Part shown: in pieces, positions 1 to 64,000 of the stretch | How positions within the stretch are numbered: the stretch's first letter is position 1 | Layout of the letters: every line of letters begins with the position of its first letter | From: a bacterium | GTDB lineage: Bacteria > Patescibacteriota > Minisyncoccia > Moranbacterales > GWC2-37-73 | Direction: 5' to 3' | Assembly: GCA_003251635.1 (NCBI GenBank) | Contig: QKEW01000013.1 | Span: 2,023-66,022, forward strand | DNA: 64,000 bases | Translations under genes and position numbers: made by a program | Notes under the pieces: generated by a model | Told to the model about the DNA's origin: nothing | The model's database searches: none | The model's input: the letters and a program-made list of their open reading frames with translations, nothing else

Positions 1-7
1 GCCGATT

Positions 8-1339
8 GTGGTTGGAAGGATATTTAATTCAATTCAATTTTCCAGTAGCTTAGTTAATCCAGTTTCTTACATTGGCTGGAGTGTTGTTTTGTTGGTTGGT
101 ATTGATTTTGTAGCCTGGATTTTTCATGGAGCATCAAGGGTTATGGAGAATCAAAATGCTTTTTTGATTCGAAAAAATTATCGCCAGACCATGTTTGAAA
201 AAGTTATGGGATTGCCAACTGCCTGGCACAAGGATCATCATTCGGGCGATACGATTGATAAAATCAACAAGGCCAGTGAAAAGCTTTATAATTTTTCCGA
301 GGAATTTTTCTTGATTGTTCGTAATTTAGTTTGGCTAGTTTCTTCAATTGTGGTGTTGGCAATTTTCGATTTTCAGTTAATTTTGATTATTTTATTAGCT
401 TGTTTCTTGGTTGTTTGGATGATCGTGAGGCTTGATCGTCAGCTCATCAAAATGTATAAGAAAATTTATAAGGGTGAAAATTTCATTACAGCTGGCATCT
501 ATGATTATATTAGTAATTATTTGACTATAATTTCTCTTAGATTGAAAAAAACTGTCGTAAAAGAAATGAATGATCGTTCTTTGCAGCCCTTTGGAATCTT
601 TATGCGAAGTCGAAAATTGACCGAATTTAAATGGTTTCTTTGCACGATGATTATTTCCTTGATGACTGCGTCAATAGTTTTTTTTAGTGCTTATTTTTCT
701 TACCAAAAAGACGGAGTGATTGTGATCGGGACACTTTTTATTCTCTATCAATATTTGAATCAGCTGGGCAATGTTTTTTATAACTTTGCTTGGAAATATG
801 GAGAGATGGTGGGTCAAAGCGCAGCATTGAATGAAGCGGAAATTATCAATGTTGAATATGAGAAAATTTCTCAAAAGAGAACTGTTTTTTTGAAAAAAGG
901 ATGGCAGTCTTTGCAAATTAGGAATTTATCTTTTGTTTACAAAAATGAGGATAATTTGAATGGACTCAGTGGTTTGGTGAAGAGTGTTAATTTGGATTTT
1001 GCCCCAGGCAGAAAGATTGCCTTGATTGGAGTTTCGGGCAGCGGAAAAAGCACAACCTTATCATTGCTACGAGGGATGCATGAAGCGGACCAGGTTGAGG
1101 TTTATTGCGATCAAGAAGAAATTAAAAATGGTCTAAGCATGGTTCAATCCAGCAGTACCTTGATTCCACAAGAAGCGGAGATATTTAACAACACGATTGA
1201 ATATAACATTACCCTAGGAGTCAAGACCAAAAAGGAATACCTGGATCAAGTTATTGAGTGGGTGAATTTGAAATCTTTGATTGAGCGCTTGGCTAAAGGC
1301 CTGGAAACCAATGTTTTAGAAAAAAGGAGTTTCTCTTAG
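8..1339 (+). CDS. ABC transporter, fused permease/ATPase (transmembrane domain plus N-terminal part of the nucleotide-binding domain). The 5' end is probably cut by the window start. Truncated by a frameshift in an A-run near 1320
   Basis: Six predicted TM helices, then a Walker A motif GVSGSGKSTT. The GTG start at position 8 suggests the gene begins upstream of the window. Confidence 0.8.
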   Translation: MVGRIFNSIQFSSSLVNPVSYIGWSVVLLVGIDFVAWIFHGASRVMENQNAFLIRKNYRQTMFEKVMGLPTAWHKDHHSGDTIDKINKASEKLYNFSEEFFLIVRNLVWLVSSIVVLAIFDFQLILIILLACFLVVWMIVRLDRQLIKMYKKIYKGENFITAGIYDYISNYLTIISLRLKKTVVKEMNDRSLQPFGIFMRSRKLTEFKWFLCTMIISLMTASIVFFSAYFSYQKDGVIVIGTLFILYQYLNQLGNVFYNFAWKYGEMVGQSAALNEAEIINVEYEKISQKRTVFLKKGWQSLQIRNLSFVYKNEDNLNGLSGLVKSVNLDFAPGRKIALIGVSGSGKSTTLSLLRGMHEADQVEVYCDQEEIKNGLSMVQSSSTLIPQEAEIFNNTIEYNITLGVKTKKEYLDQVIEWVNLKSLIERLAKGLETNVLEKRSFS

Positions 1340-1364
1340 CGGTGGGGAGAAGCAGCGTTTAGCT

Positions 1365-1652
1365 TTGGCGCGCGGACTTTTGGCAGCTCATCAAAGCCAA
1401 TTTTTATTACTGGATGAACCGACAAGTAGTGTGGATGTGGAAAACGAAAGGCAAATTTATCAGAATATTTTTTCGGCTTTTTCGGATAAGGTAGTTGTGG
1501 CGGCTATTCATAGTTTGCATTTGTTGAAAAATTTTGATTATATTTATTTTTTTCGTTCAGGAAAAATTATTGCTGAAGGTGATTTTGATGCTATTTCTCG
1601 AAATGAAAATTTTCAAATTCTTTGGCAAAATTATACTACTCACGAAAAATAA
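1365..1652 (+). CDS. ABC transporter nucleotide-binding domain, C-terminal fragment (continuation of the 8..1339 gene in the adjacent frame)
   Basis: This frame upstream of the listed start encodes the LSGGEKQR ABC signature. It is followed by Walker B LLLDEPTS, the D-loop and the H-loop (AAIHSLH). Confidence 0.7.
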   Translation: MARGLLAAHQSQFLLLDEPTSSVDVENERQIYQNIFSAFSDKVVVAAIHSLHLLKNFDYIYFFRSGKIIAEGDFDAISRNENFQILWQNYTTHEK

Positions 1653-1842
1653 ACCTATCTTTGGTTGTGACAACGGTCCTTTACTGAGCCTTATTAACGA
1701 CTTATCCACACCCCGCTGTTGTGGTGATGGTCAATCAGTGTTAGAATAACACTGAAAAGCTCGGGGGTGCTTTTCGAAAAAAAATAATTCTTAAGATCTT
1801 TGCGGTGTTTTTTGGAAAAAACATTGGCAAGGAAAAACAAAA

Positions 1843-2073
1843 ATGCAACAAAACATGCAGCAGGAAGTGGTAAATTCGCAAGTCATCAAAGCCGGGGGCA
1901 AAACCTATTTTTTTGACGTAAAGAAGGCTAAAAATGGTAACAATTATTTAACCATCTCTGAAACCTGGAAAAAACCGGACGGGGAATCAGTTCGAAATCG
2001 TCTCATGATTTTTTCTGATCACCTGAATGATTTCATGGCAGCTTTGCAAAACACGGAGAAATATTTGAAATAA
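1843..2073 (+). CDS. PUR-alpha-like (DUF3276-like) single-stranded nucleic-acid-binding protein
   Basis: Motif KAGGKTYFFDVKKAKNGNNYLTISE resembles bacterial Pur-alpha repeat proteins. A strong RBS-like G-rich stretch lies upstream. Confidence 0.5.
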   Translation: MQQNMQQEVVNSQVIKAGGKTYFFDVKKAKNGNNYLTISETWKKPDGESVRNRLMIFSDHLNDFMAALQNTEKYLK

Positions 2074-2077
2074 TAAT

Positions 2078-2551
2078 ATGTTTGATCTAAAACAGCTCTG
2101 CGAATTTTTAGTCCAAGCAAAAAAATCAACCTATGCCTTGGGGGATGATTCTATAAAAATTAAAGAGAGCGACGGATCGACTTCCTTGATCTTTGAAAAA
2201 GGTGATTGGAAATATCATGATAATTATTTTGGTGGAGAGCCCTATGGCGGTCGCGAAGTGGTTTTTTTCAAGAATAAACCTGTTTATATTATGGTTTATT
2301 ATGGTCAAATAAAAAATTTTTCCATGGGCATTGAAAAAATTTATCATTTTTTACAAGAGTCCCTAAGATTAATACCTGAAGGCAGGCCGTTTCGCGGACC
2401 AGAGGTATATGATCAGGGAAGCATGAGATATCTAAATATATTTAGCGGTGAAATTGATAATTTTTTTGGAAAAGAAACCATAGAACTAGAAAATGAAGGG
2501 GAGATTTACGAAGCCAGATATGTGGGTGGACTAGTTGATTGCGGAAAGTAG
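2078..2551 (+). CDS. hypothetical protein (GDWKYHDNYFGGEPYGG motif), apparently co-operonic with the upstream PUR-like gene and lexA
   Basis: Long ORF beginning 4 nt after the previous stop. No recognisable catalytic motif. Confidence 0.5.
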   Translation: MFDLKQLCEFLVQAKKSTYALGDDSIKIKESDGSTSLIFEKGDWKYHDNYFGGEPYGGREVVFFKNKPVYIMVYYGQIKNFSMGIEKIYHFLQESLRLIPEGRPFRGPEVYDQGSMRYLNIFSGEIDNFFGKETIELENEGEIYEARYVGGLVDCGK

Positions 2552-2589
2552 ATGATTGAATTTTTTATTTTTTAAGTATTAAAAAAAAT

Positions 2590-3252
2590 ATGAGATTAAC
2601 GATTAAACAAAAGGATATGTTGGAATATTTGCGTTCTTTTATTGAAGAGCGCAAGGAGAATCCAACCGGATATCGTTTTCATAAATACCTGGCTTCCAAA
2701 GGCGTTGGAGATAGCTTAAAATCTTTGATGCAGGTAATTGAAGCGCTGGAACGCAAGGACTTGATTACGCGAGACAAGCAGCGCAAACTTTATTTGGTGG
2801 AGAACGAAAATTATGCTAATTTGCAGAACGTGATCTCCGTGCCGCTCTATGGTTTGGCTTCCTGCGGAGAAGCTTTGGCTTATGCAGAGGGTGGTGCGGC
2901 TGAAGATTTTTTGCAAATTTCTAAGAATATTTTTCATCAAAGTGATCCCAAGAAGCTTTTTGCTGTTAAGGCTCTGGGGGATTCCATGAATAAATCTGGA
3001 ATTAATGATGGCGATTACGTTATTTTTGAATCAGTGGAAAGCGGTTTAGATTTTGATGGACAAACGGTAGTGGCAGTTATTAACGGTATGGCAACCATTA
3101 AAAATTTTAAAAAATTGCCAGACGGTATTATTGGTCTTTTTCCAGCTTCAACCAATAAAATTCACCATCCAATTTATATTTCGGAAACCGATACGATTAT
3201 GATTGCTGGTATTTTTCGCCGGGTTTTGCCGGTTAGCTTTATCAGTCTTTAG
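2590..3252 (+). CDS. lexA: LexA repressor (S24 peptidase)
   Basis: N-terminal winged-HTH region. Ala-Gly cleavage-site region (LASCGEALAYAEG). Catalytic Ser in ALGDSM and a downstream Lys, in the S24 arrangement. Confidence 0.85.
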   Translation: MRLTIKQKDMLEYLRSFIEERKENPTGYRFHKYLASKGVGDSLKSLMQVIEALERKDLITRDKQRKLYLVENENYANLQNVISVPLYGLASCGEALAYAEGGAAEDFLQISKNIFHQSDPKKLFAVKALGDSMNKSGINDGDYVIFESVESGLDFDGQTVVAVINGMATIKNFKKLPDGIIGLFPASTNKIHHPIYISETDTIMIAGIFRRVLPVSFISL

Positions 3253-3322
3253 CTTCATAGCTAAAGTGAATAAAATATGTTAAAATGGGGGTGTTAACGT
3301 AAATTTTATTGAAAAACAAAAA

Positions 3323-5659
3323 ATGGGCAGGAGAAAAAAAGAAGATATTGAAAAAGAAAAACAACAAGAAGATCGCAAAGCCACAAGTCATGGTGACGTA
3401 AAAAGAGGTGCGGTGGCGGTTTTCCTTTTTGCCTTGTCAATCCTTTTTATTTTGGGGTTTATCGGGCAGGCTGGGTTATTGGGGCAATATTTGGATATTT
3501 TTGCCGGATCGCTTTTTGGTTGGGGAAAATGGCTTTCGCCTCTGGTTTTATCGGCAATCGGAATTGTTTTACTTTTTCGCAAGGAAGCTTTTTTCTATGT
3601 CTCTAAAATAATCGGTCTAGTGATATTATTTTTGAGTTTTTTGGGTTTTTTCCATCTCTATTTTGAGGTGGCTGATTTTTCTCAATTGGTTCACGAGGGA
3701 AGTGGCGGCGGTTATTTGGGTTACGGCATTGCCCTTGTTTTAATTAAAATTACCGGAAGAATTGGAGGAACGGTAATTTTAGCCGCTTTGATGATTTGTG
3801 GTGGGATATTTGCTTTCAATTTTTCCTTAGTGACTTTTTTACGCAAAATCTTTAAAAGAAAAATTAGGGAGATGCAGGAAGATGACGAGGGTGAGGAAGG
3901 TGAAAGTGAGCAAGAGTCTTCCGAAGAGGATGAAGATTTGGGAAATCCGTTAATAGAAAATGATTCCCAAGGTGAAGAGGGTGAAGAAAGTGATGATCAG
4001 GAAACCAAGGAGGATGAAGAGTCTGACTATGAGGTTCCGCCGGTAAAAAAATCAATCATCCAAAAATTATTGGGAGGTAAATCAGCAACTCGTGAAAAGG
4101 CCCAATGGCAATTTCCGCCATTAGATTTATTAGAGTCCTCCACTGACAAAGCCCTGGGTGGTGACACTAAAAAGAATGCCAAAATTATCCAAGATACGCT
4201 TAGACATTTTGGAATTGAGGTTGAAATCGGGGAAATTAAAACGGGACCAACCGTTACTCAATATAGTTTTCGGCCGGCAGTTGGGGTGAAATTAACTCGA
4301 ATAACAGCCCTGAATAATGATCTAGCGCTAGCTTTAGCTGCTCATCCAATCAGAATTGAAGCACCGATTCCAGGAAAATCCTTGATTGGAATCGAGGTGC
4401 CAAATAAATCAATTGCAATGGTAAGGATGCGAGAGCTTTTTGAAACCGCTGATTTTGCCAATCGTTCAACAAACTTATTGCTGGCACTGGGCAAGGACGT
4501 TAGTGGTAATTATGTTTACGCTGATCTGAAAAAAATGCCCCACTTGATGATTGCCGGTTCAACTAATAGTGGAAAAAGCGTTTGTGTTAATTCGATTATT
4601 TTATCCATGATTTATCAGAATTCGCCGGATGACTTGAAGTTAATTTTGGTTGATCCCAAAAGAGTGGAACTTTCTTTGTATAATGGAATTCCTCATCTTC
4701 TTTCGGATGTGATTGTGGAAAACGGAAAGGTTTTAAGTGCTTTGAAATGGGCGATTGGGGAAATGGAGCGACGATATAAAAAACTGCAACTAACTGGATC
4801 TCGGGATATAAATTCCTACAATAAAAAAGCGGAAAATGGCGAAACTGTTTCAGTGACTGATCCGGAAACCAATGAAACAATTGAAGAAGAGATTGAAAAA
4901 ATACCCTACATTGTGATTGTTATTGATGAGCTAGCTGATCTGATGGCGACTCATGGCAAAGAAGTTGAAGGTGCTATCATTAGATTAGCTCAAATGGCCC
5001 GAGCAGTGGGAATTCATTTGATTGTTAGTACTCAAAAGCCGGTCGTGACTGTTATTACCGGTTTGATTAAATCTAATATCCCGACCCGTATCGCTTTCAA
5101 GGTTCCTTCTCTAACTGACTCGCGAACCATGTTGGATAGTGGCGGAGCTGAAAAGCTTTTAGGAAACGGAGACATGCTTTTTCTTTCGGTTTCAGCCACT
5201 GGCCTAAAAAGAATCCAAGGAGTTTTTATTTCCGAAGAGGAAGTTAAGCGGGTAGTTGATTTTATCAGGGATCAAAAAATGATAACCGAAGAAGAATTGG
5301 ATGAAAATATAACCGGTCCGAATAGCGGTGAACAACAAGAATTAAATTTGCCCGAGGATCAAAAATTAGATTTTGGACAAATGGAATTCGAATCATCAGA
5401 TGAAGCTGAAGATGAGCTTTTTGAGGAAGCGAAAAAGATAGTTATTCAGGCTAAAAAAGCTTCAACTTCCTTTCTACAGCGAAGGTTGAGAATTGGTTAT
5501 TCTCGAGCTGCTCGCCTGGTGGATATGTTGGAGGATCGGGGAATTGTTGGTCCGGCGGACGGTGCTAAGGCGCGGGAAGTTTTGATTGACGGGGATGAGA
5601 AAATTAATTATCAAAATGATGCGGATGATCAATTTCAGCGGGATAAGTGGCAAATGTGA
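3323..5659 (+). CDS. ftsK: DNA translocase FtsK/SpoIIIE
   Basis: N-terminal TM helices and an acidic linker. Walker A GSTNSGKS, Walker B VIVIDELADL, C-terminal gamma winged-helix (RIGYSRAARLVDMLE). Confidence 0.9.
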   Translation: MGRRKKEDIEKEKQQEDRKATSHGDVKRGAVAVFLFALSILFILGFIGQAGLLGQYLDIFAGSLFGWGKWLSPLVLSAIGIVLLFRKEAFFYVSKIIGLVILFLSFLGFFHLYFEVADFSQLVHEGSGGGYLGYGIALVLIKITGRIGGTVILAALMICGGIFAFNFSLVTFLRKIFKRKIREMQEDDEGEEGESEQESSEEDEDLGNPLIENDSQGEEGEESDDQETKEDEESDYEVPPVKKSIIQKLLGGKSATREKAQWQFPPLDLLESSTDKALGGDTKKNAKIIQDTLRHFGIEVEIGEIKTGPTVTQYSFRPAVGVKLTRITALNNDLALALAAHPIRIEAPIPGKSLIGIEVPNKSIAMVRMRELFETADFANRSTNLLLALGKDVSGNYVYADLKKMPHLMIAGSTNSGKSVCVNSIILSMIYQNSPDDLKLILVDPKRVELSLYNGIPHLLSDVIVENGKVLSALKWAIGEMERRYKKLQLTGSRDINSYNKKAENGETVSVTDPETNETIEEEIEKIPYIVIVIDELADLMATHGKEVEGAIIRLAQMARAVGIHLIVSTQKPVVTVITGLIKSNIPTRIAFKVPSLTDSRTMLDSGGAEKLLGNGDMLFLSVSATGLKRIQGVFISEEEVKRVVDFIRDQKMITEEELDENITGPNSGEQQELNLPEDQKLDFGQMEFESSDEAEDELFEEAKKIVIQAKKASTSFLQRRLRIGYSRAARLVDMLEDRGIVGPADGAKAREVLIDGDEKINYQNDADDQFQRDKWQM

Positions 5660-5737
5660 AATTAACCCATGATTTGAATCGCAATTTTTCACATAATAAA
5701 CGGTTTTGAATAAACTGAGAAGAATAAATATCTGGTT

Positions 5738-6751
5738 ATGGTAAAGTTTACGACAAAAAAAATTAAATCGATAACTTTAGGCGAAAAAATGAAAAAATTT
5801 CGCCAAGAGCGTCGTTTGAGCTTGAGCGAAATATCTCGAAATGTTTCAGTTCAAACCAAATATTTGCAATACCTAGAAGAAGGTCAGTATTCTAAATTGC
5901 CGGCCCCAGTTTATGTTAAGGGTTTTTTGCGAAATTATGCTAATTTTGCCAATATGAGTCCGGAAAGTTTGATTAGGCAATATGAGAGAGAGCAAAAAAT
6001 TCAGCAAAATATAAATCAAAAAGAGGAGCCAATTAAAACCAAGAAACCGGAAAAATTTTCCAATTTAGTAATTACCCCAAGAATTATTTTAGTGGCCGTG
6101 GGCATATTTTTAGTTTTTTGGGGATTTTTATATTTATATCGACAAGTTAATAATTTTGTTTCAACTCCTCGTTTGGTTATTAAAAGCCCGGTGGCTGGAG
6201 CTGAAATTGACGGGCGTTTTGTGAGGGTTTCCGGGGTAGCTGAAAAGGATGCTCAGGTTCTGGTTAATGGGCAATCGATTTTAGTTAATGAAAATGGAGA
6301 ATTTAGTGAGGATGTGGGATTGAGAGAGGGTCTAAATGAAATAACTGTAGTGGCTAAAAATAAGTTCGATAAAGAGACTAGTGAAATGGTTTCGGTAAAT
6401 GCTAACTATCAAAATGAACCAACGGATTTTGATGTTGTTGATGGCGGAGAGGGCGGTTCAGGTGAAAACAGTGAGAATTCAACCGAGCCTGGTAAATTTT
6501 CAATGGAACTGAGGGTTGCTGAGGAGCCAACTTGGATTTCAATTGAGGCTGATGGCTCTCTAGTTTATAGTGGAGTTTTGTTGCCTGATTCAGTTCAGAA
6601 TTTTTCAGCTGAAAAGGAGATAAAGGTAACCTCTGGAAAAGGCAATAGTACTTTTATTAAAGTAAATGGAAAATCGGAAGAAGTTTTAAGTGAACAAGCA
6701 GGAGCGGTGCACGATCTAATTTTTACCCCCGATGGACGTGCCCAAATGTAG
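5738..6751 (+). CDS. rodZ: RodZ-like cytoskeleton protein (XRE-type HTH, TM segment, C-terminal DUF4115-like domain). The true start may be the ATG at 5789
   Basis: HTH region LSLSEISRNVSVQTKYLQYLEEG, a single TM helix, and a C-terminal beta-rich domain. Confidence 0.65.
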   Translation: MVKFTTKKIKSITLGEKMKKFRQERRLSLSEISRNVSVQTKYLQYLEEGQYSKLPAPVYVKGFLRNYANFANMSPESLIRQYEREQKIQQNINQKEEPIKTKKPEKFSNLVITPRIILVAVGIFLVFWGFLYLYRQVNNFVSTPRLVIKSPVAGAEIDGRFVRVSGVAEKDAQVLVNGQSILVNENGEFSEDVGLREGLNEITVVAKNKFDKETSEMVSVNANYQNEPTDFDVVDGGEGGSGENSENSTEPGKFSMELRVAEEPTWISIEADGSLVYSGVLLPDSVQNFSAEKEIKVTSGKGNSTFIKVNGKSEEVLSEQAGAVHDLIFTPDGRAQM

Positions 6752-6804
6752 GAAATAATTAAGATAGCACACTGTTTTAGGGGCAATTTGGCCGGTAATT
6801 CGGT

Positions 6805-7830
6805 GTGATTAAAGTTAAAATGGTTAAGAAAAAAAACAATAGTGAGGCAGTTGCTGAAGAAAAGAAAATCGATATCGTGGTGGATGAAATTCGAGAAAAG
6901 TTTGGGGAGGGCATGATTATGAAGTTGGGGGATGTTCGCAAGGTTGATGTGGAATCAGTTCCAACTGGCTCAATATCACTGGATTTAGCCTTGGGAATTG
7001 GCGGAGTTCCTCGGGGTAGAATAATTGAAGTTTATGGGCCGGAATCTTCCGGAAAAACCACCCTGGCTTTGCACATTATTGCTAATGCGCAAAAAAAAGG
7101 TGGAACCTCGGCTTTTGTTGATGCTGAACATGCCCTGGATCCAGAATATGCCAAAAAAATTGGGGTTAAAATTGATGATTTGCTAGTTTCACAGCCTGAC
7201 ACTGGAGAACAGGCCTTGGACATCGTGGAAACGCTGGTGCGTTCCAATGCAGTGGATGTTGTAGTGGTTGATTCAGTGGCAGCCTTGGTTCCGAAAGCTG
7301 AAATTGAAGGAGAGATGGGCGATCAGCATGTTGGACGCCAAGCTCGACTGATGTCGCAGGCTTTGAGAAAATTAACGGCTATTACTTCACGCTCGAATGT
7401 TATTGTGATTTTTATTAACCAGATTCGTATGAAGATTGGTGTAATGTTTGGTAATCCGGAAACAACTAGTGGAGGACAAGCTTTGAAATTTTATTCCTCA
7501 GTGCGTTTGGAAGTTCGAAAATCAGCTCAAATTAAAAAAGGCGAAGATGTGGTGGGTAATCGAGTGAAAGTTAAAGTGGTGAAGAATAAAGTTGCTCCGC
7601 CTTTCAAAACAGCGGAATTTGATATTATGTACAACGAAGGAATTTCCCTAACCGGGGATCTGATTGATAGCGGTTTGAAGTATGAGGTGATTAAAAAGTC
7701 TGGAAATTCTTATTCTTATGAGGATGTGAAATTGGGAGTTGGTCGAGAAAATGCTAAGCAGTTTCTTAAGGATGATCCAAAAATCAGCCAAAAGATTTTC
7801 AAAGAAATTATTACTAAAACTAAAGCATAG
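6805..7830 (+). CDS. recA: recombinase RecA
   Basis: Walker [10 protein letters not shown], and loop L1/L2 regions conserved. Confidence 0.95.
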
Positions 7831-7876
7831 CTTTGCTTGCTTGGCTTTATTTTTAAAAAATCTAATCTAAATAAAA

Positions 7877-7906
7877 TCGCCCTTATAGGGGGCGATTTTA
7901 TTTAGG
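7877..7906. terminator. bidirectional intrinsic terminator between convergent recA and efp
   Basis: Hairpin aaaatcgccc-ttatag-ggggcgatttta, flanked by an A-run and a T-run. Confidence 0.5.
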
Positions 7907-7933
7907 TAAATGCTGGGTAAATATTTTGATTTT

Positions 7934-8491
7934 TTAGGCCCGAGAAACGTATTGGCCACTCTCGGTGTTGATGATGATTTCGTCGCCAACCTGAACAAAA
8001 AGTGGAGTTGTTACCTTAGCTCCAGTTTCCAGGGTAACCAATTTATCTCCGCTAGAAACACTGTCGCCTTTAAGGGCTGGTGGAGCTTCAGTAACTTTGA
8101 GCTTAACCTTGACAGGTAGTTCGATGTTTACTGGGTTGCTGTTGAAATTTAGAACTGTTACCTCGATTCCTTCGATTAGAAATAAGGCTAAATTTCCTAT
8201 AACATCCTTGGATAAAAAGAATTGTTCATAGGAGGCTGTGTCCATGAAAAAATAAGAATCATTTTCATTGTAAAGATATTGAGCCTTAGTTCGGGTGATG
8301 TCAGCTTCCTCAACCTTGTCAGCACCTTGAAAGGTTTTGTCTATGAGCGCTCCAGTCAAAAGATTTTTTAGTTTAGTCCGCAAAACTGCTCCGGCTCGAC
8401 CCGTTTTGGAATGTTGGGAAGAGAGAACAAGAAATGGTTCATTTTCAAATAGGATATTTTTTCCATTTTTAATTTCACTGATACTAAGCAT
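7934..8491 (-). CDS. efp: elongation factor P (Arg-tip type)
   Basis: Full-length similarity to EF-P. The loop sequence is SKTGRAGAV, with Arg at the position of E. coli Lys34. Confidence 0.9.
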   Translation of the reverse strand: MLSISEIKNGKNILFENEPFLVLSSQHSKTGRAGAVLRTKLKNLLTGALIDKTFQGADKVEEADITRTKAQYLYNENDSYFFMDTASYEQFFLSKDVIGNLALFLIEGIEVTVLNFNSNPVNIELPVKVKLKVTEAPPALKGDSVSSGDKLVTLETGAKVTTPLFVQVGDEIIINTESGQYVSRA

Positions 8492-8502
8492 ATTTTTTTT
8501 GA

Positions 8503-8709
8503 TTATTTAGCTACAAACGGAACTAGAGCCATCACTCGAGCTCTTTTTATTGCTTTAGCTAGAACTCTCTGATGTTTAGTGCAAGTTCCATGTCTTTTGG
8601 GCGGATAAATTTTTCCTTGAGAATTCATAAAACGACGCAGCATGTAAGCTTCTTTGTAATCGATTTTTTCAATTTTTTCCTGACAAAAAAAGCACGATTT
8701 CTTTTCCAT
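8503..8709 (-). CDS. rpsR: 30S ribosomal protein S18
   Basis: Conserved S18 core YPPKRHGTCTKHQRVLAKAIKRAR. Confidence 0.9.
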   Translation of the reverse strand: MEKKSCFFCQEKIEKIDYKEAYMLRRFMNSQGKIYPPKRHGTCTKHQRVLAKAIKRARVMALVPFVAK

Positions 8710-8738
8710 AATAATTGTTGGTTAGTTAGTTAAAATTT

Positions 8739-9230
8739 TTAAAAGGGAATGTCATTGAGTTGTATTTCTCCTTGTTCATCATCAATGTTAATGGTTGGAA
8801 TTTTCTCTCCTTCGTTACTGGCTGGATTTGCAGCTGACGGATTAGCGCTACCCACGTTATTTCTATTGGCTGATCCATAATTTCCACTGCCGGAATTACC
8901 GGAAGGTTTGCTGCCAAATTGCATGGTGTCGGCTATGATTTCAGTGACTCGTCTTTCAATTCCGTCTTTGCCAGTGTAGGCTCGAGTTTGCAATCTTCCT
9001 TCAAAAAAAGCTTCCTGTCCTTTGACTAAATATTGAGCGGCAATTTCAGCTGTTTTTCCCCAAAGGACAACATTGTGAAATTCAGTTTTTTCTTGTTTTT
9101 GACCACTCTTATCTGTCCAAAAATTATTGGTTGCCAAACTTATTGAGGTTACATTTTGGCCAGACTGGGTTGTTCGTAGTTCTGGGTCGCGAGTTAATCT
9201 CCCGACTAAAACAACTTTGTTGACATTCAT
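8739..9230 (-). CDS. ssb: single-stranded DNA-binding protein
   Basis: OB fold with VVLVGRLTRDPELR. Gly/Asn-rich tail ending in the acidic DIPF tip. Confidence 0.9.
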   Translation of the reverse strand: MNVNKVVLVGRLTRDPELRTTQSGQNVTSISLATNNFWTDKSGQKQEKTEFHNVVLWGKTAEIAAQYLVKGQEAFFEGRLQTRAYTGKDGIERRVTEIIADTMQFGSKPSGNSGSGNYGSANRNNVGSANPSAANPASNEGEKIPTINIDDEQGEIQLNDIPF

Positions 9231-9302
9231 TGTGGATTTGGCGAATTTGATATATTTGGAAGTCCAAATAAATAATTCGCAATTAAAATATTAATGTCAA
9301 AA

Positions 9303-9800
9303 TTAAATATTGAGAATTTCTTCTAGTTGCTTATCAATGTTTTCAGTGTCTTTTTTGGAATCCTTCTTGGGAGAAGATTTCTTTACGACATCTTCTTTTT
9401 TACTCTTAACTTCTTTTTTCTCTGGCGTTTTTTCTGAAGAATTTTCTTTGGTGTTGGTAGGTGCTTCTTTTTCTTTTAATTCTGGCAACTCATCCGCTTT
9501 GACAATCAAAAATCTCAAAATATTAGAATTAAGATTTAGTTTTCGGCTAATGTTTTCAATGCGAGAAACTGTATTGCCTTCAGCATCTTTAGATGGGGTT
9601 TGTGGCATTTCAAATCTTTTGGCGATGTAGGTTCCGCGAATCTGATGTTTAATTTTATAGGAAAGTTTTCGCTTGGTAATTATTTCGAGCTCTTCAAATA
9701 CTGCTCCCTCATCAATAAGAACTTGCTCAGCTTCCTTTTTGATTTCATCCAACTTTTCTTCGTTGTTTTGTCCTACTAGGTAGAAAAATTCATAACGCAT
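9303..9800 (-). CDS. rpsF: 30S ribosomal protein S6 with a lysine/glutamate-rich C-terminal extension
   Basis: N-terminal S6 fold (MRYEFFYLV...), and the classic rpsF-ssb-rpsR gene order. Confidence 0.85.
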   Translation of the reverse strand: MRYEFFYLVGQNNEEKLDEIKKEAEQVLIDEGAVFEELEIITKRKLSYKIKHQIRGTYIAKRFEMPQTPSKDAEGNTVSRIENISRKLNLNSNILRFLIVKADELPELKEKEAPTNTKENSSEKTPEKKEVKSKKEDVVKKSSPKKDSKKDTENIDKQLEEILNI

Positions 9801-10155
9801 TGAATTTAGTTACCAACGCTGGCTGCATTTAAAAAATAAATGTAGCAAGGGGTAAATTTATTCTAATTAATTAAACTTAGGAAATTAAAAAACCGTCCAA
9901 CAAAAAAGTCCTTTTCCGTTGAGCGGAATTTTTTCAACCTATCCCCAAAATCATTCTGGGGCGGGTTAAAATCGGACTTTCTGGTTTTGGGAAAAGTTTA
10001 ACACAGAGGCCTTTTTTTGTCAATATTGCTCCTATTTTGCTATATTGAAATAAAACTAATTATTCCAAGGACTAGGTGGGCATAAAGTTGCTTTTGATAG
10101 TTTTGAAAATTTATGGTATTGTATTAAGTAGAAGCGTAAAACAAAAACAAAGAAT

Positions 10156-11247
10156 ATGTGGGGATTTTTTCAGCAAAAGAAGAATCGCTTTATTGGCGTT
10201 GATTTCGGAACTTCCGCAATAAAAGTTGTTGAGCTTTCTTATGACAAAAAAAATGCTAAGGCAGTTTTAGAAAACTATGGCTGGTTTGATATGATGGGTG
10301 TATCACAAGATAGTGGAAATCAAACGAAGTTGGTTTATGAAGATAAGTTAAGATCCGCCCTGGTCAACCTCTTGCACGAAATGAATATTGAAAATGAGGA
10401 AGTTAATGTGGCAATTCCAGGATTTAGCGGTTTGGTGATAATGATTGAATTTCCAAAAATGAAAGCGAATGAAATTGCTCAGGCGATTGAATTTGAAGCT
10501 CATCGTTATATTCCAACTCCGATTGAAAACGTTTCCTTAAGTTGGGAAATAGTTGATCGAGAGGGAGCGTCTGAAGAAAATAAAAAAAATTCAAGTGGAA
10601 GATTAAATATTCTATTAGTGGCGGCGCCTAAAAAGGAAATTGAAAAGTATAGTTCCTTACTAAAAGACACGGGACCTAAAATGAGTTCTATTGAATTGGA
10701 AACATTTTCCATAACGCGAGCTTTGATTGGGAGAAGAAAGGGTAATTATCTGATAATGGATATCGGTTCGCGGGCAACTAATATGGTTTTGGTGGAAAAC
10801 GGTATAGTGGTAATAAATCGATCGGTGGATATGGGTGGGGATGATATAACCAATACGATTGCTGACAATTTGAATGTTTCCAAACAAAGAGCTGAAAGTT
10901 TCAAAAAAGAAGGCAAGGATTTTATTAATGACAATGAAGCCCCAATTTTGATACCGGTTTTGGAATTTTTGACGGGTGAAGCCAAGAGAATAATGGCGGC
11001 CTATAAAGAGAAAAATGAAAACGGGGAATTGGACGGATTCATATTATCAGGAGGATCATCAGCCCTGGGTGGAATTGAAAAGTATTTTGAAGATGCTTTG
11101 GGTGTGGACGTTATTATTGGTAATCCTTGGGAAGGAATTCAATATGATGAGCGTTTGGAAGCTAGTATTAAGAGAATCGGATCATCTTTTTCGGTGGCAA
11201 TTGGCCTAGCATTGAGAGGTATTGAGGATGAATTTTCAAGTAATTAA
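10156..11247 (+). CDS. pilM: type IV pilus assembly protein PilM (actin-like ATPase)
   Basis: IGVDFGTSAIKVVEL N-terminus and an actin-fold PilM/FtsA-like architecture. Confidence 0.85.
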   Translation: MWGFFQQKKNRFIGVDFGTSAIKVVELSYDKKNAKAVLENYGWFDMMGVSQDSGNQTKLVYEDKLRSALVNLLHEMNIENEEVNVAIPGFSGLVIMIEFPKMKANEIAQAIEFEAHRYIPTPIENVSLSWEIVDREGASEENKKNSSGRLNILLVAAPKKEIEKYSSLLKDTGPKMSSIELETFSITRALIGRRKGNYLIMDIGSRATNMVLVENGIVVINRSVDMGGDDITNTIADNLNVSKQRAESFKKEGKDFINDNEAPILIPVLEFLTGEAKRIMAAYKEKNENGELDGFILSGGSSALGGIEKYFEDALGVDVIIGNPWEGIQYDERLEASIKRIGSSFSVAIGLALRGIEDEFSSN

Positions 11248-11277
11248 AATAAAAATAAATAAATAATTTTTAAAAAA

Positions 11278-11811
11278 ATGGCAAATATAAATTTGTACCA
11301 ATCATCAGAAGATGAAGAATTAAAAAATAAGATATTTGTTTTGGGCGGTAGCTTCTTTTGGTCCGGAGGAGTGCTTCTTTTGGTTCTTGCTGCTTTTGTG
11401 GGTCTTAAATTTTTTTCTACCAGTTTGGAACATGATAATACTTCATTAGCGGGACAAATTAGCAAGGAAAATTCTAACTTTGGCGGAAGTGATTTGAATC
11501 GAGTTGTGGATTTCAAAGCCAGAATGGATGAATCGGTTAAAAATATTTCTCAAAAATATCTTAGCGAGAACCTGTTTGGCTCAATTGAAGGTGATGTTGT
11601 TAAGGGCATAAATCTGGTTTCCTTGGATTTTCAATTATCTGAGGGTGGCCAAAAAAGTGTAAGCATGGAGATGATCGGTTTGGATTATAATTCGATTGCC
11701 AAGCAGATTTTGAGTTTTAAGCAAAACGAATCTCTTTCTGAAGTTGTGGTTGGCGATATGGCTCGCTCAGAAGAAGGGATTGAATTTGTTATAACAGCCA
11801 ATCTAAACTAA
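11278..11811 (+). CDS. PilN-like bitopic membrane protein
   Basis: A single N-terminal TM helix, and a position immediately after pilM. Confidence 0.5.
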   Translation: MANINLYQSSEDEELKNKIFVLGGSFFWSGGVLLLVLAAFVGLKFFSTSLEHDNTSLAGQISKENSNFGGSDLNRVVDFKARMDESVKNISQKYLSENLFGSIEGDVVKGINLVSLDFQLSEGGQKSVSMEMIGLDYNSIAKQILSFKQNESLSEVVVGDMARSEEGIEFVITANLN

Positions 11812-11853
11812 ATTTAATTTGTTCAACATCAATTAATAAATAATAAAAACAAA

Positions 11854-12657
11854 ATGAAATTAAGAATATTACTTTTCCCTTTTATGCTCATTTGTTCAGT
11901 TTTGATAGCTATTTTGTATGTTTGGCCGGAAGTTGAAAATATAAATAGTTTGATGAGTAAAAATAAGGATCTTGAGGATAAGTTGGCATTGATCAAGAGC
12001 AAGAAAACAGCAATCCGCTCACTTAATGAAGGTCTTAGTCAAAGTCCTGAGAATGAGGATTTATTGAAAAAATATTTACCGGAAGAGAGGGTGGAGGAAA
12101 GAGTTGTTGATTCGATTAATTTCTCGGCAGCAAGCTCCAGCGTTTCTTTGATTAATATTTACGTAGATAGACTTGAGAAAAAAAGTTCGGTTGAGGATGA
12201 AGATACGCTTTCTTTACCCAGCTCAAAGATAGCCAAGGCAGTTGAGGAGAGTTACGCTTCCAATGAGGTGGCTGTAGCAAAAGTCCCAATTAATCTGCAA
12301 GACACTATTGTGGTAGCTGAAATATCCGCGCAGTATGATAATATTAAAAACTTTTTGGAAAAAATAGACAGAATTCCGATTATGAGTACCGTTGAGGGCA
12401 TTAAAGTTTCCAAGGTGGATGGTGTGCAGCAGGGATCCGGATCAGTTACCAATCAATTTTTAGTGGCAGATATTGCTATTAATTTCCATAATCTTAAGCC
12501 GATAAAAGTTAATAATAGTTACAATTTTGAAGTTCTTAATTCAAGCAGTTGGGATTTTTCTTCGCTGGATAAAATTACGAGCTTTGTTTCTTCGCAGGGT
12601 GATTATCAATTAGAAGTCGGTGAAAAAGGGAACATTAATCCATTTTTCAATTTATAA
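11854..12657 (+). CDS. PilO-like bitopic membrane protein
   Basis: N-terminal TM helix, a coiled-coil segment, and a position between the pilN-like gene and pilB. Confidence 0.45.
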   Translation: MKLRILLFPFMLICSVLIAILYVWPEVENINSLMSKNKDLEDKLALIKSKKTAIRSLNEGLSQSPENEDLLKKYLPEERVEERVVDSINFSAASSSVSLINIYVDRLEKKSSVEDEDTLSLPSSKIAKAVEESYASNEVAVAKVPINLQDTIVVAEISAQYDNIKNFLEKIDRIPIMSTVEGIKVSKVDGVQQGSGSVTNQFLVADIAINFHNLKPIKVNNSYNFEVLNSSSWDFSSLDKITSFVSSQGDYQLEVGEKGNINPFFNL

Positions 12658-14404
12658 TAAATCATTAAATTTAGGAAAAATTTTGGAAAATCAAGATGAA
12701 AAAACTAAAGAGATTTCTCTAGATGATAATCAAGGAGCGGATCAAGGAAAAAGTGCTAGTGGGGAAAATGATTTAGCACAAAAAGCTAATGCTTTGGGCA
12801 TACCTTTTCTAGCTGAGATTCCTGAAATCAAAAAAGGCGCATTGAGTGTTATTTCAGAAGAGCTTGCTAGGAAATATAACATGGCAGCTTTTGAGAAAAA
12901 TGACAAATTGGTAAAGATTTGCATGTTGGATCCGGAGAATTTTGAGGCTTTGAATGTTTTGCGTTTTATTTCGGAAAGCAATGGATTTGAGTTTGAAATT
13001 TATTTAACTTCTGGAAAAATTTTTGGGGAGATTCTGCATCAATACGGTGCTAGCACTGACAAAGTTATTGCTGACGCAGCCAGATCTTTACAAGGGGAAG
13101 AGGATGAAGGATTTATCGGTCCAGATGATAAAAAACAACAAGAGCGGGAAAATATCCAAGACGCTCCTGTTACTAAGTTGCTGAGTGTTATCACGAGGCA
13201 TGCAATTGAAGGCAAAGCCAGTGATATTCACATTGAGCCTATTGATAAGGAATATCGAGTGCGTTTTAGGGTTGATGGAATTTTGCATTCGTCTTTGGTT
13301 GCTCCGAAGGAGGTTGGTCGGGCAGTTGTTTCCAGGATTAAGATTCTTTCCAATTTGAAAATCGACGAGAAAAGAAAACCCCAGGATGGTCGTTTTAAGA
13401 TTATTGAAAATGGAAAAAGTGTAGATTTTCGTGTTTCAACCTTTCCGGTCGTTGAAGGCGAGAAAGTGGTGATGCGTCTTTTGGATAAGGAGGATAAGGG
13501 AGTTGGAATCGAGGGTCTGGGTCTTATGGGTAAGAGTCGAGAAATTTTGGAAAGAGGAATCAAATCTCCTTATGGAATTATTTTGATAACCGGTCCTACT
13601 GGAAGCGGAAAATCAACCACGCTCTATTCTTTTTTACAAATTCTTAATAACGAAGATCGAAATATTGTAACACTGGAAGATCCGGTGGAGTACTCGATCG
13701 GAGGAATTAATCAAAGTCAAGTTAAACCGGAAATTGGATATACTTTTGCCAATGGCTTGCGTTCAATTTTGCGTCAGGATCCAAATGTTATCATGGTTGG
13801 TGAAATTCGAGATGGAGAAACGGCTGAGCTAACTATTCATGCAGCTTTGACTGGTCACTTGGTTTTTTCAACTTTGCACACAAACAGTTCTATTGGAGCA
13901 ATTCCTCGATTAGTGGATATGGGTATTGAGGCTTTCTTACTTTCTTCCTCGCTTCAAATTGTTGCAGCCCAACGTTTGGTGCGAAGAATTTGTGAAAATT
14001 GTAAAGAAGAGATGCATATTCCTAGTAGGATTGCGGAAAATGTCAGAAGTGAATTGAAGGCGGTTGATTCAAAAGAGATTGAAAAATATGGATTGAATAT
14101 AGAAGGATCTGACTTGAAATTTTATCATGGGAAAGGTTGTGATGCTTGTGCTCAATCTGGATACAAAGGACGAATTGCTATTTATGAAGCCTTGGAGGTG
14201 GATGAACAATTGAAGGAAATTATTTCTGATAAGAATGGAAATGAAGGGCACATAGAAGATTATGCTAATAAAAACGGAATGATTGCTATGCGTCAGGATG
14301 GAATTTTGAAGGCGCTTTTGGGAATGACAACTCTTTCAGAAGTTGAAAGAGTCACAAAAGGTAGTCTTTCGGTTGGTGGGGATACGGATGATGATAAAGG
14401 ATAA
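12620..14404 (+). CDS. pilB: type IV pilus assembly ATPase PilB/GspE. The start is uncertain, because the ORF overlaps the upstream gene by 38 nt
   Basis: N-terminal GspII domain. Walker A GPTGSGKST, Asp and His boxes, and a tetracysteine motif CENC...CDAC. Confidence 0.9.
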   Translation: MKKGTLIHFSIYNKSLNLGKILENQDEKTKEISLDDNQGADQGKSASGENDLAQKANALGIPFLAEIPEIKKGALSVISEELARKYNMAAFEKNDKLVKICMLDPENFEALNVLRFISESNGFEFEIYLTSGKIFGEILHQYGASTDKVIADAARSLQGEEDEGFIGPDDKKQQERENIQDAPVTKLLSVITRHAIEGKASDIHIEPIDKEYRVRFRVDGILHSSLVAPKEVGRAVVSRIKILSNLKIDEKRKPQDGRFKIIENGKSVDFRVSTFPVVEGEKVVMRLLDKEDKGVGIEGLGLMGKSREILERGIKSPYGIILITGPTGSGKSTTLYSFLQILNNEDRNIVTLEDPVEYSIGGINQSQVKPEIGYTFANGLRSILRQDPNVIMVGEIRDGETAELTIHAALTGHLVFSTLHTNSSIGAIPRLVDMGIEAFLLSSSLQIVAAQRLVRRICENCKEEMHIPSRIAENVRSELKAVDSKEIEKYGLNIEGSDLKFYHGKGCDACAQSGYKGRIAIYEALEVDEQLKEIISDKNGNEGHIEDYANKNGMIAMRQDGILKALLGMTTLSEVERVTKGSLSVGGDTDDDKG

Positions 14405-14450
14405 AAACAAGAATGGTAATTTGAAGATTTAAATTTATAATATTTCCAAA

Positions 14451-14831
14451 ATGATAGAAAAAAAGAAAAAAATTATGTTGGTTGAAGACGATATTTTTAT
14501 TCGGGATATATATGAAACCAAATTGAGACAAGAACATTTTGAGGTGCTCATGCTTGATAATGGCCGTGATGCTTTGGATAAAATAGAAGAATTTTTACCA
14601 GACATTATTTTGTTAGACATTGTTATGCCGCACATGGACGGAATGGATTTTTTGAGAGAATTTTTTAAAGATGAAAAGCGAAAAGATATTCCGATAATAA
14701 TCCTTTCAAATTTATCTGACAAGGAAAGGGTTACTAAGGCTCTTTCAATGGGGGCTAAAGATTTTCTGATAAAATCTCATTTTACACCTTCTGAAGTTGT
14801 GGGTAAGGTTAACATGTTGTTGCGAAAATAA
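14451..14831 (+). CDS. single-domain response regulator (CheY-like receiver) embedded in the pilus cluster
   Basis: Receiver-domain motifs: the MLVEDD acidic pocket, phospho-acceptor Asp in LLDIVMP, and conserved Lys in KDFLIK. Confidence 0.8.
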   Translation: MIEKKKKIMLVEDDIFIRDIYETKLRQEHFEVLMLDNGRDALDKIEEFLPDIILLDIVMPHMDGMDFLREFFKDEKRKDIPIIILSNLSDKERVTKALSMGAKDFLIKSHFTPSEVVGKVNMLLRK

Positions 14832-14903
14832 AAATTTGGTATAATTGATTTGTGAAGTTTGTTTTTGAATATTTAGACTTGAAATAAAAATAAAAATAAA
14901 AAG

Positions 14904-15977
14904 ATGGAACATAGTGAACAAAAAATAAAAAATCTTTTGCGAATTGTGGCTCAACAAAATGCATCGGATCTGCATTTGGTAGTTGGTCGTTACCCAACAG
15001 TTAGGATTGATGGAAAACTGATCCCGTTGTCTCAAGAATCTTTCCTGACTCATGATGACACCAAGGATTTGGCGGATGCAATCATGAGTGATGACAATAA
15101 AAAAGAATTGGCAGACAAGGGTCAGGTTGATTTTTCCTATAATTTTGATGACAAAGCTAGATTCAGAGTCAATGTTTTTTATCAAAAGGGAAATGTCAGC
15201 GTGACTATGCGTTTGATTACCAGTAAGATCAGGAGTTTGGAAGAGTTGAGTTTGCCAACCATGCTTTATGAGTTTATGCGTTACACTCAAGGGTTGCTTT
15301 TGGTAACAGGCCCGGTCGGTCACGGTAAGTCTACTAGTTGTGCGGCTCTTTTGGATTATTTGAATCACAACGATGATAAGCACATAATAACTATTGAAGA
15401 TCCGATAGAATATATTCATGAACAAGATCGCTGTATAATTAATCAAAGAGAAGTTGGGCAGGACACCCATTCTTTTAGCGATGGTTTGCGCGCGGTTTTT
15501 CGTGAAGATGCCAATGTTGTTTTGATTGGTGAAATGCGCGATCTGGATACTATCAGCACAGCAATTACAGCGGCTGAAACAGGTCATTTGATCATAGCAA
15601 CTTTGCATACTAACTCAGCCTCCCAAACCATTGATCGTATCGTGGATGTTTTTCCGGCTCATCAACAAAATCAGATTAGATCACAGTTAGCCAGTGTTTT
15701 ATTGGGAATTACTTCTCAGCGTTTGGTTCCGAAAGTGGGCGGAGGTCGAATTCCGGCTTTGGAAATTCTGATCAAAAATAGCGCGGTGGAAAATTTGATT
15801 CGTGAAAATAAATCTTACCAACTTGATTCAGTAATAGAAACCAGTTTAAAGAGTGGCATGATATCTTTGGATAAATCTCTGGCTAATTTGGTTCAGAGAG
15901 GGATAATTTCAGTGGAAGATGCTTTTGTCTATGCTGCTAATGGAGAATATTTGCAGATGTTGATAAATAAAAAATAA
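14904..15977 (+). CDS. pilT: twitching motility ATPase PilT
   Basis: Walker A GPVGHGKST, and the PilT-specific AHQQNQIRSQLA region. Confidence 0.9.
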   Translation: MEHSEQKIKNLLRIVAQQNASDLHLVVGRYPTVRIDGKLIPLSQESFLTHDDTKDLADAIMSDDNKKELADKGQVDFSYNFDDKARFRVNVFYQKGNVSVTMRLITSKIRSLEELSLPTMLYEFMRYTQGLLLVTGPVGHGKSTSCAALLDYLNHNDDKHIITIEDPIEYIHEQDRCIINQREVGQDTHSFSDGLRAVFREDANVVLIGEMRDLDTISTAITAAETGHLIIATLHTNSASQTIDRIVDVFPAHQQNQIRSQLASVLLGITSQRLVPKVGGGRIPALEILIKNSAVENLIRENKSYQLDSVIETSLKSGMISLDKSLANLVQRGIISVEDAFVYAANGEYLQMLINKK

Positions 15978-15991
15978 AACACGAATTTAAT

Positions 15992-17203
15992 ATGAAATTT
16001 GTTTTTAAAGCTAAAGATTCAGAAGGAGTCGTTAAAAGTGGTCAAATTGAAGCCTCCAATAAGACCGAGGCTATCAATCTTTTGCAAGAGAAAAATTTTA
16101 TACCCCTTTCTGTTATAGAGGAAAAAGAATCCCGGGATTTTTTGCATAGCATTGAAAAGATTTGGAATGGAGTTGGGCAAAGAGATTTGGTAGTTTTTTA
16201 TCGGCAGTTCGCCACGTTGGTTGAAGCTAAAGTGGCGATAACCACTGCTTTACGGGCAATTGAAGATCAAACTGACAACAAGGTTTTGAGTCAGATTTTA
16301 CTTGAAATGATTGGAGACATTGAAGATGGTATGGCTTTATCTGAAAGCATGATCAAACATAAAAATGTTTTTTCTTTGTTGGCTATAAATATGGTAAGAG
16401 CCGGGGAAATTTCTGGAAATTTGCAGAAATCCATAGAGTTTATCGCTGACAATACTGAGCGGACCTATCAGTTGAATTCCAAAATTAAATCAGCCCTAAC
16501 TTATCCAGGTTTTATTTTGACGGCAGCTTTGGTTATTGGTTTTTTAGTTTTCACGATAATTTTGCCGAAATTAACCAAGATTTTTGATGATATGGATGTT
16601 GAAATTCCTTGGTACACTACTTTGATTATGAATATTGGTAATTTTATGCAATCTTTCTGGTGGTTGGTTTTGATTGTGATTTTAGGAGGAGTTTTTGGGA
16701 TTTTGTATTACATCAAAACTGATTCTGGAAGAGAGGAATTTGACCATATTAAGCTCAAGATTCCAATAGTCAGTAAAATGTTTAAATTCGTTTATATCTC
16801 ACGTTTTTCCGAAAATCTCTCAGTTCTTTTGATTGGTGGAATTCCGATCGTTAAGGCATTGATGATTGTGGCGGACATTGTTAATAATAGTGTTTACAAA
16901 AAAGTTATCCTCAAGGCAGCCGAGGAAGTTAAAACTGGCGGGGCGATGAGTAGCGTTTTTGCTAAAAACCCGGAGTTTCCGCCAATTCTGGCCAAAATGA
17001 TTAAGGTTGGTGAAGAAAGTGGAAAGGTTAGTGATGTTTTGAAAAATATTTATACTTTTTATGAACAGGAATTGGATCGAATGACTAAAAATATGACATC
17101 TTTGATTGAACCGATTTTGATTGTTGTTTTGGGAATTGGTGTGGCGATTTTAGTGGTGGCAATTTTGATGCCAATTTACAATATCACGTCACATATTCAG
17201 TAA
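15992..17203 (+). CDS. pilC: type IV pilus inner-membrane platform protein PilC/GspF
   Basis: Two GspF repeats and three TM segments. Confidence 0.9.
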   Translation: MKFVFKAKDSEGVVKSGQIEASNKTEAINLLQEKNFIPLSVIEEKESRDFLHSIEKIWNGVGQRDLVVFYRQFATLVEAKVAITTALRAIEDQTDNKVLSQILLEMIGDIEDGMALSESMIKHKNVFSLLAINMVRAGEISGNLQKSIEFIADNTERTYQLNSKIKSALTYPGFILTAALVIGFLVFTIILPKLTKIFDDMDVEIPWYTTLIMNIGNFMQSFWWLVLIVILGGVFGILYYIKTDSGREEFDHIKLKIPIVSKMFKFVYISRFSENLSVLLIGGIPIVKALMIVADIVNNSVYKKVILKAAEEVKTGGAMSSVFAKNPEFPPILAKMIKVGEESGKVSDVLKNIYTFYEQELDRMTKNMTSLIEPILIVVLGIGVAILVVAILMPIYNITSHIQ

Positions 17204-17346
17204 TTAATGCTGGTTTTTTATTAAGATAATTGAGAGAAAATAGAATATAAAAATATAAGAGAAATTTTTGGGGATTAGTGGGTTTGGGCAAATTTGGCTC
17301 GTTAATCAATGAAGATTCTCTTTTAAAAAGAAAGGAGGTGTGATAT

Positions 17347-17754
17347 ATGCAAAAAGTTAAAAAAGGCTTTACTTTGATCGAACTCTTGATCGTGATTGCG
17401 ATCATTGGTATCTTGGCTTCAATTGTGTTGGTAAGTTTGTCTAGTGCTCGAGAAAAAGCCAACATTGCCGCTTATAAGGCTCAGGTTCATTCGTTTCAGG
17501 CTGCTGCTACATTAAGCTGTGATTCTGATGCTAATGGAACTTTGGCTGATGGAGAAGTACCTACGCCAACCTCAAATAGTAAGATGGGCACTTTAACATA
17601 TACAACATCAAGTTGTGGTGTTAATGGAGCTGGAACATTTACTATAAATGTTGAATCTATAGATTTGGGATCTTCAGCTGCAGCAACTGCTTGTGAAACA
17701 GCTGACGGAACAGCTATAACTGAAACAGGAGTAGTTTTCCCTTCTGGATGTTAG
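17347..17754 (+). CDS. type IV (major) pilin with class III prepilin signal
   Basis: KGFTLIELLIVIAIIGILASI leader and cleavage motif. C-terminal region with paired Cys. Confidence 0.8.
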   Translation: MQKVKKGFTLIELLIVIAIIGILASIVLVSLSSAREKANIAAYKAQVHSFQAAATLSCDSDANGTLADGEVPTPTSNSKMGTLTYTTSSCGVNGAGTFTINVESIDLGSSAAATACETADGTAITETGVVFPSGC

Positions 17755-17782
17755 TTTTGGAGTGCGTGTTTTTACAAAAACA

Positions 17783-17810
17783 AAAAGCGGATTTTTCCGC
17801 TTTTTGTTTT
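17783..17810 (+). terminator. intrinsic terminator after the first pilin gene
   Basis: aagcgg-attttt-ccgctt hairpin followed by a T-run. Confidence 0.6.
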
Positions 17811-17842
17811 TGTGTTACAATTAAGAAAAGTAAAAAACAAAA

Positions 17843-18250
17843 ATGACTTCAACCAAAGGTTTTTCCTTAATTGAATTATTGGTTACAATTTCTATAATCG
17901 GTATATTAGCATCAATAGTGCTGGTTGCAATTAGTGGAGTTCGTAATAAAGCCAAAGATGCTTCGTTTAAAAGCACGGCTTCTTCGATTAATGCGGCAAT
18001 TTTACAGTGCTGTGATGATGATGGTGAAATTCAAGCAAAAGGTGTGGGTGGTGGTGGGTCAGTGGCGGTTTGCGATTTGGATACCGGAACATTTTATCCG
18101 AATGATGATCATCTGGGAACAGCCGCGATTGGCAGTGCTTGTGCGGCTGGACAATATGAAGTCACGATAACTCCCGGTGCAAAAAATGCCGGAGATTGCA
18201 CCAGCGCGACATTGAATCAGTCTGGCGTAGTTTCCTATGAGGGTTGTTAG
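17843..18250 (+). CDS. type IV pilin, second paralog
   Basis: KGFSLIELLVTISIIGILASI prepilin leader. Four Cys in the C-terminal half. Confidence 0.8.
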   Translation: MTSTKGFSLIELLVTISIIGILASIVLVAISGVRNKAKDASFKSTASSINAAILQCCDDDGEIQAKGVGGGGSVAVCDLDTGTFYPNDDHLGTAAIGSACAAGQYEVTITPGAKNAGDCTSATLNQSGVVSYEGC

Positions 18251-18272
18251 AAGTGTGTTATAATGAAATCGG

Positions 18273-19094
18273 TTGATAAAATTAAAGAAAAAAATAATGA
18301 TTTTTGCATTTTTTATTTTGGGTCTCATTATTGGGAGTTTTCTGAATGCGGTAATTTATAGACTTAAGGCGGTGGAATCTCTATGGGAGCGTTCCCATTG
18401 TCCGAAGTGCCGAAAGAAAATCAGTTGGCATGATAATATCCCACTACTTTCTTTTGTTTTGTTGTCAGGCAGATGTCGATCTTGTGGTGAAACGATTTCT
18501 TGGGCCTATCCCTTGACTGAGTTTTTCACGGGCGTTTTGTTTGCTTTGGTGGCTAGTTGCTTTTTTGTTCTTGGCGACGCAACAACCTATTTGCCAACTT
18601 TGTTTTATTTGATTATTTTTTCTCTTTTGATAATAATTTTTGTTTACGATTTTCAATATATGGAAATCCCTATGTTGATTTTCTGGTTGGCAACCGGAAT
18701 TTCAATTTTATATTATTTGATTATTGACTGGGGTATTTTCCAATCACAAGCCGGAGGTTTTTCTTTGAATCTTTTTTCCGGTGTTTTAGCTGGTGCGATC
18801 GTGGCTGCCCTGTTTTTTGTTTTAACTTATTTTTCCAAGGAAACCTGGATGGGCTACGGAGATGTTTATATGGGTTTTTTGGTTGGACTACTGGTTGGTT
18901 GGCCGGCAGTATTTTTATCGTTGACTTTGTCTTTCACGATCGGAGCTTTATTTGGAGTTGGCTTGGTTTTGTTTAGTCGCAGAACCATGAAGAGTCAAGT
19001 TCCTTTTGCTCCTTTTCTAATTTTTGGAATTATTCTAACGATTTTATTGCCAGAAATCTTTCCCAAGTTAGGATCCTTTCTTTTCTATATGTAG
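18273..19094 (+). CDS. pilD: prepilin peptidase PilD (A24 family)
   Basis: N-terminal CPKC...CRSC zinc motif, a polytopic membrane topology, and a conserved Asp-containing loop. Confidence 0.9.
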   Translation: MIKLKKKIMIFAFFILGLIIGSFLNAVIYRLKAVESLWERSHCPKCRKKISWHDNIPLLSFVLLSGRCRSCGETISWAYPLTEFFTGVLFALVASCFFVLGDATTYLPTLFYLIIFSLLIIIFVYDFQYMEIPMLIFWLATGISILYYLIIDWGIFQSQAGGFSLNLFSGVLAGAIVAALFFVLTYFSKETWMGYGDVYMGFLVGLLVGWPAVFLSLTLSFTIGALFGVGLVLFSRRTMKSQVPFAPFLIFGIILTILLPEIFPKLGSFLFYM

Positions 19095-19106
19095 GTTTAA
19101 ATTGCT

Positions 19107-19700
19107 ATGAAATTAATAAATAAAAATAAATTAGGATTTAGTCATTCGGTGAGGCGAGGTTTTTCTTTGGTTGAGTTGCTGATGACTATTTTTATTTTAT
19201 TAGTTGCGATTGGTATTTCAGTGGCATCTTTTTCCAATACAAAACAAATTGATCAAGTTGAGGCAGCTGCTCGAAGAATTGCCAGTATTCTTCGTGAATC
19301 CCAAAATAACTCTTTGGTTGGAAAACAACAGTTTGAAAGTGGAGATTTGGTCAATACTTGCTTGAACGGAGTCGAATGGAATGAAAGTTATACGGACAGA
19401 ATTGTTTTGGAAAAATTTTATGTAGCCAGTAGTAGCGGTGCCTGCTCAACTTCAAATCGCAGCACTAACATTGAAAAAGAAGAATTGGAAGGAGTTGTTT
19501 TGTCTGGAGCGGCAGCTGATTCGATGGTTTATTTCACTGTTCCGAGCGGCAGGGTTGCTGTTTCGGGTTTTACTGCTTCAGGTGGTGCTATGGCTGGACT
19601 GAAGATTGAGTCAATTGCTGACAGTTCAGTGGAGGCGATGGTTTGTGTTTATTCTTCGGGCAGAATTGAGGAGGTATTGGGTGAGGCTAATTGTCCTTAA
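19107..19700 (+). CDS. minor pilin / pseudopilin
   Basis: GFSLVELLMTIFILLVAIGI prepilin-type N-terminus. Confidence 0.7.
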   Translation: MKLINKNKLGFSHSVRRGFSLVELLMTIFILLVAIGISVASFSNTKQIDQVEAAARRIASILRESQNNSLVGKQQFESGDLVNTCLNGVEWNESYTDRIVLEKFYVASSSGACSTSNRSTNIEKEELEGVVLSGAAADSMVYFTVPSGRVAVSGFTASGGAMAGLKIESIADSSVEAMVCVYSSGRIEEVLGEANCP

Positions 19701-20242
19701 ATATTTTCATGAAAACAAAAAAACAAATCAAGATCGAAAAAGGCTTTTCTTTGTTGGAAGTTATAATTGCCCTTTTCATATTGTCAATTGGAATTGTAGG
19801 AATGCTTACGCTAATTTCCATGTCAATTAAGGATTCAGCTGAGGCTCGAGACAGTATTGTGGCTTCTCAGCTAGCTCAAGAAGGCATTGAACTGATACGC
19901 AATAAAAGAGACAGCAATATACTTTCTGGGGCATCTGATGTGTTTGAAGATATTGATGTTGACAATGACTGTTTGGTTGATATTGAGAGTGGAATTGTTT
20001 GCAATAAATCTGATTTTAGGTTGAATTACGTTGATGTTGATGGGGTTATAACTTTTCTGCACTCAAATGGAACAGCCACTAAATTTAACAGAAAGATGGT
20101 AATTGCTAGAACCAGTGGGCAACTTTCGGTTCGAAGTTTGGTTTACTGGGGAAGTGTCGTTCCTCTTGCCAATGGAAGTAATTGTAATAATTTAAATCAA
20201 TGTATCTATGCTGAAAGTATGTTGACGGATTGGTCTAGTTGA
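19691..20242 (+). CDS. minor pilin / pseudopilin
   Basis: KGFSLLEVIIALFILSIGIVGM prepilin-type N-terminus. Confidence 0.7.
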   Translation: MSLNIFMKTKKQIKIEKGFSLLEVIIALFILSIGIVGMLTLISMSIKDSAEARDSIVASQLAQEGIELIRNKRDSNILSGASDVFEDIDVDNDCLVDIESGIVCNKSDFRLNYVDVDGVITFLHSNGTATKFNRKMVIARTSGQLSVRSLVYWGSVVPLANGSNCNNLNQCIYAESMLTDWSS

Positions 20243-20850
20243 TTAATTGTTTTAATAAAATAATGTTCAAATTTTATTTAAAATCTGGTTGTGTGAAAAA
20301 CAAAAATTCCAAGGGTTTTTCCCTGATTGAAATTTTAATAGCCCTTTTTGTTTTTTCGATTTTGGTAACAACAGTTTCTGGCGTTTACGTTGGTTTTTTA
20401 TCGAGTCAAATAAAAGCCAGGGAAATTCAGCGAAGCCTGGAGAGCGCTCAAGCTGTTTTGAATAATTTATCCAAGACCTTTCGAACCAGTAAAATTGTTC
20501 TTCCTGCTTCATCGTCCACTGTTACTGCTGTTAGGATATTTGATTATTCTAAATCTTCACTGGAAGATGCTTGCATTGAATATTCCGTAACTGATGAGAA
20601 ATTGACTGTGAAATCTGCTAACTTAGTGGAAGCGGCTTGTACGGGGACGGTTGATTTGGGCGATGAAGTTTCCTTGATTGAGGGGCGGGTTTTCGGTGGA
20701 TTTTTGGTTGATTTGAATAATAGTACTGAAGTTGGAAAAATCACCATACCTCTTAAAATTTGTCCTCAGGGCAGTGTTGATTCTTATTGCAGCGCTACAT
20801 CCGGTAATGCTGTTAGTATTCAGACAACCGTTTCTTTGAGAGCGAATTAG
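20239..20850 (+). CDS. minor pilin / pseudopilin
   Basis: KGFSLIEILIALFVFSILV prepilin-type N-terminus. Confidence 0.7.
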   Translation: MINCFNKIMFKFYLKSGCVKNKNSKGFSLIEILIALFVFSILVTTVSGVYVGFLSSQIKAREIQRSLESAQAVLNNLSKTFRTSKIVLPASSSTVTAVRIFDYSKSSLEDACIEYSVTDEKLTVKSANLVEAACTGTVDLGDEVSLIEGRVFGGFLVDLNNSTEVGKITIPLKICPQGSVDSYCSATSGNAVSIQTTVSLRAN

Positions 20851-20878
20851 AAAATATTCCCAAGCCGTGCTATAATAG

Positions 20879-22990
<2,112 letters not shown>

Positions 22991-22994
22991 AATT

Positions 22995-23282
22995 ATGTTG
23001 AAAAAAGAGGAAATTAAGCATATTGCCAATTTGGCTAGGATTAGCTTGAAAGAGGAGGAAATTTCTCAATTTCAGAGAGATATTTCTCAGATTTTGGATT
23101 ATTTTGCAAAATTACAAGAAATTGATACTCAAAAGATCGAGTCGATCGGGCATATCAGTGGAATTGAAAATGTTTTTCGTCCAGATTCGATTCGAGAGTG
23201 CGATGCGGCGGTTTGTGAAAGAATTTTGGAAAATGCTCCCGAAATTAAAGACAAGTGCTTCAAAGTTAAAAGTGTTTTATAA
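22995..23282 (+). CDS. gatC: Asp/Glu-tRNA amidotransferase subunit C
   Basis: MLKKEEIKHIANLARISLKEEEI, and a position immediately upstream of gatA. Start chosen at the internal ATG after the ligA stop. Confidence 0.8.
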   Translation: MLKKEEIKHIANLARISLKEEEISQFQRDISQILDYFAKLQEIDTQKIESIGHISGIENVFRPDSIRECDAAVCERILENAPEIKDKCFKVKSVL

Positions 23283-23306
23283 TTTTTTAATTATACAGAA
23301 AGGATT

Positions 23307-24761
23307 ATGATTAGGGAATTGCACGAAAAATTAAAAAATCAGAAAATTACTGCAGTTAAATTAACTCAGGATTATTTCGAGAAAATCAAAAAAACTGATC
23401 CGAAAATTCAGGCCTTTTTGACTTTAACTGAAGACTTGGCCTTAAAGGAGGCTAAATTAGTTGATAAGAAAATAAAAAGAGGGGAAGAGATTGATCTTTT
23501 GGCTGGGATTCCGGGTGCTATTAAAGATAATATTTGTGTTGCTAATGTCAGGACAACGGCTGCTTCTAAGATTCTAGATAATTACATAGCTCCTGATGAC
23601 GCCACTGTTATCGACCGTTTGAAAAAAAGTCAGGCAATTATTTTGGGTAAGACCAACTTGGATGAATTTGCCATGGGTTCATCTACGGAAAATAGTGCCT
23701 ATGGTCCAACTAGGAATCCTTTGGACAATGAAAGAGTGGTTGGCGGTTCTTCTGGTGGCAGTGCGGCTGCAGTAGCGGCCGGAGAAGCAGTTTGGTCTTT
23801 GGGGTCTGATACAGGTGGTTCAATACGTCAGCCAGCTTCTTTTTGTGGGGTTGTGGGTTTGAAACCGACTTATGGTCGAGTTTCGCGCAGCGGCTTAATT
23901 GCCATGGCTTCAAGTTTGGATCAGATAGGTCCTTTGGCTAATTCTGTTGAAGATTGTGCCATTGTTTTGTCGAGAATTGCTGGAGAAGATCTTTTGGATG
24001 CAACTGCGGCGCAAAGTGCTAATAAACGATATGAAGATTATTTAAATGGTGATATTGCTGGTAAAAAAATAGGTGTGCCGACAGAGTATTTGGATGGGCT
24101 TGATCCGGAAATTCGCAAAATTTTTGATAAATCTTTGGAAAAATTTGAGTCATTGGGGGCCAAGATTAAATTGGTCAGTCTGCCACACACTCAGTATGCG
24201 CTGGCAACTTATTATATGATTATGCCATCAGAGGTTAGTTCGAATTTGGCGCGTTTTGACGGGGTTAAATTTGGTCTCAGAATAAACGATAAGAAAGATG
24301 ATGTTGAAGAAAATTCAGAGAATGTTAATCGCAGCCTGTTGGAAACTTACATGGACACTCGGCACTATGGATTTGGCCGTGAAGTGAAAAAGAGAATTAT
24401 GTTGGGAACTTTTGCTCTTAGCAGCGGCTACTACGATGCCTATTACTTGAAGGCCCAAAAGATTCGAACCTTAATCAAAAAAGATTTTCAAGAAGTTTTA
24501 GAGAAGGTTGATTATATCTATACTCCAACCACCCCGGAAATAGCCTTTAAGCTTGGAGAAAAAACTCAAGATCCATTGCAGATGTATTTGTCGGATATTT
24601 ATACTATAACTGCCAATTTGGCTGGGGTTCCGGCTATATCTTTTCCGATTGGATCAATTAAGGCGGGAGAAAAAAATATGCCTTTGGGTGGTCAGTTAAT
24701 GGGTAAATGGTTTGATGAAGAGGGGATTTTGAATGCCGCTCATTCTTATGAAATTAATTAA
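23307..24761 (+). CDS. gatA: Asp/Glu-tRNA amidotransferase subunit A (amidase)
   Basis: Amidase signature GGSSGGSAAAVAAG with Ser-cisSer-Lys triad context. Confidence 0.9.
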   Translation: MIRELHEKLKNQKITAVKLTQDYFEKIKKTDPKIQAFLTLTEDLALKEAKLVDKKIKRGEEIDLLAGIPGAIKDNICVANVRTTAASKILDNYIAPDDATVIDRLKKSQAIILGKTNLDEFAMGSSTENSAYGPTRNPLDNERVVGGSSGGSAAAVAAGEAVWSLGSDTGGSIRQPASFCGVVGLKPTYGRVSRSGLIAMASSLDQIGPLANSVEDCAIVLSRIAGEDLLDATAAQSANKRYEDYLNGDIAGKKIGVPTEYLDGLDPEIRKIFDKSLEKFESLGAKIKLVSLPHTQYALATYYMIMPSEVSSNLARFDGVKFGLRINDKKDDVEENSENVNRSLLETYMDTRHYGFGREVKKRIMLGTFALSSGYYDAYYLKAQKIRTLIKKDFQEVLEKVDYIYTPTTPEIAFKLGEKTQDPLQMYLSDIYTITANLAGVPAISFPIGSIKAGEKNMPLGGQLMGKWFDEEGILNAAHSYEIN

Positions 24762-24767
24762 TTTTCA

Positions 24768-25313
24768 ATGACTTTTAATTTTGAAACTACAACTGAGAAT
24801 TCTAATTGGCTCGACAGTCTAACTGAGATTGGAACTCAGGTTTATAATTCTACGCCCGTTGATTGGATTAAATATTTTTTGATTGTTTACACTTTAGTAT
24901 TGCTAGCCGATGTTATTTTACTTTTGATTTTGCGGGGAGTTGGAACTGATTTTAGAGTTGGAATGTTGGGCGCGGATGTCCCGACAACTTCCAGGTCTAA
25001 AATGAAAAAGAGATTTGATAAAATCAAGAAGCGGCTAGAAACTCAGGATATGTCGCAACACAAAATTGCTGTCATCGAGGCTGATTCCATGGTGGATAAT
25101 TTACTTTCCAGGGTTGGCTATAGCGGAGAAAATATGACTGAAAGACTGGGTCGACTGGGCGTCGGACAATTGGATTATCAGGAAGATTTATTGAAGGCGC
25201 ATCAGATTCGCAATCAGGTTATCCGTCAGCATGATTTCAATTTAGATGAAAAAACTGCCAAGGAAACCATCGATGTTTATGAAAAATTCCTGCGTTATTT
25301 GGAATTTATATAA
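24768..25313 (+). CDS. hypothetical membrane-anchored protein
   Basis: One TM helix. No recognisable motif. Confidence 0.45.
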   Translation: MTFNFETTTENSNWLDSLTEIGTQVYNSTPVDWIKYFLIVYTLVLLADVILLLILRGVGTDFRVGMLGADVPTTSRSKMKKRFDKIKKRLETQDMSQHKIAVIEADSMVDNLLSRVGYSGENMTERLGRLGVGQLDYQEDLLKAHQIRNQVIRQHDFNLDEKTAKETIDVYEKFLRYLEFI

Positions 25314-25371
25314 TTTTGGATAATTGACAGTTTTAGAAAAAGCTGTAAAATAGGTAGCGTGTGTTATATAT

Positions 25372-25446
<75 letters not shown>

Positions 25447-25541
25447 AAGCTAACCTACACCTTATAATCTGCAACTAGCAACATTCGTTGTCAGTGGTTA
25501 ATTGTAAGCTGTTAGTCAAGTTGCCAGGGTAGCTCAGCTTG

Positions 25542-25649
25542 CCCCGTTGCACTTTATGGGCCAGAGTAGCTCAGTTGGTTAGAGCACAGGACTCATAAGC
25601 CTGGGGTCGTGAGTTCGAATCTCACCTCTGGTACTAAAGTGCAACGGGG
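25542..25649. repeat. Perfect 15-bp inverted repeats (ccccgttgcacttta / taaagtgcaacgggg) that flank the inner tRNA exactly. TTG direct repeats lie at both outer junctions
   Basis: Exact reverse-complement arms at 25542-25556 and 25635-25649. Confidence 0.85.
25560..25633 (+). tRNA. tRNA with CAU anticodon (elongator Met, or Ile2 if lysidinylated)
   Basis: Cloverleaf with acceptor gccagag/ctctggt, D-loop agttggtta, anticodon loop CUCAUAA, T-loop ttcgaat. Confidence 0.85.
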
Positions 25650-25809
25650 TTGAATTAGAGCACAGGACTTCCGCCAAAGGCGGACAGGCATAAGCCTGGG
25701 GTCGTGAGTTCGAATCTCACTTCTGGCACTAAAGTGCAATGGTATTGATTTGGATTTTGGAATTGGTCTGTTGAAAAAAAGCTTTTTAAAAAAAATAAGT
25801 TGAATATTT

Positions 25810-25886
25810 GGGGGCGTAGCTCAGTTGGTTAGAGCGTCTGCCTGTCACGCAGAAGGTCGAGGGTTCGAGCCCCTTCGTCCCCGCCA
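25810..25886 (+). tRNA. tRNA-Asp (GUC) with encoded CCA
   Basis: Anticodon loop cuGUCac, and close similarity to bacterial tRNA-Asp. Confidence 0.9.
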
Positions 25887-25895
25887 ATAGAATAA

Positions 25896-25942
25896 AGACC
25901 TGAGGGTCTTTTGCAAAAAGCATGTCCAAGGACATGCTTTTT
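25896..25942 (+). terminator. two tandem intrinsic terminators after the tRNA cluster
   Basis: agacc-tgag-ggtct-tttt and agcatgtcc-aag-ggacatgct-ttttt. Confidence 0.6.
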
Positions 25943-26047
25943 GCTTGAAAATAATCGGCAACTAGTTTTTTATAAGAAAATATTCTTGCAAAAATACTTA
26001 TTTTTAGCTATAATAAGGGAAGTGGGAATATTAAAAAGAAGCATTTT

Positions 26048-26422
26048 ATGGCTCCAAAGCTTTATTTTTGGATTTTGCGTTTCGCGTTAATTCTAGGGTT
26101 GGGGACTTGGATTTGGGTTTTGTTTAATCTTGATCCAGAAAATTCCGGATTAATTGTTTGGATCTTGTTTTATGGAGCATTTTTTGTTTTTTTGGGCGGT
26201 TTTTTTATGAGTTTTTTTACCTGGCTGAATCGGGATTTGCAAGGTGAGCAATATTCAAAAGAATCTTTGGTCTATGGTGCGCGTCAAGGTTTATTGCTGT
26301 CTTTTTTGATTGTTGCCTTGCTTTTTTTTCAACAAAAAGAAATTTTACTTTGGTGGGATGGGCTTTTGCTGGTAGCTGGGATTTTCTTGGTTGAATTATA
26401 TTTTCTTTCACGCAGAAAATAG
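26048..26422 (+). CDS. hypothetical small membrane protein (four TM segments)
   Basis: Hydrophobic ORF immediately upstream of gyrB. Confidence 0.5.
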   Translation: MAPKLYFWILRFALILGLGTWIWVLFNLDPENSGLIVWILFYGAFFVFLGGFFMSFFTWLNRDLQGEQYSKESLVYGARQGLLLSFLIVALLFFQQKEILLWWDGLLLVAGIFLVELYFLSRRK

Positions 26423-26427
26423 GTTAG

Positions 26428-28476
<2,049 letters not shown>

Positions 28477-28552
28477 AATTTTTCAAAATTCCAGAAAAAT
28501 GCTATGATTGGAGTGAAATGATTTGATTTTTAAATAAATAAATCTTATCCAA

Positions 28553-29137
28553 ATGACTGACGATAATTTTATATCTCCGGAAAATCTTGAAGCGGGAATG
28601 GAAATGCAAGTTCGAGTTGAACGTGAATTTGCCAAGATTGATTTGGCGGCTCAAAAACTTTCAGAAAAATATAAGGAATATGCCGACTTGCAAAGTTTTG
28701 TGAGTTATTTGCAGGGTCTGGAAAAAATGTTTACTCAGGCCAAGATTGAAAAAATGGGCAGTAGTCGTTTGAAAGAAGAATTGGTAAGAAATGAAATTCA
28801 TTTTTTTGCCGATGATAGCGGTTTGGATGAAAAAGTTTTTGCAACGATTCGGGATGATTTTGGTTTGGCTATGTTTACCATCGAACAAATTGAAGAAACC
28901 TGTGAAAAACTTTTAGCCAAATATCCGGACTGTGCTGATTGTCATGATTTCATTTTGTATTTGAAAAAAATATCCCTGTTGTTTTTGGAGGCACAAAGAG
29001 AGCGTTGGGATGTTCAGGTTATCAAGGAAAATTTGTGGCAAGCTAGAATGGAAAAACTTTCAGCGGATGGTCAGCCTGAACTTAAGATTTTGGAAAAGAT
29101 TCGACAGGAATTTGAAATGCTTTTGGGTGAAAAGTAA
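28553..29137 (+). CDS. hypothetical protein
   Basis: ORF with a plausible start. No motif recognised. Confidence 0.45.
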   Translation: MTDDNFISPENLEAGMEMQVRVEREFAKIDLAAQKLSEKYKEYADLQSFVSYLQGLEKMFTQAKIEKMGSSRLKEELVRNEIHFFADDSGLDEKVFATIRDDFGLAMFTIEQIEETCEKLLAKYPDCADCHDFILYLKKISLLFLEAQRERWDVQVIKENLWQARMEKLSADGQPELKILEKIRQEFEMLLGEK

Positions 29138-29222
29138 TCCGTGTTTAAAATTAAATAAATTAAAAATTAAATATTTTTGTTGAAAGATCAAATAAATCGG
29201 TTTTTCAAACAAAAACAAAAAA

Positions 29223-29912
29223 ATGAATCAAGTGCAAACTTGGGGAGTGTCTCTCTATTATTCCCTTGATGAGTTAGGGGCTAGGCTTATCGGTTTCTTG
29301 CCGTCGCTTATTGGGGCTTTGTTGGTTTTTGGGGTTGGTTTGATTGTGGCCAGGGTTTTGAGTCGAGCAGTGGAAAAGGGATTGAAGTTAACTAAGATCG
29401 ATCGTTTAGTGGAAAAATCGGAAACAACCAAAAAAATTGAAGAAGCTGGTCTTAAGTTGAATTTTTCTAAGGTTTTGGGTGAATTGGTGCGTTGGTTTTT
29501 GATTTTGGTTTTTTTGACAGCGGCTACGGAAATTTTGCATCTTTCTCAATTTACCAACTTTCTTAACAGCATTTTGATGTATTTGCCGAATGTGGTGGTT
29601 TCAGTCGTAATCTTGGTTATCGCTTTCTTGTTGGCTAATTTCACTTACAAGTTTGTGCGAGGCAGCGTAAGAGCAGCCGGAGTAGTGAGCGCTTCAGTTT
29701 TAGCCATGATTTCCAAATGGGCTATTTTGATTTTTGGAATTTTGACCGCTTTGGTTCAGTTGGGAATTGCTGAATCGATTATTAACACGATTTTTATTGG
29801 AGTTATCGCAGCCTTTTCGTTAGCAATCGGTTTGGCTTTCGGTTTGGGTGGTAGAGAAGAAGCAGCTTCGTTGATTCGAAAACTGCGTGAAGAAATCTCC
29901 GAAAGAAAATAG
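29223..29912 (+). CDS. hypothetical polytopic membrane protein
   Basis: Four to five TM segments. Confidence 0.5.
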   Translation: MNQVQTWGVSLYYSLDELGARLIGFLPSLIGALLVFGVGLIVARVLSRAVEKGLKLTKIDRLVEKSETTKKIEEAGLKLNFSKVLGELVRWFLILVFLTAATEILHLSQFTNFLNSILMYLPNVVVSVVILVIAFLLANFTYKFVRGSVRAAGVVSASVLAMISKWAILIFGILTALVQLGIAESIINTIFIGVIAAFSLAIGLAFGLGGREEAASLIRKLREEISERK

Positions 29913-29941
29913 AAATTTTTTCTGAAGCTTTGGATAAAAAA

Positions 29942-29972
29942 ACGACCCCGCTGATTGTTCCTGGCGGGGTTG
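29942..29972. terminator. bidirectional intrinsic terminator
   Basis: ccccgc-tgattgttcctg-gcgggg hairpin with an A-run upstream and a T-rich tract downstream. Confidence 0.5.
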
Positions 29973-29975
29973 TTA

Positions 29976-30146
29976 TTAACAAGAATTATGCTTTAGGCGA
30001 ATTTTAACTTTCCCGGTTAGGAATATTGGAGGACCTTGATTTTGCTCATCAGACATTGCTTTTTGTAGGTCCTTAGCGGCCTCTGGGCTAATTTGCAGCT
30101 TGAGGTTATCAAATAAACTCAGAAATTTTTGTTCAGCTTCTGTCAT
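29976..30146 (-). CDS. small protein of about 56 aa (MTEAEQKFLSLFDNLKLQISPEAAKDLQKAMSDEQNQGPP...). Below the ORF-track cutoff
   Basis: ATG preceded by GGAGGA at ideal spacing. Ends at the bidirectional terminator. Confidence 0.45.
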   Translation of the reverse strand: MTEAEQKFLSLFDNLKLQISPEAAKDLQKAMSDEQNQGPPIFLTGKVKIRLKHNSC

Positions 30147-30239
30147 ATGTAAGTCCTCCTAATGAAAGAATTGATGTGCTAAACTCAGTCTAATTTTATT
30201 CAATTTTTCTGTCAAATTGAATTAAATTTCCTCCGACTC

Positions 30240-30267
30240 TTGACAGGTTTTTTGCATCTGCTATTAT
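30240..30267 (+). promoter_or_regulatory. consensus sigma70-like promoter TTGACA-16-TATTAT, about 450 nt upstream of the 23S rRNA
   Basis: Exact -35 hexamer and a near-consensus -10. Confidence 0.45.
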
Positions 30268-30714
30268 GGATTTACGTTTGAAAAAAGTGATGCTTTCGGG
30301 CAGTGAAAATGAGTGCTAAAGTTTATTTTCAATCATTTTGAAAAACACTAGAAAAAAACAAAAAAAATCAAGCGGGTGAAATTGGGGTCATTTTGACTCT
30401 TAGTTGTCTCCGCTGAAAAAGCGGTTTTTTTGTTGCTTTAAAAAATGGTGCGAAAACAATTTCCAAAAAGCGTTTCGTATGTAATACGAACTTTGTAGAA
30501 TATGTTTCCGCATCAATCACTGAACTTTCAGTGATCGGTCACTTGAAAATTAAATAGAGTCTTTTTATGCGCGTGTAATTTTTCTCTTCTGTTTGGCGGA
30601 AAAAGAGAGGGTTGGGCGCAAAAGCATAATAAGTCTGAAATAGGTCAAAAAACAACACCGAAGAAAATTTGCAGTTAATCGTGATTGTTAACTGCTAACC
30701 GTTAAAAAATGAAA

Positions 30715-33772
<3,058 letters not shown>

Positions 33773-33859
33773 TTCTAATTTTTACGGTTAGTGGTTAAGA
33801 ATTACGATTTTTTGGAGGTTTTGTTTTTTGTTACTATTTCTTTTGTGTTAGATTGCATT

Positions 33860-33970
33860 GTCTTGGTGGCTTTTGCGGAGGGGGTACACCTCTTTCCATC
33901 TCGAACAGAGCAGTTAAGCCCTTTAGCGCCGATGGTACCTGTTTTCAGGGAGAGTAGGCCGTCGCCAAGA
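33860..33970 (+). rRNA. rrf: 5S ribosomal RNA
   Basis: Helix I tcttggtggc/gtcgccaaga. Conserved CCGAAC..AGTTAAGC..GCGCCGATGGTA..GAGAGTAGG segments. Confidence 0.85.
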
Positions 33971-34062
33971 CTATGCAATTTAACCAAGCAAGCACTTTGA
34001 GGTGCTTGTTTTTTGTTGTTAAAAGTTCTAATATTAAAAATGAAATAATTAAGTTGAAAAAT

Positions 34063-34893
34063 ATGTTAGACCGGGGGTCAAAAAAAAGAGCTATAATCGT
34101 TTTTGTTTTTGTTTTAATAATTTTTTTATTGGGCTATTTTCTTTATCAAATAATCACGCCGGATCCAACTTGTTTTGATGGTAAAAAAAATCAAAATGAA
34201 AAGGGAATTGATTGCGGTGGAGTTTGTCCGGTTTGTAGTGATGTTTTTAGTGTTCAGGAGCTAAATATTATTGAAAAAAAGTTTGTTTACGGGGGTAATA
34301 ATACCTACGATGGATTGATAAGAATTGAAAATCCCAACAATACGGTTGGAGCTTCTTCTTTTAAATATACGGCTAAGTTGCTAGATGAAAACGGAGAAAT
34401 CTTGGGAGAAAAACAAGGACAAGGTTTTATTTTACCGGCCGAAACCAAATATATCACTTTGATTGGTTTTGCGGTGGGAATCGATCAAAATCCGGTTCAA
34501 TTGGAATTTGAAATTTCCCAGCCAAAATGGGAGGAATTCTCTCAATATCAAAAACCGCAACTCTCGATTTATAATAAGCGATTTACTTTTTTGACCGATC
34601 GGGTCGGCAGTGAAATTTACGGAATAGTTAAAAATGAAAGTCGTTTTGATTTTAATGTCATCAAGGTCAATATCATTTTGCGGGACGAGAACAATTCACC
34701 GGTAGCTCTAAACTCAACCAAGATTGATGTGATGCGCAGTGGTGAGGAGCGAGATTTTAGTTTGATTTTCCCCTATCAGATTCAAGGTGAAGTGAAGAAC
34801 ATTGAAATTGAAGCCGAGGCTGACACCTATGATTCTCAAAATTTCATTAAAACTTATATTTCGGACGAAAGACTGCCTTTTCAAGAGTATTAA
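34063..34893 (+). CDS. hypothetical membrane-anchored, cysteine-rich extracytoplasmic protein
   Basis: N-terminal TM helix, then CFDGKKNQNEKGIDCGGVCPVC. The ORF track starts it at 33973. The ATG at 34063 avoids overlap with the 5S rRNA trailer. Confidence 0.55.
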   Translation: MLDRGSKKRAIIVFVFVLIIFLLGYFLYQIITPDPTCFDGKKNQNEKGIDCGGVCPVCSDVFSVQELNIIEKKFVYGGNNTYDGLIRIENPNNTVGASSFKYTAKLLDENGEILGEKQGQGFILPAETKYITLIGFAVGIDQNPVQLEFEISQPKWEEFSQYQKPQLSIYNKRFTFLTDRVGSEIYGIVKNESRFDFNVIKVNIILRDENNSPVALNSTKIDVMRSGEERDFSLIFPYQIQGEVKNIEIEAEADTYDSQNFIKTYISDERLPFQEY

Positions 34894-34895
34894 AA

Positions 34896-36011
34896 TTGCC
34901 TGAAATGTCTCATAAACTATTTCGAACAGATTGGATTTTATTGGGAGCGGTCTTTTTGCTTTTGGGAATAGGTTTGGCAGTGCTTTATAGTATTTCCGGT
35001 CAAGGAGAGGGTTTTTTTGATAGCGTCTTTTGGCGCCAGTTGTTTTATGTCGGTCTTGGTTTGTCGGCTTTGATTTTCTTTGCCTTAACCGACTATCACT
35101 ATCTGCTTTCCTATAGTACCGCGATTTATTTCGCGACTTTGTTTATTCTTTTTTTGGTTTTAATTTTTGGTCAAACGGTTCGTGGAACATCTGGTTGGTT
35201 GGGATTGGGAATTTTTAATATTCAGCCAGTCGAGATGGCCAAGGTAGCTTTAGTAATTTTTTTGTCTGGTTTTATTTCCCAAAAAAGAATGGAGTTTGGT
35301 GAATTTGGAAGAATGGTGGCTTCTTTGGTTTTTTCTTTGATTATGATTTTCTTAGTAATCAAACAGCCCGACTTTGGAAGCGCCATGGTGTTGTTGGCAA
35401 TTTGGGGAGTGGTGATTTTCGTTTGCGGAGTCAGTCCAAAAGTTTTTTTTCTGCTCTTTTTTGGAGCCTTGGCAATATCATTGATAACCTGGTCTCAGTT
35501 GGTACCTTACCAAAAAGATCGAATCATGAGTTTTTTGGATCCAACACGAGATCCGCAAGGGGCTGGATACAATGTTAATCAATCGATTGTGGCGGTTGGT
35601 AGCGGTGGATTAACCGGCAAAGGAATCGGCCATGGAAGTCAGTCGCAACTGAATTTTTTGCCGGAAAAGCATACTGATTTTATTTTCGCTTCAATCGCTG
35701 AAGAGCTGGGTTTTTTTGGTTCGGTTTTGACGGTCGGACTTTTTGGCGTTATTTTTTTTCGGATGCGGCGGATTGCCCAAGCTGCCCCAGATAATTTTGG
35801 GTTTTTGCTGTCAGTCGGAATTATGGCCATGTTTTTTGTTCAAGTTTTTATCAATATCGGCATGAACATCGGACTAGTTCCGGTAACTGGAATTCCTTTG
35901 CCCTTTTTGAGCTATGGTGGAAGTTCTTTGATTTCGATCTTGGCAACAATCGGGATATTGCTCAATATTTATGCAAAAAAATCATCATCCATGCAAGTTG
36001 AACGGGAATAA
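34896..36011 (+). CDS. SEDS-family peptidoglycan glycosyltransferase FtsW/RodA
   Basis: Ten TM segments and the conserved SEDS motifs (HTDFIFA, GIPLPFLSYGGSS). Confidence 0.85.
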   Translation: MPEMSHKLFRTDWILLGAVFLLLGIGLAVLYSISGQGEGFFDSVFWRQLFYVGLGLSALIFFALTDYHYLLSYSTAIYFATLFILFLVLIFGQTVRGTSGWLGLGIFNIQPVEMAKVALVIFLSGFISQKRMEFGEFGRMVASLVFSLIMIFLVIKQPDFGSAMVLLAIWGVVIFVCGVSPKVFFLLFFGALAISLITWSQLVPYQKDRIMSFLDPTRDPQGAGYNVNQSIVAVGSGGLTGKGIGHGSQSQLNFLPEKHTDFIFASIAEELGFFGSVLTVGLFGVIFFRMRRIAQAAPDNFGFLLSVGIMAMFFVQVFINIGMNIGLVPVTGIPLPFLSYGGSSLISILATIGILLNIYAKKSSSMQVERE

Positions 36012-36105
36012 GTTCATTTTTGGGTTTATTATTGACCAAAATCACTTTGTGTGATAAATTGAGCGGAGTGGATTTGGGGCAAAATAATAATTTGAGTCAT
36101 TTGTT

Positions 36106-36408
36106 ATGGGTGATTTTCCCGGCGATTTGGTTGGTGGAATGGCTAAATGTCCGCTTTGTGAAAGGAAATATAAAAAGGAGAACGCGACAGTTTTGGAGAT
36201 AGGACCAAAGCGCAACACCATTCATTTTACCTGCGATTCTTGCAAGGTATCTTCGATGATGTTTTTGTCCTACAATCAAACCGGAGTAGTTGGAGTTGGA
36301 ATTTTGACTGATTTGATAAAGGACGAAGCTAAAAGATTGTTTATTAAGGAGCCTATCAGCACGGATCAAGTTTTGGAAGTCTATAAATTTTTTAAAAATT
36401 ATAAGTAA
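36106..36408 (+). CDS. hypothetical small zinc-ribbon protein (CPLC...CDSC)
   Basis: Two CxxC pairs. The start may be the internal ATG near 36139. Confidence 0.4.
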   Translation: MGDFPGDLVGGMAKCPLCERKYKKENATVLEIGPKRNTIHFTCDSCKVSSMMFLSYNQTGVVGVGILTDLIKDEAKRLFIKEPISTDQVLEVYKFFKNYK

Positions 36409-36475
36409 GGAGCGGTCTCAAGCAGAAGTCTATGAATGATTTGTAGTTTGTGTTTGTCGTTATCGCCAAAAAAAT

Positions 36476-37144
36476 ATGCAAAATATTAAATTGAAAGCGT
36501 CTTTGCGAGACGTGGTTGGGAAAAAAGTGAAGGCTAGCCGAAAGGAAGGTTTGATTCCGGCGGTTCTTTACGGGCACGGACAAAAAAACGAGAACCTTTG
36601 GGTGAAGTATTTGGATTTTGTTCGAGTTTACGAAAAAGCCGGTGAAAATTCAGTTGTTGAATTGGAAGCGGATGGAAAAGTTTTTCCGGTTTTGATTTGC
36701 GATACTCAAACCGAAACTTTAAGCGGGGATTTTTCCCATATTGATTTTCACAAAGTGAACATGAAAGAGAAGGTCGAAGCCTTTATTCCATTGGAATTTG
36801 TGGGTGAGTCAGCAGCAGTTAAGGCTGGTGGCGGAGTTTTGGTCAAAAACTTAGACGAAGTTGAAGTTAAATGTTTGCCGAGCGAATTGCCATCTAAATT
36901 TGAAATTGATATCAGTGTATTGGCAACCTTCGAAGATCAAATTAAAATTGGTGATATAAAGACAGCTGAAGGAGTGGAAATTTTGGGAGAAAAAGAAACT
37001 GTTATTGCCTTGGTTGAAGAGCCGCGCTCTGAGGCAGAACTGGCTTCCTTGGATGAAAAAGTTGAAGCTGATGTAACCAAAGTTGAAGGAGTGGTCAAGG
37101 AAACTCCAGCCGAGGGTGACGCTGACAAGAAAGAGAAGAAATAA
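36476..37144 (+). CDS. rplY: 50S ribosomal protein L25 / general stress protein Ctc
   Basis: L25 N-terminal domain (RKEGLIPAVLYGHG), plus a Ctc-type C-terminal domain and an acidic tail. Confidence 0.85.
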   Translation: MQNIKLKASLRDVVGKKVKASRKEGLIPAVLYGHGQKNENLWVKYLDFVRVYEKAGENSVVELEADGKVFPVLICDTQTETLSGDFSHIDFHKVNMKEKVEAFIPLEFVGESAAVKAGGGVLVKNLDEVEVKCLPSELPSKFEIDISVLATFEDQIKIGDIKTAEGVEILGEKETVIALVEEPRSEAELASLDEKVEADVTKVEGVVKETPAEGDADKKEKK

Positions 37145-37172
37145 TAGCAAGATTTTCTTTTGGATATTTAAA

Positions 37173-37200
37173 AAACGGGAATTCAATTGCCCGTTTTTTT
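37173..37200 (+). terminator. intrinsic terminator after rplY
   Basis: aacggg-aattcaattg-cccgtt followed by TTTTTT. Confidence 0.55.
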
Positions 37201-37240
37201 CTTTGACCAAATATGCAAGAAGTGCTAAGCTGGAAGCGTT

Positions 37241-38539
37241 ATGAAAAGCAGATTTAAAAACAAAAAGCAATTTATCTTGGCAATTTTGATGTTGCTTGTT
37301 TTGGTGTTGTCGAATTTTTCTTTTTTGTCTGCGAAAGTTCAGGCTAGCAGTGATGAAGATGAGGTCAAAGACGACATTGATGATATTTCCAAGAAAATAG
37401 AAAAGGAACAAGCTGCCAAGTCAGCTCTGGAAGCGGAATTGGCTAAAATCCAAAGCTCGGTCTATTCCACTCAAGAGCAGATCGACAAGGTTCGAGCTCT
37501 AATCAAGGAGTCGGAAGAAAACATCGCCAGAATGGAAAAAGAAGTTGATCAGATGGTGGATAAAATTGATTTGCAAAAAGAATTTTTGAAAAACTTACTT
37601 CAAGAAGTTTATTACCAGAGAAAAAGCCCAGTAGTTTCCAGTGCGGTTTTGAGCGATGATTTTAGTCAGGTTTTTGGAGTGGTTGATAGCTATCTGACTA
37701 TGGAAGAAAAAATCATGCAAATTGCTCAGCAAATTCGTGACACCAAAGAAAAAATTGAAGCTGAGCAAGAAGAAATTGCCGAAGCCAAGGAGGAGCATGA
37801 AAAAATCCTGGCGGTCAAAGTTGATCAGCAACATGAACTGTTGGCTGATCGGGCGGAGACCCAGGGGGACATTGCTGAAAAAGAAGCGTCTATCAGCGAG
37901 CTTCAGGAAAAAATGGCTGAATTGAAAGCTGATTTAAACAGAATTTTAGGCAAAAGTTACGATACTGGCGAAATCAAAGATGCGATAAAATTTGCCAATA
38001 AAAAAACGGGAGTTTCTAAGGGTTATTTATTTGGAATGCTCTCAATGGAGTCTGGTGGTAATCCGTTGGCCGGGGCTTGTACTTACAAAAATGCTGGAAT
38101 GAGCGATTCTCGTAAGGAATATTTTAAAGATATCGTGGACGAACTCAATGACGAGGGTGATAAGGATTATGATTACAAAAAGATGCCGGTTTCCTGTGCT
38201 TCAAAAAGTTATCCAGGTTCTGGTGGAGCCATGGGGGCGGCACAATTTATGTCAGATACTTGGTGGAAGCGAAAAAGTGCTATTGCTTCAACAACCGGGC
38301 ACAATCCTCCAGATCCATGGAATTTGCTTGATGGTGTGGTTGCGATGGCTTTATATCTAGAGGAATTGGGTGCAACCAATGATGGTAAGGTTAGTATAAA
38401 AAATCCTTGTACTGGAAAAAGTGTGAAAGTTGATTGGGAAATTTATGCTTCAATGCGTTATTTAGGCTGGACTTGCTATGGTTACACAAACTATGCTCCA
38501 GCTGTCCAATCTTTAGCTAAGGGATATGATAAGCTTTAG
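37241..38539 (+). CDS. secreted coiled-coil protein with a C-terminal lytic transglycosylase (SLT/lysozyme-like) domain
   Basis: Signal/TM N-terminus and a long heptad-rich region. Catalytic-type motif MESGGNPLA, and downstream GAAQFMSDTWW. Confidence 0.55.
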   Translation: MKSRFKNKKQFILAILMLLVLVLSNFSFLSAKVQASSDEDEVKDDIDDISKKIEKEQAAKSALEAELAKIQSSVYSTQEQIDKVRALIKESEENIARMEKEVDQMVDKIDLQKEFLKNLLQEVYYQRKSPVVSSAVLSDDFSQVFGVVDSYLTMEEKIMQIAQQIRDTKEKIEAEQEEIAEAKEEHEKILAVKVDQQHELLADRAETQGDIAEKEASISELQEKMAELKADLNRILGKSYDTGEIKDAIKFANKKTGVSKGYLFGMLSMESGGNPLAGACTYKNAGMSDSRKEYFKDIVDELNDEGDKDYDYKKMPVSCASKSYPGSGGAMGAAQFMSDTWWKRKSAIASTTGHNPPDPWNLLDGVVAMALYLEELGATNDGKVSIKNPCTGKSVKVDWEIYASMRYLGWTCYGYTNYAPAVQSLAKGYDKL

Positions 38540-38547
38540 AAAAAAAT

Positions 38548-39978
38548 ATGAAAGAAAAATTCTATGTAACGACCCCCATTTACTATACTAATGGTCAGCC
38601 ACATATTGGACACGCCTATACAACTGTGGCTTGTGACGTTTTGGCTCGCTGGAATCGTTTGCAAAAAAAAGAGACTTTCTTTTTGACTGGCACTGATGAG
38701 CATGGAGCTAAGATTCAAAAAAAAGCACAAGAGGAAGGAAAGGACCCTCAAGAATTTGTTGATGAAATTGCGGAAGTTTTTGAAAATCTTTGGAAAAAAG
38801 ACAAACTCAATATCAGTAATGACTTTTTTATTAGAACCACGTCGTCTAGTCATAAGGCGGCGGTGCAAAAAGTTTTACAAACCCTTTTTGATAACGGCAG
38901 TCTATATAAGGGAACTTACAAAGGTCTTTATTGTACGGGTTGTGAACAATTTAAGAGTGAAAATGAATTGGTCGATGGCAAATGTCCAGACCATGGAACG
39001 CTGCCGGAAGAAATGGAAGAGGAGTGTTATTTGATGAAAATGAATCGTTGGCAGGATCTTTTGATTGAAAAAATTCAAGCAGATGAATTTCAGATTCGTC
39101 CGGAAAGATATAAAAAGGAAATTCTTTCTTTTTTGCAATCGCAAAAATTGGAAGACGTTTCTATCTCGCGTAAAAATTTAAGCTGGGGTATACCGCTACC
39201 TTTTGATAAAGAACACACGACCTATGTTTGGATTGATGCTTTTTTGAATTATTTGACTGGCTTGGGTTGGAATGGAGATGTGAAAAATATTCCAGCTATG
39301 TGGCCGGCCGACTTGCAAGTTATTGGAAAGGATATCTTGAGGGTCCATGCTACTATTTGGTTGGCCTTGCTTTTAAATTTGGAAATCGAATTACCAAAAA
39401 GTTTTTTTGTTCATGGGCATATTTTGTCGGGTGGCAGAAAAATGAGTAAGACTTTAGGTAATGTGATTCGGGTTGAGGACTTACTGGAAAAATTTGGTAC
39501 AGACGGAACTCGCTATTTATTGATGAGTGGGGGGACTTTCGGTGAGGATTTAGATTTGACAATGGAAAGAATGGTTGAAAAATATAATGCTGATTTAGCC
39601 AACGGTCTGGGAAACTTGGTTAGTCGAACAATAAAGCTAGTTGGATCAAATGAATTCTTGAAAACAAAGAAAATCGAAATTCCGAAAGATTTACACGGGG
39701 AACCAATAAAACTTTTCTTGAATAATTTTAATTTGCACGGAGCTTTGGAGTGCATAAATGATTTGGTAAAAGCAGCTAATAAATTTATAGAAGAAAATAA
39801 GCCTTGGGAATTAGCTAAAAATAACGTTGAAAAATTTGAAGAAGTAATGAAGAAATTAGTGATAGATTTATATGTAATTTCTGATTTGTTGATCCCATTT
39901 TTGCCAGATACGGCTGAAAAAATCAAAACTGCCCTGGAGACCAAAAAAGTTGAGCCGCTTTTTCAAAGAGTTAAATAA
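38548..39978 (+). CDS. metG: methionyl-tRNA synthetase (short form, without a C-terminal tRNA-binding domain)
   Basis: HIGH motif (PHIGHAYT), zinc knuckle CTGCEQF...CPDHG, KMSKS motif (KMSKTLGN). Confidence 0.9.
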   Translation: MKEKFYVTTPIYYTNGQPHIGHAYTTVACDVLARWNRLQKKETFFLTGTDEHGAKIQKKAQEEGKDPQEFVDEIAEVFENLWKKDKLNISNDFFIRTTSSSHKAAVQKVLQTLFDNGSLYKGTYKGLYCTGCEQFKSENELVDGKCPDHGTLPEEMEEECYLMKMNRWQDLLIEKIQADEFQIRPERYKKEILSFLQSQKLEDVSISRKNLSWGIPLPFDKEHTTYVWIDAFLNYLTGLGWNGDVKNIPAMWPADLQVIGKDILRVHATIWLALLLNLEIELPKSFFVHGHILSGGRKMSKTLGNVIRVEDLLEKFGTDGTRYLLMSGGTFGEDLDLTMERMVEKYNADLANGLGNLVSRTIKLVGSNEFLKTKKIEIPKDLHGEPIKLFLNNFNLHGALECINDLVKAANKFIEENKPWELAKNNVEKFEEVMKKLVIDLYVISDLLIPFLPDTAEKIKTALETKKVEPLFQRVK

Positions 39979-39982
39979 ATTT

Positions 39983-40816
39983 ATGCTGATTGATACTCAC
40001 GCTCATGTGAATTTTGCAGCCTACAAAGACGATTGGAAAGAAATTGTGGAAAAATGTTTGGCGTCTGACACGGGAATCATCAATGTGGGTTCGCAGCTCA
40101 GCACCAGTCGGCGAGCCTTGGATTTGGCTCAAAAATTTGAGAAGCATGTTTGGGCGGCAGTTGGAATTCACCCGGTTCATTTGAAGGCTGGTAAATTTGT
40201 GCATCATGATATTGATGAGGTGGCTGAAGTTGAATTTGAAACTCGCGGAGAAGATTTTGTTTGGGAAAATTATTTTCAGTTAGCTCAAGATGAAAAGGTG
40301 GTGGCAATCGGAGAGGTTGGTTTGGATTATCATCATTTTCAAGAGGGTAACGATATTCAGGCTCTAAAGAAAAAGCAAAAGGAAATCTTATTGGAATTTA
40401 TCAAATTAGCTAATGAAGTTCAAAAACCGGTGATGCTGCATTGCTGGGATGGCTATGATGATTTGTTGGAAATCTTGCAAAAAAATCCGGTTCTTAAAAA
40501 AGGCGTGGTCCACAGTTTCATCGGCAGTCACAAAACGGCGCGCAAGTTCATTGAATTGGGCTATAAAATTTCGCTCAATGGAATTGCAACCTATGGTGAC
40601 AGTTACAATCGTTTGATTTCGGAAATTGACTTGAAAGACATTTTATTGGAAACGGATTGTCCCTATCTGACTCCGCGACCCTTGGAACGCCAAATGCGCA
40701 ATGAGCCACTGTTTGTTAAATACGTGGCGGAAAAAATCGCCCAGGTTAAAAAAGTTTCAGTTGAAGAGGTTGAAAAAAACACTACTCAAAATGCCCGGGA
40801 AGTTTTCGGGATTTAG
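39983..40816 (+). CDS. tatD: TatD-family metal-dependent hydrolase
   Basis: MLIDTHAHVN metal-binding start, with downstream His and Asp ligands. Classic position after metG. Confidence 0.85.
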   Translation: MLIDTHAHVNFAAYKDDWKEIVEKCLASDTGIINVGSQLSTSRRALDLAQKFEKHVWAAVGIHPVHLKAGKFVHHDIDEVAEVEFETRGEDFVWENYFQLAQDEKVVAIGEVGLDYHHFQEGNDIQALKKKQKEILLEFIKLANEVQKPVMLHCWDGYDDLLEILQKNPVLKKGVVHSFIGSHKTARKFIELGYKISLNGIATYGDSYNRLISEIDLKDILLETDCPYLTPRPLERQMRNEPLFVKYVAEKIAQVKKVSVEEVEKNTTQNAREVFGI

Positions 40817-40872
40817 TTAAAAAAATCCCTGTTGACACGTCGGGTTTTTGGCACTAAAATAGTAGGTGGTTC

Positions 40873-41175
40873 TTGATTGAAAGTCTGATTATGAATGATG
40901 ACAAAAGAAGTTTGAGGCAAATAGTGTTAGGCATGGCTGCCTATACCAGCGCTTCCATCTTGGGACCGCTGATTATTTTTGGCGGATTTGGCTACTTCCT
41001 AGACAAGGTATTTAATTGCTATCCTCTTTGGACATTGATTTGTTTGGCAACGGCTTTTGTTTTCACCAACATTTTGCTTTTTCGCAAAATCAAAAAAATC
41101 AGTGCAATCATGGAAAGTTATGGTCAGCAAGTCAAAGCTGAAAAAAATCAAGAAAATCAAACTGAAAAGAAGTAA
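40873..41175 (+). CDS. small membrane protein, AtpZ/AtpI-like, at the head of the atp operon
   Basis: Two TM helices, and a position immediately upstream of atpB. Confidence 0.5.
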   Translation: MIESLIMNDDKRSLRQIVLGMAAYTSASILGPLIIFGGFGYFLDKVFNCYPLWTLICLATAFVFTNILLFRKIKKISAIMESYGQQVKAEKNQENQTEKK

Positions 41176-41184
41176 TAAAAATAA

Positions 41185-41946
41185 ATGGGACTCAATATTT
41201 CACTATCACCAGAAGTGCTTTTCCAAATTGGAAACTTTCCGATCACCAATTCTTTTTTGGGTGGTTTGGTTTTGAGTTTGGTGATTGTGTTGGGAGTGTG
41301 GTGGCTGAACCGAAATTTGAAAAAGGATGTGCCGGGCAAATTTCAGAATGTGGCGGAAATTTTGATCAGCGGAGCTTTTGATTTCGTGGTTTCAATTATT
41401 GGCAGCGAAAAAAAGGCTCGTCGAATTTTCCCCTTGGCTTTTACGATGTTTATTTTCATTTTGATTTCCAATTTAGCAACTTACATTCCGGGTCAAGCGG
41501 CTGTGACTTTGCATCGAGGTGAGGAAACAGTCTCAGTTTTTCGAGCGGTTATGGCAGACTATGGCATGGTTTTTGTGATGACTATGGTCACTGTGATTTT
41601 GGTTCAAATAATCGCGATTGCGGTGCACGGACCTTTTGGCTATTTGGGCAAATTTTTCAACTTCAAAAGTCCCCTGAGCTTTTTTTTGGGACTGATGGAT
41701 ATCGTGGGCGAGCTGGCTAAGATTGTTTCGTTGTCCTTTCGTTTGTTTGGAAATATTTTTGCCGGCGAAGTATTGGGAGCGGTGATGCTTTTTTTGGCTC
41801 CATTTTTTATGCCTCTACCATTTCTGTTTTTGGGACTTCTCAGTGCGGTGGTGCAGGCTTTTGTTTTTGCGGTTTTGACGGTGGTATTTGTGAAATTGGC
41901 AGCAGAAATTGAGGAGGAGGAAACCTTGGAACAGGCCAGTATTTAA
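41185..41946 (+). CDS. atpB: F0F1 ATP synthase subunit a
   Basis: Conserved Arg in LSFRLFGNIFAGE. Confidence 0.9.
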   Translation: MGLNISLSPEVLFQIGNFPITNSFLGGLVLSLVIVLGVWWLNRNLKKDVPGKFQNVAEILISGAFDFVVSIIGSEKKARRIFPLAFTMFIFILISNLATYIPGQAAVTLHRGEETVSVFRAVMADYGMVFVMTMVTVILVQIIAIAVHGPFGYLGKFFNFKSPLSFFLGLMDIVGELAKIVSLSFRLFGNIFAGEVLGAVMLFLAPFFMPLPFLFLGLLSAVVQAFVFAVLTVVFVKLAAEIEEEETLEQASI

Positions 41947-41967
41947 ATAAATAATTAATTAATATAA

Positions 41968-42207
<240 letters not shown>

Positions 42208-42344
42208 AAATAGAAGATTTTGGAATTCCGACTTTTGAAAAAAGGTCGGAAACTAAAATTTTTTATCTCGGTTTTTGGTCTCTTGGATTTCAAGAGGTCA
42301 GGATAAGATAATGGAATATAATTTGTTAAAAATATTTAGAGTAT

Positions 42345-42839
42345 ATGGAACTTTTTGATGCCTTGGGTTTGAATGGAAAAATTTTGCTAGCTCAATTGAT
42401 TAATTTTGCGGTTTTGGTTTGGGTGATTTGGAAATTTGCCTATGGTCCGATTGTGAAAACTCTGAATGATCGTCAAAAGAAAATCGAAAAGGGAATTCGA
42501 AATGCAGCTGAAGCTAAAGATAAATTAGCTGAAATGGAAAAGCGCGAAAAACAGGTTTTGGACAAAGCTCGTCAGGAGGCTCAGGAAATTATCAAAAAAG
42601 CCGAGAGTGTGGCCGAGGAAAGCAAACAAGAAATTGTGCAGGTAGCTCACGAAGAAGCATCAAAAATTTTGGCTGAAGCTAAAAAGAAAATCGAGCAAGA
42701 AGGTCAGCAAATGATGAGTGAGATCAAGAAGGATTTGGCGGAGTTGGTTTTGGCAGCTACGGAAAAGGTGGTGGGTGAAAAAATGGATTTAGCTGAGGAT
42801 AAAAAAATGGTAGAGAAAATTGTCAGTGAAATAAAATAA
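42345..42839 (+). CDS. atpF: F0F1 ATP synthase subunit b
   Basis: N-terminal TM helix followed by a long charged helix. Confidence 0.8.
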   Translation: MELFDALGLNGKILLAQLINFAVLVWVIWKFAYGPIVKTLNDRQKKIEKGIRNAAEAKDKLAEMEKREKQVLDKARQEAQEIIKKAESVAEESKQEIVQVAHEEASKILAEAKKKIEQEGQQMMSEIKKDLAELVLAATEKVVGEKMDLAEDKKMVEKIVSEIK

Positions 42840-42844
42840 GAAAT

Positions 42845-43252
42845 ATGAAAATTTCAACCGCTGATTGGGCGCAAGTTCTATATGAAACAGTCAAAGGCAG
42901 ATCACAGGAAGAGATCGGTGAGCCGCTTTCTAATTTCGTGAAAGCTTTGGCGCGTCAAAAACAGTTGGGGAAAATTGAGAGAATTTTGGAAAAATTTTCG
43001 CAAATTTGGAATCGAGAAAACAGTGCCGTGGACTGTGAAGTGATCAGTGCTCAGAAATTGGAAGACAAAATGATTGGTAAAATTCGAAATTTTGTGGCGG
43101 AAAAATATCAAGTGGAAACAGTTAATGTGAAAAACCGAATTGAAGAGTCAATTGGCGGCGGAGTGAAAATTCAAATTGGCGATGAGATGTTGGACGAAAG
43201 TGTGAGCGGGAGATTGGGAAGATTACGGAAGGAATTGACGTACGGAGTGTAG
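42845..43252 (+). CDS. atpH: F0F1 ATP synthase subunit delta (short, 135 aa)
   Basis: Position between atpF and atpA. OSCP-like C-terminal region. Confidence 0.7.
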   Translation: MKISTADWAQVLYETVKGRSQEEIGEPLSNFVKALARQKQLGKIERILEKFSQIWNRENSAVDCEVISAQKLEDKMIGKIRNFVAEKYQVETVNVKNRIEESIGGGVKIQIGDEMLDESVSGRLGRLRKELTYGV

Positions 43253-43360
43253 CGTAGAAAGTGAAACTTAAGATTGGAAATATTTATAATTTAATAGAAT
43301 TAATTCAAAAAGCTGAGGCTGAGAAGCTAAGAGGCTATAAGCTAGAAGCTAAACAATTTT

Positions 43361-44860
43361 ATGGACAAAAGTTACATCATTGAACAATTGAAATCACAAA
43401 TTGAAGGATTTAAGAGCGCTGCTAAGACTGAGAAAGTTGGCAAGGTTTTGGAAGTGGGTGACGGCGTAGCCAAAGTCAGCGGGCTTTCCGAGGTGATGTC
43501 CAGCGAGTTGGTGGAATTTGAATCCGGCGTGGTTGGAGTGGCGCTGAACTTGGAAGCGGATGAAGTCGGAGTGATGATAATGGGTGACTACACTAAGATT
43601 AAAGAAGGTGAAACAGTCAAATCCAGCGGCAAGATTTTGTCGATCCCGGTTTCTGACAAAATGATTGGGCGAGTTATTGATCCATTGGGTCAAACAATTG
43701 ATGGTAAGGAAGAAATCAAGGCAGAAAAATTTTATCCGGTGGAAAAAATCGCGCCAGGCGTGATGACTCGAAAATCAGTTCATCAGCCGGTGCAAACCGG
43801 AATCAAAGCCATTGATGCTATGATCCCGATTGGTCGCGGACAACGCGAATTGATTATTGGTGATCGTCAGACCGGAAAAACGGCCATTGCTATCGACACC
43901 ATTATTAATCAAAAAGGTCAAAATATGAAATGTGTCTATGTAGCCATTGGACAAAAGGAAAGTAAGATCGCTCGCATTGTGGCTGAATTGGAAAAAGCCG
44001 GAGCTATGGAATATACAACTGTAGTGGTGGCTGGAGCCAGTGATCCAGCCGCCCTTTCCTTTATCGCACCTTACAGTGGTTGCGCCTTGGCGGAATATTT
44101 CATGGACAAAGGTGAAGATGTTTTGGTGGTTTATGATGATCTCTCTCGCCATGCCTGGGCTTACCGTCAAGTGTCTTTGATTTTGCGTCGTCCACCGGGA
44201 CGTGAAGCTTATCCGGGAGATGTTTTTTATTTGCACTCACGTCTTTTGGAAAGAAGCGCCAAGCTCAATGAAGATTTTGGCGGGGGATCAATCACGGCGT
44301 TGCCGATTATTGAAACTCAAGCTGGAGATGTTTCAGCCTACATTCCAACAAACGTGATTTCAATCACGGATGGTCAAATTTATTTGGAAAGTGATTTGTT
44401 CTACAAAGGTGTGCGACCAGCGGTAAATGTTGGTTTGTCAGTTTCTCGAGTGGGTGGTAGTGCACAGATCAAGGCTATGAAAAAAGTAGCTGGAAAGTTG
44501 CGTTTGGATTTGGCGCAGTTTCGAGAATTGGAAGCTTTCGCACAATTCGGCAGCGACTTGGATGAAAAAACCCGAGCCCAGATTGAACGTGGAAAACGTA
44601 CGGTAGAAATTCTCAAGCAAGGACAATATGAGCCGATGGCAGTGGAAAATCAGGTAGCAATCATTTACGCTTTGACTAATGGATATTTGGATGATGTGGA
44701 AGTTGAGAAGATTAAGGCCTGGGAAATTGATTTTCATAAATTTCTCAAATCTCAAGGTAAGAATGTGATCGAAATTATTCGAGAGAAGAGGGAATTGTCT
44801 GACGAAGTTGTTGAGGCTTTGGAAAAAGGAATAAAGGAATTTAAGGAAATATATCAGTAA
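43361..44860 (+). CDS. atpA: F0F1 ATP synthase subunit alpha
   Basis: Walker [12 protein letters not shown], and alpha-specific conserved blocks. Confidence 0.95.
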
Positions 44861-44861
44861 T

Positions 44862-44950
44862 AACTCACAACTCACAACTCACAACTCACAACTGACAACG
44901 GACAATTAGCAACTAACAACAAAAAACTAACAACTGGCAACAGATAACCA
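44862..44950. repeat. Tandem octamer microsatellite (AACTCACA x4, decaying into AACTGACA/ACGGACAA/TTAGCAAC/TAACAACA units) in the atpA-atpG spacer. It is followed by a TAAGTT-type repeat
   Basis: Direct reading of four perfect units, then degenerate ones. Confidence 0.8.
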
Positions 44951-45023
44951 AAAACCAACAGAATTTTGCACAAGACGGGAATCTGGTTGTAAGTTATAAG
45001 TCGTAAGTTTTAAGTTAAATTAT

Positions 45024-47427
<2,404 letters not shown>

Positions 47428-47435
47428 TTTTTTCT

Positions 47436-47864
47436 ATGAAAAACGAGAAAAAAATACAACTGAAAATAGTTTCGCCGGAAAAGGTTATTTTGGAAAAAGA
47501 AATTTACCAAGCGACTTTGCCGGTGGCGGATGGGATTGTGACTATTCTGCCTAATCATCGATCCTATATTGGAGCTTTGAAATTGGGGGAAATCATTTTG
47601 AAAAATGGATCCGAGGAGGATTATTTGGCGGTAACTGGCGGAATGGTTGAATTTAACCACAATGAGATGACAGTTTTAGTAGATGAAGCCCAACAAGCTC
47701 ATGAAATTGATCTGAAAAAAGCCGAAGAAGCTCGAAAAAGAGCGGAAGAGGTAATGAAACAAAAGCACACTCTCAGTGAAATGGAATATGCTACGGTAAC
47801 AGCTGATCTGGAAAAACAACTGCTACTCATCAAAGTCAGTCGCAGGCATATGGGTCGAAAATAG
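47436..47864 (+). CDS. atpC: F0F1 ATP synthase subunit epsilon
   Basis: Beta-sandwich plus helical hairpin architecture. Terminal position in the operon. Confidence 0.85.
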   Translation: MKNEKKIQLKIVSPEKVILEKEIYQATLPVADGIVTILPNHRSYIGALKLGEIILKNGSEEDYLAVTGGMVEFNHNEMTVLVDEAQQAHEIDLKKAEEARKRAEEVMKQKHTLSEMEYATVTADLEKQLLLIKVSRRHMGRK

Positions 47865-47902
47865 CTATCCCAAGCCATTTTTTTCGGTTAAAATTTGATC
47901 TC

Positions 47903-47931
47903 TTGCAATATTTTTCAAACAGGATTATAAT
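47903..47931 (+). promoter_or_regulatory. sigma70-like promoter TTGCAA-17-TATAAT upstream of sulP
   Basis: Consensus -10 and near-consensus -35. Followed by three CGTCAA-containing direct repeats. Confidence 0.4.
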
Positions 47932-48077
47932 TTTTGACGTGTGGAACTTTTAATTTTTTAGCTATATTTTTGGCGTCAACTTTCTACTTTTCTCAGCGCG
48001 TCAAAATTTAATAATTTCAAAGAAAAGCATGTAACTTTCGGGTTGCGTGTTTTTTGTTTTTTTGTTCACAAAATTAT

Positions 48078-49703
48078 ATGTCAAAAGCAATTCAAGAAAA
48101 AATTCGACAAAACTGGAAAGCTGGTTTAACTGTGTCGTTTGTTTCAATCCCGCTTTCAATATCTTTGGCGGTAGCAGCCGGAGCCACACCTTTAATGGGT
48201 GTGATCACAGCCATTTGGGCAGGGCTCATCGCTTCGTTTTTAGGTGGCAGCAATTTTAATATCTTTGGACCAACCGGAGCGCTTTCCGGAATTTTGGTGG
48301 TCTATGCGATTAAATATGGAGTTGGAATCTTGCCTTTGTTGGCGATTTTGTCGGGAATTGTAATAATTGCCATCTATCTTTTGCGCTGGGAGCGCTACAT
48401 CGTTTTTGTGCCATCCAGCGTGATTCACGGTTTTACTTTGGGTGTGGCTTTTATTATTGCTTTGGGTCAATTTAATTTTGCTTTTGGTTTGAAAAATTTG
48501 CCGTCTCATGAAAGTTTATTGGAAAATCTCAAAGAGAGTTTTATGCACCTGAACTTGATGGATTGGGGAACTTTTAGTCTTTTTGCAATCGGTTTGATTT
48601 TCTTATTTGCTTGGAAAAAGATTTTTACCAAGATTCCGGGTGTGATCGTTTTGGCTCCGGTTGGAATTTTATTGGGATTTCTTTCGCAAAAAAGCTGGAT
48701 TGGTTTGGAGTTGCAAACTTTGTTTTCAAAATTCGGAAACATTGCCGAAAATTTTTGGTCATTGCCAACTATTTCCTTTAACTTGAGTCAGGATTTGGTA
48801 ATAGGGGCTTTGGTGGTAGCTTTGGTAGCTATTTTGGAAACTTTGCTTTCAGCCAAGATTGCTGATGGAATGACCAAAACCAAACACAATACTCGCAAAG
48901 AGGTTTTGGCGGTTGGTGCGGCTAACATTACTTCTGGAGTTTTTGGGGGAATTCCGGCCACTGCCGCTTTGGCGCGAACCGCTTTGAATATTAAAAGTGG
49001 TGCTAACGATAAAATGTCAGCCACCATTAATTCGATTTTTGTGTTTTTAATTTCAGCTTTGTTGCTTTTTGTTTTCAAATATTTACCTTTGGCAGTAGTG
49101 GCTTCGATTTTGGTTTTCACAGCTGCTCAAATGGTAGAAAAAAAGCACCTGGTGCGGATTTATCGCAACGACAAGTCAGCTTTGTTTACCGCTCTCTTGG
49201 TAGCCTTGGTTACAATTGTGGAAGATCCAATGGCTGGAATTTTGTTGGGCTCAGCAGTAGCACTTTTGATTTTTGCCAACAAAATGTCACGAGCTGAAAT
49301 TGAAATAAATCTCAATGACAAGGATAAACATTTGATCAAAAGAGTCAATGCGGCTCAATTGGTGAAAGTGAAAGATGAATGTGATATTTTGGTCTATCGT
49401 TTTGCCGGGCAGCTGACCTATGTGAACATAAATTCACATCTCAATACGATTGAAAAAATCAACGGAGAAACCAAAGCAGTTATTTTGAGTTTGCGCAACT
49501 TGTTTTTCGTGGACATGGATGGAGTGGAGGCGATTGGGGAAATGATTGAGACTTTGCAAAGAAAGAATAAACAGGTTTTTCTTTCAGCGGCTAATGGCTT
49601 GATTTATGATTCTCTCAAGAAAGAAGAATGGTTTTTGAAAATGAAAAGACGCAAATTGGTTTTCGCCAGCACGCAGGAAGCCTTGACGAAGTGTTCAGTT
49701 TAG
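48078..49703 (+). CDS. SulP-family anion transporter with a C-terminal STAS domain
   Basis: About 11 TM segments and a C-terminal STAS fold. Start at the MSKAIQEK ATG. Confidence 0.85.
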   Translation: MSKAIQEKIRQNWKAGLTVSFVSIPLSISLAVAAGATPLMGVITAIWAGLIASFLGGSNFNIFGPTGALSGILVVYAIKYGVGILPLLAILSGIVIIAIYLLRWERYIVFVPSSVIHGFTLGVAFIIALGQFNFAFGLKNLPSHESLLENLKESFMHLNLMDWGTFSLFAIGLIFLFAWKKIFTKIPGVIVLAPVGILLGFLSQKSWIGLELQTLFSKFGNIAENFWSLPTISFNLSQDLVIGALVVALVAILETLLSAKIADGMTKTKHNTRKEVLAVGAANITSGVFGGIPATAALARTALNIKSGANDKMSATINSIFVFLISALLLFVFKYLPLAVVASILVFTAAQMVEKKHLVRIYRNDKSALFTALLVALVTIVEDPMAGILLGSAVALLIFANKMSRAEIEINLNDKDKHLIKRVNAAQLVKVKDECDILVYRFAGQLTYVNINSHLNTIEKINGETKAVILSLRNLFFVDMDGVEAIGEMIETLQRKNKQVFLSAANGLIYDSLKKEEWFLKMKRRKLVFASTQEALTKCSV

Positions 49704-49796
49704 GTAATTTTGTTTTAAAAATCATTAAAAAAATCTTGCTATCCGGCAAGTTTTTTTTCTGTGTTATAATTAAAAAATAATTTTTTTGTAAAAAAT

Positions 49797-50204
49797 ATGA
49801 GCAAAGAAAAAATTTTAAATTGGTTAAAGGTGGTAAATTTGGCAATAATTGTTTTAATGTTGCCAATAATGCTTTTAATGTTGCCTTATTCAATTGGATC
49901 ATTTCAGTCAGAAAGCATTTTTAACCCGCTTCTTTTTGAGGTAATCGGTTACTTGGCGGCGGCAGTTTTTGGATTTTTGGCTTTGAAGAAAAGAATATTT
50001 TTAATTTTCAGTTTGATTGGCTGGGCATTGCTTGTAACCGGCAATTATGTTGATTCAAAAAAAGCTCAAGAAGACAATAATCAAGCTTGTCTCGAGCTTC
50101 GTCAAGATAAAAATTGCTTGGAAAAAGAGGGCGGCACGATGGATTGTCGAACTGGTGAACATGCCGGTATTTATTCGAGGATTTGCACTGGCTTGGGGAA
50201 ATAA
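49797..50204 (+). CDS. hypothetical membrane protein
   Basis: Three TM helices. No motif. Confidence 0.4.
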   Translation: MSKEKILNWLKVVNLAIIVLMLPIMLLMLPYSIGSFQSESIFNPLLFEVIGYLAAAVFGFLALKKRIFLIFSLIGWALLVTGNYVDSKKAQEDNNQACLELRQDKNCLEKEGGTMDCRTGEHAGIYSRICTGLGK

Positions 50205-50225
50205 TTTGCAAATAATATTTTTCTA

Positions 50226-51275
50226 TTAGTCTTCTAAAAATTTTTCCACCAGTTTCTCGGCTTCGTTTGGATCCGGAATCCAAATTAAGTCGGGATTTTT
50301 TTTGAGCCAAGTCATTTGGCGTTTGGCGTAGTGGATGATGTCGAAAAAAAGTTTTTCTTGCATTTTGCTTTCGGAAATTTTATCTTGTAAAAATTCAGCC
50401 AAGCGGCGATATTCCAGACCGAAAGATTCCAAACGCTGCCAAGAAATTCCGCTTTGATGTAAATTTTGCACCTCTTGAAGCATGCCCTGCTCAAATCTTT
50501 CGTCCAGGCGTTTTTGAATTTTTTCTCGCAAGACTTCTTTTGGGACATCCAAAGCTAGCTGCAAAAATTCATAGCTTTTAGTTTTTAGCTTATTGTTTTC
50601 AGGTCGGGGAACTTTTCCCAGTTTTTGGCAGATTTCCAAAGCGCGAATCAGGCGGACCTTGTTTTTTGAATCAATGGCAGCGGCTCGCTGCGGGTCGATT
50701 TTTTGCAATTGGGCAAAAAGTTGCCGGGTGTTTTTTCTATCTAAATTTTTGCGTAAATCCAAATCCGGTTTGACTTGAGGAAAATCCAAATTGTCGGTGA
50801 TGGCTTGAATCCAAAAACCAGTGCCGCCACAAATGATCGGGAGTTTTTTTCTTTGCAAAATTTCCGGGATTTTTTCCAGGGCGTATTTTTTGAAATCTGC
50901 CACGTTGAAATCCTGATCAGGATTGATGATATCAATTCCATGGTGCACAATGCCGGCAGATAGATAGCTGCCATTTTTTAGCTTATAGCTTTTAGCTTCT
51001 AGCTCATTAGACTTAGGGGTGGATTCATGCTCCACGCTCCATGCTTCACGTTTCATGCTATGTGCCCCACGCTCCACGCTACTTGAATCACGCTCGACTT
51101 TACCAGTGCCCAAATCCATTCCACGATAAATCTGGCGGCTGTCCGCCGAGATGATTTCACCATCAAATTTTTGGGCCAATTGAATGGCCAAAGTTGATTT
51201 GCCGGAAGCTGTCGGTCCGGCAATGACTAGGATTTTAGGGAGTTTGTTCATGGTTTTATTAAAGCATAAAAACAT
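50226..51275 (-). CDS. miaA: tRNA dimethylallyltransferase MiaA, carrying a roughly 40-aa in-frame insertion after the P-loop region
   Basis: GPTASGKST P-loop and DSRQIYRGMDLGTGK. The conserved HHGIDII block resumes after the inserted segment. Confidence 0.9.
   Translation of the reverse strand: MFLCFNKTMNKLPKILVIAGPTASGKSTLAIQLAQKFDGEIISADSRQIYRGMDLGTGKVERDSSSVERGAHSMKREAWSVEHESTPKSNELEAKSYKLKNGSYLSAGIVHHGIDIINPDQDFNVADFKKYALEKIPEILQRKKLPIICGGTGFWIQAITDNLDFPQVKPDLDLRKNLDRKNTRQLFAQLQKIDPQRAAAIDSKNKVRLIRALEICQKLGKVPRPENNKLKTKSYEFLQLALDVPKEVLREKIQKRLDERFEQGMLQEVQNLHQSGISWQRLESFGLEYRRLAEFLQDKISESKMQEKLFFDIIHYAKRQMTWLKKNPDLIWIPDPNEAEKLVEKFLED
50958..51101. repeat. GC-rich interspersed repeat (CGCTCCACG family) inserted in-frame within miaA, preceded by TAGCTT-type short tandem repeats
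   Basis: catgctccacgctccatgc...tgccccacgctccacgct shares long identical words with the copies at 52435-52485 and 62262-62388. Confidence 0.6.
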
Positions 51276-51352
51276 TAAAATATGAAAACATCAAAGCATT
51301 AAAACACGAGAATAATAAAACATTAAAGCATGAAAGAGGGAATTTTCAAAGC

Positions 51353-51381
51353 TTGACAACCAGGCTGATTTATGCTAGAAT
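51353..51381 (+). promoter_or_regulatory. sigma70-like promoter TTGACA-17-TAGAAT upstream of the small membrane-protein gene
   Basis: Exact -35 and a good -10. About 70 nt upstream of the GGAGGT RBS. Confidence 0.45.
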
Positions 51382-51450
51382 TAAAAGTCATTATAATAAT
51401 GGCAATAACTTAAAAAAAGAATATTTTTCTAATTTTTTCTGGAGGTGTTT

Positions 51451-51747
51451 ATGGAACTGGGCTTGTTGAGCATTAACTTGTATTTAAGCGGAGTTTTTTC
51501 TTTAGGATTCTATTTGATGTTTTTATCAGTGATATCGGCTGGACTCATTGATAAAAAAGTCCATAGGCGTATGGTGATTGTGATTGTGGTTATAGCCGTG
51601 GTTTTTATTGCGATCACTTTTACAATTTTGTTGTTCCTTTTGTTTAAAAAGGAGTCTGGAATCGTAATTGTGATTTTATTGATTGGGGGTCTGATTAGCG
51701 TTTTTCATAAAAAAATCCTTTCAAACCCCAAACCCCAGTCCGAGTGA
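51451..51747 (+). CDS. small hydrophobic protein (three TM helices)
   Basis: ATG preceded by GGAGGT. The 3' end overlaps the miaB stop region convergently. Confidence 0.45.
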   Translation: MELGLLSINLYLSGVFSLGFYLMFLSVISAGLIDKKVHRRMVIVIVVIAVVFIAITFTILLFLLFKKESGIVIVILLIGGLISVFHKKILSNPKPQSE

Positions 51748-53080
51748 TTTGGGCTGGGAGGATTTGACCAACCAATGATTCAATTGAATCAGGTTGGTCA
51801 AGTTGAATACGAACATTTTTCAAAGTGCGGGTTTTGCCAAAGCAAAGCCCGCCTTTTTCTTTTTCTATCAAAACTTCCACGGTTTGATGGAGATATTTTT
51901 GATTATTTTCTCGAGCGGTTTTTTTGAGGATTTCATTGAGAAATTTTTCACGCCGAACTTTTTCCGGCTTGGAAACGTCATCAGTCATTTTCCAAGCGGC
52001 GGTTAGGGGACGCGGAGAATATTGTCCGAAAAAAACCATATCAAATCCAACCTGCTCCATGATTTGGGCAGATTGTTGAAACTGCTGCTCGCTCTCGCCG
52101 GGAAAACCGACGATGATGTCAGTAGAAATGGAAAAAAGTTTACCAGGCTTGTTTTGGGCAAAGCCTTTTTTTATTTTCTCAATCAGCTTGAGATAATCCT
52201 CAGCTTTATATTTGCGATTCATGCGCCGCAAAATTTCGTCGTCGCCGGCTTGCAGCGGCAAATGAACATTTTCGCAAACTTTCGGTAGCGACGTGATGGC
52301 TTGGATAGTTTCATCGCTCATGTCTTTGGGGTGAGAGGAAAGGAAGTAGATCCAAAAATCACCCTCCAAATCATTGACCATTTTGAGCAGCTGGGCAAAA
52401 TTAACCATTGGCTCAAGTTTTGCATTCCGAGCCATGCTTTCCGCATTTTGTGTTTCGCGCTCCACGTTTCGCGCTCCACGATAGGAATTTACATTTTGTC
52501 CCAAAAGCACGATGCTTTTGTAACCTTCGGAAACGAGGGATTTTATTTCGTCTAAAATTTCCTGAGCGGGACGGGAAATTTCACGGCCACGGGCATAGGG
52601 AACTGAGCAATAGGCGCAAAAATTGTTGCAGCCGGTCATGATGGGGACCAGGGCTTGAAATTTATTTTGGCGCCGAGGTTGAATGGAAAGATAATTTTCA
52701 ATTTTTTTCGAATCCGTGCAAGAAAGCTGAAAATTGTTTTGCAAGAATTTTTCAATCTCTTGGGGAAAGTTTTTGATCTCGGTGAAGAGGTCGGCGTTTT
52801 TGAGACGGCGATGAATGTCTTGGCGATTAGCCAAACAACCGGTGATGATGATTTTGATTTGAGGATTTTTCTTTTTGAGATTGCGAGCCAAACCAAAAAC
52901 TCGATCCTCAGCCATTTGACGGACCGAGCAAGTATTGATGATAGCCAAATCAGCTTCCAAATATTTTTCCGATCGACGAAAGCCTTTTTCTTGCAAAAAG
53001 CAGTTAATGCGCTCGCTGTCGGAAATGTTCATCTGGCAGCCGAAGGTTTTGATGAAATAGTTTTTAGATCTTGGGTTCAC
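51695..53080 (-). CDS. miaB: tRNA methylthiotransferase MiaB (radical SAM MTTase)
   Basis: UPF0004 N-terminal Cys triad. Radical SAM motif CNNFCAYCSVP, and a TRAM C-terminus. Confidence 0.85.
   Translation of the reverse strand: MNPRSKNYFIKTFGCQMNISDSERINCFLQEKGFRRSEKYLEADLAIINTCSVRQMAEDRVFGLARNLKKKNPQIKIIITGCLANRQDIHRRLKNADLFTEIKNFPQEIEKFLQNNFQLSCTDSKKIENYLSIQPRRQNKFQALVPIMTGCNNFCAYCSVPYARGREISRPAQEILDEIKSLVSEGYKSIVLLGQNVNSYRGARNVERETQNAESMARNAKLEPMVNFAQLLKMVNDLEGDFWIYFLSSHPKDMSDETIQAITSLPKVCENVHLPLQAGDDEILRRMNRKYKAEDYLKLIEKIKKGFAQNKPGKLFSISTDIIVGFPGESEQQFQQSAQIMEQVGFDMVFFGQYSPRPLTAAWKMTDDVSKPEKVRREKFLNEILKKTARENNQKYLHQTVEVLIEKEKGGLCFGKTRTLKNVRIQLDQPDSIESLVGQILPAQITRTGVWGLKGFFYEKR
52435..52485. 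repeat. short copy of the CGCTCCACG repeat family inside miaB
   Basis: tttcgcgctccacgtttcgcgctccacg. Produces about 10 extra residues (ERETQNAESMA) between conserved blocks. Confidence 0.55.
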
Positions 53081-53133
53081 AGGTTTTCGGGATTTAAAAA
53101 AGATTGAAATTTTTTTGTATTTTTTTGTTTGGA

Positions 53134-54873
53134 TTATTTTTTCTCTTTAATCTCTTTTTTAACTTTCTCCAAGAAATCTGTCAGTCCCAAAGTTTCTGGT
53201 TTTTCTTGGCCACGAACATTGACGGCGACAGTTTCGTCTTTTTCTTCTTTTTCTCCAACTACCAAAAGGTAGGGAACTTTTTGTATTTTGCTTTCGCGAA
53301 TGCGTTTGCCTAGAGACTCATCCGAGTCATTGATTTCGGTGCGAATATTGGCTTTGAGTAAATTTTTGGCGACTTTTTGGGCGTAGTCCTTGAATTTTTC
53401 GCTGACCGGTAAAACAGTGACTTGAATCGGTGAGAGCCAAAGGGGAAAGTTGCCGGCAAAATGTTCGGTTAAAATCCCAATGAATCTTTCAAATGATCCA
53501 AAGATGGCGGCGTGAATCATCACAGGCGTAGCTTTTTTTCCATCCGAGTCGACATATTCCAATTGAAATCTTTGTGGCAATTGGAAGTCCAATTGAATGG
53601 TAGCCAGTTGCCAAGAGCGTCCCAGAGCGTCATTTATGTTGATGTCGATTTTTGGTCCATAGAAAGCACCATCTTTTTCTTTGAGATCAAAAGAAATTTT
53701 TTCTTTTTGGAGGGCTTGGCGTAAATCTTCTTCAGCCTTGTCCCAAGTTTCAATTTTGCCTAAAAATTCTTCCGGTCGGGTTGAGAGGAAAAATTTCGGT
53801 TCAATGTCAAAAACTTGGTAATATTCCTTAACCATTTTTAGAAGTTGAACGATTTCATTTTCTACTTGATTTTCACTGGCGAAAATATGGGCGTCATCTT
53901 GAGTAATGGCTCGAACTCGAAAAAGTCCATTGAGCTCACCGGATTTTTCATTGCGAAACACGCGGCCAATTTCACTAAAACGAATGGGCAATTCTTTGTA
54001 GGAGTGATGACGAGCTTGATAAATCTTGATGTTGAAAGGGCAATCCATTGGTTTGAGACAATAAACGTCATTTTCAACTCCAAAAGAAAACATGTCATCT
54101 TTGTAGTGGTCCCAGTGCCCGGAAGTTTTCCAAAGAATATTTTTGGCCAATTGGGGAGTTTGGATTTCTTGACTGCCATATTTTTGGCGCAGATTTTTGC
54201 CGAATTTTTCCAGTTCATTCCAAATGACCATGCCTTTTGGATGCCAAAAGACACTACCAGGAGCTTCACTGTGAAAAGAGAAGAGATCCAGCTCTTTGCC
54301 AATTTTTTTGTGGTCTCTTTTTTGGGCTTCTTCCAATTGCCCCAGATAATTTTTCAGTTCCTTTTTATTTTCAAAAGCCACTCCATAAATTCTTTGAAGT
54401 TGAGCCTTATCGGCGTCGCCTTTCCAATAGGCGCCGGAAATTTTGGTTAGCTTAATGGCTTCGGCGTTAATTTCACCGGTTGATTCCAAATGAGGACCAG
54501 CACATAGGTCAATAAAATCACCGCATCTGTAAACTGAAACATGGGAATTATTTTCTTGGGCCAGATCTTCAATGATTTCAACTTTATAGGGCTGATCACT
54601 TTGAGAAAATTTTTCGCGAGCTTCCTGAATCGAAATTTCAGCTTTTTCGAATTCGAGATTTTGCTGGATGATTTTTTTCATTTCATTTTCCAGAAGTTCC
54701 AAATCTTCAGGAATCAAGGTGCGAGGCAATTGGAAGTCGTAGTAGAAGCCGTTTTCAATGGCTGGTCCCATGCCGAATTTGGCTTCGGGAAACATTTTCA
54801 AAACGGCCGCGGCCAGGACATGGGCAGTTGAATGGCGGATAATTTCAATTTGACTGGTTTGTTTTTTGTTCAT
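53134..54873 (-). CDS. thrS: threonyl-tRNA synthetase, lacking the N-terminal TGS domain
   Basis: Starts at the second (editing-like) domain HxxxH motif (HSTAHVLAAAV). Class II motifs 1-3 and an anticodon-binding domain are present. Confidence 0.9.
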   Translation of the reverse strand: MNKKQTSQIEIIRHSTAHVLAAAVLKMFPEAKFGMGPAIENGFYYDFQLPRTLIPEDLELLENEMKKIIQQNLEFEKAEISIQEAREKFSQSDQPYKVEIIEDLAQENNSHVSVYRCGDFIDLCAGPHLESTGEINAEAIKLTKISGAYWKGDADKAQLQRIYGVAFENKKELKNYLGQLEEAQKRDHKKIGKELDLFSFHSEAPGSVFWHPKGMVIWNELEKFGKNLRQKYGSQEIQTPQLAKNILWKTSGHWDHYKDDMFSFGVENDVYCLKPMDCPFNIKIYQARHHSYKELPIRFSEIGRVFRNEKSGELNGLFRVRAITQDDAHIFASENQVENEIVQLLKMVKEYYQVFDIEPKFFLSTRPEEFLGKIETWDKAEEDLRQALQKEKISFDLKEKDGAFYGPKIDININDALGRSWQLATIQLDFQLPQRFQLEYVDSDGKKATPVMIHAAIFGSFERFIGILTEHFAGNFPLWLSPIQVTVLPVSEKFKDYAQKVAKNLLKANIRTEINDSDESLGKRIRESKIQKVPYLLVVGEKEEKDETVAVNVRGQEKPETLGLTDFLEKVKKEIKEKK

Positions 54874-54927
54874 AGGTTTTTATAAATTCGAATTATGAGA
54901 TTAAATTTACTAAATTTTTTTATTTGG

Positions 54928-55008
54928 TTCTTTGAATATTATTTTTTAAAATTTTAAACCTTCAATTTTCAAGCGCCGGAAAAATTTTAAAAAATAATAT
55001 TCAAAGAA
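54928..55008. repeat. 28-bp perfect AT-rich inverted repeat with a 25-nt spacer, in the thrS leader
   Basis: ttctttgaatattattttttaaaatttt ... aaaattttaaaaaataatattcaaagaa are exact reverse complements. Confidence 0.85.
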
Positions 55009-55230
55009 AGCCTCTGCTATTTGATTTGTTTTGAGTTTTGGTTTTTAAATTCAAATTTTCAAACAAAAAACCCAAAAAACTTCAGAATATCGAGACCCGG
55101 TGGTGGGTGGTTCCACTCGATTTCCCAAAATTTTTTGGGCGCTTTTTGAAAGTTTTTCGCCACTTTCGGTCGAAGGCGGGAACTCAGCGGGCGGTTAATC
55201 CGCATCAAAATTCCATTTAATTGTGATTTG

Positions 55231-55259
55231 AGTATAAATAAAAATTGAAAAAAAATCAA
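55231..55259 (-). promoter_or_regulatory. candidate thrS promoter on the minus strand (TTGATT-17-TATACT), implying a leader of about 350 nt
   Basis: Hexamers read on the reverse complement. Confidence 0.35.
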
Positions 55260-55371
55260 GGTTGACTAAAAAATTTTCAATGGCACAATAAAGATATCAG
55301 AAAAAATAATAGTTTTTTAAAAATAAGCCCCTAATTCACAAAAACAATAAAAAAGGAATGGAGATTTTTTT

Positions 55372-55542
55372 ATGTCGGATATAAATCCATTTGTGATGAT
55401 TCTTATTCCATTTATCATTGAATTTTGTGTAGCCTTCAGTTTATCTTTTCTTTATTGTGTTTTAAACAAAATTTTCACTGGGACTCCAGTTGCGGAATCT
55501 TTCCAGGAGGTTAAAAATCCATTTCGCGTAAAATTATAAGTT
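55372..55542 (+). CDS. small membrane protein of about 56 aa (MSDINPFVMILIPFIIEFCVAFSLSFLYCV...)
   Basis: ATG with an upstream AGGAATGGAG. Followed by a hairpin and T-run terminator at about 55562-55600. Confidence 0.35.
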
Positions 55543-55587
55543 GTTAGAAAAAAATCCAGAGTTCCCGAGGAGAATTCCCCGGGAATT

Positions 55588-56325
55588 TTGCTTTTTCCAA
55601 ATAACTTTCATGAAAATAGATCCTGTATTTATAGATTTGACAAATTCAAGCCTTTGCACTTACAATGTAGTTTAATTTGGCAGAGAGGGAAGTTGTTTGA
55701 AATTTTTACTTGGAACAAGGAGGATGTTTTGAAAAAACAAAGAGGGCCTAAAAAACGCATAGGAAGTGGTCGAAAAAAAAATAACATTGGCGTGGGCGAT
55801 GAGTCTCGGGTGGTTTCGGTGAATTCTCAAGCCAAACTTGATTTTAACCAAAGTTCGGGAAGCTGTGGATTTTTGAATCTGCGTATCCTGATAGCCTTTT
55901 TTTATGAGTCTTCGTTTGAAAAAACCAAAAAGGCAGTTTCTTGTTATTTAGGGGAGTGGAGCGCTTTATTTCCTTGGGAGGTGAAGGGCATTTTTTCCAG
56001 CCTTGAAATTTCAACAGAGACTGGTAGTGCGAAGCGATTAACTGCTAATGAAAAAATTGAATTTTTATGTAATGAAATAAAAAGCGGCTGTCCGGTCATG
56101 TTGCTCTTGGGAGGGTGTTTCCATTGGATCAGTGTCTGGGGATATGATTCAGGTGCTAGAAAATTTATCATTTTTGATTCCAATGGAGGATTGAAGAGTT
56201 TTTCCCATCCCGTGGGCAATTGTCTGATTTCTTATGACGAATTATTGGATTTATGGAGAAGCAACCCGGTGTTTGGAAAAATTTTTCCTAAGTGGTTGAA
56301 TTGTTTTTATGTCAAATTCTCTTGA
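55588..56325 (+). CDS. Hypothetical protein, possibly a papain-like/C39-like cysteine peptidase fold (Cys in SGCPVML, His in GCFHWISVWGYD). The true start is likely the TTG after AAGGAGG near 55733
   Basis: Ordered Cys then His motifs. This call is weak. Confidence 0.45.
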   Translation: MLFPNNFHENRSCIYRFDKFKPLHLQCSLIWQRGKLFEIFTWNKEDVLKKQRGPKKRIGSGRKKNNIGVGDESRVVSVNSQAKLDFNQSSGSCGFLNLRILIAFFYESSFEKTKKAVSCYLGEWSALFPWEVKGIFSSLEISTETGSAKRLTANEKIEFLCNEIKSGCPVMLLLGGCFHWISVWGYDSGARKFIIFDSNGGLKSFSHPVGNCLISYDELLDLWRSNPVFGKIFPKWLNCFYVKFS

Positions 56326-56589
56326 AATTAAAGGTTCAGGATTAAATGTTTCTTTAGGTTGCTGAGTCTGGTTTAGAAAAATAAAAGGCTTTGGAATAAA
56401 TTTCAAGGCCTTTTTGAATCGTTAAAATTCCCTAAACCACTTCTACCTCTCCATGCAAAACTAAGGACGTGTCAGATCTGGACAAAAAACCAACTTTGTG
56501 CTTATAATATGTGTTGGCTAAGTTTCAGTAAATTAACAACTGAATATTTTTTAAGTACCAAAACTTAGTGCTAACCAAAGGAGGAGGTT

Positions 56590-57006
56590 ATGTTATTTGT
56601 CAATTATTTGCAAGTCTTGTTGGTGATGTTCGCAATTTCTTGTATTTCCGTTGCTATTGGAAGCGATAGCAATGAATTACAAGCAAAAGTACTGGCCAGA
56701 GACTCCTGGCTAGTAAAACTGGCCTGGATGTTCAAAAAAGATCCCATTCCAGAAGAGATACCAGGAATAGGTCTCATTCTTTTTGAGTTGTTTTTTACAT
56801 TAATTATTATTGGCATATTGGCTATCGTCATGCCTTTATCATTTCTAATTGGTTTTTTTGTTGCAAAAAAGCCGGAAATTAATGCTAATGCGGATATAAA
56901 GTTTTGTTATTATAAAAAATGGCCGAAATTTTTTGGCAGTTATGTTTATCCATGGCCAATATTGGTTTTTGCCTGCTTGGTTTATGCCTTGTTTGTTAAA
57001 GTGTAA
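56590..57006 (+). CDS. hypothetical membrane protein
   Basis: GGAGG RBS. Three to four TM helices. Confidence 0.5.
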   Translation: MLFVNYLQVLLVMFAISCISVAIGSDSNELQAKVLARDSWLVKLAWMFKKDPIPEEIPGIGLILFELFFTLIIIGILAIVMPLSFLIGFFVAKKPEINANADIKFCYYKKWPKFFGSYVYPWPILVFACLVYALFVKV

Positions 57007-57200
57007 GCGAGACGTATAAGTAGATTTGCAACCAAGGCCCCACTGGAAGAAACTTTCCTTTGGGGCTTTTGAATTGCTAAAATTTCCTAAACCATATATT
57101 CCCAATTCTTCTTTATGAGAATGTATTTGTTAAAACTGGAAAAATAAGTTATATTTTTGGCATAGTTCTGGATAGATTATTAAGTATTAATTTAGTCACC

Positions 57201-57962
57201 ATGGCATTTAATAAGTTTGAAAAAATACAACGGGATGCTGGCTTTAGGAATCCAAATGATATTTTTGATCAGCCGTCAATTTCGGAAATAAGGGCAGAAA
57301 TTGAAAATATTTTACCAAATGTTAGAGAATTTATTGATGAAACTAGTCATAATTTGGAAAGGTATAAAATTTTAAATAGGCTAAGAAATTTTTGTAAAAG
57401 CATATCGGATGATTTTAAGTCTGAATTTCTGAAATTATTAGAAGGTTATGGAGATAAAAATAAGGTTCTTTCCAAAAGTATAGTTGAATTTATTAAAAAT
57501 AAGGACATGGTTTCACCTTCTTTTACTATTACTCACGGAGTTCAGGCTGAGGTTTTGCTGGAAGAATTTGGTTTAAGTCCTGAAATTAATGAAAATGAAT
57601 TGTTGTTGGTCTTTCAGCTGCCAAAACAGCTTGCTAAATTTTGGAATAAAGGCGGTGTTGATGACTGGGGAAATCTGGCTAAAAATGTTGGCGGAACAGT
57701 GGTTGAGTGGGGTTACTTTTATAGAAAACTGATGCCAATTATTTGGATGTCGCAGGGTCAATATGAAAATGAAGCTGGATTAAATTTTTCTCGGGTAAAC
57801 GAAATTGCTCAACATGATCCTGGAAAATATTATTATGTCTGGAGAATATCTGGATGGTCGAATTTTTCTGAACCGCTAGAAGATGAACATGATTTTTACA
57901 ATGATGAACAAGGGCGTGATGAATATGGAAATAGTTATGAACGAGAAACTGAGGAAGATTGA
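57201..57962 (+). CDS. hypothetical protein with an acidic C-terminal tail
   Basis: ORF with a plausible start. No motif. Confidence 0.5.
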   Translation: MAFNKFEKIQRDAGFRNPNDIFDQPSISEIRAEIENILPNVREFIDETSHNLERYKILNRLRNFCKSISDDFKSEFLKLLEGYGDKNKVLSKSIVEFIKNKDMVSPSFTITHGVQAEVLLEEFGLSPEINENELLLVFQLPKQLAKFWNKGGVDDWGNLAKNVGGTVVEWGYFYRKLMPIIWMSQGQYENEAGLNFSRVNEIAQHDPGKYYYVWRISGWSNFSEPLEDEHDFYNDEQGRDEYGNSYERETEED

Positions 57963-58005
57963 TTAGTAATTATAAAAAAATATTTTTGATTTTTTTGTGT
58001 GAAGC

Positions 58006-61000
58006 TTAAACCACTTCCACCTCTCCATGCAAAACTAAGGTTTGAAGTTGGTCGAGGATTTCTTGGGTGTGATTTATGAGAAAAGGAGTTTGCAGCTTGG
58101 TTTGATTGTGTTTGAGGAAAACTTGAGTGGCACCTTTTTCGCATTTTTCCAAAAATTTTCCCAATTTTTGAATCACATCTGGCGTCGCATTGTGGGGCAG
58201 GGTGACAATCAGTTTCTGCTGGTCATTTTTTTGGGAGTCTTTGTTGTTTTTTGTTGATGAATTTGAATCTTGTGAATTGCTATTGTCAGGATTATTTTTA
58301 TCATCCCCGTCTTTTTTTTCACTGCTGTGATAGGCTTTTTGAGTCAGGCGAATGCGCATGAATTCATCAACTTCGTGGCGATTGAGTTCTTTAGCTTCGT
58401 CGACGATTAATTTGAAAACTCCGTCTTTATCGGAAAGTCGGCCTTCAGCTATGATCATTCTTTCACTTTCCCAGATGCTTTGAGTTTTTTCCAAAATTTT
58501 CGGAAAAACTAAAAGCTCAATTCGATTTTTGGTATCTTCCAGCATTACAAACAGCATGGTGTCATGGCGTTTGGTTAATATTTTTTGAACTTTCTGAATG
58601 ACTCCGCCAACCTTGATTTTTTGTCCGACCTTTTCTTTGGTGATTTGTGAAATAGCCTCGCCGGATTCATTGAGAAAAGCTTGAAATTCAGCCACGGGAT
58701 GATCGGAAACATAAAGTCCGAGCAATTCTTTTTCCCATTGCAATTTTTCTTTTTTACTAGCCGGCTCACATTCGTTTAGTAAAATTGTTGGAGCTTCTAG
58801 TTCTTGAGCACCAAAAAGGCTATTTTGATTGGAGTTTTGATTTTTTTGAATATTCTTAGAGAAGGCAATGATACTTTCGATATTTTCCAGGATTTGTTGG
58901 CGTTCACCCAAATTGTCCAAAGCGCCCACTTTAGCCAGGGCTTCGATTGATTTTTTGTTGAGATCTTTGGTTTGAACTCGTTCAAGTAAATCTGCCAAAG
59001 AAGAGAATTTTCCCTGGGCTTTTCTTTCTTTGACGATTTCAGCGGCGACCACGTGCCCGACATTCTTGATGGCATTGAGTCCAAAGCGAATTCTAGTTTT
59101 TTTGCCCTCTTGGTCGATGACGGCAAAATCTTCAAAACTTTCATTGACATCCGGGGCCAAAACTTCAATGCCCATGTCGCGAGTTTCATCCACTTCAATG
59201 GCGATGCGATCAATGTTGTCCTGGTCTGAAGTCAAAAGGGCAGCCATAAAAGCTTCTGGGTAGTGAGCTTTGAGATAGGCGGTTTGATATCCGATCAGGG
59301 CATAGCAGGCGGCGTGCGAGCGATTGAAACCGTAACCGGCAAACGGCTCAATGAAAGAGAAAACTTTTTCACCGATTTCGCGACTGATGCCATTTTTTTC
59401 GCAGCCGGCAATAAATTTGATTTTCTGTTCTTGAATCAGATCCAGAATTTTTTTACCCATGGCTTTGCGAAGGACATCGGCTTCACCCATGGAAAAGCCA
59501 GCCAAAGCGCGAGCGATCTGCATGACTTGTTCTTGATAGATGGCTACGCCGTAGGTATTTTTCAAAACCGGTTCCAATTTTGGATGAACATAGGTGACTT
59601 TTTTGGTGCCGTGCTTGTTGGCAATAAATTCCGGAATCCAATCCATCGGTCCTGGACGGTAAAGTGCTACCATGGCGATGATGTCCTCCAGGACAGTGGG
59701 TTTGAGAAGTTTCAAATAGCGTTTCATGCCGGAACTTTCAAATTGGAACACTCCGGTGGTGTGGCCTTCCTGGAAAAGACGATAAGTCTGCGCGTCGTCA
59801 ATTGGAATTTCATCAATATCAATTTCTATTCCTTTGGTTTTACGAATGATATTGATGGCATTTTGGATGATGGTTAGATTTTTTAAACCCAAAAAGTCCA
59901 TTTTGAGCAGCCCAATTTTTTCCACGTAGCTGGTTTTGGTAGAAGACGAATATTGGGTCACGGTGCCTTCCCGCGCACCAGCAATGTTTTGCAGTGGGGT
60001 ATATTCAACCACGGGCTTTTTCGTAATAACGACTCCACAGGCATGCATGCCAGCGTGACGACAAACTCCTTCTAGGCGCTGAGCATTGTCGATTAATTTT
60101 TTAGCATCCTCGCCAGAATTATAGTGGGACTTAAACTCTGGAACTTCTTCCAAGGCCTCTTTGATGGATGTGAACATGGGAATCATTTTGGAGGTTTTGT
60201 CACAAAAATCATAGGGAAGTCCCAAGGCGCGACCGGTATCGCGGATGGCGGCGCGGGCAGCCATGGTTCCAAAAGTGATGATTTGGGCTACGTGATCATC
60301 GCCATATTTGCGTCTGACATAGGCTAGCACGTCGTCACGTCGATTATCAGCAAAATCCATATCGACATCGGGCATGGATACGCGTTCCGGATTAAGAAAT
60401 CTTTCAAAAAGCAGATCATATTTGATTGGGTCAACATTGGTGATTCCGATCAAATAGGAAACAAAGCTGCCAGCTGCGCTACCACGTCCCGGACCCACCA
60501 CCACCCCATTGCTTTTGGCCCAATTGACAAAATCTTGCACAATCAAAAAGTAGGAAGGGTAGCCGGTTTTTTCAATAATATCCAATTCATAGTTCATTCT
60601 TTCCAGATGTTTTTCACTGTGCTCTCCTTGATATCTTCTTTGTAAACCTTCCTCAGTTAATTTACGCAGGTAGGTTACATCAGTGAATCCTTGAGGTACT
60701 TCAAAGTGGGGCAACTGGGTTTCACCCAGCTTCAATTCAAAATTGCAAAGGTCAACAACTTTTTGAGTATTTTCCAAAACTTCCGGGTGATCCGGAAAAC
60801 CAGCTAGAACCTCTTCAGGGGAACGCAAAGACAGATCGAAATCCATCAAATTCATGCGATCGGTTTCTTGAACTTTGCGGTTAGTTTGAACGCAAAGTAA
60901 AATGTCTTGAGCGGTGGCGTCTTGTTTGTTGACATAGTGCACGTCGCAAGTTGCGACCACGGGAACATCCAATTCTTGGCTTAATTTGAAAATCCCATCA

Positions 61001-61584
61001 TTGGCCACTTTTTGATTGGGGAAATTTGGGTGACTCTGAACCTCCAGAAAAAAGGAATCTTTTTCAAAAATATCCAAATACTCCAAAGCCAGCTCTTTGG
61101 CTTTGTCATATTTTCCCATAATGATCTGAGCGGGAATTTCTCCTTCGGCGCAAGCGCTAAGTCCGACCAATCCGGCGCTATGTTCTCGCAAAACCTTACG
61201 ATCAATGCGGGGTTTGTAATAAAAACCTTCCAGATGCGCAATCGTGATCAATTTCATCAAGTTTTTATAGCCAGTCTCATTTTTGACTAACAATATTAAA
61301 TGATGACGTTTGCGGTCTTCGGCCGTTGGATTTTTGCTGTGAAGATCATTGGGCGTGACATACATTTCGCAGCCCAAGATTGGCTTGAGACCTTTTTCTT
61401 TGGCGGTCACAAAAAGATCCACAGCGCCATAGAGCACACCGTGATCAGTTAAGGCAATGGAGTCCATGCCCAATTCTTTGGCATGGTCCATCAAATCATC
61501 AATTTTTCCCAGACCATCCAAAAGAGAATAGTGGGAGTGGACGTGAAGATGGGTATATTTGGGTGTCGACATATGTTTTTTCAA
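58006..61584 (-). CDS. dnaE: DNA polymerase III alpha subunit
   Basis: N-terminal PHP domain (HLHVHSHYSLLDG), polymerase palm/fingers blocks, OB fold, and a low-complexity Ser/Asn/Asp C-terminal tail. Confidence 0.95.
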   Translation of the reverse strand: MKKHMSTPKYTHLHVHSHYSLLDGLGKIDDLMDHAKELGMDSIALTDHGVLYGAVDLFVTAKEKGLKPILGCEMYVTPNDLHSKNPTAEDRKRHHLILLVKNETGYKNLMKLITIAHLEGFYYKPRIDRKVLREHSAGLVGLSACAEGEIPAQIIMGKYDKAKELALEYLDIFEKDSFFLEVQSHPNFPNQKVANDGIFKLSQELDVPVVATCDVHYVNKQDATAQDILLCVQTNRKVQETDRMNLMDFDLSLRSPEEVLAGFPDHPEVLENTQKVVDLCNFELKLGETQLPHFEVPQGFTDVTYLRKLTEEGLQRRYQGEHSEKHLERMNYELDIIEKTGYPSYFLIVQDFVNWAKSNGVVVGPGRGSAAGSFVSYLIGITNVDPIKYDLLFERFLNPERVSMPDVDMDFADNRRDDVLAYVRRKYGDDHVAQIITFGTMAARAAIRDTGRALGLPYDFCDKTSKMIPMFTSIKEALEEVPEFKSHYNSGEDAKKLIDNAQRLEGVCRHAGMHACGVVITKKPVVEYTPLQNIAGAREGTVTQYSSSTKTSYVEKIGLLKMDFLGLKNLTIIQNAINIIRKTKGIEIDIDEIPIDDAQTYRLFQEGHTTGVFQFESSGMKRYLKLLKPTVLEDIIAMVALYRPGPMDWIPEFIANKHGTKKVTYVHPKLEPVLKNTYGVAIYQEQVMQIARALAGFSMGEADVLRKAMGKKILDLIQEQKIKFIAGCEKNGISREIGEKVFSFIEPFAGYGFNRSHAACYALIGYQTAYLKAHYPEAFMAALLTSDQDNIDRIAIEVDETRDMGIEVLAPDVNESFEDFAVIDQEGKKTRIRFGLNAIKNVGHVVAAEIVKERKAQGKFSSLADLLERVQTKDLNKKSIEALAKVGALDNLGERQQILENIESIIAFSKNIQKNQNSNQNSLFGAQELEAPTILLNECEPASKKEKLQWEKELLGLYVSDHPVAEFQAFLNESGEAISQITKEKVGQKIKVGGVIQKVQKILTKRHDTMLFVMLEDTKNRIELLVFPKILEKTQSIWESERMIIAEGRLSDKDGVFKLIVDEAKELNRHEVDEFMRIRLTQKAYHSSEKKDGDDKNNPDNSNSQDSNSSTKNNKDSQKNDQQKLIVTLPHNATPDVIQKLGKFLEKCEKGATQVFLKHNQTKLQTPFLINHTQEILDQLQTLVLHGEVEVV

Positions 61585-61906
61585 ATTCCCATAGCCCGGA
61601 TCACTCCTAGGGTTTTGCGGAAGTTGAGTAAAAGTTTTTTTAGTTTTTCAATAATAGCATGAATTTTTCCAAAAGAAAAAAAGCCTTCTAGAACGGCTTT
61701 TTCTCTCAATACTTATCGTTGTAATAATTTTGATCAAATAGAAACAAAAAACACCACAAAAATATCTATAAATTTTTTATATTATTTTTTATTTTTGTTT
61801 CCATTTTTATTTTGAAAATATTCAAAATATATTATTATAAATGATAAGGATTTGTGTTTTTATCCAAAGAACTAAAAAAGAACCTTCAATATTATGATGA
61901 AAAGCT

Positions 61907-62671
61907 ATGAACTTGTCAAATGATTTTTTGAAAGCAGAAAAAGAGCTGAAAAATAAAGGGTTTGGGCGAATTATTGGAGTGGACGAAGCCGGTCGGGGTC
62001 CGCTCTGCGGTCCGGTGGTAGCGGCGGCAGTTTGTTTGCGCACCGATTTGGATGATTTGAGCGAGGAATTTTTGATGGACGAAAATTGGAATTTGGTGCG
62101 TGATTCCAAAAAACTTAGCGAAAAACAACGTGAAAAAGTGTTTAGTTTTATTTGGGAAAATTTTCAGGTGGGGATCGGTATTTGTGATCACCAAACTATT
62201 GATCGCATCAATATTTTGGAAGCCAGTTTTCTGGCTATGAAAAAGGCGATAAATGATTTGGAGCGCAAAACGCGTAACACGGAACGTGAAACGCATAGTC
62301 CGAAAGGGAAAGTTAATTGTTTGAATGATTCGCATTGCATCTCAAATTCATTCGCTCCACGCTCCACGCTCCATGCCCCACGCTTAATAATTTTAGTTGA
62401 TGGTAACAAAAAAATTCCCAATTTTTCCGCCGAGCAATTGGCGATTGTGGGCGGAGACAAAAAGATTAAATCGATTTCAGCCGCTTCAATTGTGGCCAAA
62501 GTAACGCGGGATCGGATGATGGAGGAGTTTGATCAAAAATATCCCGGCTATGGTTTTGCCAAGCACAAGGGTTATGGTACCAAAGCTCATCTGGAAGCCC
62601 TGGAAAAATTTGGGCCTTGTGAAATTCATCGCCAATCTTTTGGTCCGGTCAAAAAGTGGAAAAGGGCTTGA
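61907..62671 (+). CDS. rnhB: ribonuclease HII, carrying a roughly 35-aa in-frame insertion
   Basis: GVDEAGRGPLCGPVVAAAV active-site start and DSKKLS. The conserved LVDGN block resumes after the inserted segment. Confidence 0.9.
   Translation: MNLSNDFLKAEKELKNKGFGRIIGVDEAGRGPLCGPVVAAAVCLRTDLDDLSEEFLMDENWNLVRDSKKLSEKQREKVFSFIWENFQVGIGICDHQTIDRINILEASFLAMKKAINDLERKTRNTERETHSPKGKVNCLNDSHCISNSFAPRSTLHAPRLIILVDGNKKIPNFSAEQLAIVGGDKKIKSISAASIVAKVTRDRMMEEFDQKYPGYGFAKHKGYGTKAHLEALEKFGPCEIHRQSFGPVKKWKRA
62262..62388. repeat. GC-rich palindromic-type interspersed repeat (CGCTCCACG family) inserted in-frame in rnhB
   Basis: Left arm aaacgcgtaacacggaacgtgaaacgcatag and right arm cgctccacgctccacgctccatgccccacgctt. 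The words are shared with the miaA and miaB copies. Confidence 0.6.
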
Positions 62672-62816
62672 CAAAATGTTTGGGATGTGCAACAATGTTT
62701 CGATTGGCCGAAAAGGTTAGTCACAAACAGGAAATTTGTTTGTAGTACCTAAGCATATTCGTCACGACCCCTTTTTTAGGGAGTCATTATCACTCACCAG
62801 GGAAGGAGAAGAAGGA

Positions 62817-63122
62817 ATGAAGAAACGTAGTGTTTTGTTGGCTCTGTTGTTGCTGGCATTTGCCAGCCAGGCCCTTGCCTTTGGGGTTGACTATAAAGGT
62901 CATAATCCCTCCCCATGTATTGAAAAAAAGCTGATCCGAAAGGCGGGGGGTCAGCCGGATTCTGCGCTTATCGAGGCCTGTCGGTTAAGGCGGAGTGCTT
63001 ATACCAATTGGGGTGCTGGGCGAGGCACAAAGCCGGGTGACACCGGCGGGCAGTCATCCCTTCTGTATCTAAGCTGGATCGAACAGCAGACAGAGCTGAC
63101 GGAAAACTTGAGTGCTGAGTGA
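62817..63122 (+). CDS. small secreted protein (signal peptide MKKRSVLLALLLLAFASQALA) encoded in a GC-rich (about 52%) island
   Basis: ATG after AGGAGAAGAAGGA. Strong compositional contrast with the flanks. Followed by a GC-rich hairpin. Confidence 0.5.
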   Translation: MKKRSVLLALLLLAFASQALAFGVDYKGHNPSPCIEKKLIRKAGGQPDSALIEACRLRRSAYTNWGAGRGTKPGDTGGQSSLLYLSWIEQQTELTENLSAE

Positions 63123-63342
63123 AAAAAAGCGGGTGGGTGCACAGATTCATTGTGCACCCCTCGCTCCAAAAAAATAAAAATGTTTAATGTCGAATCCGTC
63201 AAAGAAGGCGGTTTTTTTGTTGTCAAAACTGATAAATAACTTTGAAATTTTCCTATGTGTATGTTCTTGTAAAAGTATGCTATAATAATTTCACAGTAAT
63301 CTTACATAACTCTTCAGGAGGGAGTCATCCAGTATTTTTTCA

Positions 63343-64000
63343 ATGAAAAACAAAAAAAATCTTAATATTTTGAAAAAGATAAACGCTGCTTTGACGATTG
63401 GCGTTTTTGTACTTTACTTATTGAATCCGATTTTGGTGTTTGGTTTTGATGGTTCCGGTGAAACTTTTGACAATCAGGCAGCAGAGAAAATCCAACAACA
63501 ACTTCAGGACAACGATTTTCCAATAAATGAAGAAATGGGCGGCCGAATCAAGGGCATGATGGCCCCATTCATTCAGAACGAGGGGCAAATAGAAAATCAA
63601 GAAGTTCAATTTTATACCGATATCTTTTCCGGAAGATTTTTTGTAACCAATGACTCTTTGACATACTCAGTTGTTAAACAGGAGAATTTTCGAGAAGTTC
63701 CAACTGAACTTGATGGGGATGAAAAAGGACCAATTGTTATAAAGGGAAAAAAGGAACTAGAAAGCAGCAAGATTATAGCCATAAGGGAAAAGTTTGTTGA
63801 TGATGACGGACAGGTGAGCAACCTTTCTCCACAAGGAGAGGATCCCACAGGTACAAAAATTTCACATTTTAAAAAAAGTGATAAAGACAAGTGGATAAAT
63901 GGCCGATCTACTTATGAATACGTGAGTCTGGGTCAAATTTGGGACAACATTGAAGTTAATTTGCGAAAAACCAAGAGTAACGTAGAAAAAGTATTCACTG
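63343..64000 (+). CDS. hypothetical secreted/membrane-anchored protein, 3' partial (it runs off the window). Not in the ORF track because no stop is reached
   Basis: ATG after CAGGAGGGAG. An upstream extended -10 TGCTATAAT. 219 codons without a stop in AT-rich DNA. N-terminal TM/signal helix. Confidence 0.55.
   Translation, partial: MKNKKNLNILKKINAALTIGVFVLYLLNPILVFGFDGSGETFDNQAAEKIQQQLQDNDFPINEEMGGRIKGMMAPFIQNEGQIENQEVQFYTDIFSGRFFVTNDSLTYSVVKQENFREVPTELDGDEKGPIVIKGKKELESSKIIAIREKFVDDDGQVSNLSPQGEDPTGTKISHFKKSDKDKWINGRSTYEYVSLGQIWDNIEVNLRKTKSNVEKVFT

Follow-up and report, generated by a model that had tools for sequence, protein, structure and literature searches.

A putative tRNA-carrying insertion cassette nested within the D-loop of a second tRNA(CAU) gene in Candidatus Moranbacteria

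Results

The window analysed here is a 64-kb stretch of a Candidatus Moranbacteria (candidate phyla radiation) genome (GCA_003251635.1, contig QKEW01000013.1), and it carries on its + strand an array of tRNA genes, ordered fMet, Met, Asp, that is common to the window and its Moranbacteria relatives. The first gene of the array (25372..25446) is an initiator-type tRNA(CAU) with acceptor strands AGCGGGG...CCCCGCA and an A1-A72 mismatch (Rfam, 58.5 bits; also called by ARAGORN), while the last gene (25810..25886) is a tRNA-Asp(GTC) (Rfam, 71.2 bits; ARAGORN) that has a 20-nt D-arm, GTAGCTCAGTTGGTTAGAGC, in common with the intact tRNA(CAU) lying between them. A sigma-70-like promoter at 25324..25351 (TTGACA, 16 nt, TAAAAT; 11 of 12 matches) is the sole promoter-like site on the + strand ahead of the array, and no promoter-like site was found on that strand within the array, so that fMet, the nested pair described below and Asp are probably co-transcribed. 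The repeat and hairpin search also identified a perfect 15-bp hairpin 3' of tRNA-Asp (25913..25944, + strand), which is likely to mark the end of the transcription unit as a predicted terminator. No transposase, integrase or homing-endonuclease gene lies in or adjoining the array of the window, and seven proteins scanned near the locus are unrelated to splicing endonuclease (EndA) or ligase. The downstream ORF at 26048-26422 was considered as a nuclease and rejected, being a small membrane protein. The label "elongator-type" given below to a tRNA(CAU) spans tRNA-Met or tRNA-Ile2, and the name tRNA-Met should be read accordingly.

The middle position of the array is occupied by two genes rather than one. 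A 108-bp unit (25542-25649), consisting of an arm, a tRNA(CAU) gene and a second arm, lies within the D-loop of a near-identical outer tRNA(CAU) gene, with all pieces on the + strand. The 5' piece of the outer gene (25523..25541) comprises the acceptor 5' strand GCCAGGG, TA, the D-stem 5' strand GCTC, AG and the junction CTTG, and its first part, GCCAGGGTAGCTCAG (25523-25537), exactly reproduces the 5' end that relatives have in their uninterrupted gene. The left arm of the cassette, CCCCGTTGCACTTTA (25542..25556), is followed by TGG and by the inner, intact elongator-type tRNA(CAU) (Rfam tRNA, 68.3 bits), delimited by ARAGORN at 25560..25634 and by an earlier, sequence-only reading of this DNA at 25560-25633. 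After the C at 25634 comes the right arm, TAAAGTGCAACGGGG (25635..25649), which doubles as the 3' trailer of the inner tRNA and, 78 nt away from the left arm, is complementary to it at 15 of 15 positions. The outer gene resumes with a middle piece (25650..25669) made up of TTGAATTA (the aberrant D-loop remainder without GG), GAGC as the 3' strand of the D-stem, A, and the 5' strand of the anticodon stem as far as U33; it is then interrupted again, and ends in a 3' piece (25689..25729; nhmmer E = 1e-9) with the CAT anticodon, the anticodon stem 3' strand, the variable loop, the T-arm, the acceptor 3' strand TTCTGGC, A and C. The acceptor halves of the outer gene pair, including two G-U pairs, and CTAAAGTGCAA trails both the inner and the outer copy. 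The two genes are 93% identical, and a direct repeat between the copies extends over 66 nt (89% identity) and reaches beyond the right arm. When the 231-nt region 25515-25745 was folded, the minimum free energy structure (-97.5 kcal/mol, z = -5.3) was a nested cloverleaf.

A decayed third arm copy, TAAAGTGCAATGG (25730..25742, + strand; match region 25730-25744), lies 3' of the outer gene and is complementary to the left arm at 12 of 13 positions, suggesting that the outer gene itself may once have been a cassette. With up to three mismatches allowed, the arm has 6 matches in the window, against a mean of 1.44 in 100 shuffles, none of which reached 6; the exact matches are the arm pair itself, and the decayed copy is the third match. 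Beyond this third copy, the search for other copies of the 15-bp repeat gave neither a dispersed family nor a further cassette within the 64-kb window, which holds one cassette in total.

The inner gene agrees with the consensus of 37 aligned functional homologues at all 39 positions where their conservation is 97% or higher, and it is 97% identical to the plain gene of locus L052; judged by its sequence, it is the working copy. By contrast, the outer gene carries lesions beyond the cassette. A 19-nt second insert, TCCGCCAAAGGCGGACAGG (25670..25688, + strand), made of the mini-hairpin TCCGCC-AAA-GGCGGA and the tail CAGG, separates U33 from C34. The outer D-loop is without the G18-G19 doublet and retains about 5 extra nucleotides after arm removal, and position 72 is C, where T is found in at least 97% of the 37 aligned functional homologues (75-nt genes). 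ARAGORN detects the outer gene only after in silico removal of both inserts, and its intron-aware call there is 'tRNA-Gly with intron', a miscall. The sequence-only reading had correctly described an intact tRNA(CAU) between perfect 15-bp arms in the D-loop of a second tRNA(CAU), together with the G-U-containing acceptor pairing, the trinucleotide TTG at both cassette junctions and the common 3' trailer, and it had overlooked the second insert, the altered D-loop, C72 and the 66-nt repeat. Another genome (L115, 3197-3215) carries the 19-mer of the second insert with one mismatch, placed in the D-loop of an incomplete fMet copy. The mini-hairpin of this insert was rejected as a diagnostic motif, given that TCCGCC..GGCGGA also occurs in terminator stems and in a coding palindrome of the relatives' gatA, and a search across the window found no dispersed hairpin family.

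Comparison with related loci revealed the same architecture, an arm, a tRNA-Met gene and an arm inside another tRNA-Met gene, at seven distinct loci with eight nestings: the window, L120, L056 (two nestings), L138, L065, L009 and L032, with one locus nested three deep. Separate assemblies gave identical sequences for L009, L094 and L095, and likewise for L032 and L125. The cassette measures 106-108 nt in 8 of 9 single (un-nested) cassettes, and it sits either in the D-loop or at anticodon position 35/36 (L065, L009, L032 and L056). All eight nestings are co-oriented, and the inserts of the arrays all fall in D-, anticodon- or T-loops or at stem-loop borders. In L065, L120 and L056 the inner gene is of a tRNA lineage other than that of the outer gene. 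A GCCGGCG-type cassette occupies the D-loop in L120, whereas in L032 the outer gene, an orthologue, has it in the anticodon loop; the two loci are 78% identical over 4 kb. In L056 a GCCGGCG-type cassette has itself been invaded by a GCCAGGG-type cassette. One cassette type is found at differing sites and one site with differing cassettes. An uninterrupted outer gene in relatives, combined with unexpressed halves here and a third intact CAU tRNA elsewhere, had been named beforehand as a sign of a simple pseudogene. Most relatives, including the closest (L003, L004, L083, L084 and L086), do have a single uninterrupted GCCAGGG-start gene, that is, an empty site, and nested cassettes occupy six loci besides the window. 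The earlier argument that only two intact CAU tRNAs are visible proved uninformative, since the window covers 64 kb and un-nested relatives carry the same two CAU genes here.

All outer copies are lesioned beyond the nesting itself, from one conserved-position substitution up to the loss of whole arms, whereas the inner genes have no such lesion. The outer copies of L009, L032, L138 and L056 level 1 are plainly dead, with arms or acceptor strands missing, while those of the window, L120 and L056 level 2 are nearly intact. Each disrupted tRNA copy in the arrays, whatever the tRNA, adjoins an intact copy. The tiny tRNA-carrying element with terminal inverted repeats that the sequence-only reading had offered as one possibility is hence favoured by the comparison, with six other Moranbacteria loci, hosts that are tRNA-Met genes of a different lineage, two loop positions, up to three levels of nesting and damage in every outer copy.

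The arms are homologous and covary. Across 18 family members, 83.7% of cells pair, compared with 57.8% after shuffling (0 of 500 shuffles reach the observed value); double-change cells number 77, where shuffles give about 30, and a shift of the partner by 1-3 columns lowers pairing to 41-52%. Arm pairs comprise 4 G-U and 9 A-C against 121 Watson-Crick pairs. This scarcity of G-U was considered as a sign of selection at the DNA level and was dropped, as tRNA stems likewise are without one-sided changes in a comparison that rests on six sequences, L023 and L018 being left out. Arm preservation is highest with the least-decayed outer gene, whereas loci with a ruined or missing outer gene (L032, L023 and L018) have degraded arms, a pattern that fits arms that were perfect at the start and decayed later. 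About 55 of 64 functional genes have no arm helix. The window arms resemble those of L023 (11/15, no gaps) and the T-loop hairpin of L032, and homologous arms are shared by species in which identity of the flanking protein is as low as about 40-57%. Intergenic DNA that holds no tRNA is also bounded by arms of this family (up to 14 identical nucleotides), and in the nusG-rplK spacer an arm-bounded element is present in some relatives and absent in others. The 18 members include one filled-versus-empty intergenic site beside the many empty tRNA sites. The comparison establishes a multi-species cassette family with covarying arms, two loop positions, several combinations of type and site, and decay of the outer copies.

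Homologous D-loop insertions read CTTG|...|TGAA (L120 and L056) or CTTG|...|TGAG (L138), so the window's flanking TTG, previously likened to a 3-bp target duplication, does not recur there; comparison across cassettes gave no consistent target-site duplication, and most members show none. TTGA flanks two intergenic members (L103 and L031), and TTCA or TGAA often adjoins the CCCC end of the arms. The junction tetranucleotides (CTTG...TGAA and TTCA...CGAG) are more conserved than the arms themselves. In L010, L067, L028, L115, L056, L031 and L089, the broken tRNA copy is separated from the intact one by GIY-YIG or LAGLIDADG genes; L031 also contains an Asp/Met chimera tRNA, and a 16-nt repeat after fMet in L032 and L120 is a scar of the tRNA-targeting integrative type. 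Neither an IS-sized element with these arms nor an autonomous transposase element was found in 1.1 Mb of related loci. Rfam returned tRNA and rRNA only, and assigned neither the arms nor the intergenic arm-bounded elements to an intron or any other family. A scan of viral contigs for CCCCNCACCAN{75,100}TGGTGNGGGG gave 9 matches, none with a tRNA, which were judged to be chance; six were in contigs of 58-64% G+C and the rest in contigs of 44-45%.

Discussion

We consider that 25542-25649 is probably (with a probability of roughly 0.6) a DNA-level, MITE-like, non-autonomous cassette that replaces the resident gene it disrupts, and that the outer gene of the window would accordingly be a disrupted relic beginning to decay. 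Its cargo would be a complete elongator-type tRNA(CAU) gene and its target an older copy of the same gene, in the D-loop part, with exposed tRNA loops as the likely site of entry. As the cassette supplies a working copy of the gene that it interrupts, insertion would be free of cost to the cell, the cassette would compensate for the disrupted gene and could not be lost thereafter, and successive rounds of insertion would produce genes nested like Russian dolls. The array would be transcribed from the promoter upstream of fMet, with RNase P and a 3' endonuclease releasing the inner tRNA and leaving the outer pieces as by-products. Insertion might be carried out by a single-strand transposase that recognises hairpins, by a site-specific recombinase, or through gene conversion set off by the homing endonucleases that arrays of relatives encode. 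Several observations count against such an element. Neither a transposase, integrase or homing-endonuclease gene at the window's array nor an IS-sized element with these arms in 1.1 Mb of relatives was found, the window has a single cassette, target-site duplication is not consistent, and the interior of the structure is covered by one assembly. Three outer copies are nearly intact; the confinement of inserts to loops and their co-orientation would also be expected if the outer genes must fold as RNA; the 66-nt direct repeat past the right arm is not predicted by clean cut-and-paste of a 108-bp unit; and junction motifs that outlast the arms are not explained by simple neutral decay after insertion.

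The nested order might instead have arisen in place, without any mobile element, by tandem duplication of a tRNA with its trailer followed by error-prone or template-switching repair of a break, possibly made by a homing endonuclease, that duplicated the trailer in inverted orientation. On this view, the similar structures in relatives would be due to vertical inheritance, together with recombination among paralogous tRNA genes sharing D-arm and T-arm sequences. Such an origin agrees with the 93% identity of the two window genes and their trailer-containing direct repeat, with a right arm that is itself the tRNA trailer and recurs, decayed, as a third copy behind the outer gene, with the D-arm shared by tRNA-Asp and tRNA-Met and the existence of Asp/Met chimeras, and with the endonuclease genes between broken and intact copies; the conserved junction tetranucleotides further suggest a single origin per insertion class. 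However, local duplication cannot yield inner and outer genes of different lineages, and the same cassette type at differing positions in the related L032 and L120, the constant cassette length, the homology of arms across distant species (including the likeness of the window arms to those of L023 and L032) and the missing endonuclease gene in the window's array all speak against it, so that we regard an in-place origin as possible but rather unlikely. An artefact of assembly, in which repeated tRNA k-mers threaded near-identical copies into a false nested order, is scarcely credible. Two Logan contigs (SRR7216773) do break inside the repeats, one stopping at 25428 and the other, L002, beginning at 25691, and the interior of the structure is left uncovered by a second assembly. 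L002 nonetheless verifies the outer-specific 3' end and trailer from 25691 on, and its start at a shared 32-mer fits two left contexts in the reads. Moreover, a de Bruijn mis-join would not generate a perfect 15-bp inverted repeat or unique junctions, and the six other loci, from unrelated studies, show the same architecture with different sequences, two of them identically in two or three separate assemblies.

The remaining alternative holds that the outer gene is functional. Its 15-bp helix would clamp the two halves while RNase P and RNase Z processing, or RNase III cleavage of the helix, frees them, and the halves would be ligated (for example by RtcB) or used as a two-piece tRNA, one transcript giving two tRNAs. 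The predicted fold, in which the helix and inner cloverleaf are enclosed by the acceptor stem and D-stem of the outer gene, is in keeping with this, as are the covarying arms, the uniform orientation and loop positions, the pairing stems of the nearly intact outer copies (window, L120 and L056 level 2), the probable transcription of the outer halves in an array that has no internal promoter, and the tolerance of Patescibacteria for tRNA introns of another kind (PMC13011429). Read from sequence, however, none of the junction types contains a bulge-helix-bulge (two 3-nt bulges around a 4-bp intron-exon helix). The geometry is an asymmetric internal loop, measuring about 6 x 8 nt for the window D-loop and 4 x 7 nt for the anticodon class. 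Both arms are intronic, and the CCCC that opens the intron pairs with the opposite arm and is unable to pair with the first bases of exon 2. Nor was a group I or II core found; for group I, Rfam gave none in the window at gathering thresholds and none at E <= 0.1 in L056, L120, L103, L145 and L150. The 19-nt insert is preceded by U33 and ends in G, which matches the splice-site rule of group I introns, whereas the D-loop insert does not end in G; with no core present, the match is probably a coincidence. A functional outer tRNA would in addition require precise removal of that 19-nt insert and tolerance of the missing G18-G19 and of C72 in place of T72. In no case was the interrupted gene the needed copy, an intact one being always present and the outer copies further lesioned to the point of being dead at four nestings, while most functional genes do without the helix, the arms have decayed around functional inner genes (L032 and L023) and arms also bound non-tRNA DNA. 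Taken together, these findings make a functional outer gene very improbable, and the D-loop intron or split tRNA that the sequence-only reading had placed beside the element is not supported, the covariance-model search for an intron having given tRNA and rRNA matches only.

The cassette interpretation that we prefer invites comparison with MITEs, MICs and REPINs. Like these, the cassette is short and non-autonomous, has inverted repeats able to form a long hairpin with conserved termini and inner bases that vary yet stay complementary, and occurs with related arms around different contents and with presence or absence at an intergenic site. Its differences are a complete tRNA gene as content, the homologous tRNA gene itself as target, and a very low copy number (one in the window). 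Target duplication is not consistent, and the related loci gave neither a cognate transposase nor a full-length element. To our knowledge no MITE or MIC has a tRNA as passenger, and literature searches found none. REP/REPIN-RAYT systems have a conserved tetranucleotide next to a hairpin-forming repeat, a RAYT gene and a high copy number; here TTCA or TGAA often stands beside the CCCC end, and copy number is low. Like the tRNA-targeting integrative elements, the cassette would compensate for insertion into a tRNA gene with its own sequence, and a direct repeat of the tRNA 3' part (66 nt, 89% here) is found at the insert. Such tyrosine-integrase elements reportedly target tRNA genes and carry a replacement of the displaced segment, as Williams is said to have described in 2002. 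They are kilobases long and integrase-encoding, cross over in the anticodon loop, T-loop or 3' end, and restore the gene by fusion of old and new halves. The window cassette, by contrast, brings a whole new gene in about 108 bp, has inverted repeats, and has no integrase near the array. Free-standing homing endonucleases accompanied by partial duplication of the host gene are known from the tRNA cluster of phage T4 (SegB) and, as GIY-YIG and LAGLIDADG types, from fungal mitochondrial genes, in AT-rich genomes with GC-rich hairpins like those examined here. The endonuclease genes between broken and intact copies of the same tRNA in relatives are similarly placed, although none is found in the window's array, the nested cassette is too small for one, and an intact inner gene would keep the target site of the gene that it replaced.

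Disrupted tRNA genes of archaea (BHB introns at non-canonical positions, split tRNAs in Nanoarchaeum, transposed introns in Thermoproteales and the disruption model for Caldiarchaeum tRNA-Thr) are interrupted in loops including the D-loop, as here, and have halves joined by GC-rich complementary sequences; for Caldiarchaeum, the proposal is that a mobile element divided the gene, with a 5' fragment staying behind (PMC3293823). The present case differs in its bacterial host, in junctions that show no bulge-helix-bulge, in an insert that amounts to a complete tRNA, and in interrupted copies that are redundant, not essential, and undergoing decay. The tRNA introns described in 2026 in Patescibacteria (PMC13011429) come from the same phylum, have their insertion point at 35/36 in common with the anticodon-loop cassettes, and likewise occur in genes that escape standard tRNA finders. 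By contrast, the window inserts are 19 and 112 nt long with no intron core, have a tRNA-Met-type host and contain a tRNA, and that study makes no mention of nested genes, inverted repeats or tRNA-Met.

If the cassette interpretation is correct, a selfish element enters an essential tRNA gene while bearing a fresh copy of that gene, which makes it harmless on insertion and impossible to lose afterwards, and the nested relics would form a time-ordered record of successive invasions. If the outer tRNAs were functional instead, they would represent a new bacterial intervening sequence and a new route of RNA processing in bacteria, with protein-dependent tRNA splicing or fragmentation and one tRNA stored in another. 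Standard tRNA finders give the inner gene only and intron-aware modes can miscall the outer one, so that caution is advisable with tRNA gene counts in candidate phyla radiation genomes and with reports of 'missing' or 'intron-containing' tRNAs there. In Moranbacteria the fMet-Met-Asp array is a hot spot in which homing endonuclease genes, hairpin inserts and partial tRNA copies come together, much as in fungal mitochondrial genomes.

Organization of the nested locus and of the tRNA array

Re-reading the sequence confirmed the arrangement claimed by the sequence-only reading, that is, a complete tRNA(CAU) gene bounded by inverted repeats inside a second tRNA(CAU) gene. The 5' fragment of the outer gene (GCCAGGGTAGCTCAG, 25523-25537) is followed by CTTG, a left arm (CCCCGTTGCACTTTA, 25542-25556), TGG, the inner gene (25560-25633; 68.3 bits in Rfam), a single C, a right arm that is the exact complement of the left one (25635-25649), and the remainder of the outer gene (to 25729). 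ARAGORN and the Rfam covariance models recovered only three tRNAs in the 64 kb: an initiator-type CAU tRNA (25372-25446, 58.5 bits), the inner CAU tRNA, and tRNA-Asp (25810-25886, 71.2 bits). Searching for further copies of the arm gave six matches with at most 3 mismatches in the window, two of them exact and forming the arm pair. Given a mean of 1.44 matches in 100 shuffles, none of which reached six, the arm pair is not due to chance. A third match is a decayed copy directly 3' of the outer gene (25730-25744), and a direct repeat between inner and outer copies (66 nt, 89%) extends beyond the right arm. The outer gene could itself be an older copy of this cassette (arm, tRNA gene and complementary arm; 25542-25649, 108 bp).

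The flanking genes are bacterial (ligA, gatA, gyrB, and a 23S-5S pair downstream), and homologues of the 181-aa protein encoded directly upstream are named Candidatus Moranbacteria (candidate phyla radiation, Patescibacteria). The 23S (3069 nt) and 5S genes occupy 30710-33970, with no 16S gene upstream within the window; compared with the bacterial model, the 23S gene is slightly expanded in places, such as around 31010-31030 and 31306-31321. GC skew is positive over the entire 64 kb.

Loci of related Moranbacteria, denoted by L numbers, were fetched with the 181-aa protein (80 from species-representative genomes and 80 from metagenomes). Their usual array comprises fMet, Met and Asp genes, in that order and on either strand, with a single uninterrupted elongator-type CAU gene, labelled Met here although it may encode tRNA-Met or tRNA-Ile2. 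In many relatives this uninterrupted gene begins with exactly GCCAGGGTAGCTCAG, and comparison of the orthologous locus showed an empty site in the closest ones (L003, L004, L083, L084 and L086). Array orientation relative to the 181-aa gene varies across genomes, both being seen. Almost all elongator-type CAU tRNAs of Moranbacteria (window 25560-25634; homologues in L003-L162) have a G1-U72 wobble and most an A31-G39 or A31-C39 mismatch; the initiator tRNA has A1-A72.

Recurrence of nesting and covariation of the arms

An arm-bounded tRNA-Met gene within another tRNA-Met gene was found at six further loci, extending the earlier observation to relatives. The insertions fall into a D-loop class, placed as in the window and made up of L120, L138 and one nesting in L056 (their junctions being CAG-C(C)TTG/arm...arm/TGA(A/G)), and an anticodon-loop class at 35/36 in L065, L009, L032 and the other L056 nesting (junctions TTCA/arm...arm/CGAG/TAAG). 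L056 (5839-6180) holds a triple nest of tRNA(CAU) genes in Russian-doll fashion: a wrecked GGCAGGG-type gene (level 1) carries in its anticodon loop a GCCGGCG-type gene with its own arms (level 2), which carries in its D-loop an intact GCCAGGG-type gene with different arms (level 3). All eight nestings are co-oriented.

Measured between outer arm ends, 8 of 9 single (un-nested) tRNA cassettes are 106-108 nt long. The arms are related, starting with (C/T)CCC and then usually CAC(C)A; their inner parts vary among loci with complementarity kept, and conservation is higher in the 4-nt junction motifs than in the arms. Across 18 arm-family members aligned without gaps, pairing reached 83.7% over 16 pairs versus 57.8% in shuffles (0 of 500 as high), with 77 double-change cells versus about 30, and sliding the arm partner lowered pairing to 41-52%. 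G-U pairs are rare in the arms, but the tRNA stems of these sequences likewise lack one-sided changes, so that selection could act on the arms as DNA or as RNA. Comparably strong leader-trailer helices directly beside the gene are confined to elongator-type CAU genes; about 9-10 of 64 distinct genes have one, and 7-8 of these are nested.

Outer genes as damaged copies

The window's outer gene has a second lesion that the sequence-only reading overlooked, a 19-nt insert (TCCGCCAAAGGCGGACAGG, 25670-25688) between U33 and C34. Its D-loop is without G18-G19 and retains about 5 surplus bases after arm removal, and position 72 is C. Among 37 aligned functional homologues, 39 positions are conserved in at least 97% of genes, including T72, which gives the conserved G1-U72 pair; the inner gene deviates at none of them. 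ARAGORN finds the outer gene only after in-silico deletion of both inserts, and with the D-loop insert alone deleted its intron mode miscalls the gene as tRNA-Gly with an intron. The 19-nt unit, a hairpin TCC(G/T)CCAAAGGCGGA plus CAGG, is found again, 1 mismatch apart, in a partial fMet copy (L115, 3197-3215), there in the D-loop as against the Met anticodon loop in the window, and because of this recurrence the insert is itself a copied unit.

Every outer copy is damaged beyond the nesting itself. The D-stem strand is mutated in L120, the end of a GIY-YIG ORF overwrites the D-arm in L065, the 5' half is heavily mutated in L009, two more hairpin inserts accompany loss of the 3' acceptor strand in L032, and entire arms are missing in L138 and L056 level 1. 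The window's outer gene and L056 level 2 show the least damage. Arm quality follows outer-gene quality, with perfect or near-perfect arms in a nearly intact outer gene and degraded arms where that gene is wrecked or lost (L032, L023, L018); this pattern fits arms that would have been perfect when inserted and drifted later. Wherever fMet, Met or Asp has a broken copy in these arrays, an intact one of that tRNA lies next to it. In L140 (3314-3349) the array's elongator-type gene is cut to GGCAGGG joined directly to variable loop, T-arm and acceptor 3' strand, with the D and anticodon arms deleted; this genome must keep a functional copy elsewhere.

Inserts in partial tRNA copies, including mini-hairpins such as TCCGCC-N-GGCGGA, are all confined to D-, anticodon- or T-loops or their borders. 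This placement suggests that insertion targets particular structures (a single strand in folded form, or stems serving as recombinase sites), or else that the outer RNA has some need to fold.

Origin of the cassette

Of the two readings offered from sequence alone, a D-loop intron or a tRNA-carrying element with inverted repeats, the data favor the element. In L065, L120 and L056 the inner gene comes from a different tRNA lineage than the outer one (64-84% identity). The GCCGGCG-type cassette, with arms CCCC(A/C)(A/C)CAC(C/G)CCAAAAT-like, sits in the outer D-loop in L120, whereas in L032 the orthologous outer gene carries it in the anticodon loop; these two loci are 78% identical across 4 kb. 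It is also the middle doll in L056, itself invaded by a GCCAGGG-type cassette. One cassette thus occupies different sites, and one site can hold different cassettes. Combined with the decayed outer copies, lineage mixing and shifting sites lead us to propose, with a probability of about 0.62, that a small inverted-repeat cassette carrying tRNA(CAU) was inserted at the DNA level into the D-loop region of a resident copy, which is now a decaying relic with its function supplied by the cassette. An origin in place by duplication and repair, with which the extended direct repeat would be compatible, is clearly less probable given the same lineage mixing and shifting sites. Neither a transposase, integrase nor endonuclease was found near the window's array, nor an autonomous element with these arms in 1.1 Mb of related loci.

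That the outer tRNA is functional, spliced or in two pieces, is improbable. The 231-nt region is predicted to fold as a cloverleaf within a helix within a second acceptor and D-stem (-97.5 kcal/mol, z = -5.3). However, an intron of the BHB kind did not hold up, there being no bulge-helix-bulge at the junctions: the arms, both of them intronic, pair with one another, so that an asymmetric internal loop remains beside the D-stem or anticodon stem. Rfam detected neither a group I nor a group II core in the window or relatives, and every outer gene is damaged. As to misassembly, the two Logan contigs that cover the window's locus break off at 25428 and resume at 25691, confirming the outer 3' end and trailer only. 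Yet the L009 structure is identical across three assemblies (L009, L094, L095) and that of L032 in an independent 50-kb contig (L125), so misassembly is not a credible general explanation and is very improbable here.

The proposed inserted cassette is a variant of known MITE- or MIC-like elements, and equally of known tRNA-gene-targeting insertions with compensating sequence. As far as we found within the literature searched, it is without described precedent in bacteria: nested or disrupted tRNA genes came up in full-text searches only from archaea and algae, apart from unrelated cases, and PMC13011429 makes no mention of nested genes, inverted repeats or tRNA-Met.

Related elements and tRNA debris

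Same-family arms (up to 14 bases identical to L065's arm) also bound stretches of 30-100 nt of AT-rich non-tRNA DNA between genes, further evidence of a cassette that moves or is delivered. A presence-absence difference in the nusG-rplK spacer adds to this: L150 (1335-1445), L045 and L079 have an arm-bounded element of about 110 nt there (arms CCCCGC.../...GCGGGG) that L159, L069, L081 and L058 lack. Rfam has no family for this element, which could be either a mobile element or a small RNA, and conserved sequence containing tRNA-like words (GCTCATAA..GTAGCTAC..GCTCATAG) lies 3' of it. In L145 the entire module of 181-aa gene and tRNA array lies between two near-identical hairpin elements (2368-2429 and 3486-3548; CCCCCACACCAA.../...TTGGTGTGGGGG) with TTCA and TTAA as their flanks.

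Moranbacteria arrays are a dumping ground for selfish DNA. GIY-YIG genes lie between hairpin-bearing partial and intact copies of fMet (L010, 5603-5927; L067, 4286-4586; L130) or Asp (L028, 1869-2186; L115, 4165-4502), LAGLIDADG genes between Met and Asp (L056, L031, L089, L114), and a 225-aa HTH protein between fMet and Met (L057, L019, L043, L115), with GIY-YIG and LAGLIDADG_3 confirmed by Pfam. These endonucleases are plausible drivers of gene conversion; the window has none. Initiator-gene 5' fragments with a GC-rich hairpin (often TCCGCC-N2-4-GGCGGA) in place of the D-loop occur upstream of the intact gene in L003/L085, L025, L122, L017, L089, L009, L115 and L031, where a 46-nt hairpin-fragment unit is repeated three times in tandem (5597-5734). 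A second copy of the initiator gene's last 16-20 nt (ATCCCTCTCCCGCAAC) lies downstream in L032 (5651-5770) and L120, which share this flank, with an insert of about 100 nt in between, and L122 has after fMet a 3' partial copy with two hairpins in the T-loop; these duplicated 3' ends look like scars of integration at the 3' part of the tRNA. L031 (6046-6116) encodes a chimera with an Asp-type 5' acceptor on a Met-type body and 3' end, and in L086, which shares its contig with L004, the tRNA-Asp 3' end follows on from a fused CGAGTAAGCCCGG junction fragment about 500 nt downstream of the array. Met and Asp genes have an identical 20-nt D-arm in common, which may promote such recombination.

Follow-up and report, generated by a model that had tools for sequence, protein, structure and literature searches.

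Heptanucleotide repeat arrays in an in-frame loop of MiaA and at other sites in a Candidatus Moranbacteria genome

In the window (the whole 64,000-nt stretch of DNA analysed), the miaA gene of an uncultured Candidatus Moranbacteria (CPR) bacterium carried tandem arrays of 7-nt units, and we consider it about 70% probable that these are heptanucleotide simple-sequence repeat (SSR) arrays that preserve the reading frame of MiaA, occupy one of its permissive surface loops and turn over by slippage. Among short repeats, arrays of 7-nt units predominated both in this lineage of Moranbacteria and, more widely, in Parcubacteria, and they occupied two types of place, spacers reaching start codons (five cases seen) and exposed loops of housekeeping enzymes. 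This distribution is best read as a lineage-wide repeat habit, not as a classical jumping element. The anatomy of the arrays, their family relations, their presence at the same sites in relatives and the excess of period 7 were established directly, and the disorder of the loop as a prediction. The features of miaA were the following:

50226..51251, minus strand: miaA (tRNA dimethylallyltransferase), 341 aa, an intact ORF hosting the arrays
50958..51101, minus strand: in-frame insert, codons V51–A98, delimited by alignment to 2qgn, loop lengths and translation
51026..51081, plus strand: about 8 units of CAYGCTY, from Tandem Repeats Finder (TRF), pattern matches, unit scan and codon view
50976..51005, plus strand: about 4 units of TAGCTTN, from TRF, pattern matches and six-frame stop counts
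50572..50599, plus strand: second TAGCTTT-type heptamer array in miaA (KLKTKSY), from TRF, pattern matches and the 2qgn alignment

The minus-strand ORF of miaA reads ...GTGKVERDSSSVERGAHSMKREAWSVEHESTPKSNELEAKSYKLKNGSYLSAGIVHHGIDI. Its product was found in the database at 100% identity (entry P0001), matched the Pfam family IPPT (PF01715) with an E-value of 3.6e-63, carried the P-loop GPTASGKS at its N-terminus and belonged to the MiaA/IPPT family. Alignment with the solved MiaA structure 2qgn (E = 5e-49) was split into two blocks that flanked the insert (query residues 7–56 and 101–327), with approximately 44 residues of the host MiaA left unaligned between them. The stretch from the GxGK motif to the HH motif was exactly 10 residues long in 52 of 62 Patescibacteria MiaA loci, as the preliminary description of this DNA had assumed for MiaA in general, and 51 residues long in the host MiaA. 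The in-frame insert that had been placed at 50958–51101 corresponded exactly to V51–A98, and the extra loop was confirmed as genuine; its size had been given as about 49 residues in place of 10, and the loop was truly extended (51 residues), but the net excess was about 41–44 residues. In the AlphaFold2 model of the host MiaA (mean pLDDT 84, pTM 0.80), residues 58–90, encoded by 50982–51080, had pLDDT values below 50 and no secondary structure; these residues matched the extent of the arrays, and the remaining fold was confident. The insert is thus predicted to form a disordered loop, and no catalytic role was evident for it. The predicted translation of the insert contained EAWSVEHESTPK. A Pfam scan of the host MiaA yielded nothing beyond the IPPT and P-loop families, and an Rfam scan of the whole window at gathering thresholds yielded only rRNA and tRNA genes. 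An intein or intron was rejected, as the 48-residue insert was too short for an intein, had no additional Pfam match and had no counterpart among intron families in the Rfam scan.

The units of the array at 51026..51081 were, in order, CATGCTC, CACGCTC, CATGCTT, CACGTTT, CATGCTA, TGTGCCC, CACGCTC and CACGCTA, and their antisense translation was SVERGAHSMKREAWSVEH. TRF reported this array at 51029–51080 with period 7, consensus GCTCCAC, 7.4 copies and 66% matches, a decayed array inside a housekeeping gene, and the TAGCTTN array at 50979–51004 with period 7, consensus TAGCTTA, 3.7 copies and 89% matches. The latter (50976..51005) was translated in antisense as ELEAKSYKLK. Both therefore consisted of head-to-tail tandem copies of a 7-nt unit, as is required of a heptanucleotide SSR. 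The preliminary description had treated them as a repeat family accompanied by TAGCTT microsatellites; both were present, but they were not distinct kinds, being alike 7-nt tandem arrays. Since a 7-nt unit does not hold a whole number of codons, successive units of an array fall in each of the three reading phases, and the encoded peptide repeats every 7 residues; in miaA it was VERGAHS / MKREAWS / VEHES. The array at 50572..50599 lay in a variable linker and added no length relative to 2qgn, and other heptamer units occupied the equivalent site in the MiaA of relatives. Further arrays were located elsewhere in the window:

51258..51335, plus strand: 8-nt array AAAGCATN, about 9 units, between miaA and the divergent gene (TRF, period 8)
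52449..52483, plus strand: CAYGYTY-family array in miaB (51695–53032, minus strand), from pattern matches, unit scan and relatives
62351..62385, plus strand: CGCTCCA array, 4.6 units, in rnhB (61907–62671, plus strand), from TRF and pattern matches
62260..62298, plus strand: inverted partner array in rnhB, from unit scan
43305..43352, plus strand: AAGCTNN arrays (reversed TAGCTT) in the spacer between putative atpH (42845–43252) and putative atpA (43361–44860), from TRF and pattern matches
44861..45020, plus strand: heptamer-built spacer between putative atpA and putative atpG (45024–45980), from TRF

All three host ORFs, miaA, miaB and rnhB, were intact and in frame. The reverse complement of the 8-nt unit at 51258..51335 is NATGYTTT, which resembles CAYGYTY. 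The miaB array, translated in antisense as RGARNVERET, formed part of approximately 18 extra residues after LLGQNVNSY, and an inverted-repeat scan of 50200–53200 found no partner arm for it. In rnhB, the array at 62351..62385 was translated in sense as FAPRSTLHAPRL and was the 3' arm of an inverted pair; the other arm (62260..62298) was composed of GGAGCGC, AAAACGC, GTAACAC, GGAACGT and GAAACGC and was read as ERKTRNTERETH. The arrays at 43305..43352 ended 9 nt ahead of the ATG of putative atpA, and the spacer at 44861..45020 consisted of about 14 ACTCACA/ACTAACA units followed by about 4 GTTGTAA-type units that reached the downstream ATG. We take ORF 42845–43252 to be atpH, following the preliminary description, and ORFs 43361–44860 and 45024–45980 to be atpA and atpG from their sequences; ORF 45024–45980 corresponded to the ATP-synt (PF00231) gene called on L001, an independent assembly. 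A match to the arm motif at 26073–26088 had no surrounding array and was taken as chance, and the low-complexity segment at the C-terminus of the window's DnaE had no 7-periodicity.

The likeness between these arrays exceeded chance. With up to 3 mismatches, CACGCTCCACGCTC had 10 matches against 1.47 expected, a number reached in 0 of 100 shuffles, and all 10 fell in miaA, miaB and rnhB. Runs of at least three consecutive CAYGYTY units occurred in 4 regions (0.25 expected), and local alignment of the miaA insert with the rnhB insert scored 37, where shuffles scored 15.0 ± 2.3 with a maximum of 23. With up to 2 mismatches, TAGCTTNTAGCTT matched at 14 places where 5.5 were expected, a number that none of 100 shuffles reached; the matches included 43332–43351 and 50572–50598, and this bore out the earlier claim that related TAGCTT arrays lie in the putative atpH-atpA spacer and at a second site in miaA. 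Dispersed arrays of the same unit were thus present beyond chance, with 4 regions for CAYGYTY and 3 arrays for TAGCTTN. The proposal that the insert is repeat material at the level of DNA was upheld, and the unit family was present in three genes and in both coding orientations. The antisense orientation in miaA also proved correct, since the array lay on the plus strand both in rnhB, a plus-strand gene, and in miaA, a minus-strand gene.

The preliminary description had further called the element ORF-neutral, which held for the consensus unit CACGCTC only. This heptamer is stop-free in six of six frames, as are approximately 35% of composition-weighted heptamers, and the suggested comparison of stop-free copies with chance was therefore uninformative. 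The actual copies had stops in unused frames: the miaA copy in two of three coding-strand frames, the TAGCTT array at 50976–51005 in every frame except the one used, and the intergenic arrays in five or all six frames. These stops show that selection acts on the used frame only, and the used frame is open because of purifying selection on an essential ORF, with no design needed. Conservation of the inserted peptide in distant MiaA homologues had been named as an observation that would speak against a DNA repeat. Such conservation was superficially present, WSVERGA and WSMEHGA recurring in other Moranbacteria MiaA, but what is conserved is the DNA repeat and not the peptide, because the near-perfect 7-nt arrays cut across codon phase.

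Two relatives, L202 and L204, were syntenic with the window across rnhB-dnaE-thrS-miaB-miaA, and the syntenic relatives, at about 57–62% MiaA identity, had the unit of the window at the corresponding sites of MiaA, MiaB and RnhB. The array is therefore not a recent arrival; the nearest relative shares only about 57% of MiaA residues, a distance at which neither an empty site nor a recent event could be seen. At MiaA site 1, L202, L204 and L237–L239 had exactly four units between GTT and TTT, as against about 8 in the miaA of the window:

L202, MiaA site 1: (CGTGGAG)x4, perfect
L237, MiaA site 1: CGTGGAG x3, then CATGGAG
L238, MiaA site 1: CATGGTG, CATGGAG, TATGGAG, CATGGAG
L239, MiaA site 1: CCCGGAA, CATGGAA, CATGGAA, CATGGAG
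L204, MiaA site 1: CCTGGAA, TATGGAG, CATGAAG, CGTGAGG

Within an array, the identity of the units was 0.79–1.0 in four of the five lineages; between lineages it was 0.73, whether or not unit position was matched. The site 1 arrays appear to be homogenised differently in each lineage, among proteins whose MiaA identity is only 62–85%. The constant length of four units could reflect structural selection, not neutrality. Arrays of the same family were present in L202 and L204 at the MiaB position of the window. The RnhB orthologue of L202 lacked the 3' arm (62351..62385) and had an arm orthologous to 62260..62298; this window arm was also identical at 27 of 31 positions to an arm in the rplK leader of L202 (score 42 against 14.7 ± 2.3). 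The rnhB loop and the L202 rplK leader had in common a 15–17-nt string, AACGTGAAACGCATA[AC], in which the unit variants follow one specific order. Arrays occurred in two L202 leaders, those of rplK and nusG, and were absent from L204; the array-bearing spacers were 117 and 77 nt long in L202, compared with 27 and 30 nt in L204.

Period 7 was likewise favoured beyond these relatives. Among 80 Patescibacteria MiaA loci (1.06 Mb), 47 arrays were detected at lag 7, 22 at lag 14 and between 0 and 11 at every other lag, with units that differed between genomes. The window had 6 arrays at lag 7; under a stricter filter, 3 remained at lag 7 and 1 at lag 4, and lags 5, 6 and 8–12 had none. Period 7 thus exceeded the neighbouring periods (lags 3–6 and 8–13 compared). 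Thirty-five of 70 arrays lay inside ORFs of at least 150 aa, a share of 50% that takes ORF length as a proxy for a gene, and several of these, within the first 25 codons or so, are probably leaders. The array-bearing ORFs included ThrRS, TrmD, MiaA, MiaB, RNase HII and DnaE, of which ThrRS, TrmD, MiaA and RNase HII were confirmed as hosts by Pfam. Among the 120 best-scoring homologues, the length of the MiaA loop varied between 10 and 54 residues, and period-7 arrays of other units were found inside the MiaA ORFs of L010 and L013. In MiaB, an N-terminal site held five different heptamer units in five lineages, and a second site held unrelated inserts in L005 and L024.

Under the slippage reading, units would be gained and lost by replication slippage, arrays would be homogenised internally by concerted evolution and would decay by point mutation, and occasionally an array may give rise to a copy at another locus or to an inverted duplicate. 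In an essential gene, only those changes in length would survive that leave the frame intact, and only those unit variants that introduce no in-frame stop; arrays would be tolerated in surface loops, and we infer that the loop is neutral. Against slippage alone stands the occurrence of the same unit, and once of the same variant order AACGTGAAACGCATA[AC], at unrelated loci; the shared string suggests occasional copying between loci. The only two pairs of independent assemblies compared, L001 with the window and L202 with L203, were identical and showed no polymorphism in unit number.

The main alternative to slippage is a discrete non-autonomous mobile element, RPE- or MITE-like, in the form of a hairpin built from a pair of inverted heptamer arrays and inserting into leaders and, in frame, into genes. 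We regard this as unlikely. The preliminary description had spoken of a mobile repeat, and repeat DNA of the same family was indeed present in three genes and in both orientations; two-armed hairpin copies, which folded significantly on one strand (z = −3.38, −2.75 and −4.14), occurred in the rnhB of the window and, in L202, in the leaders of rplK and nusG. The arm shared by rnhB and the rplK leader and the longer L202 spacers also speak for an element. However, only the arrays were shared. Inspection of the flanks of three copies and an inverted-repeat scan found nothing in common beyond decayed units, and neither terminal inverted repeats nor target duplications; the inter-arm spacer of rnhB scored 13 against that of the two-armed copy of a relative, with a shuffle mean of 12.8; and a profile search recovered array segments only, with no full-length consensus. 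The miaA copy was one-armed, and because its insert folded on neither strand (z = +0.70 and −0.04), a palindromic element was rejected for it. In addition, the MiaA, MiaB and RnhB copies lay at shared sites and differed by homogenisation, not by presence or absence, and unit sequences that vary by genome across Patescibacteria fit a process and not an element. No Pfam family was on record for the hypothetical genes lying between dnaE and thrS, so nothing there suggested a transposase. A related possibility, which we rate as quite improbable, is that Parcubacteria actively make and spread 7-nt arrays throughout the lineage, by template switching or by a hairpin-recognising enzyme acting on inverted pairs, and place the same units immediately ahead of start codons and in protein loops. 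Leader copies would then serve as translation signals in place of Shine-Dalgarno sequences, and coding copies would continually supply new disordered loops to otherwise minimal proteomes.

It is very unlikely that the MiaA loop is a lineage-specific functional extension, for example for contact with a partner or with tRNA, in which the repeats are incidental. The extended loops among the 120 best-scoring homologues keep a conserved terminal stretch, [FY]-[ILF]-S-E-G-I, before HH, which forms a strand in the AlphaFold2 model, and an 18-residue form of the loop, with G-x-W-x-x-E-x-x-x-F-I-S-E, recurs with a conserved Trp and constant length; against such an adaptation, the middle of the loop was hypervariable in length and composition (10–54 residues) and predicted to be disordered, the same units occurred in MiaB, in RnhB and in non-coding leaders, and selection on a peptide cannot keep up a perfect 7-nt periodicity that crosses codon phase, such as the (CGTGGAG)x4 of L202. 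Regulation at the level of RNA is equally hard to credit; here translation would be controlled through pairing of the array inside miaA with the complementary 8-nt array ahead of the gene, or through a protein that recognises the repeat. Pairing of 51258–51335 with the insert was predicted to enclose the start codon (z = −2.2, with 1 of 100 shuffles as good), arrays ended 0–10 nt before the ATG of putative atpA, putative atpG and miaA with no GGAGG visible there, and the L202 rplK and nusG arrays likewise ended 0–10 nt before the ATG without a visible GGAGG. Nevertheless, relatives had no complementary or comparable array upstream of miaA, so the pairing was not conserved; no minus-strand promoter was found in 51200–51480, and the 8-nt array is at most a putative part of the miaA transcript. 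The insert alone was unstructured, and the rnhB hairpin was significant only in the antisense RNA (z = −3.38 against −0.12), as was that of the L202 rplK leader, with the nusG leader folding on both strands and better on the antisense strand. The chance that the arrays are an artefact of assembly or sequencing in repetitive DNA is close to nil. One independent assembly of this organism breaks at window position 44864, exactly at a heptamer array, a break that the arrays explain, but a separate Logan assembly was 100% identical over 16,388 nt that included the miaA and miaB arrays, the intact, in-frame host ORFs speak for genuine sequence, and arrays of the same family were found at the same sites in several unrelated samples.

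Among known systems, bacterial heptanucleotide SSRs were the closest to the slippage reading that we prefer. According to Mrazek 2007 as quoted in PMC4679880, heptanucleotides are the most abundant class of long SSR in the majority of the prokaryotic genomes studied, and polymerase slippage is proposed as their origin. In both cases, many dispersed tandem arrays of the same unit are found per genome, period 7 is favoured, arrays lie near ORF starts or ends, and slippage is the proposed engine; here, unlike there, the arrays are in frame inside essential enzymes, at recurrent loop positions and in a reduced CPR genome. SSR units divisible by three are those expected inside genes (PMC4679880). 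The heptameric repeats of Xanthomonas and Nostoc (GGGAATC and GGGGA(C/T)T) lie near ORF ends, prefer four units, and are over-represented in non-coding and under-represented in coding DNA (PMC4692102). Their preference for four units parallels the exactly four units at MiaA site 1 in five lineages, but the unit sequences here were different and none was of the G-quadruplex type. Cyanobacterial STRR heptamers, reportedly described by Mazel and colleagues in 1990, work alike, but the present arrays are not members of that family, their host being Candidatus Moranbacteria and their units CAYGCTY and TAGCTTN. The TAACTGA heptamer forms direct repeats in marine Beggiatoaceae, some Cyanobacteria and some Bacteroidetes, and its author raises mobility with no mechanism evident (MacGregor 2015, PMC4679880). 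It is similar in its short arrays (two to a few units) immediately ahead of start codons, where Shine-Dalgarno sequences are rare, and in an ORF-internal minority with a "reverse"-strand, 7-residue-periodic peptide (LSVISYQ). It differs in that TAACTGA has stops in all forward frames and its ORF copies are mostly at protein ends or in hypothetical proteins, whereas the units found here are different, internal to conserved catalytic domains and persistent at their sites across lineages. Rickettsia palindromic elements (RPE), said to have been described by Ogata and colleagues in 2000, are likewise in-frame repetitive DNA in housekeeping genes of reduced genomes, add a surface peptide and are tolerated in either orientation; however, they are discrete palindromic units of about 100–150 bp with a conserved consensus, whereas here only 7-nt arrays with undefined ends were shared. 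Tandem repeats of Borg elements create intrinsically disordered regions (PMC9879509). The two systems are alike in their fast-evolving tandem nucleotide repeats in ORFs and in the new disordered protein segments that result. In-gene repeats of Borgs are reportedly near perfect, with unit lengths that are multiples of three. In the present arrays, in contrast, the 7-nt unit makes the frame rotate, and decay has affected most of them. We found no literature on CPR heptamer repeats or on these repeat strings, subscription journals being outside our coverage.

Known heptameric SSRs are described as mainly intergenic and disfavoured in coding DNA, whereas here they repeatedly supply the DNA of in-frame loops to essential enzymes encoded in ultra-small CPR genomes (MiaA, MiaB, RNase HII, ThrRS, TrmD and DnaE), with the same loop positions struck again and again and the arrays apparently homogenised within each lineage. 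This provides a concrete explanation at the level of DNA for a share of the odd low-complexity insertions and the length variation in CPR proteins, and it is a warning to annotators and phylogeneticists that repeat-derived segments should not be aligned as homologous residues. It also offers a natural system in which repeats that are not multiples of three are filtered by reading-frame selection. The string (CGCTCCA)x3 was found in more than 120 metagenome contigs with a GC content of 0.39–0.74. CGCTCCA was rejected as a special cosmopolitan unit, as permuted controls were also common; in viral contigs, the real unit had 18 stretches, compared with 11 and 3 for two permuted control heptamers. 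The metagenome matches probably had independent origins, because any heptamer array is common.

The window is DNA of an uncultured Candidatus Moranbacteria (CPR/Patescibacteria). Its MiaA was 100% identical to the database protein P0001, and the best named homologues of MiaA were from Moranbacteria. In comparison with solved MiaA structures, approximately 44 residues were unmatched between two aligned blocks, 7–56 and 101–327 in the numbering of that alignment. The stretch from GxGK to HH comprised 51 residues; of 62 Patescibacteria MiaA loci, 52 had exactly 10 residues there. The insert and the canonical spacing of about 10 residues, both noted in the preliminary description, were thus confirmed, and the peptide quoted there was the exact ORF product. 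AlphaFold2 with a 29-sequence alignment as input gave a confident MiaA fold (mean pLDDT 84, pTM 0.80), in which residues 58–90, corresponding to window 50982–51080 and hence to the arrays themselves, had pLDDT <50 and no secondary structure. Among the best 120 homologues by score, the loop was 10–54 residues long and hypervariable, with many unrelated low-complexity fillings.

Features of miaA and related TAGCTT-type arrays
50226–51251, minus strand: miaA (Pfam IPPT, E = 3.6e-63)
50958–51101, minus strand: MiaA insert, residues V51–A98
50976–51005, plus strand: TAGCTT array, TTAGCTT ATAGCTT TTAGCTT CTAGCTC (Tandem Repeats Finder, period 7)
51026–51081, plus strand: CAYGCTY array, CATGCTC CACGCTC CATGCTT CACGTTT CATGCTA TGTGCCC CACGCTC CACGCTA (Tandem Repeats Finder, period 7)
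50572–50599: TAGCTT-type array, second miaA copy (pattern search)
43305–43352: TAGCTT-type array, inverted (pattern search)

The two arrays of the insert are separated by a 20-nt spacer on the plus strand. Since a 7-nt array visits all three codon phases in every 21 nt, the peptide read from the minus strand has a 7-residue period (VERGAHS/MKREAWS/VEHES). We consider it likely, at a probability of about 70%, that the insert represents heptanucleotide simple-sequence arrays tolerated in a predicted-disordered loop, whose units would turn over by slippage and homogenisation and whose arrays would only rarely be copied from locus to locus.

The repeat family itself was real. With up to three mismatches, CACGCTCCACGCTC had 10 matches in the window (1.47 expected), all within miaA, miaB and rnhB, and at least three consecutive CAYGYTY units occurred at four places (0.25 expected). 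The miaA and rnhB inserts aligned with a score of 37, against 15.0 ± 2.3 for shuffles, so that the claimed similarity between copies exceeded chance; the related TAGCTT repeats reported elsewhere were also recovered, at 50572–50599 and, inverted, at 43305–43352. The array lies on the plus strand in both rnhB, a plus-strand gene, and miaA, a minus-strand gene; the statement that it is antisense in miaA was therefore correct. The overall interpretation offered earlier was partly supported: a repeat family in three genes stood, and a discrete mobile element was not supported.

A true mobile element resembling RPEs or MITEs appears improbable, as the copies had neither common ends nor target duplications by inspection. 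Rickettsia palindromic elements are alike in outcome, being in frame and in a surface loop, and unlike in anatomy. The rnhB insert is an inverted pair of heptamer arrays. In L202, a relative with syntenic gene order, the rplK and nusG leaders are also such pairs (19662–19785 and 20325–20405, respectively), and both reach as far as the start codon. The arm string AACGTGAAACGCATA[AC], in a specific order of unit variants, was common to rnhB of the window, rnhB of L202 and the L202 rplK leader (27/31 identity, score 42 vs 14.7 ± 2.3), whereas the spacers between the arms were dissimilar (score 13 vs 12.8). The two array-filled L202 spacers measured 117 and 77 nt, and their counterparts in L204, another syntenic relative, 27 and 30 nt. 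The string in several loci points to putative inter-locus copying, and together with the short L204 spacers it keeps occasional dispersal in the picture. The folds of the rnhB arm pair (z = −3.38; sense −0.12) and of the rplK leader pair (z = −2.75; other strand −0.10) were significant solely as antisense RNA; both strands of the nusG leader pair folded, the antisense better (z = −4.14 vs −2.80). In the G-rich arm of every pair, A replacing a consensus G gives A·C mismatches in sense RNA and G·U pairs in antisense RNA, and AT-biased decay would explain the strand-biased folding without selection for structure. Control at the RNA level was likewise considered, because an 8-nt array at 51258–51335, upstream of miaA, is complementary to the intragenic array, with a predicted pairing of z = −2.2. 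However, relatives had no comparable array upstream of miaA, no minus-strand promoter was detected in 51200–51480, and a strong plus-strand promoter-like site (TTGACA-17-TAGAAT) adjoins the 8-nt array; the pairing was treated as incidental. This near-consensus site (51353–51381; TTGACA, 17 nt, TG-TAGAAT) lies upstream of a 100-aa ORF, predicted hydrophobic, at 51445–51747, between miaB and miaA and on the strand opposite to both.

The element had also been described as ORF-neutral. This was true of the consensus CACGCTC, which has no stops in any of six frames, but two of the three coding-strand frames of the actual miaA copy contain stops. Nor was stop-freedom distinctive: approximately 35% of heptamers at the window base composition (50% unweighted) likewise lack stops in every frame. 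Only the frame used is open in the TAGCTT array at 50976–51005; in the codon view its single in-phase TAN unit is TAT, and TAA/TAG of the other three are out of phase. In intergenic heptamer arrays, stops interrupt five or all six frames. To account for the openness of the arrays, selection on an essential ORF is enough.

The gene order rnhB-dnaE-thrS-miaB-miaA of the window recurs in L202 and L204, whose MiaA proteins showed 55 and 51% identity to that of the window by BLASTP (59–62% over aligned positions). At MiaA site 1, the array flanked by GTT and TTT comprised exactly four units in each of five lineages (L202, L204 and loci L237–L239).

Units at MiaA site 1
L202: (CGTGGAG)x4, perfect
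L237: CGTGGAG x3, then CATGGAG
L238: CATGGTG CATGGAG TATGGAG CATGGAG
L239: CCCGGAA CATGGAA CATGGAA CATGGAG
L204: CCTGGAA TATGGAG CATGAAG CGTGAGG

Unit identity was 0.79–1.0 within the array in four of the five lineages and 0.73 between lineages, the latter unaffected by matching array position (0.73 vs 0.73); in this small sample, the pattern would be the signature of tandem-repeat concerted evolution. These five proteins are only 62–85% identical to one another, and a perfect 28-nt repeat among them rules out a passively conserved peptide. Relative to them, window miaA differs only by expansion, with about eight units and a second array (51 residues, not 18). MiaB site 2 carried one family in three genomes (RGARNVERET in the window, HGIWNAECET in L202, HGTWSMKHGA in L204). 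The first RnhB arm was common to the window and L202 (RNTERETH/RNVERETH), and the second was unlike, with (CGCTCCA)n in the window and (AAATCYA)n in L202. The arrays at the MiaA, MiaB and RnhB sites appear old yet still turning over.

The same sites were filled repeatedly in other lineages. In L010 and L013, the MiaA ORF contained period-7 arrays of other unit sequence, and a second MiaA site (GKVP...FLQIG) held differing heptamer arrays: AAGCTAA-type in the window, perfect (CATGGAG)x3 in L204, AGTAACT-type in L202 and a period-7/8 array in L239. The MiaB N-terminal site (HNLR-array-KIVLTGC) had five units in five lineages (L003, L004, L013, L039, L204); in the window it (~52800) is just KKKNPQIK. 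MiaB site 2 had unrelated inserts in L005 and L024. Peptides of the LRFGQNDK, RYARNDK and VILSE..SKD types were seen in L005 MiaB (~6157–7683), and P0003, P0017 and P0067 have them in their MiaA loop; the LRFGQNDK-type peptides of Moranbacteria look like the in-frame reading of a separate dispersed DNA repeat. Near its C-terminus, window DnaE has an Asn/Ser/Asp/Lys-rich low-complexity segment (58192–58335, minus strand) without a 7-nt period, and the matching region of L202 DnaE has a (CAACAAT)n array at 4319–4379.

A self-similarity scan of the window gave six arrays at lag 7; a strict filter left three at lag 7 and a single one at lag 4, with lags 5, 6 and 8–12 empty. Across 80 Patescibacteria MiaA loci (1.06 Mb), lag 7 gave 47 arrays, lag 14 gave 22 and any other lag 0–11, with unit sequences varying from genome to genome. 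Period 7 thus predominates in this group of genomes. Half of the arrays (35/70) lay within ORFs of at least 150 aa, including ThrRS, TrmD, MiaA and RNase HII by Pfam, as well as MiaB and DnaE, named via tblastn to window proteins or Pfam families of called genes. In the window, heptamer arrays fill the atpA–atpG spacer almost throughout and reach the atpG ATG, and arrays in the preceding spacer (43253–43360) and upstream of miaA end at most 10 nt from the start codon; atp names follow ORF sequences, and those of atpG and atpD also follow Pfam families of L001 gene calls. Some breaks between contigs in CPR assemblies may be due to heptamer arrays. An independent Logan assembly of the window sequence, L001 (SRR7216773), stops exactly at window 44864, the start of the atpA–atpG heptamer spacer (44861–45020).

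(CGCTCCA)x3 was present in >120 metagenome contigs (GC 0.39–0.74), in many cases in high-GC DNA and inside a long open frame, and most matches are probably independent of each other. Contigs L082–L161 carry 3–12 units, often read as HAPRSTL or ERGAWSV repeats. A special status of CGCTCCA was rejected, since two control heptamers made by permuting its bases also occurred in viral contigs (11 and 3 stretches vs 18 for the real unit); this suggests that heptamer arrays of whatever unit are common.

Among known kinds, heptanucleotide long simple-sequence repeats are the closest. In most genomes heptamers outnumber the other classes and slippage has been proposed, according to Mrazek (2007) as relayed in PMC4679880. 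Beggiatoaceae TAACTGA repeats stand just 5' of start codons and are rare and peripheral inside ORFs (PMC4679880), and Borg tandem repeats have a like outcome, the creation of disordered regions (PMC9879509). What differs here is that arrays of a non-multiple-of-three unit lie in frame in essential enzymes, at recurrent loop sites and across a CPR clade; no description of such arrays was found in the literature covered.

As to other features, no 16S gene was found by rRNA search of the 64-kb window. At 3069 nt, the 23S rRNA gene is longer than the Rfam model (2925 positions) and so contains about 140 nt of extra sequence; no period-7 array was flagged inside the gene.

Structural RNA genes of the window
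30710–33778: 23S rRNA gene
33862–33970: 5S rRNA gene, after the 23S
25372–25886, plus strand: tRNA cluster, two tRNA-Met and one tRNA-Asp

Follow-up and report, generated by a model that had tools for sequence, protein, structure and literature searches.

Heptanucleotide repeats of cyanobacteria go by the name STRR. Knowledge of dispersed repeats of this unit length in bacteria dates back to about 1990, and it is not understood why their period is 7, how they spread and what they do (PMC4679880, PMC4692102). They constitute the most abundant class of long SSRs in many bacteria, polymerase slippage has been proposed for them, and stop codons limit the orientation in which they occur within open reading frames (PMC4679880, PMC4692102). 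Described cases comprise the repeats of the cyanobacterium Calothrix PCC7601 (cited in PMC4692102), the TAACTGA repeats of Beggiatoaceae, cyanobacteria and Bacteroidetes (PMC4679880) and the GGGNATC repeats of Xanthomonas and Nostoc (PMC4692102). Among 170 sets, MacGregor encountered a single inverted repeat, while the direct repeats were without predicted structure (PMC4679880). Long SSRs are associated with large genomes (PMC4692102; Mrazek et al. 2007, as summarised in PMC4679880 and PMC4692102).

We analysed a stretch of 64 kb (in the following "the window") from a member of Candidatus Moranbacteria. It harbours arrays whose nearest known kind is the dispersed heptanucleotide repeat of the long SSR, STRR or TAACTGA type rather than the Rickettsia palindromic elements (RPEs) to which a preliminary description, made from the sequence alone, had likened them. 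With the former kind they share head-to-tail 7-nt units over-represented compared to other periods, the presence of few units per genome at many loci (no dispersal mechanism being known for the described repeats), the interruption of copies by related 7-mers, a 7-residue repeat upon translation and a stop-limited orientation within open reading frames. There are, however, clear differences. While known heptamer repeats are overwhelmingly intergenic, their rare copies within open reading frames being located at protein ends, the present ones are embedded in conserved housekeeping enzymes, within their catalytic domains. Several families of units occur side by side, and two arrays may be inverted relative to each other and pair asymmetrically between the strands, unlike typical heptamer repeats. 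In contrast to the large genomes of long SSRs, the genome of the present host, which belongs to the CPR, is small. A literature search covering CPR, Patescibacteria and Moranbacteria returned no description of heptamer repeats or of repeats inserted in frame.

The rnhB locus comprises the following features:

61907 to 62671, plus strand: open reading frame of rnhB (RNase HII), 254 aa, intact as judged from translation, Pfam and structure alignment
62262 to 62296, plus strand: left arm, parsed into the five degenerate heptamers AGCGCAA, AACGCGT, AACACGG, AACGTGA and AACGCAT
62297 to 62352, plus strand: spacer, AT-rich (GC about 0.33), unique sequence, part of a low-confidence coil
62353 to 62385, plus strand: right arm, CGCTCCA x3, TGCCCCA and CGCTT, period 7 with 4.6 copies (TRF), encoding APRSTLHAPR
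62259 to 62388, minus strand: strand on which the arms form a long hairpin, with 32 pairs between the arms including 10 G.U

The translated open reading frame matches the protein quoted in the preliminary description, in which ERKTRNTERETHSPKGKVNCLNDSHCISNSFAPRSTLHAPR is placed between LAMKKAINDL and LIILVDGN. Pfam matches to RNase_HII flank the extra segment on both sides, and residues 122-160 have no counterpart in Thermotoga maritima RNase HII (3o3g, 2etj). Since only 2 residues of the T. maritima chain lie opposite this segment, the insert amounts to ~37 aa, in good agreement with the in-frame insertion of about 35 residues, leaving the reading frame unbroken, which had been claimed initially. 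The extra residues sit just ahead of the catalytic-Asp strand. On the DNA level the insert consists of two degenerate heptanucleotide arrays, AACGYGR x5 and CGCTCCA x4.6, inverted with respect to each other around the AT-rich spacer, and a sixth, decayed unit extends the left arm to 62303. The GC content amounts to 0.70 in the right arm, 0.51 in the left arm and 0.33 in the spacer, compared to 0.39 in the window. Of the palindromic GC-rich arms described beforehand, the inverted arrangement around an AT-rich spacer thus holds, while the arms themselves turn out to be period-7 arrays which pair on the antisense strand only, with wobble.

In the AlphaFold model of RnhB (mean pLDDT 87 overall) the left arm, which encodes ERKTRNTERETH, lengthens helix 103-129. 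This helix is followed by coil up to residue 158, and the block means of pLDDT for residues 131-160 drop to 62, 47 and 66. According to this model, the insert is a helix extension plus a low-confidence, disordered surface excursion, which is in accordance with the position on a surface loop considered in the preliminary description. Predicted tryptic peptides of the loop are TRNTERETHSPK and STLHAPR. An assembly artefact or a chimera is ruled out by an independent Logan assembly (L081) encoding the identical RnhB protein and, for the discordant alleles dealt with below, by their presence on many contigs (69 for P0072, 41 for P0126). Inserts related to that of RnhB are found in many independent metagenomes.

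Further arrays and the genes harbouring them are located elsewhere in the window:

44858 to 44960, plus strand: left array of the atpA-atpG spacer, CTCACAA x4, then decaying units
44986 to 45016, plus strand: right array of the atpA-atpG spacer, GTTGTAA GTTATAA GTCGTAA GTTTTAA
50226 to 51275, minus strand: miaA open reading frame, the likely true start being the ATG at 51251
50572 to 50599, minus strand: second AGCTAAA-type period-7 array in miaA, peptide KLKTKSY
50955 to 51086, minus strand: miaA insert, about 41 aa (VERDSSSVERGAHSMKREAWSVEHESTPKSNELEAKSYKLKNGSY)
51258 to 51335, no strand assigned: period-8 array close to the upstream side of miaA, about 9 copies of AAAGCATN
51695 to 53080, minus strand: miaB open reading frame, intact
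52452 to 52480, minus strand: miaB array with a 14-nt unit (2 x 7), GTTTCGC GCTCCAC x2.1

The miaA insert holds one array of the GCTCCAY family (51026-51080 on the plus strand) and one of the AGCTAAA family (50976-51004), and the miaB array forms part of the extra residues ARNVERETQNAESMARNAK. Compared to solved homologues, the extra lengths are about 41 residues in MiaA and about 16 in MiaB, both reading frames being intact. In the atpA-atpG spacer the right array is a G-to-A-modified inverse of the left one; Rfam yielded only chance-level eukaryotic matches over 44780-45100. Six of the nine arrays in the window are situated inside open reading frames, and in relatives arrays sit in rnhB, dnaE and miaB. 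The period-8 array near miaA belongs to a related word family of different period.

The word CGCTCCACG occurs 6 times in the window against 0.11 expected, a count which 0 of 100 shuffles reach. Two of these sites are in rnhB, one is in miaA (51070) and two are in miaB (52458, 52472), while the sixth (32006, minus strand), located in the 23S rRNA, is probably unrelated. That the same word family recurs in frame in miaA and miaB, as had been stated from inspection, is hereby confirmed, and further copies of the unit do exist outside rnhB. The restriction to period 7 is pronounced. Autocorrelation within the window reveals 26 positions at >=28/35 for period 7 and 0 for each other period from 3 to 12. 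A census of Moranbacteria DNA gave 14 period-7 arrays in 189 kb (7.4 per 100 kb, a figure inflated by ascertainment, as most of the census loci were collected for containing rnhB) compared to 1 array in 1.26 Mb of other bacteria (0.08 per 100 kb), corresponding to an enrichment of about 90-fold over a control made up of RnhB-matched contigs of distant phyla (identity <=49%, no Moranbacteria among the matches listed). The arrays in dnaE, miaB and miaA as well as the result obtained within the window are independent of this rnhB ascertainment. Base periods of 2-15 other than 7 were not enriched; period 14, i.e. 2 x 7, gave 4 arrays.

Not only the period but also the units recur. GGAGCRT/AACRTGR, AGCTAAA, CTCACAA, CAATTTY/AATTTCG, AAATACG and AGTCATC are found at unrelated loci of different genomes, namely in miaA, miaB, dnaE, the atpA-atpG spacer and the orthologous loops of relatives (about 190 kb surveyed); by BLAST, (CTCACAA)n of the atp spacer matches 31/31 nt within the rnhB loop of L215. 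The peptides observed are cyclic translations of the units (RSTLHAP, CSMLHAP, WSVERGA, WSMEHGA, NMEHGTW, LTTHNSQ, QFPISNF, KYEIRNT and SHQSSVI). Both (AGCTAAA)n and (AACGTGA)n contain stop codons, in place of which the in-gene copies have TAT or CAT variants. A metagenome scan for CTCCAYGCTCCAYGCTCCA returned 120 loci, and since these belong mostly to unrelated organisms of high GC content, the array unit is widespread and not diagnostic of one element. The low-GC loci among them show heterogeneous CTCCATG arrays without partner arms, L136 alone being informative.

Throughout Candidatus Moranbacteria the RnhB loop is a hotspot for heptamer arrays. Among 120 RnhB orthologues the length of the site varies between 8 and 80 aa with unrelated sequences, among 120 MiaA orthologues it varies between 10 and 54 aa, and in both sets an intact reading frame is the rule. 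The same loops carry the word family in many Moranbacteria orthologues. Six rnhB orthologues bear the hairpin, and in these unit number, spacer length and spacer sequence all differ, while in three orthologues the RnhB site contains direct arrays only, composed of other, unrelated heptamers. Of further palindromic repeat families in the same loops, CHSR..AFAGMT and PSPQPSPERRGG are known by peptide only; a SLRECNRSKQSR..SPRISEYRNTRDD palindrome nested in the hairpin loop of L210 is seen in DNA. In the RnhB tree, inserts of the hairpin family are scattered, and the nearest relative of the window RnhB (L082) is without insert. Strikingly different inserts are present in P0121 and P0126, whose flanks are identical at 199 of 204 positions (97.5%) and whose inserts of 75 and 37 aa, respectively, are unalignable. 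The insert of P0121 instead resembles those of P0092 and P0049, with flanks that are 87-88% identical. The replacement of a whole insert between alleles of 97.5% identity looks more like cassette exchange or insertion than like gradual slippage.

These data bear directly on the possibility that the segments are lineage-specific functional insertions under selection on the protein level, with the DNA periodicity being incidental. Many orthologues do possess some insertion at the RnhB site, the first ~10 residues are predicted by the model to extend a helix, and a MiaA loop form of 18 residues (GAWSVERGAF type) is common to about 25 orthologues. The 8-80 aa range of unrelated sequences, the unalignable inserts of near-identical alleles and the low model confidence over most of the insert oppose it, as do peptides that are exactly cyclic translations of heptamer units and arms that co-vary on the nucleotide level. 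We consider this explanation, already largely refuted, to be highly improbable. Instead of the protein-level similarity among orthologues which would have spoken for it, the similarity consists in heptamer periodicity and arm co-variation of the DNA. Fast-evolving, recent and independently formed tandem repeats which add disordered segments to proteins have likewise been described for Borgs (PMC9879509). Those repeats, however, reside on archaeal extrachromosomal elements, and the abstract of that study mentions neither inverted pairing nor a restriction to period 7. Moreover, unlike in Borg repeats, the 7-nt unit is not a multiple of 3, and the frame is hence preserved only through selection on total length.

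The consequences of such a unit length become apparent from simulation, in which adding or removing a single unit disrupts the frame and a change by three units leaves it intact; in the window gene, too, a change by one unit leads to an immediate stop. When one GCTCCAT unit is removed in silico from P0072, the sister allele, the protein ends in ...CSMFHII*, and the natural sequence P0122 ends in ...CSMFHVI*, with P0123 resuming on the same contig. Judged by sequence, P0122 is consistent with a natural one-unit (7-nt) deletion that frameshifts rnhB; being the only variant of this kind, found on a metagenome-assembled contig and read as protein, it could also be an assembly or sequencing error. 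A unit length which is not a multiple of 3, the match of this variant to an rnhB-truncating one-unit deletion and the immediate stop obtained in simulation would all fit contingency (phase-variation) loci, at which slippage switches rnhB, miaA or miaB off and on by frameshifts of one unit. The contingency-locus SSRs described for Haemophilus share with the present arrays a unit within an open reading frame that is not a multiple of 3, together with the frameshift caused by a single unit (PMC2651432). Typical loci of this kind, however, contain long, perfect tracts with units of 1-5 nt and belong to surface or modification genes, in contrast to the short and degenerate arrays with at most 3 identical units in rnhB. 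The genes affected here are housekeeping genes, whereas contingency loci typically concern surface or restriction-modification genes. With a single metagenomic variant on one side and a frame that is intact as a rule in 120 RnhB and 120 MiaA orthologues on the other, we regard phase variation as very unlikely. PARCELs (PMC2996958), being 75-nt units in membrane open reading frames, were set aside.

The preliminary description had taken the repeats for selfish elements analogous to RPEs. RPEs are ~150-bp elements of ten families, each with a conserved peptide (Ogata et al. 2000, as reviewed in PMC10969869). The likeness consists in repeat DNA located in frame in unrelated metabolic or housekeeping genes of a reduced-genome host, with the gene looking functional and the insert being compatible with the fold. 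This part of the claim, repeat DNA in frame within conserved enzymes, stands. The notion of a discrete element is not supported, as a second copy of the whole unit is missing from the DNA searched and units and spacers are variable. In contrast to RPEs there is no conserved full-length unit, the building block being a 7-nt tandem unit in variable number, the pairing is antisense-only, and the host, to judge from the names attached to its best protein homologues, is Candidatus Moranbacteria instead of Rickettsia and its relatives. REPs, REPINs and MITEs likewise are dispersed short repeats with hairpin potential that sometimes give rise to in-frame fusions (PMC3116915, PMC3733652, PMC10969869). 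Yet REPs are fixed 20-40-bp palindromes, usually extragenic and RAYT-linked, and MITEs possess terminal inverted repeats and target-site duplications (PMC3116915, PMC3733652, PMC10969869). None of these features is visible at the rnhB junctions, and the arms are tandem arrays of variable length.

A mobile selfish small element in a wider sense (RPE-, MITE- or SDR-like), i.e. a heptamer-array hairpin which inserts at permissive sites and is kept where the frame is preserved, would account for unit families common to unrelated loci and different genomes. It would also account for an insert history that is discordant with the gene history (P0121, P0126, P0092), for the patchy distribution on the RnhB tree with an insert-less closest relative and for the further palindromic families in the same loops (CHSR..AFAGMT, PSPQPSPERRGG, SLRECNRSKQSR..SPRISEYRNTRDD). 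Elhai et al. are said to have reported in 2008 that small dispersed repeats of cyanobacteria occur inside tandem heptamer repeats. Against an element of this kind, the right-arm 33-mer is unique in the search even with up to 3 mismatches, and BLAST with the full rnhB insert and with the spacer returned heptamer arrays as the only matches, without a second copy of the spacer. Unit number and spacer differ across all six hairpin-bearing orthologues, and many sites consist of a single direct array without partner. Inspection of the window junctions against the insert-less orthologue L082 revealed neither terminal inverted repeats nor a target-site duplication. No transposase is found among the 15 window open reading frames scanned against Pfam. 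Taken together, we think a mobile element unlikely.

The pairing of the arms is conspicuously asymmetric between the strands. For the rnhB insert, folding of the sense RNA is at chance level (z = +0.1), in contrast to the antisense strand (-46.2 kcal/mol, z = -2.8). Similarly, the atpA-atpG array pair folds on the minus strand only (-49.3 kcal/mol, z -5.9), and nowhere else in the 64 kb is the minus strand favoured as strongly as at these two hairpins. In the six rnhB orthologues the antisense z ranges from -2.6 to -7.6; the sense strand still folds in L208 (z -3.7) and in L210 (z -5.6, partly via the nested palindrome). The miaA insert shows no significant fold on either strand, and the miaB copy likewise does not fold. 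Between the arms, mismatches comprise 62 of sense-A.C, 15 of sense-G.T and 13 of transversion type. The binomial p of 6e-8 for this asymmetry presupposes independence of the arm positions and of six orthologues that are related, and therefore overstates the significance; for the two window elements alone, p amounts to 0.016. G.U accounts for 45 of 193 arm-to-arm pairs, the share being about 23-31%. The A.C excess opposes the G-rich composition of the plus strand (60 plus-strand compared to 8 minus-strand wobble stems). A mutational bias, i.e. C-to-T changes specific to the minus strand, was considered as the source of the arm asymmetry; we infer that it is unlikely because the strong positive GC skew and the excess of plus-strand G.T stems point the opposite way. 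Between orthologues the core co-varies in both arms, being of CG type in the window, L083 and L209 and of CA/TG type in L086, L208 and L210, which corresponds to a double change from G-C to A-U that distinguishes the orthologue groups and affects all units of the two arms. A census of wobble hairpins for minus-strand genes has a high background at 18 bp, its long matches being ordinary non-heptamer hairpins.

One way to read this asymmetry is that selection maintains a hairpin of RNA or single-stranded DNA that is specific to one strand. It would act on the antisense strand of the genes, within coding as well as intergenic DNA, for instance as antisense RNA, as an RNase III target by which antisense transcripts are destroyed, or as a replication-related hairpin. 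Antisense-only folding at two unrelated window loci, its persistence in six orthologues, the G.U share, the 62 : 15 : 13 ratio of mismatches and the double change in every unit of both arms would all be in line with it. So would a sigma-70-like promoter match of 11/12 which lies shortly before the minus-strand hairpin, on the same strand (45046 to 45019); promoter-like matches in this AT-rich region, however, number 3 against 1.7 expected, which is within chance. An intrinsic-terminator scan detected no U-tract or terminator-like site after either hairpin, and neither has an Rfam match: at gathering score Rfam yields rRNA and tRNA only, and at E<=1 it yields nothing over 62150-62500. The absence of the structure from the closest relative and the unrelated sequence in a 97.5%-identical allele would be odd if it were required. 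Selection against an mRNA hairpin would produce the same A.C excess, and the six orthologues are not independent, so that their co-variation could reflect independent formation of palindromes. On this evidence a selected antisense structure appears decidedly unlikely.

We favour, as on balance the probable explanation, STRR-like heptamer arrays which gain or lose whole units and are retained solely where they form disordered loops that keep the frame and contain no stop. The arrays would arise and resize through whole-unit slippage, the mechanism suggested for long SSRs of heptanucleotides in general. As 7 cannot be divided by 3, only net length changes divisible by 3 (e.g. 3 units, equalling 21 nt or 7 aa) and only stop-free unit orientations or variants would survive in essential genes. 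Since a heptamer array encodes the same cyclic 7-residue peptide in all three frames, the survivors look as if "inserted in frame". The translated product would be a polar, disordered surface loop tolerated by the enzyme, old arrays would decay to ordinary loop sequence, and the arrays in rnhB would have no dedicated function. A perfect inverted pair would place a hairpin of 25-35 bp in the mRNA. G-to-A changes in the G-bearing arm would turn its pairs into A.C mismatches and disarm the sense hairpin, while the antisense G.U pairs would necessarily remain. Finally, recombination or re-formation would swap or replace whole inserts between strains at a faster pace than that of gene divergence.

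Several observations do not sit easily with this slippage-based explanation. In-gene arrays are degenerate, and imperfect arrays slip poorly. The sense folding in L208 and L210 argues against a uniformly disarmed mRNA hairpin, and the co-variation of the core would equally be expected if pairing itself were selected. Slippage alone leaves the exclusivity of period 7 and the recurrence of units unexplained, a pattern which suggests some process of dispersal or templating. We also put forward, tentatively and as an unlikely proposal, that Moranbacteria and perhaps other CPR harbour an undescribed class of elements. These would be paired inverted heptamer arrays forming a G.U hairpin on one strand only, passed on or traded between strains as cassettes and inserted into surface loops of essential enzymes and into operon spacers, with the hairpin (antisense RNA or single-stranded DNA) being selected or mobilised and the translated loop being a tolerated by-product.

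Heptamer repeats are met here in a new setting, the tiny genomes of CPR bacteria and the catalytic domains of RNase HII, MiaA, MiaB and DnaE, where they exemplify how non-triplet repeats can supply new disordered loop sequence to conserved proteins. The setting offers several handles: orthologous sites at which near-identical strains have acquired, lost or exchanged arrays, a naturally occurring variant that the loss of one unit would explain, and inverted pairs whose mismatch pattern reports strand-specific selection. For annotation and phylogenomics of CPR they constitute a warning, as loops may consist of repeat DNA, genes may be split at arrays and assemblies may break there. If the hairpin is the active entity, it would represent a new kind of small genetic element, and a class of paired-array elements, if true, would give the long-unexplained heptamer repeats of bacteria a testable mechanism of dispersal.

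The window belongs to an uncultured Candidatus Moranbacteria (CPR/Patescibacteria), according to the names given by the sources to the best RnhB and MiaA homologues, and an identical RnhB protein is encoded on a 70-kb contig in NCBI, JGI and Logan. ORF 61907..62671 (+) encodes RNase HII and matches Pfam PF01351 on either side of an inserted segment, which bears out the in-frame extra segment of the preliminary description, whose peptide and DNA were exactly quoted. RnhB residues 122-160 remain unmatched in RNase HII of Thermotoga maritima, a solved enzyme with two residues there, and compared with it the insert lies directly N-terminal to the strand bearing the catalytic VDG. In the structure predicted by AlphaFold from 49 orthologues (confident overall, mean pLDDT 87) the first ca. 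ten inserted residues prolong helix 103-129, followed by coil at about residues 130-158 (mean pLDDT 47-66 per block) and by strand 159-165. Near residues 45-62 the window RnhB shows a non-repetitive 13-residue insertion compared to Thermotoga; in rnhB of loci L215 (10126-10166), L217 (10130-10164) and L220 (10187-10308) this region is a second hotspot of heptamer arrays.

Both arms of the insert consist of tandem arrays of a 7-nt unit, and further arrays are present in the window:

62262-62296, plus strand: rnhB left arm, units AGCGCAA AACGCGT AACACGG AACGTGA AACGCAT
62353-62385, plus strand: rnhB right arm, three units CGCTCCA, then TGCCCCA and CGCTT (TRF period 7, 4.6 copies)
51026-51080: miaA array, same family as the rnhB right arm
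50976-51004: miaA array, AGCTAAA family
50572-50599: second miaA array of AGCTAAA type, apart from the main insert, peptide KLKTKSY
52452-52480: miaB array
44858-44960 and 44986-45016: atpA-atpG spacer arrays, (CTCACAA)n and its G-to-A-modified inverse
51258-51335: period-8 array directly upstream of miaA, AAAGCATN, about 9 copies, words akin to the heptamer family

GC content amounts to 0.51 in the left arm, 0.70 in the right arm, 0.33 in the spacer and 0.39 in the window. At a lag of 7, 26 window positions reach 28/35 self-matches, while there are none at the other lags from 3 to 12. The claim that the rnhB word family recurs in frame inside miaA and miaB holds as well: CGCTCCACG occurs six times in the window versus 0.11 expected (one match, falling in 23S rRNA, is probably unrelated), and both ORFs are intact, with about 41 (MiaA) and 16 (MiaB) extra residues at the array sites relative to solved homologues. 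Elsewhere in the window, a 21-nt tandem repeat (49839-49885; 2.2 copies, 88% match) lies within ORF 49797..50204, which has no Pfam match. At 30710-33970, a 23S rRNA match comprises 3069 nt against a 2925-position model and is followed by 5S, with no 16S gene anywhere in the window; hence, the rRNA genes appear to be unlinked, or the 23S to contain small insertions.

The insert had been likened to a selfish repeat of the Rickettsia palindromic element (RPE) type. This likeness applies to the outcome, i.e. repeat DNA in frame within housekeeping genes. RPEs, however, are discrete elements of ~150 bp with conserved peptides (PMC10969869), a feature which the rnhB insert lacks. No second copy of the right-arm 33-mer exists in the window with up to three mismatches allowed, BLAST of the full insert and spacer against all DNA collected returned heptamer-array matches only, and neither terminal repeats nor a target duplication were seen at the insert junctions. 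A discrete element of the RPE type is thus not supported.

Among 120 Moranbacteria RnhB proteins (50-67% identity) the stretch from LAMKKA to ILVDGN is hypervariable, ranging from 8 to 80 residues. DNA was retrieved for ten orthologous rnhB genes, their orthology being confirmed by the synteny dnaE-rnhB-rpmF-nusB-rnc. The genes of the window, L083, L086, L208, L209 and L210 share a common architecture of A-rich array, spacer and C-rich array. Their arm cores are ACG.. and CACG in the window, L083 and L209, and ACATG and CATG in L086, L208 and L210. The cores of both arms thus change together, each unit differing between the two groups by a double change from G-C to A-U. Three other orthologues harbour, at the same site, only direct arrays of unrelated heptamers, (CTCACAA)4, (CAATTTY)n and (AAATACG)4, which do not fold, and L082, the closest relative, shows just an ordinary loop of 10 residues. 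In L210 (2644-2851; protein P0072) a different small palindrome is nested in the loop of the heptamer hairpin (peptides SLRECNRSKQSR...SPRISEYRNTRDD), and its peptide is also present in P0049 and P0092. L086 carries a DGR-like pair (bAvd and reverse transcriptase RVT_1; 3650-5144) between thrS and dnaE, near rnhB, for which no link to the heptamer arrays was found.

The inserts are discordant with the genes harbouring them. The RnhB proteins P0121 and P0126 are 97.5% identical outside the insert site (199/204; C-terminal flank 94/94), yet their inserts of 75 and 37 residues cannot be aligned; the P0121 insert looks like the ones in P0092 and P0049, proteins with no more than 87-88% flank identity. 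Both allele types occur on many contigs. Inserts of the hairpin family (13/120, plus ten with one recognisable arm) are scattered on the RnhB tree. One 16-kb contig, related to P0072, has its rnhB broken precisely at the array of the right arm into two ORFs, P0122, which ends with ...CSMFHVI*, and P0123, which resumes downstream. When one GCTCCAT unit is removed in silico from P0072, the sister allele, the protein ends with ...CSMFHII*, matching this truncation. In simulations, gain or loss of one unit always breaks the rnhB frame while that of three units keeps it.

A census counted 14 period-7 arrays in 189 kb from Moranbacteria, a density inflated by the gathering of these loci through rnhB, versus one in 1.26 Mb from other bacteria; it reveals no enrichment of any other base period from 2 to 15 in Moranbacteria DNA. 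Arrays are also found in dnaE, miaB and the second RnhB site. Hypervariability extends to the MiaA loop (10-54 residues), which carries the same heptamer repertoire as the RnhB loops. GAWSVERGAF or GAWSMEHGAF, present in about 25 orthologues, corresponds to (TGGAGCR)n, which is complementary to the right arm in rnhB; SHQSSVISHQ corresponds to (AGTCATC)n, an array also found in dnaE of L083, and KIQDTRYEIQ and NDQFPIS match RnhB families. Cyclic translation of each heptamer unit reproduces the observed peptides, and the stop-containing units (AGCTAAA)n and (AACGTGA)n, where they lie in genes, always have the stop replaced by a TAT or CAT variant. In addition, the (CTCACAA)n array of the window atp spacer shares 31 nt without a mismatch with an array in the rnhB loop of L215. 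L136, a metagenome contig of 41% GC, contains an unrelated ORF (5189-6037) judged from its sequence to be PyrK-like (dihydroorotate dehydrogenase electron-transfer subunit-like), with two in-frame arrays, TLHATRYTL and STLHAPRSTL, encoded by (CTACACG)4 and (CTCCACG)5. The CTCCAYG array is frequent on metagenome contigs of unrelated and mostly GC-rich origin. Judged by their peptides, RnhB and MiaA loops of relatives (P0030, P0032, P0055, P0067, P0074, P0088, P0112, P0171, P0236, P0283) contain CHSRxGGNP..WIPAFAGMT, PSPQPSPERRGG, HPELVSGS..QVRNDR or VILSERSESKDL..LRFGQNDN, which resemble translated GC-rich palindromic repeats of other widespread kinds; hence, these loops seem to accept several repeat classes.

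The palindromic character ascribed to the arms is confined to one strand. For the rnhB segment, the sense RNA is no more stable than its shuffled versions (-28.6 kcal/mol, z +0.1), while the antisense RNA folds into a long hairpin (-46.2 kcal/mol, z -2.8) in which G.U accounts for 10 of the 32 pairs joining the arms. Across the six paired-array rnhB genes the antisense z ranges from -2.6 to -7.6. The atpA-atpG spacer shows this pattern to a greater degree: z is -1.1 for its sense RNA, the antisense RNA reaches -49.3 kcal/mol (z -5.9), and the hairpin of 31 bp or more (44858-45016) is restricted to the antisense strand of the atp operon. When the entire window was scanned in sliding segments, the plus strand, being G-rich, folded better by a mean of 8 kcal/mol, and these two sites are the most extreme minus-favoured ones. 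The non-Watson-Crick arm positions of the six rnhB genes and the atp spacer comprise 62 sense-A.C, 15 sense-G.T and 13 of transversion type. The pooled binomial p for A.C versus G.T, 6e-8, is overstated since orthologues and arm positions are non-independent; restricted to the two elements of the window, p is 0.016. Simple mutational bias is an unlikely source of this asymmetry because the otherwise G-rich plus strand favours G.T stems. The single direct arrays of miaA and miaB showed no folding beyond chance, and the hairpin sites yielded neither an Rfam match nor a terminator-like feature. A strong sigma-70-like match (11/12; minus strand, 45046 to 45019) lies immediately upstream of the atp-spacer minus-strand hairpin, although matches of such strength are not rare in this AT-rich DNA. 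Since the wobble-hairpin census found no heptamer hairpin in any minus-strand gene, "antisense to the gene" and "minus chromosomal strand" coincide here. Upstream of thrS (53134..54873, minus), the minus strand forms another strong hairpin at 55050-55160 (z -4.2), which contains no heptamer arrays and is possibly a leader or regulatory structure.

Heptanucleotide repeats, e.g. cyanobacterial heptamers, TAACTGA and GGGNATC repeats, are the most abundant class of long SSRs in many bacteria, and polymerase slippage has been proposed for them (PMC4679880; PMC4692102). The rnhB arms resemble them in their 7-nt tandem units; the known repeats are mainly intergenic, in-ORF copies being rare and peripheral (PMC4679880; PMC4692102). 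Among the papers available to our literature search, none described heptamer arrays in CPR genomes or repeats inserted in frame there.

The best-supported account, which we consider reasonably probable, is that these arrays are STRR-like dispersed heptanucleotide arrays, tolerated in genes as in-frame loops. The analysis demonstrates the periodicity, the recurring units, the hypervariable loops, the discordant alleles, a variant compatible with loss of one unit, and the strand asymmetry; slippage, a selective filter and avoidance of a sense hairpin are inferred from them. The account leaves unexplained why only period 7 is found, why a small set of units turns up repeatedly at different loci and in different genomes, and how whole inserts are swapped; therefore two rivals remain, a mobile hairpin element, which we regard as unlikely, and a selected structure on the antisense strand, which seems to us quite improbable. 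According to the STRR-like account, slippage would change the arrays by whole 7-nt units, and in essential genes a selective filter would retain only arrays whose total length is divisible by 3 and whose reading is stop-free. In an inverted pair of same-family arrays, G-to-A changes in the arm that carries G would abolish the mRNA hairpin, with a G.U hairpin staying on the opposite strand. Because a heptamer array specifies the same 7-residue repeat in every frame, its survival in genes would be eased, and the translated product would be tolerated as a disordered surface loop.
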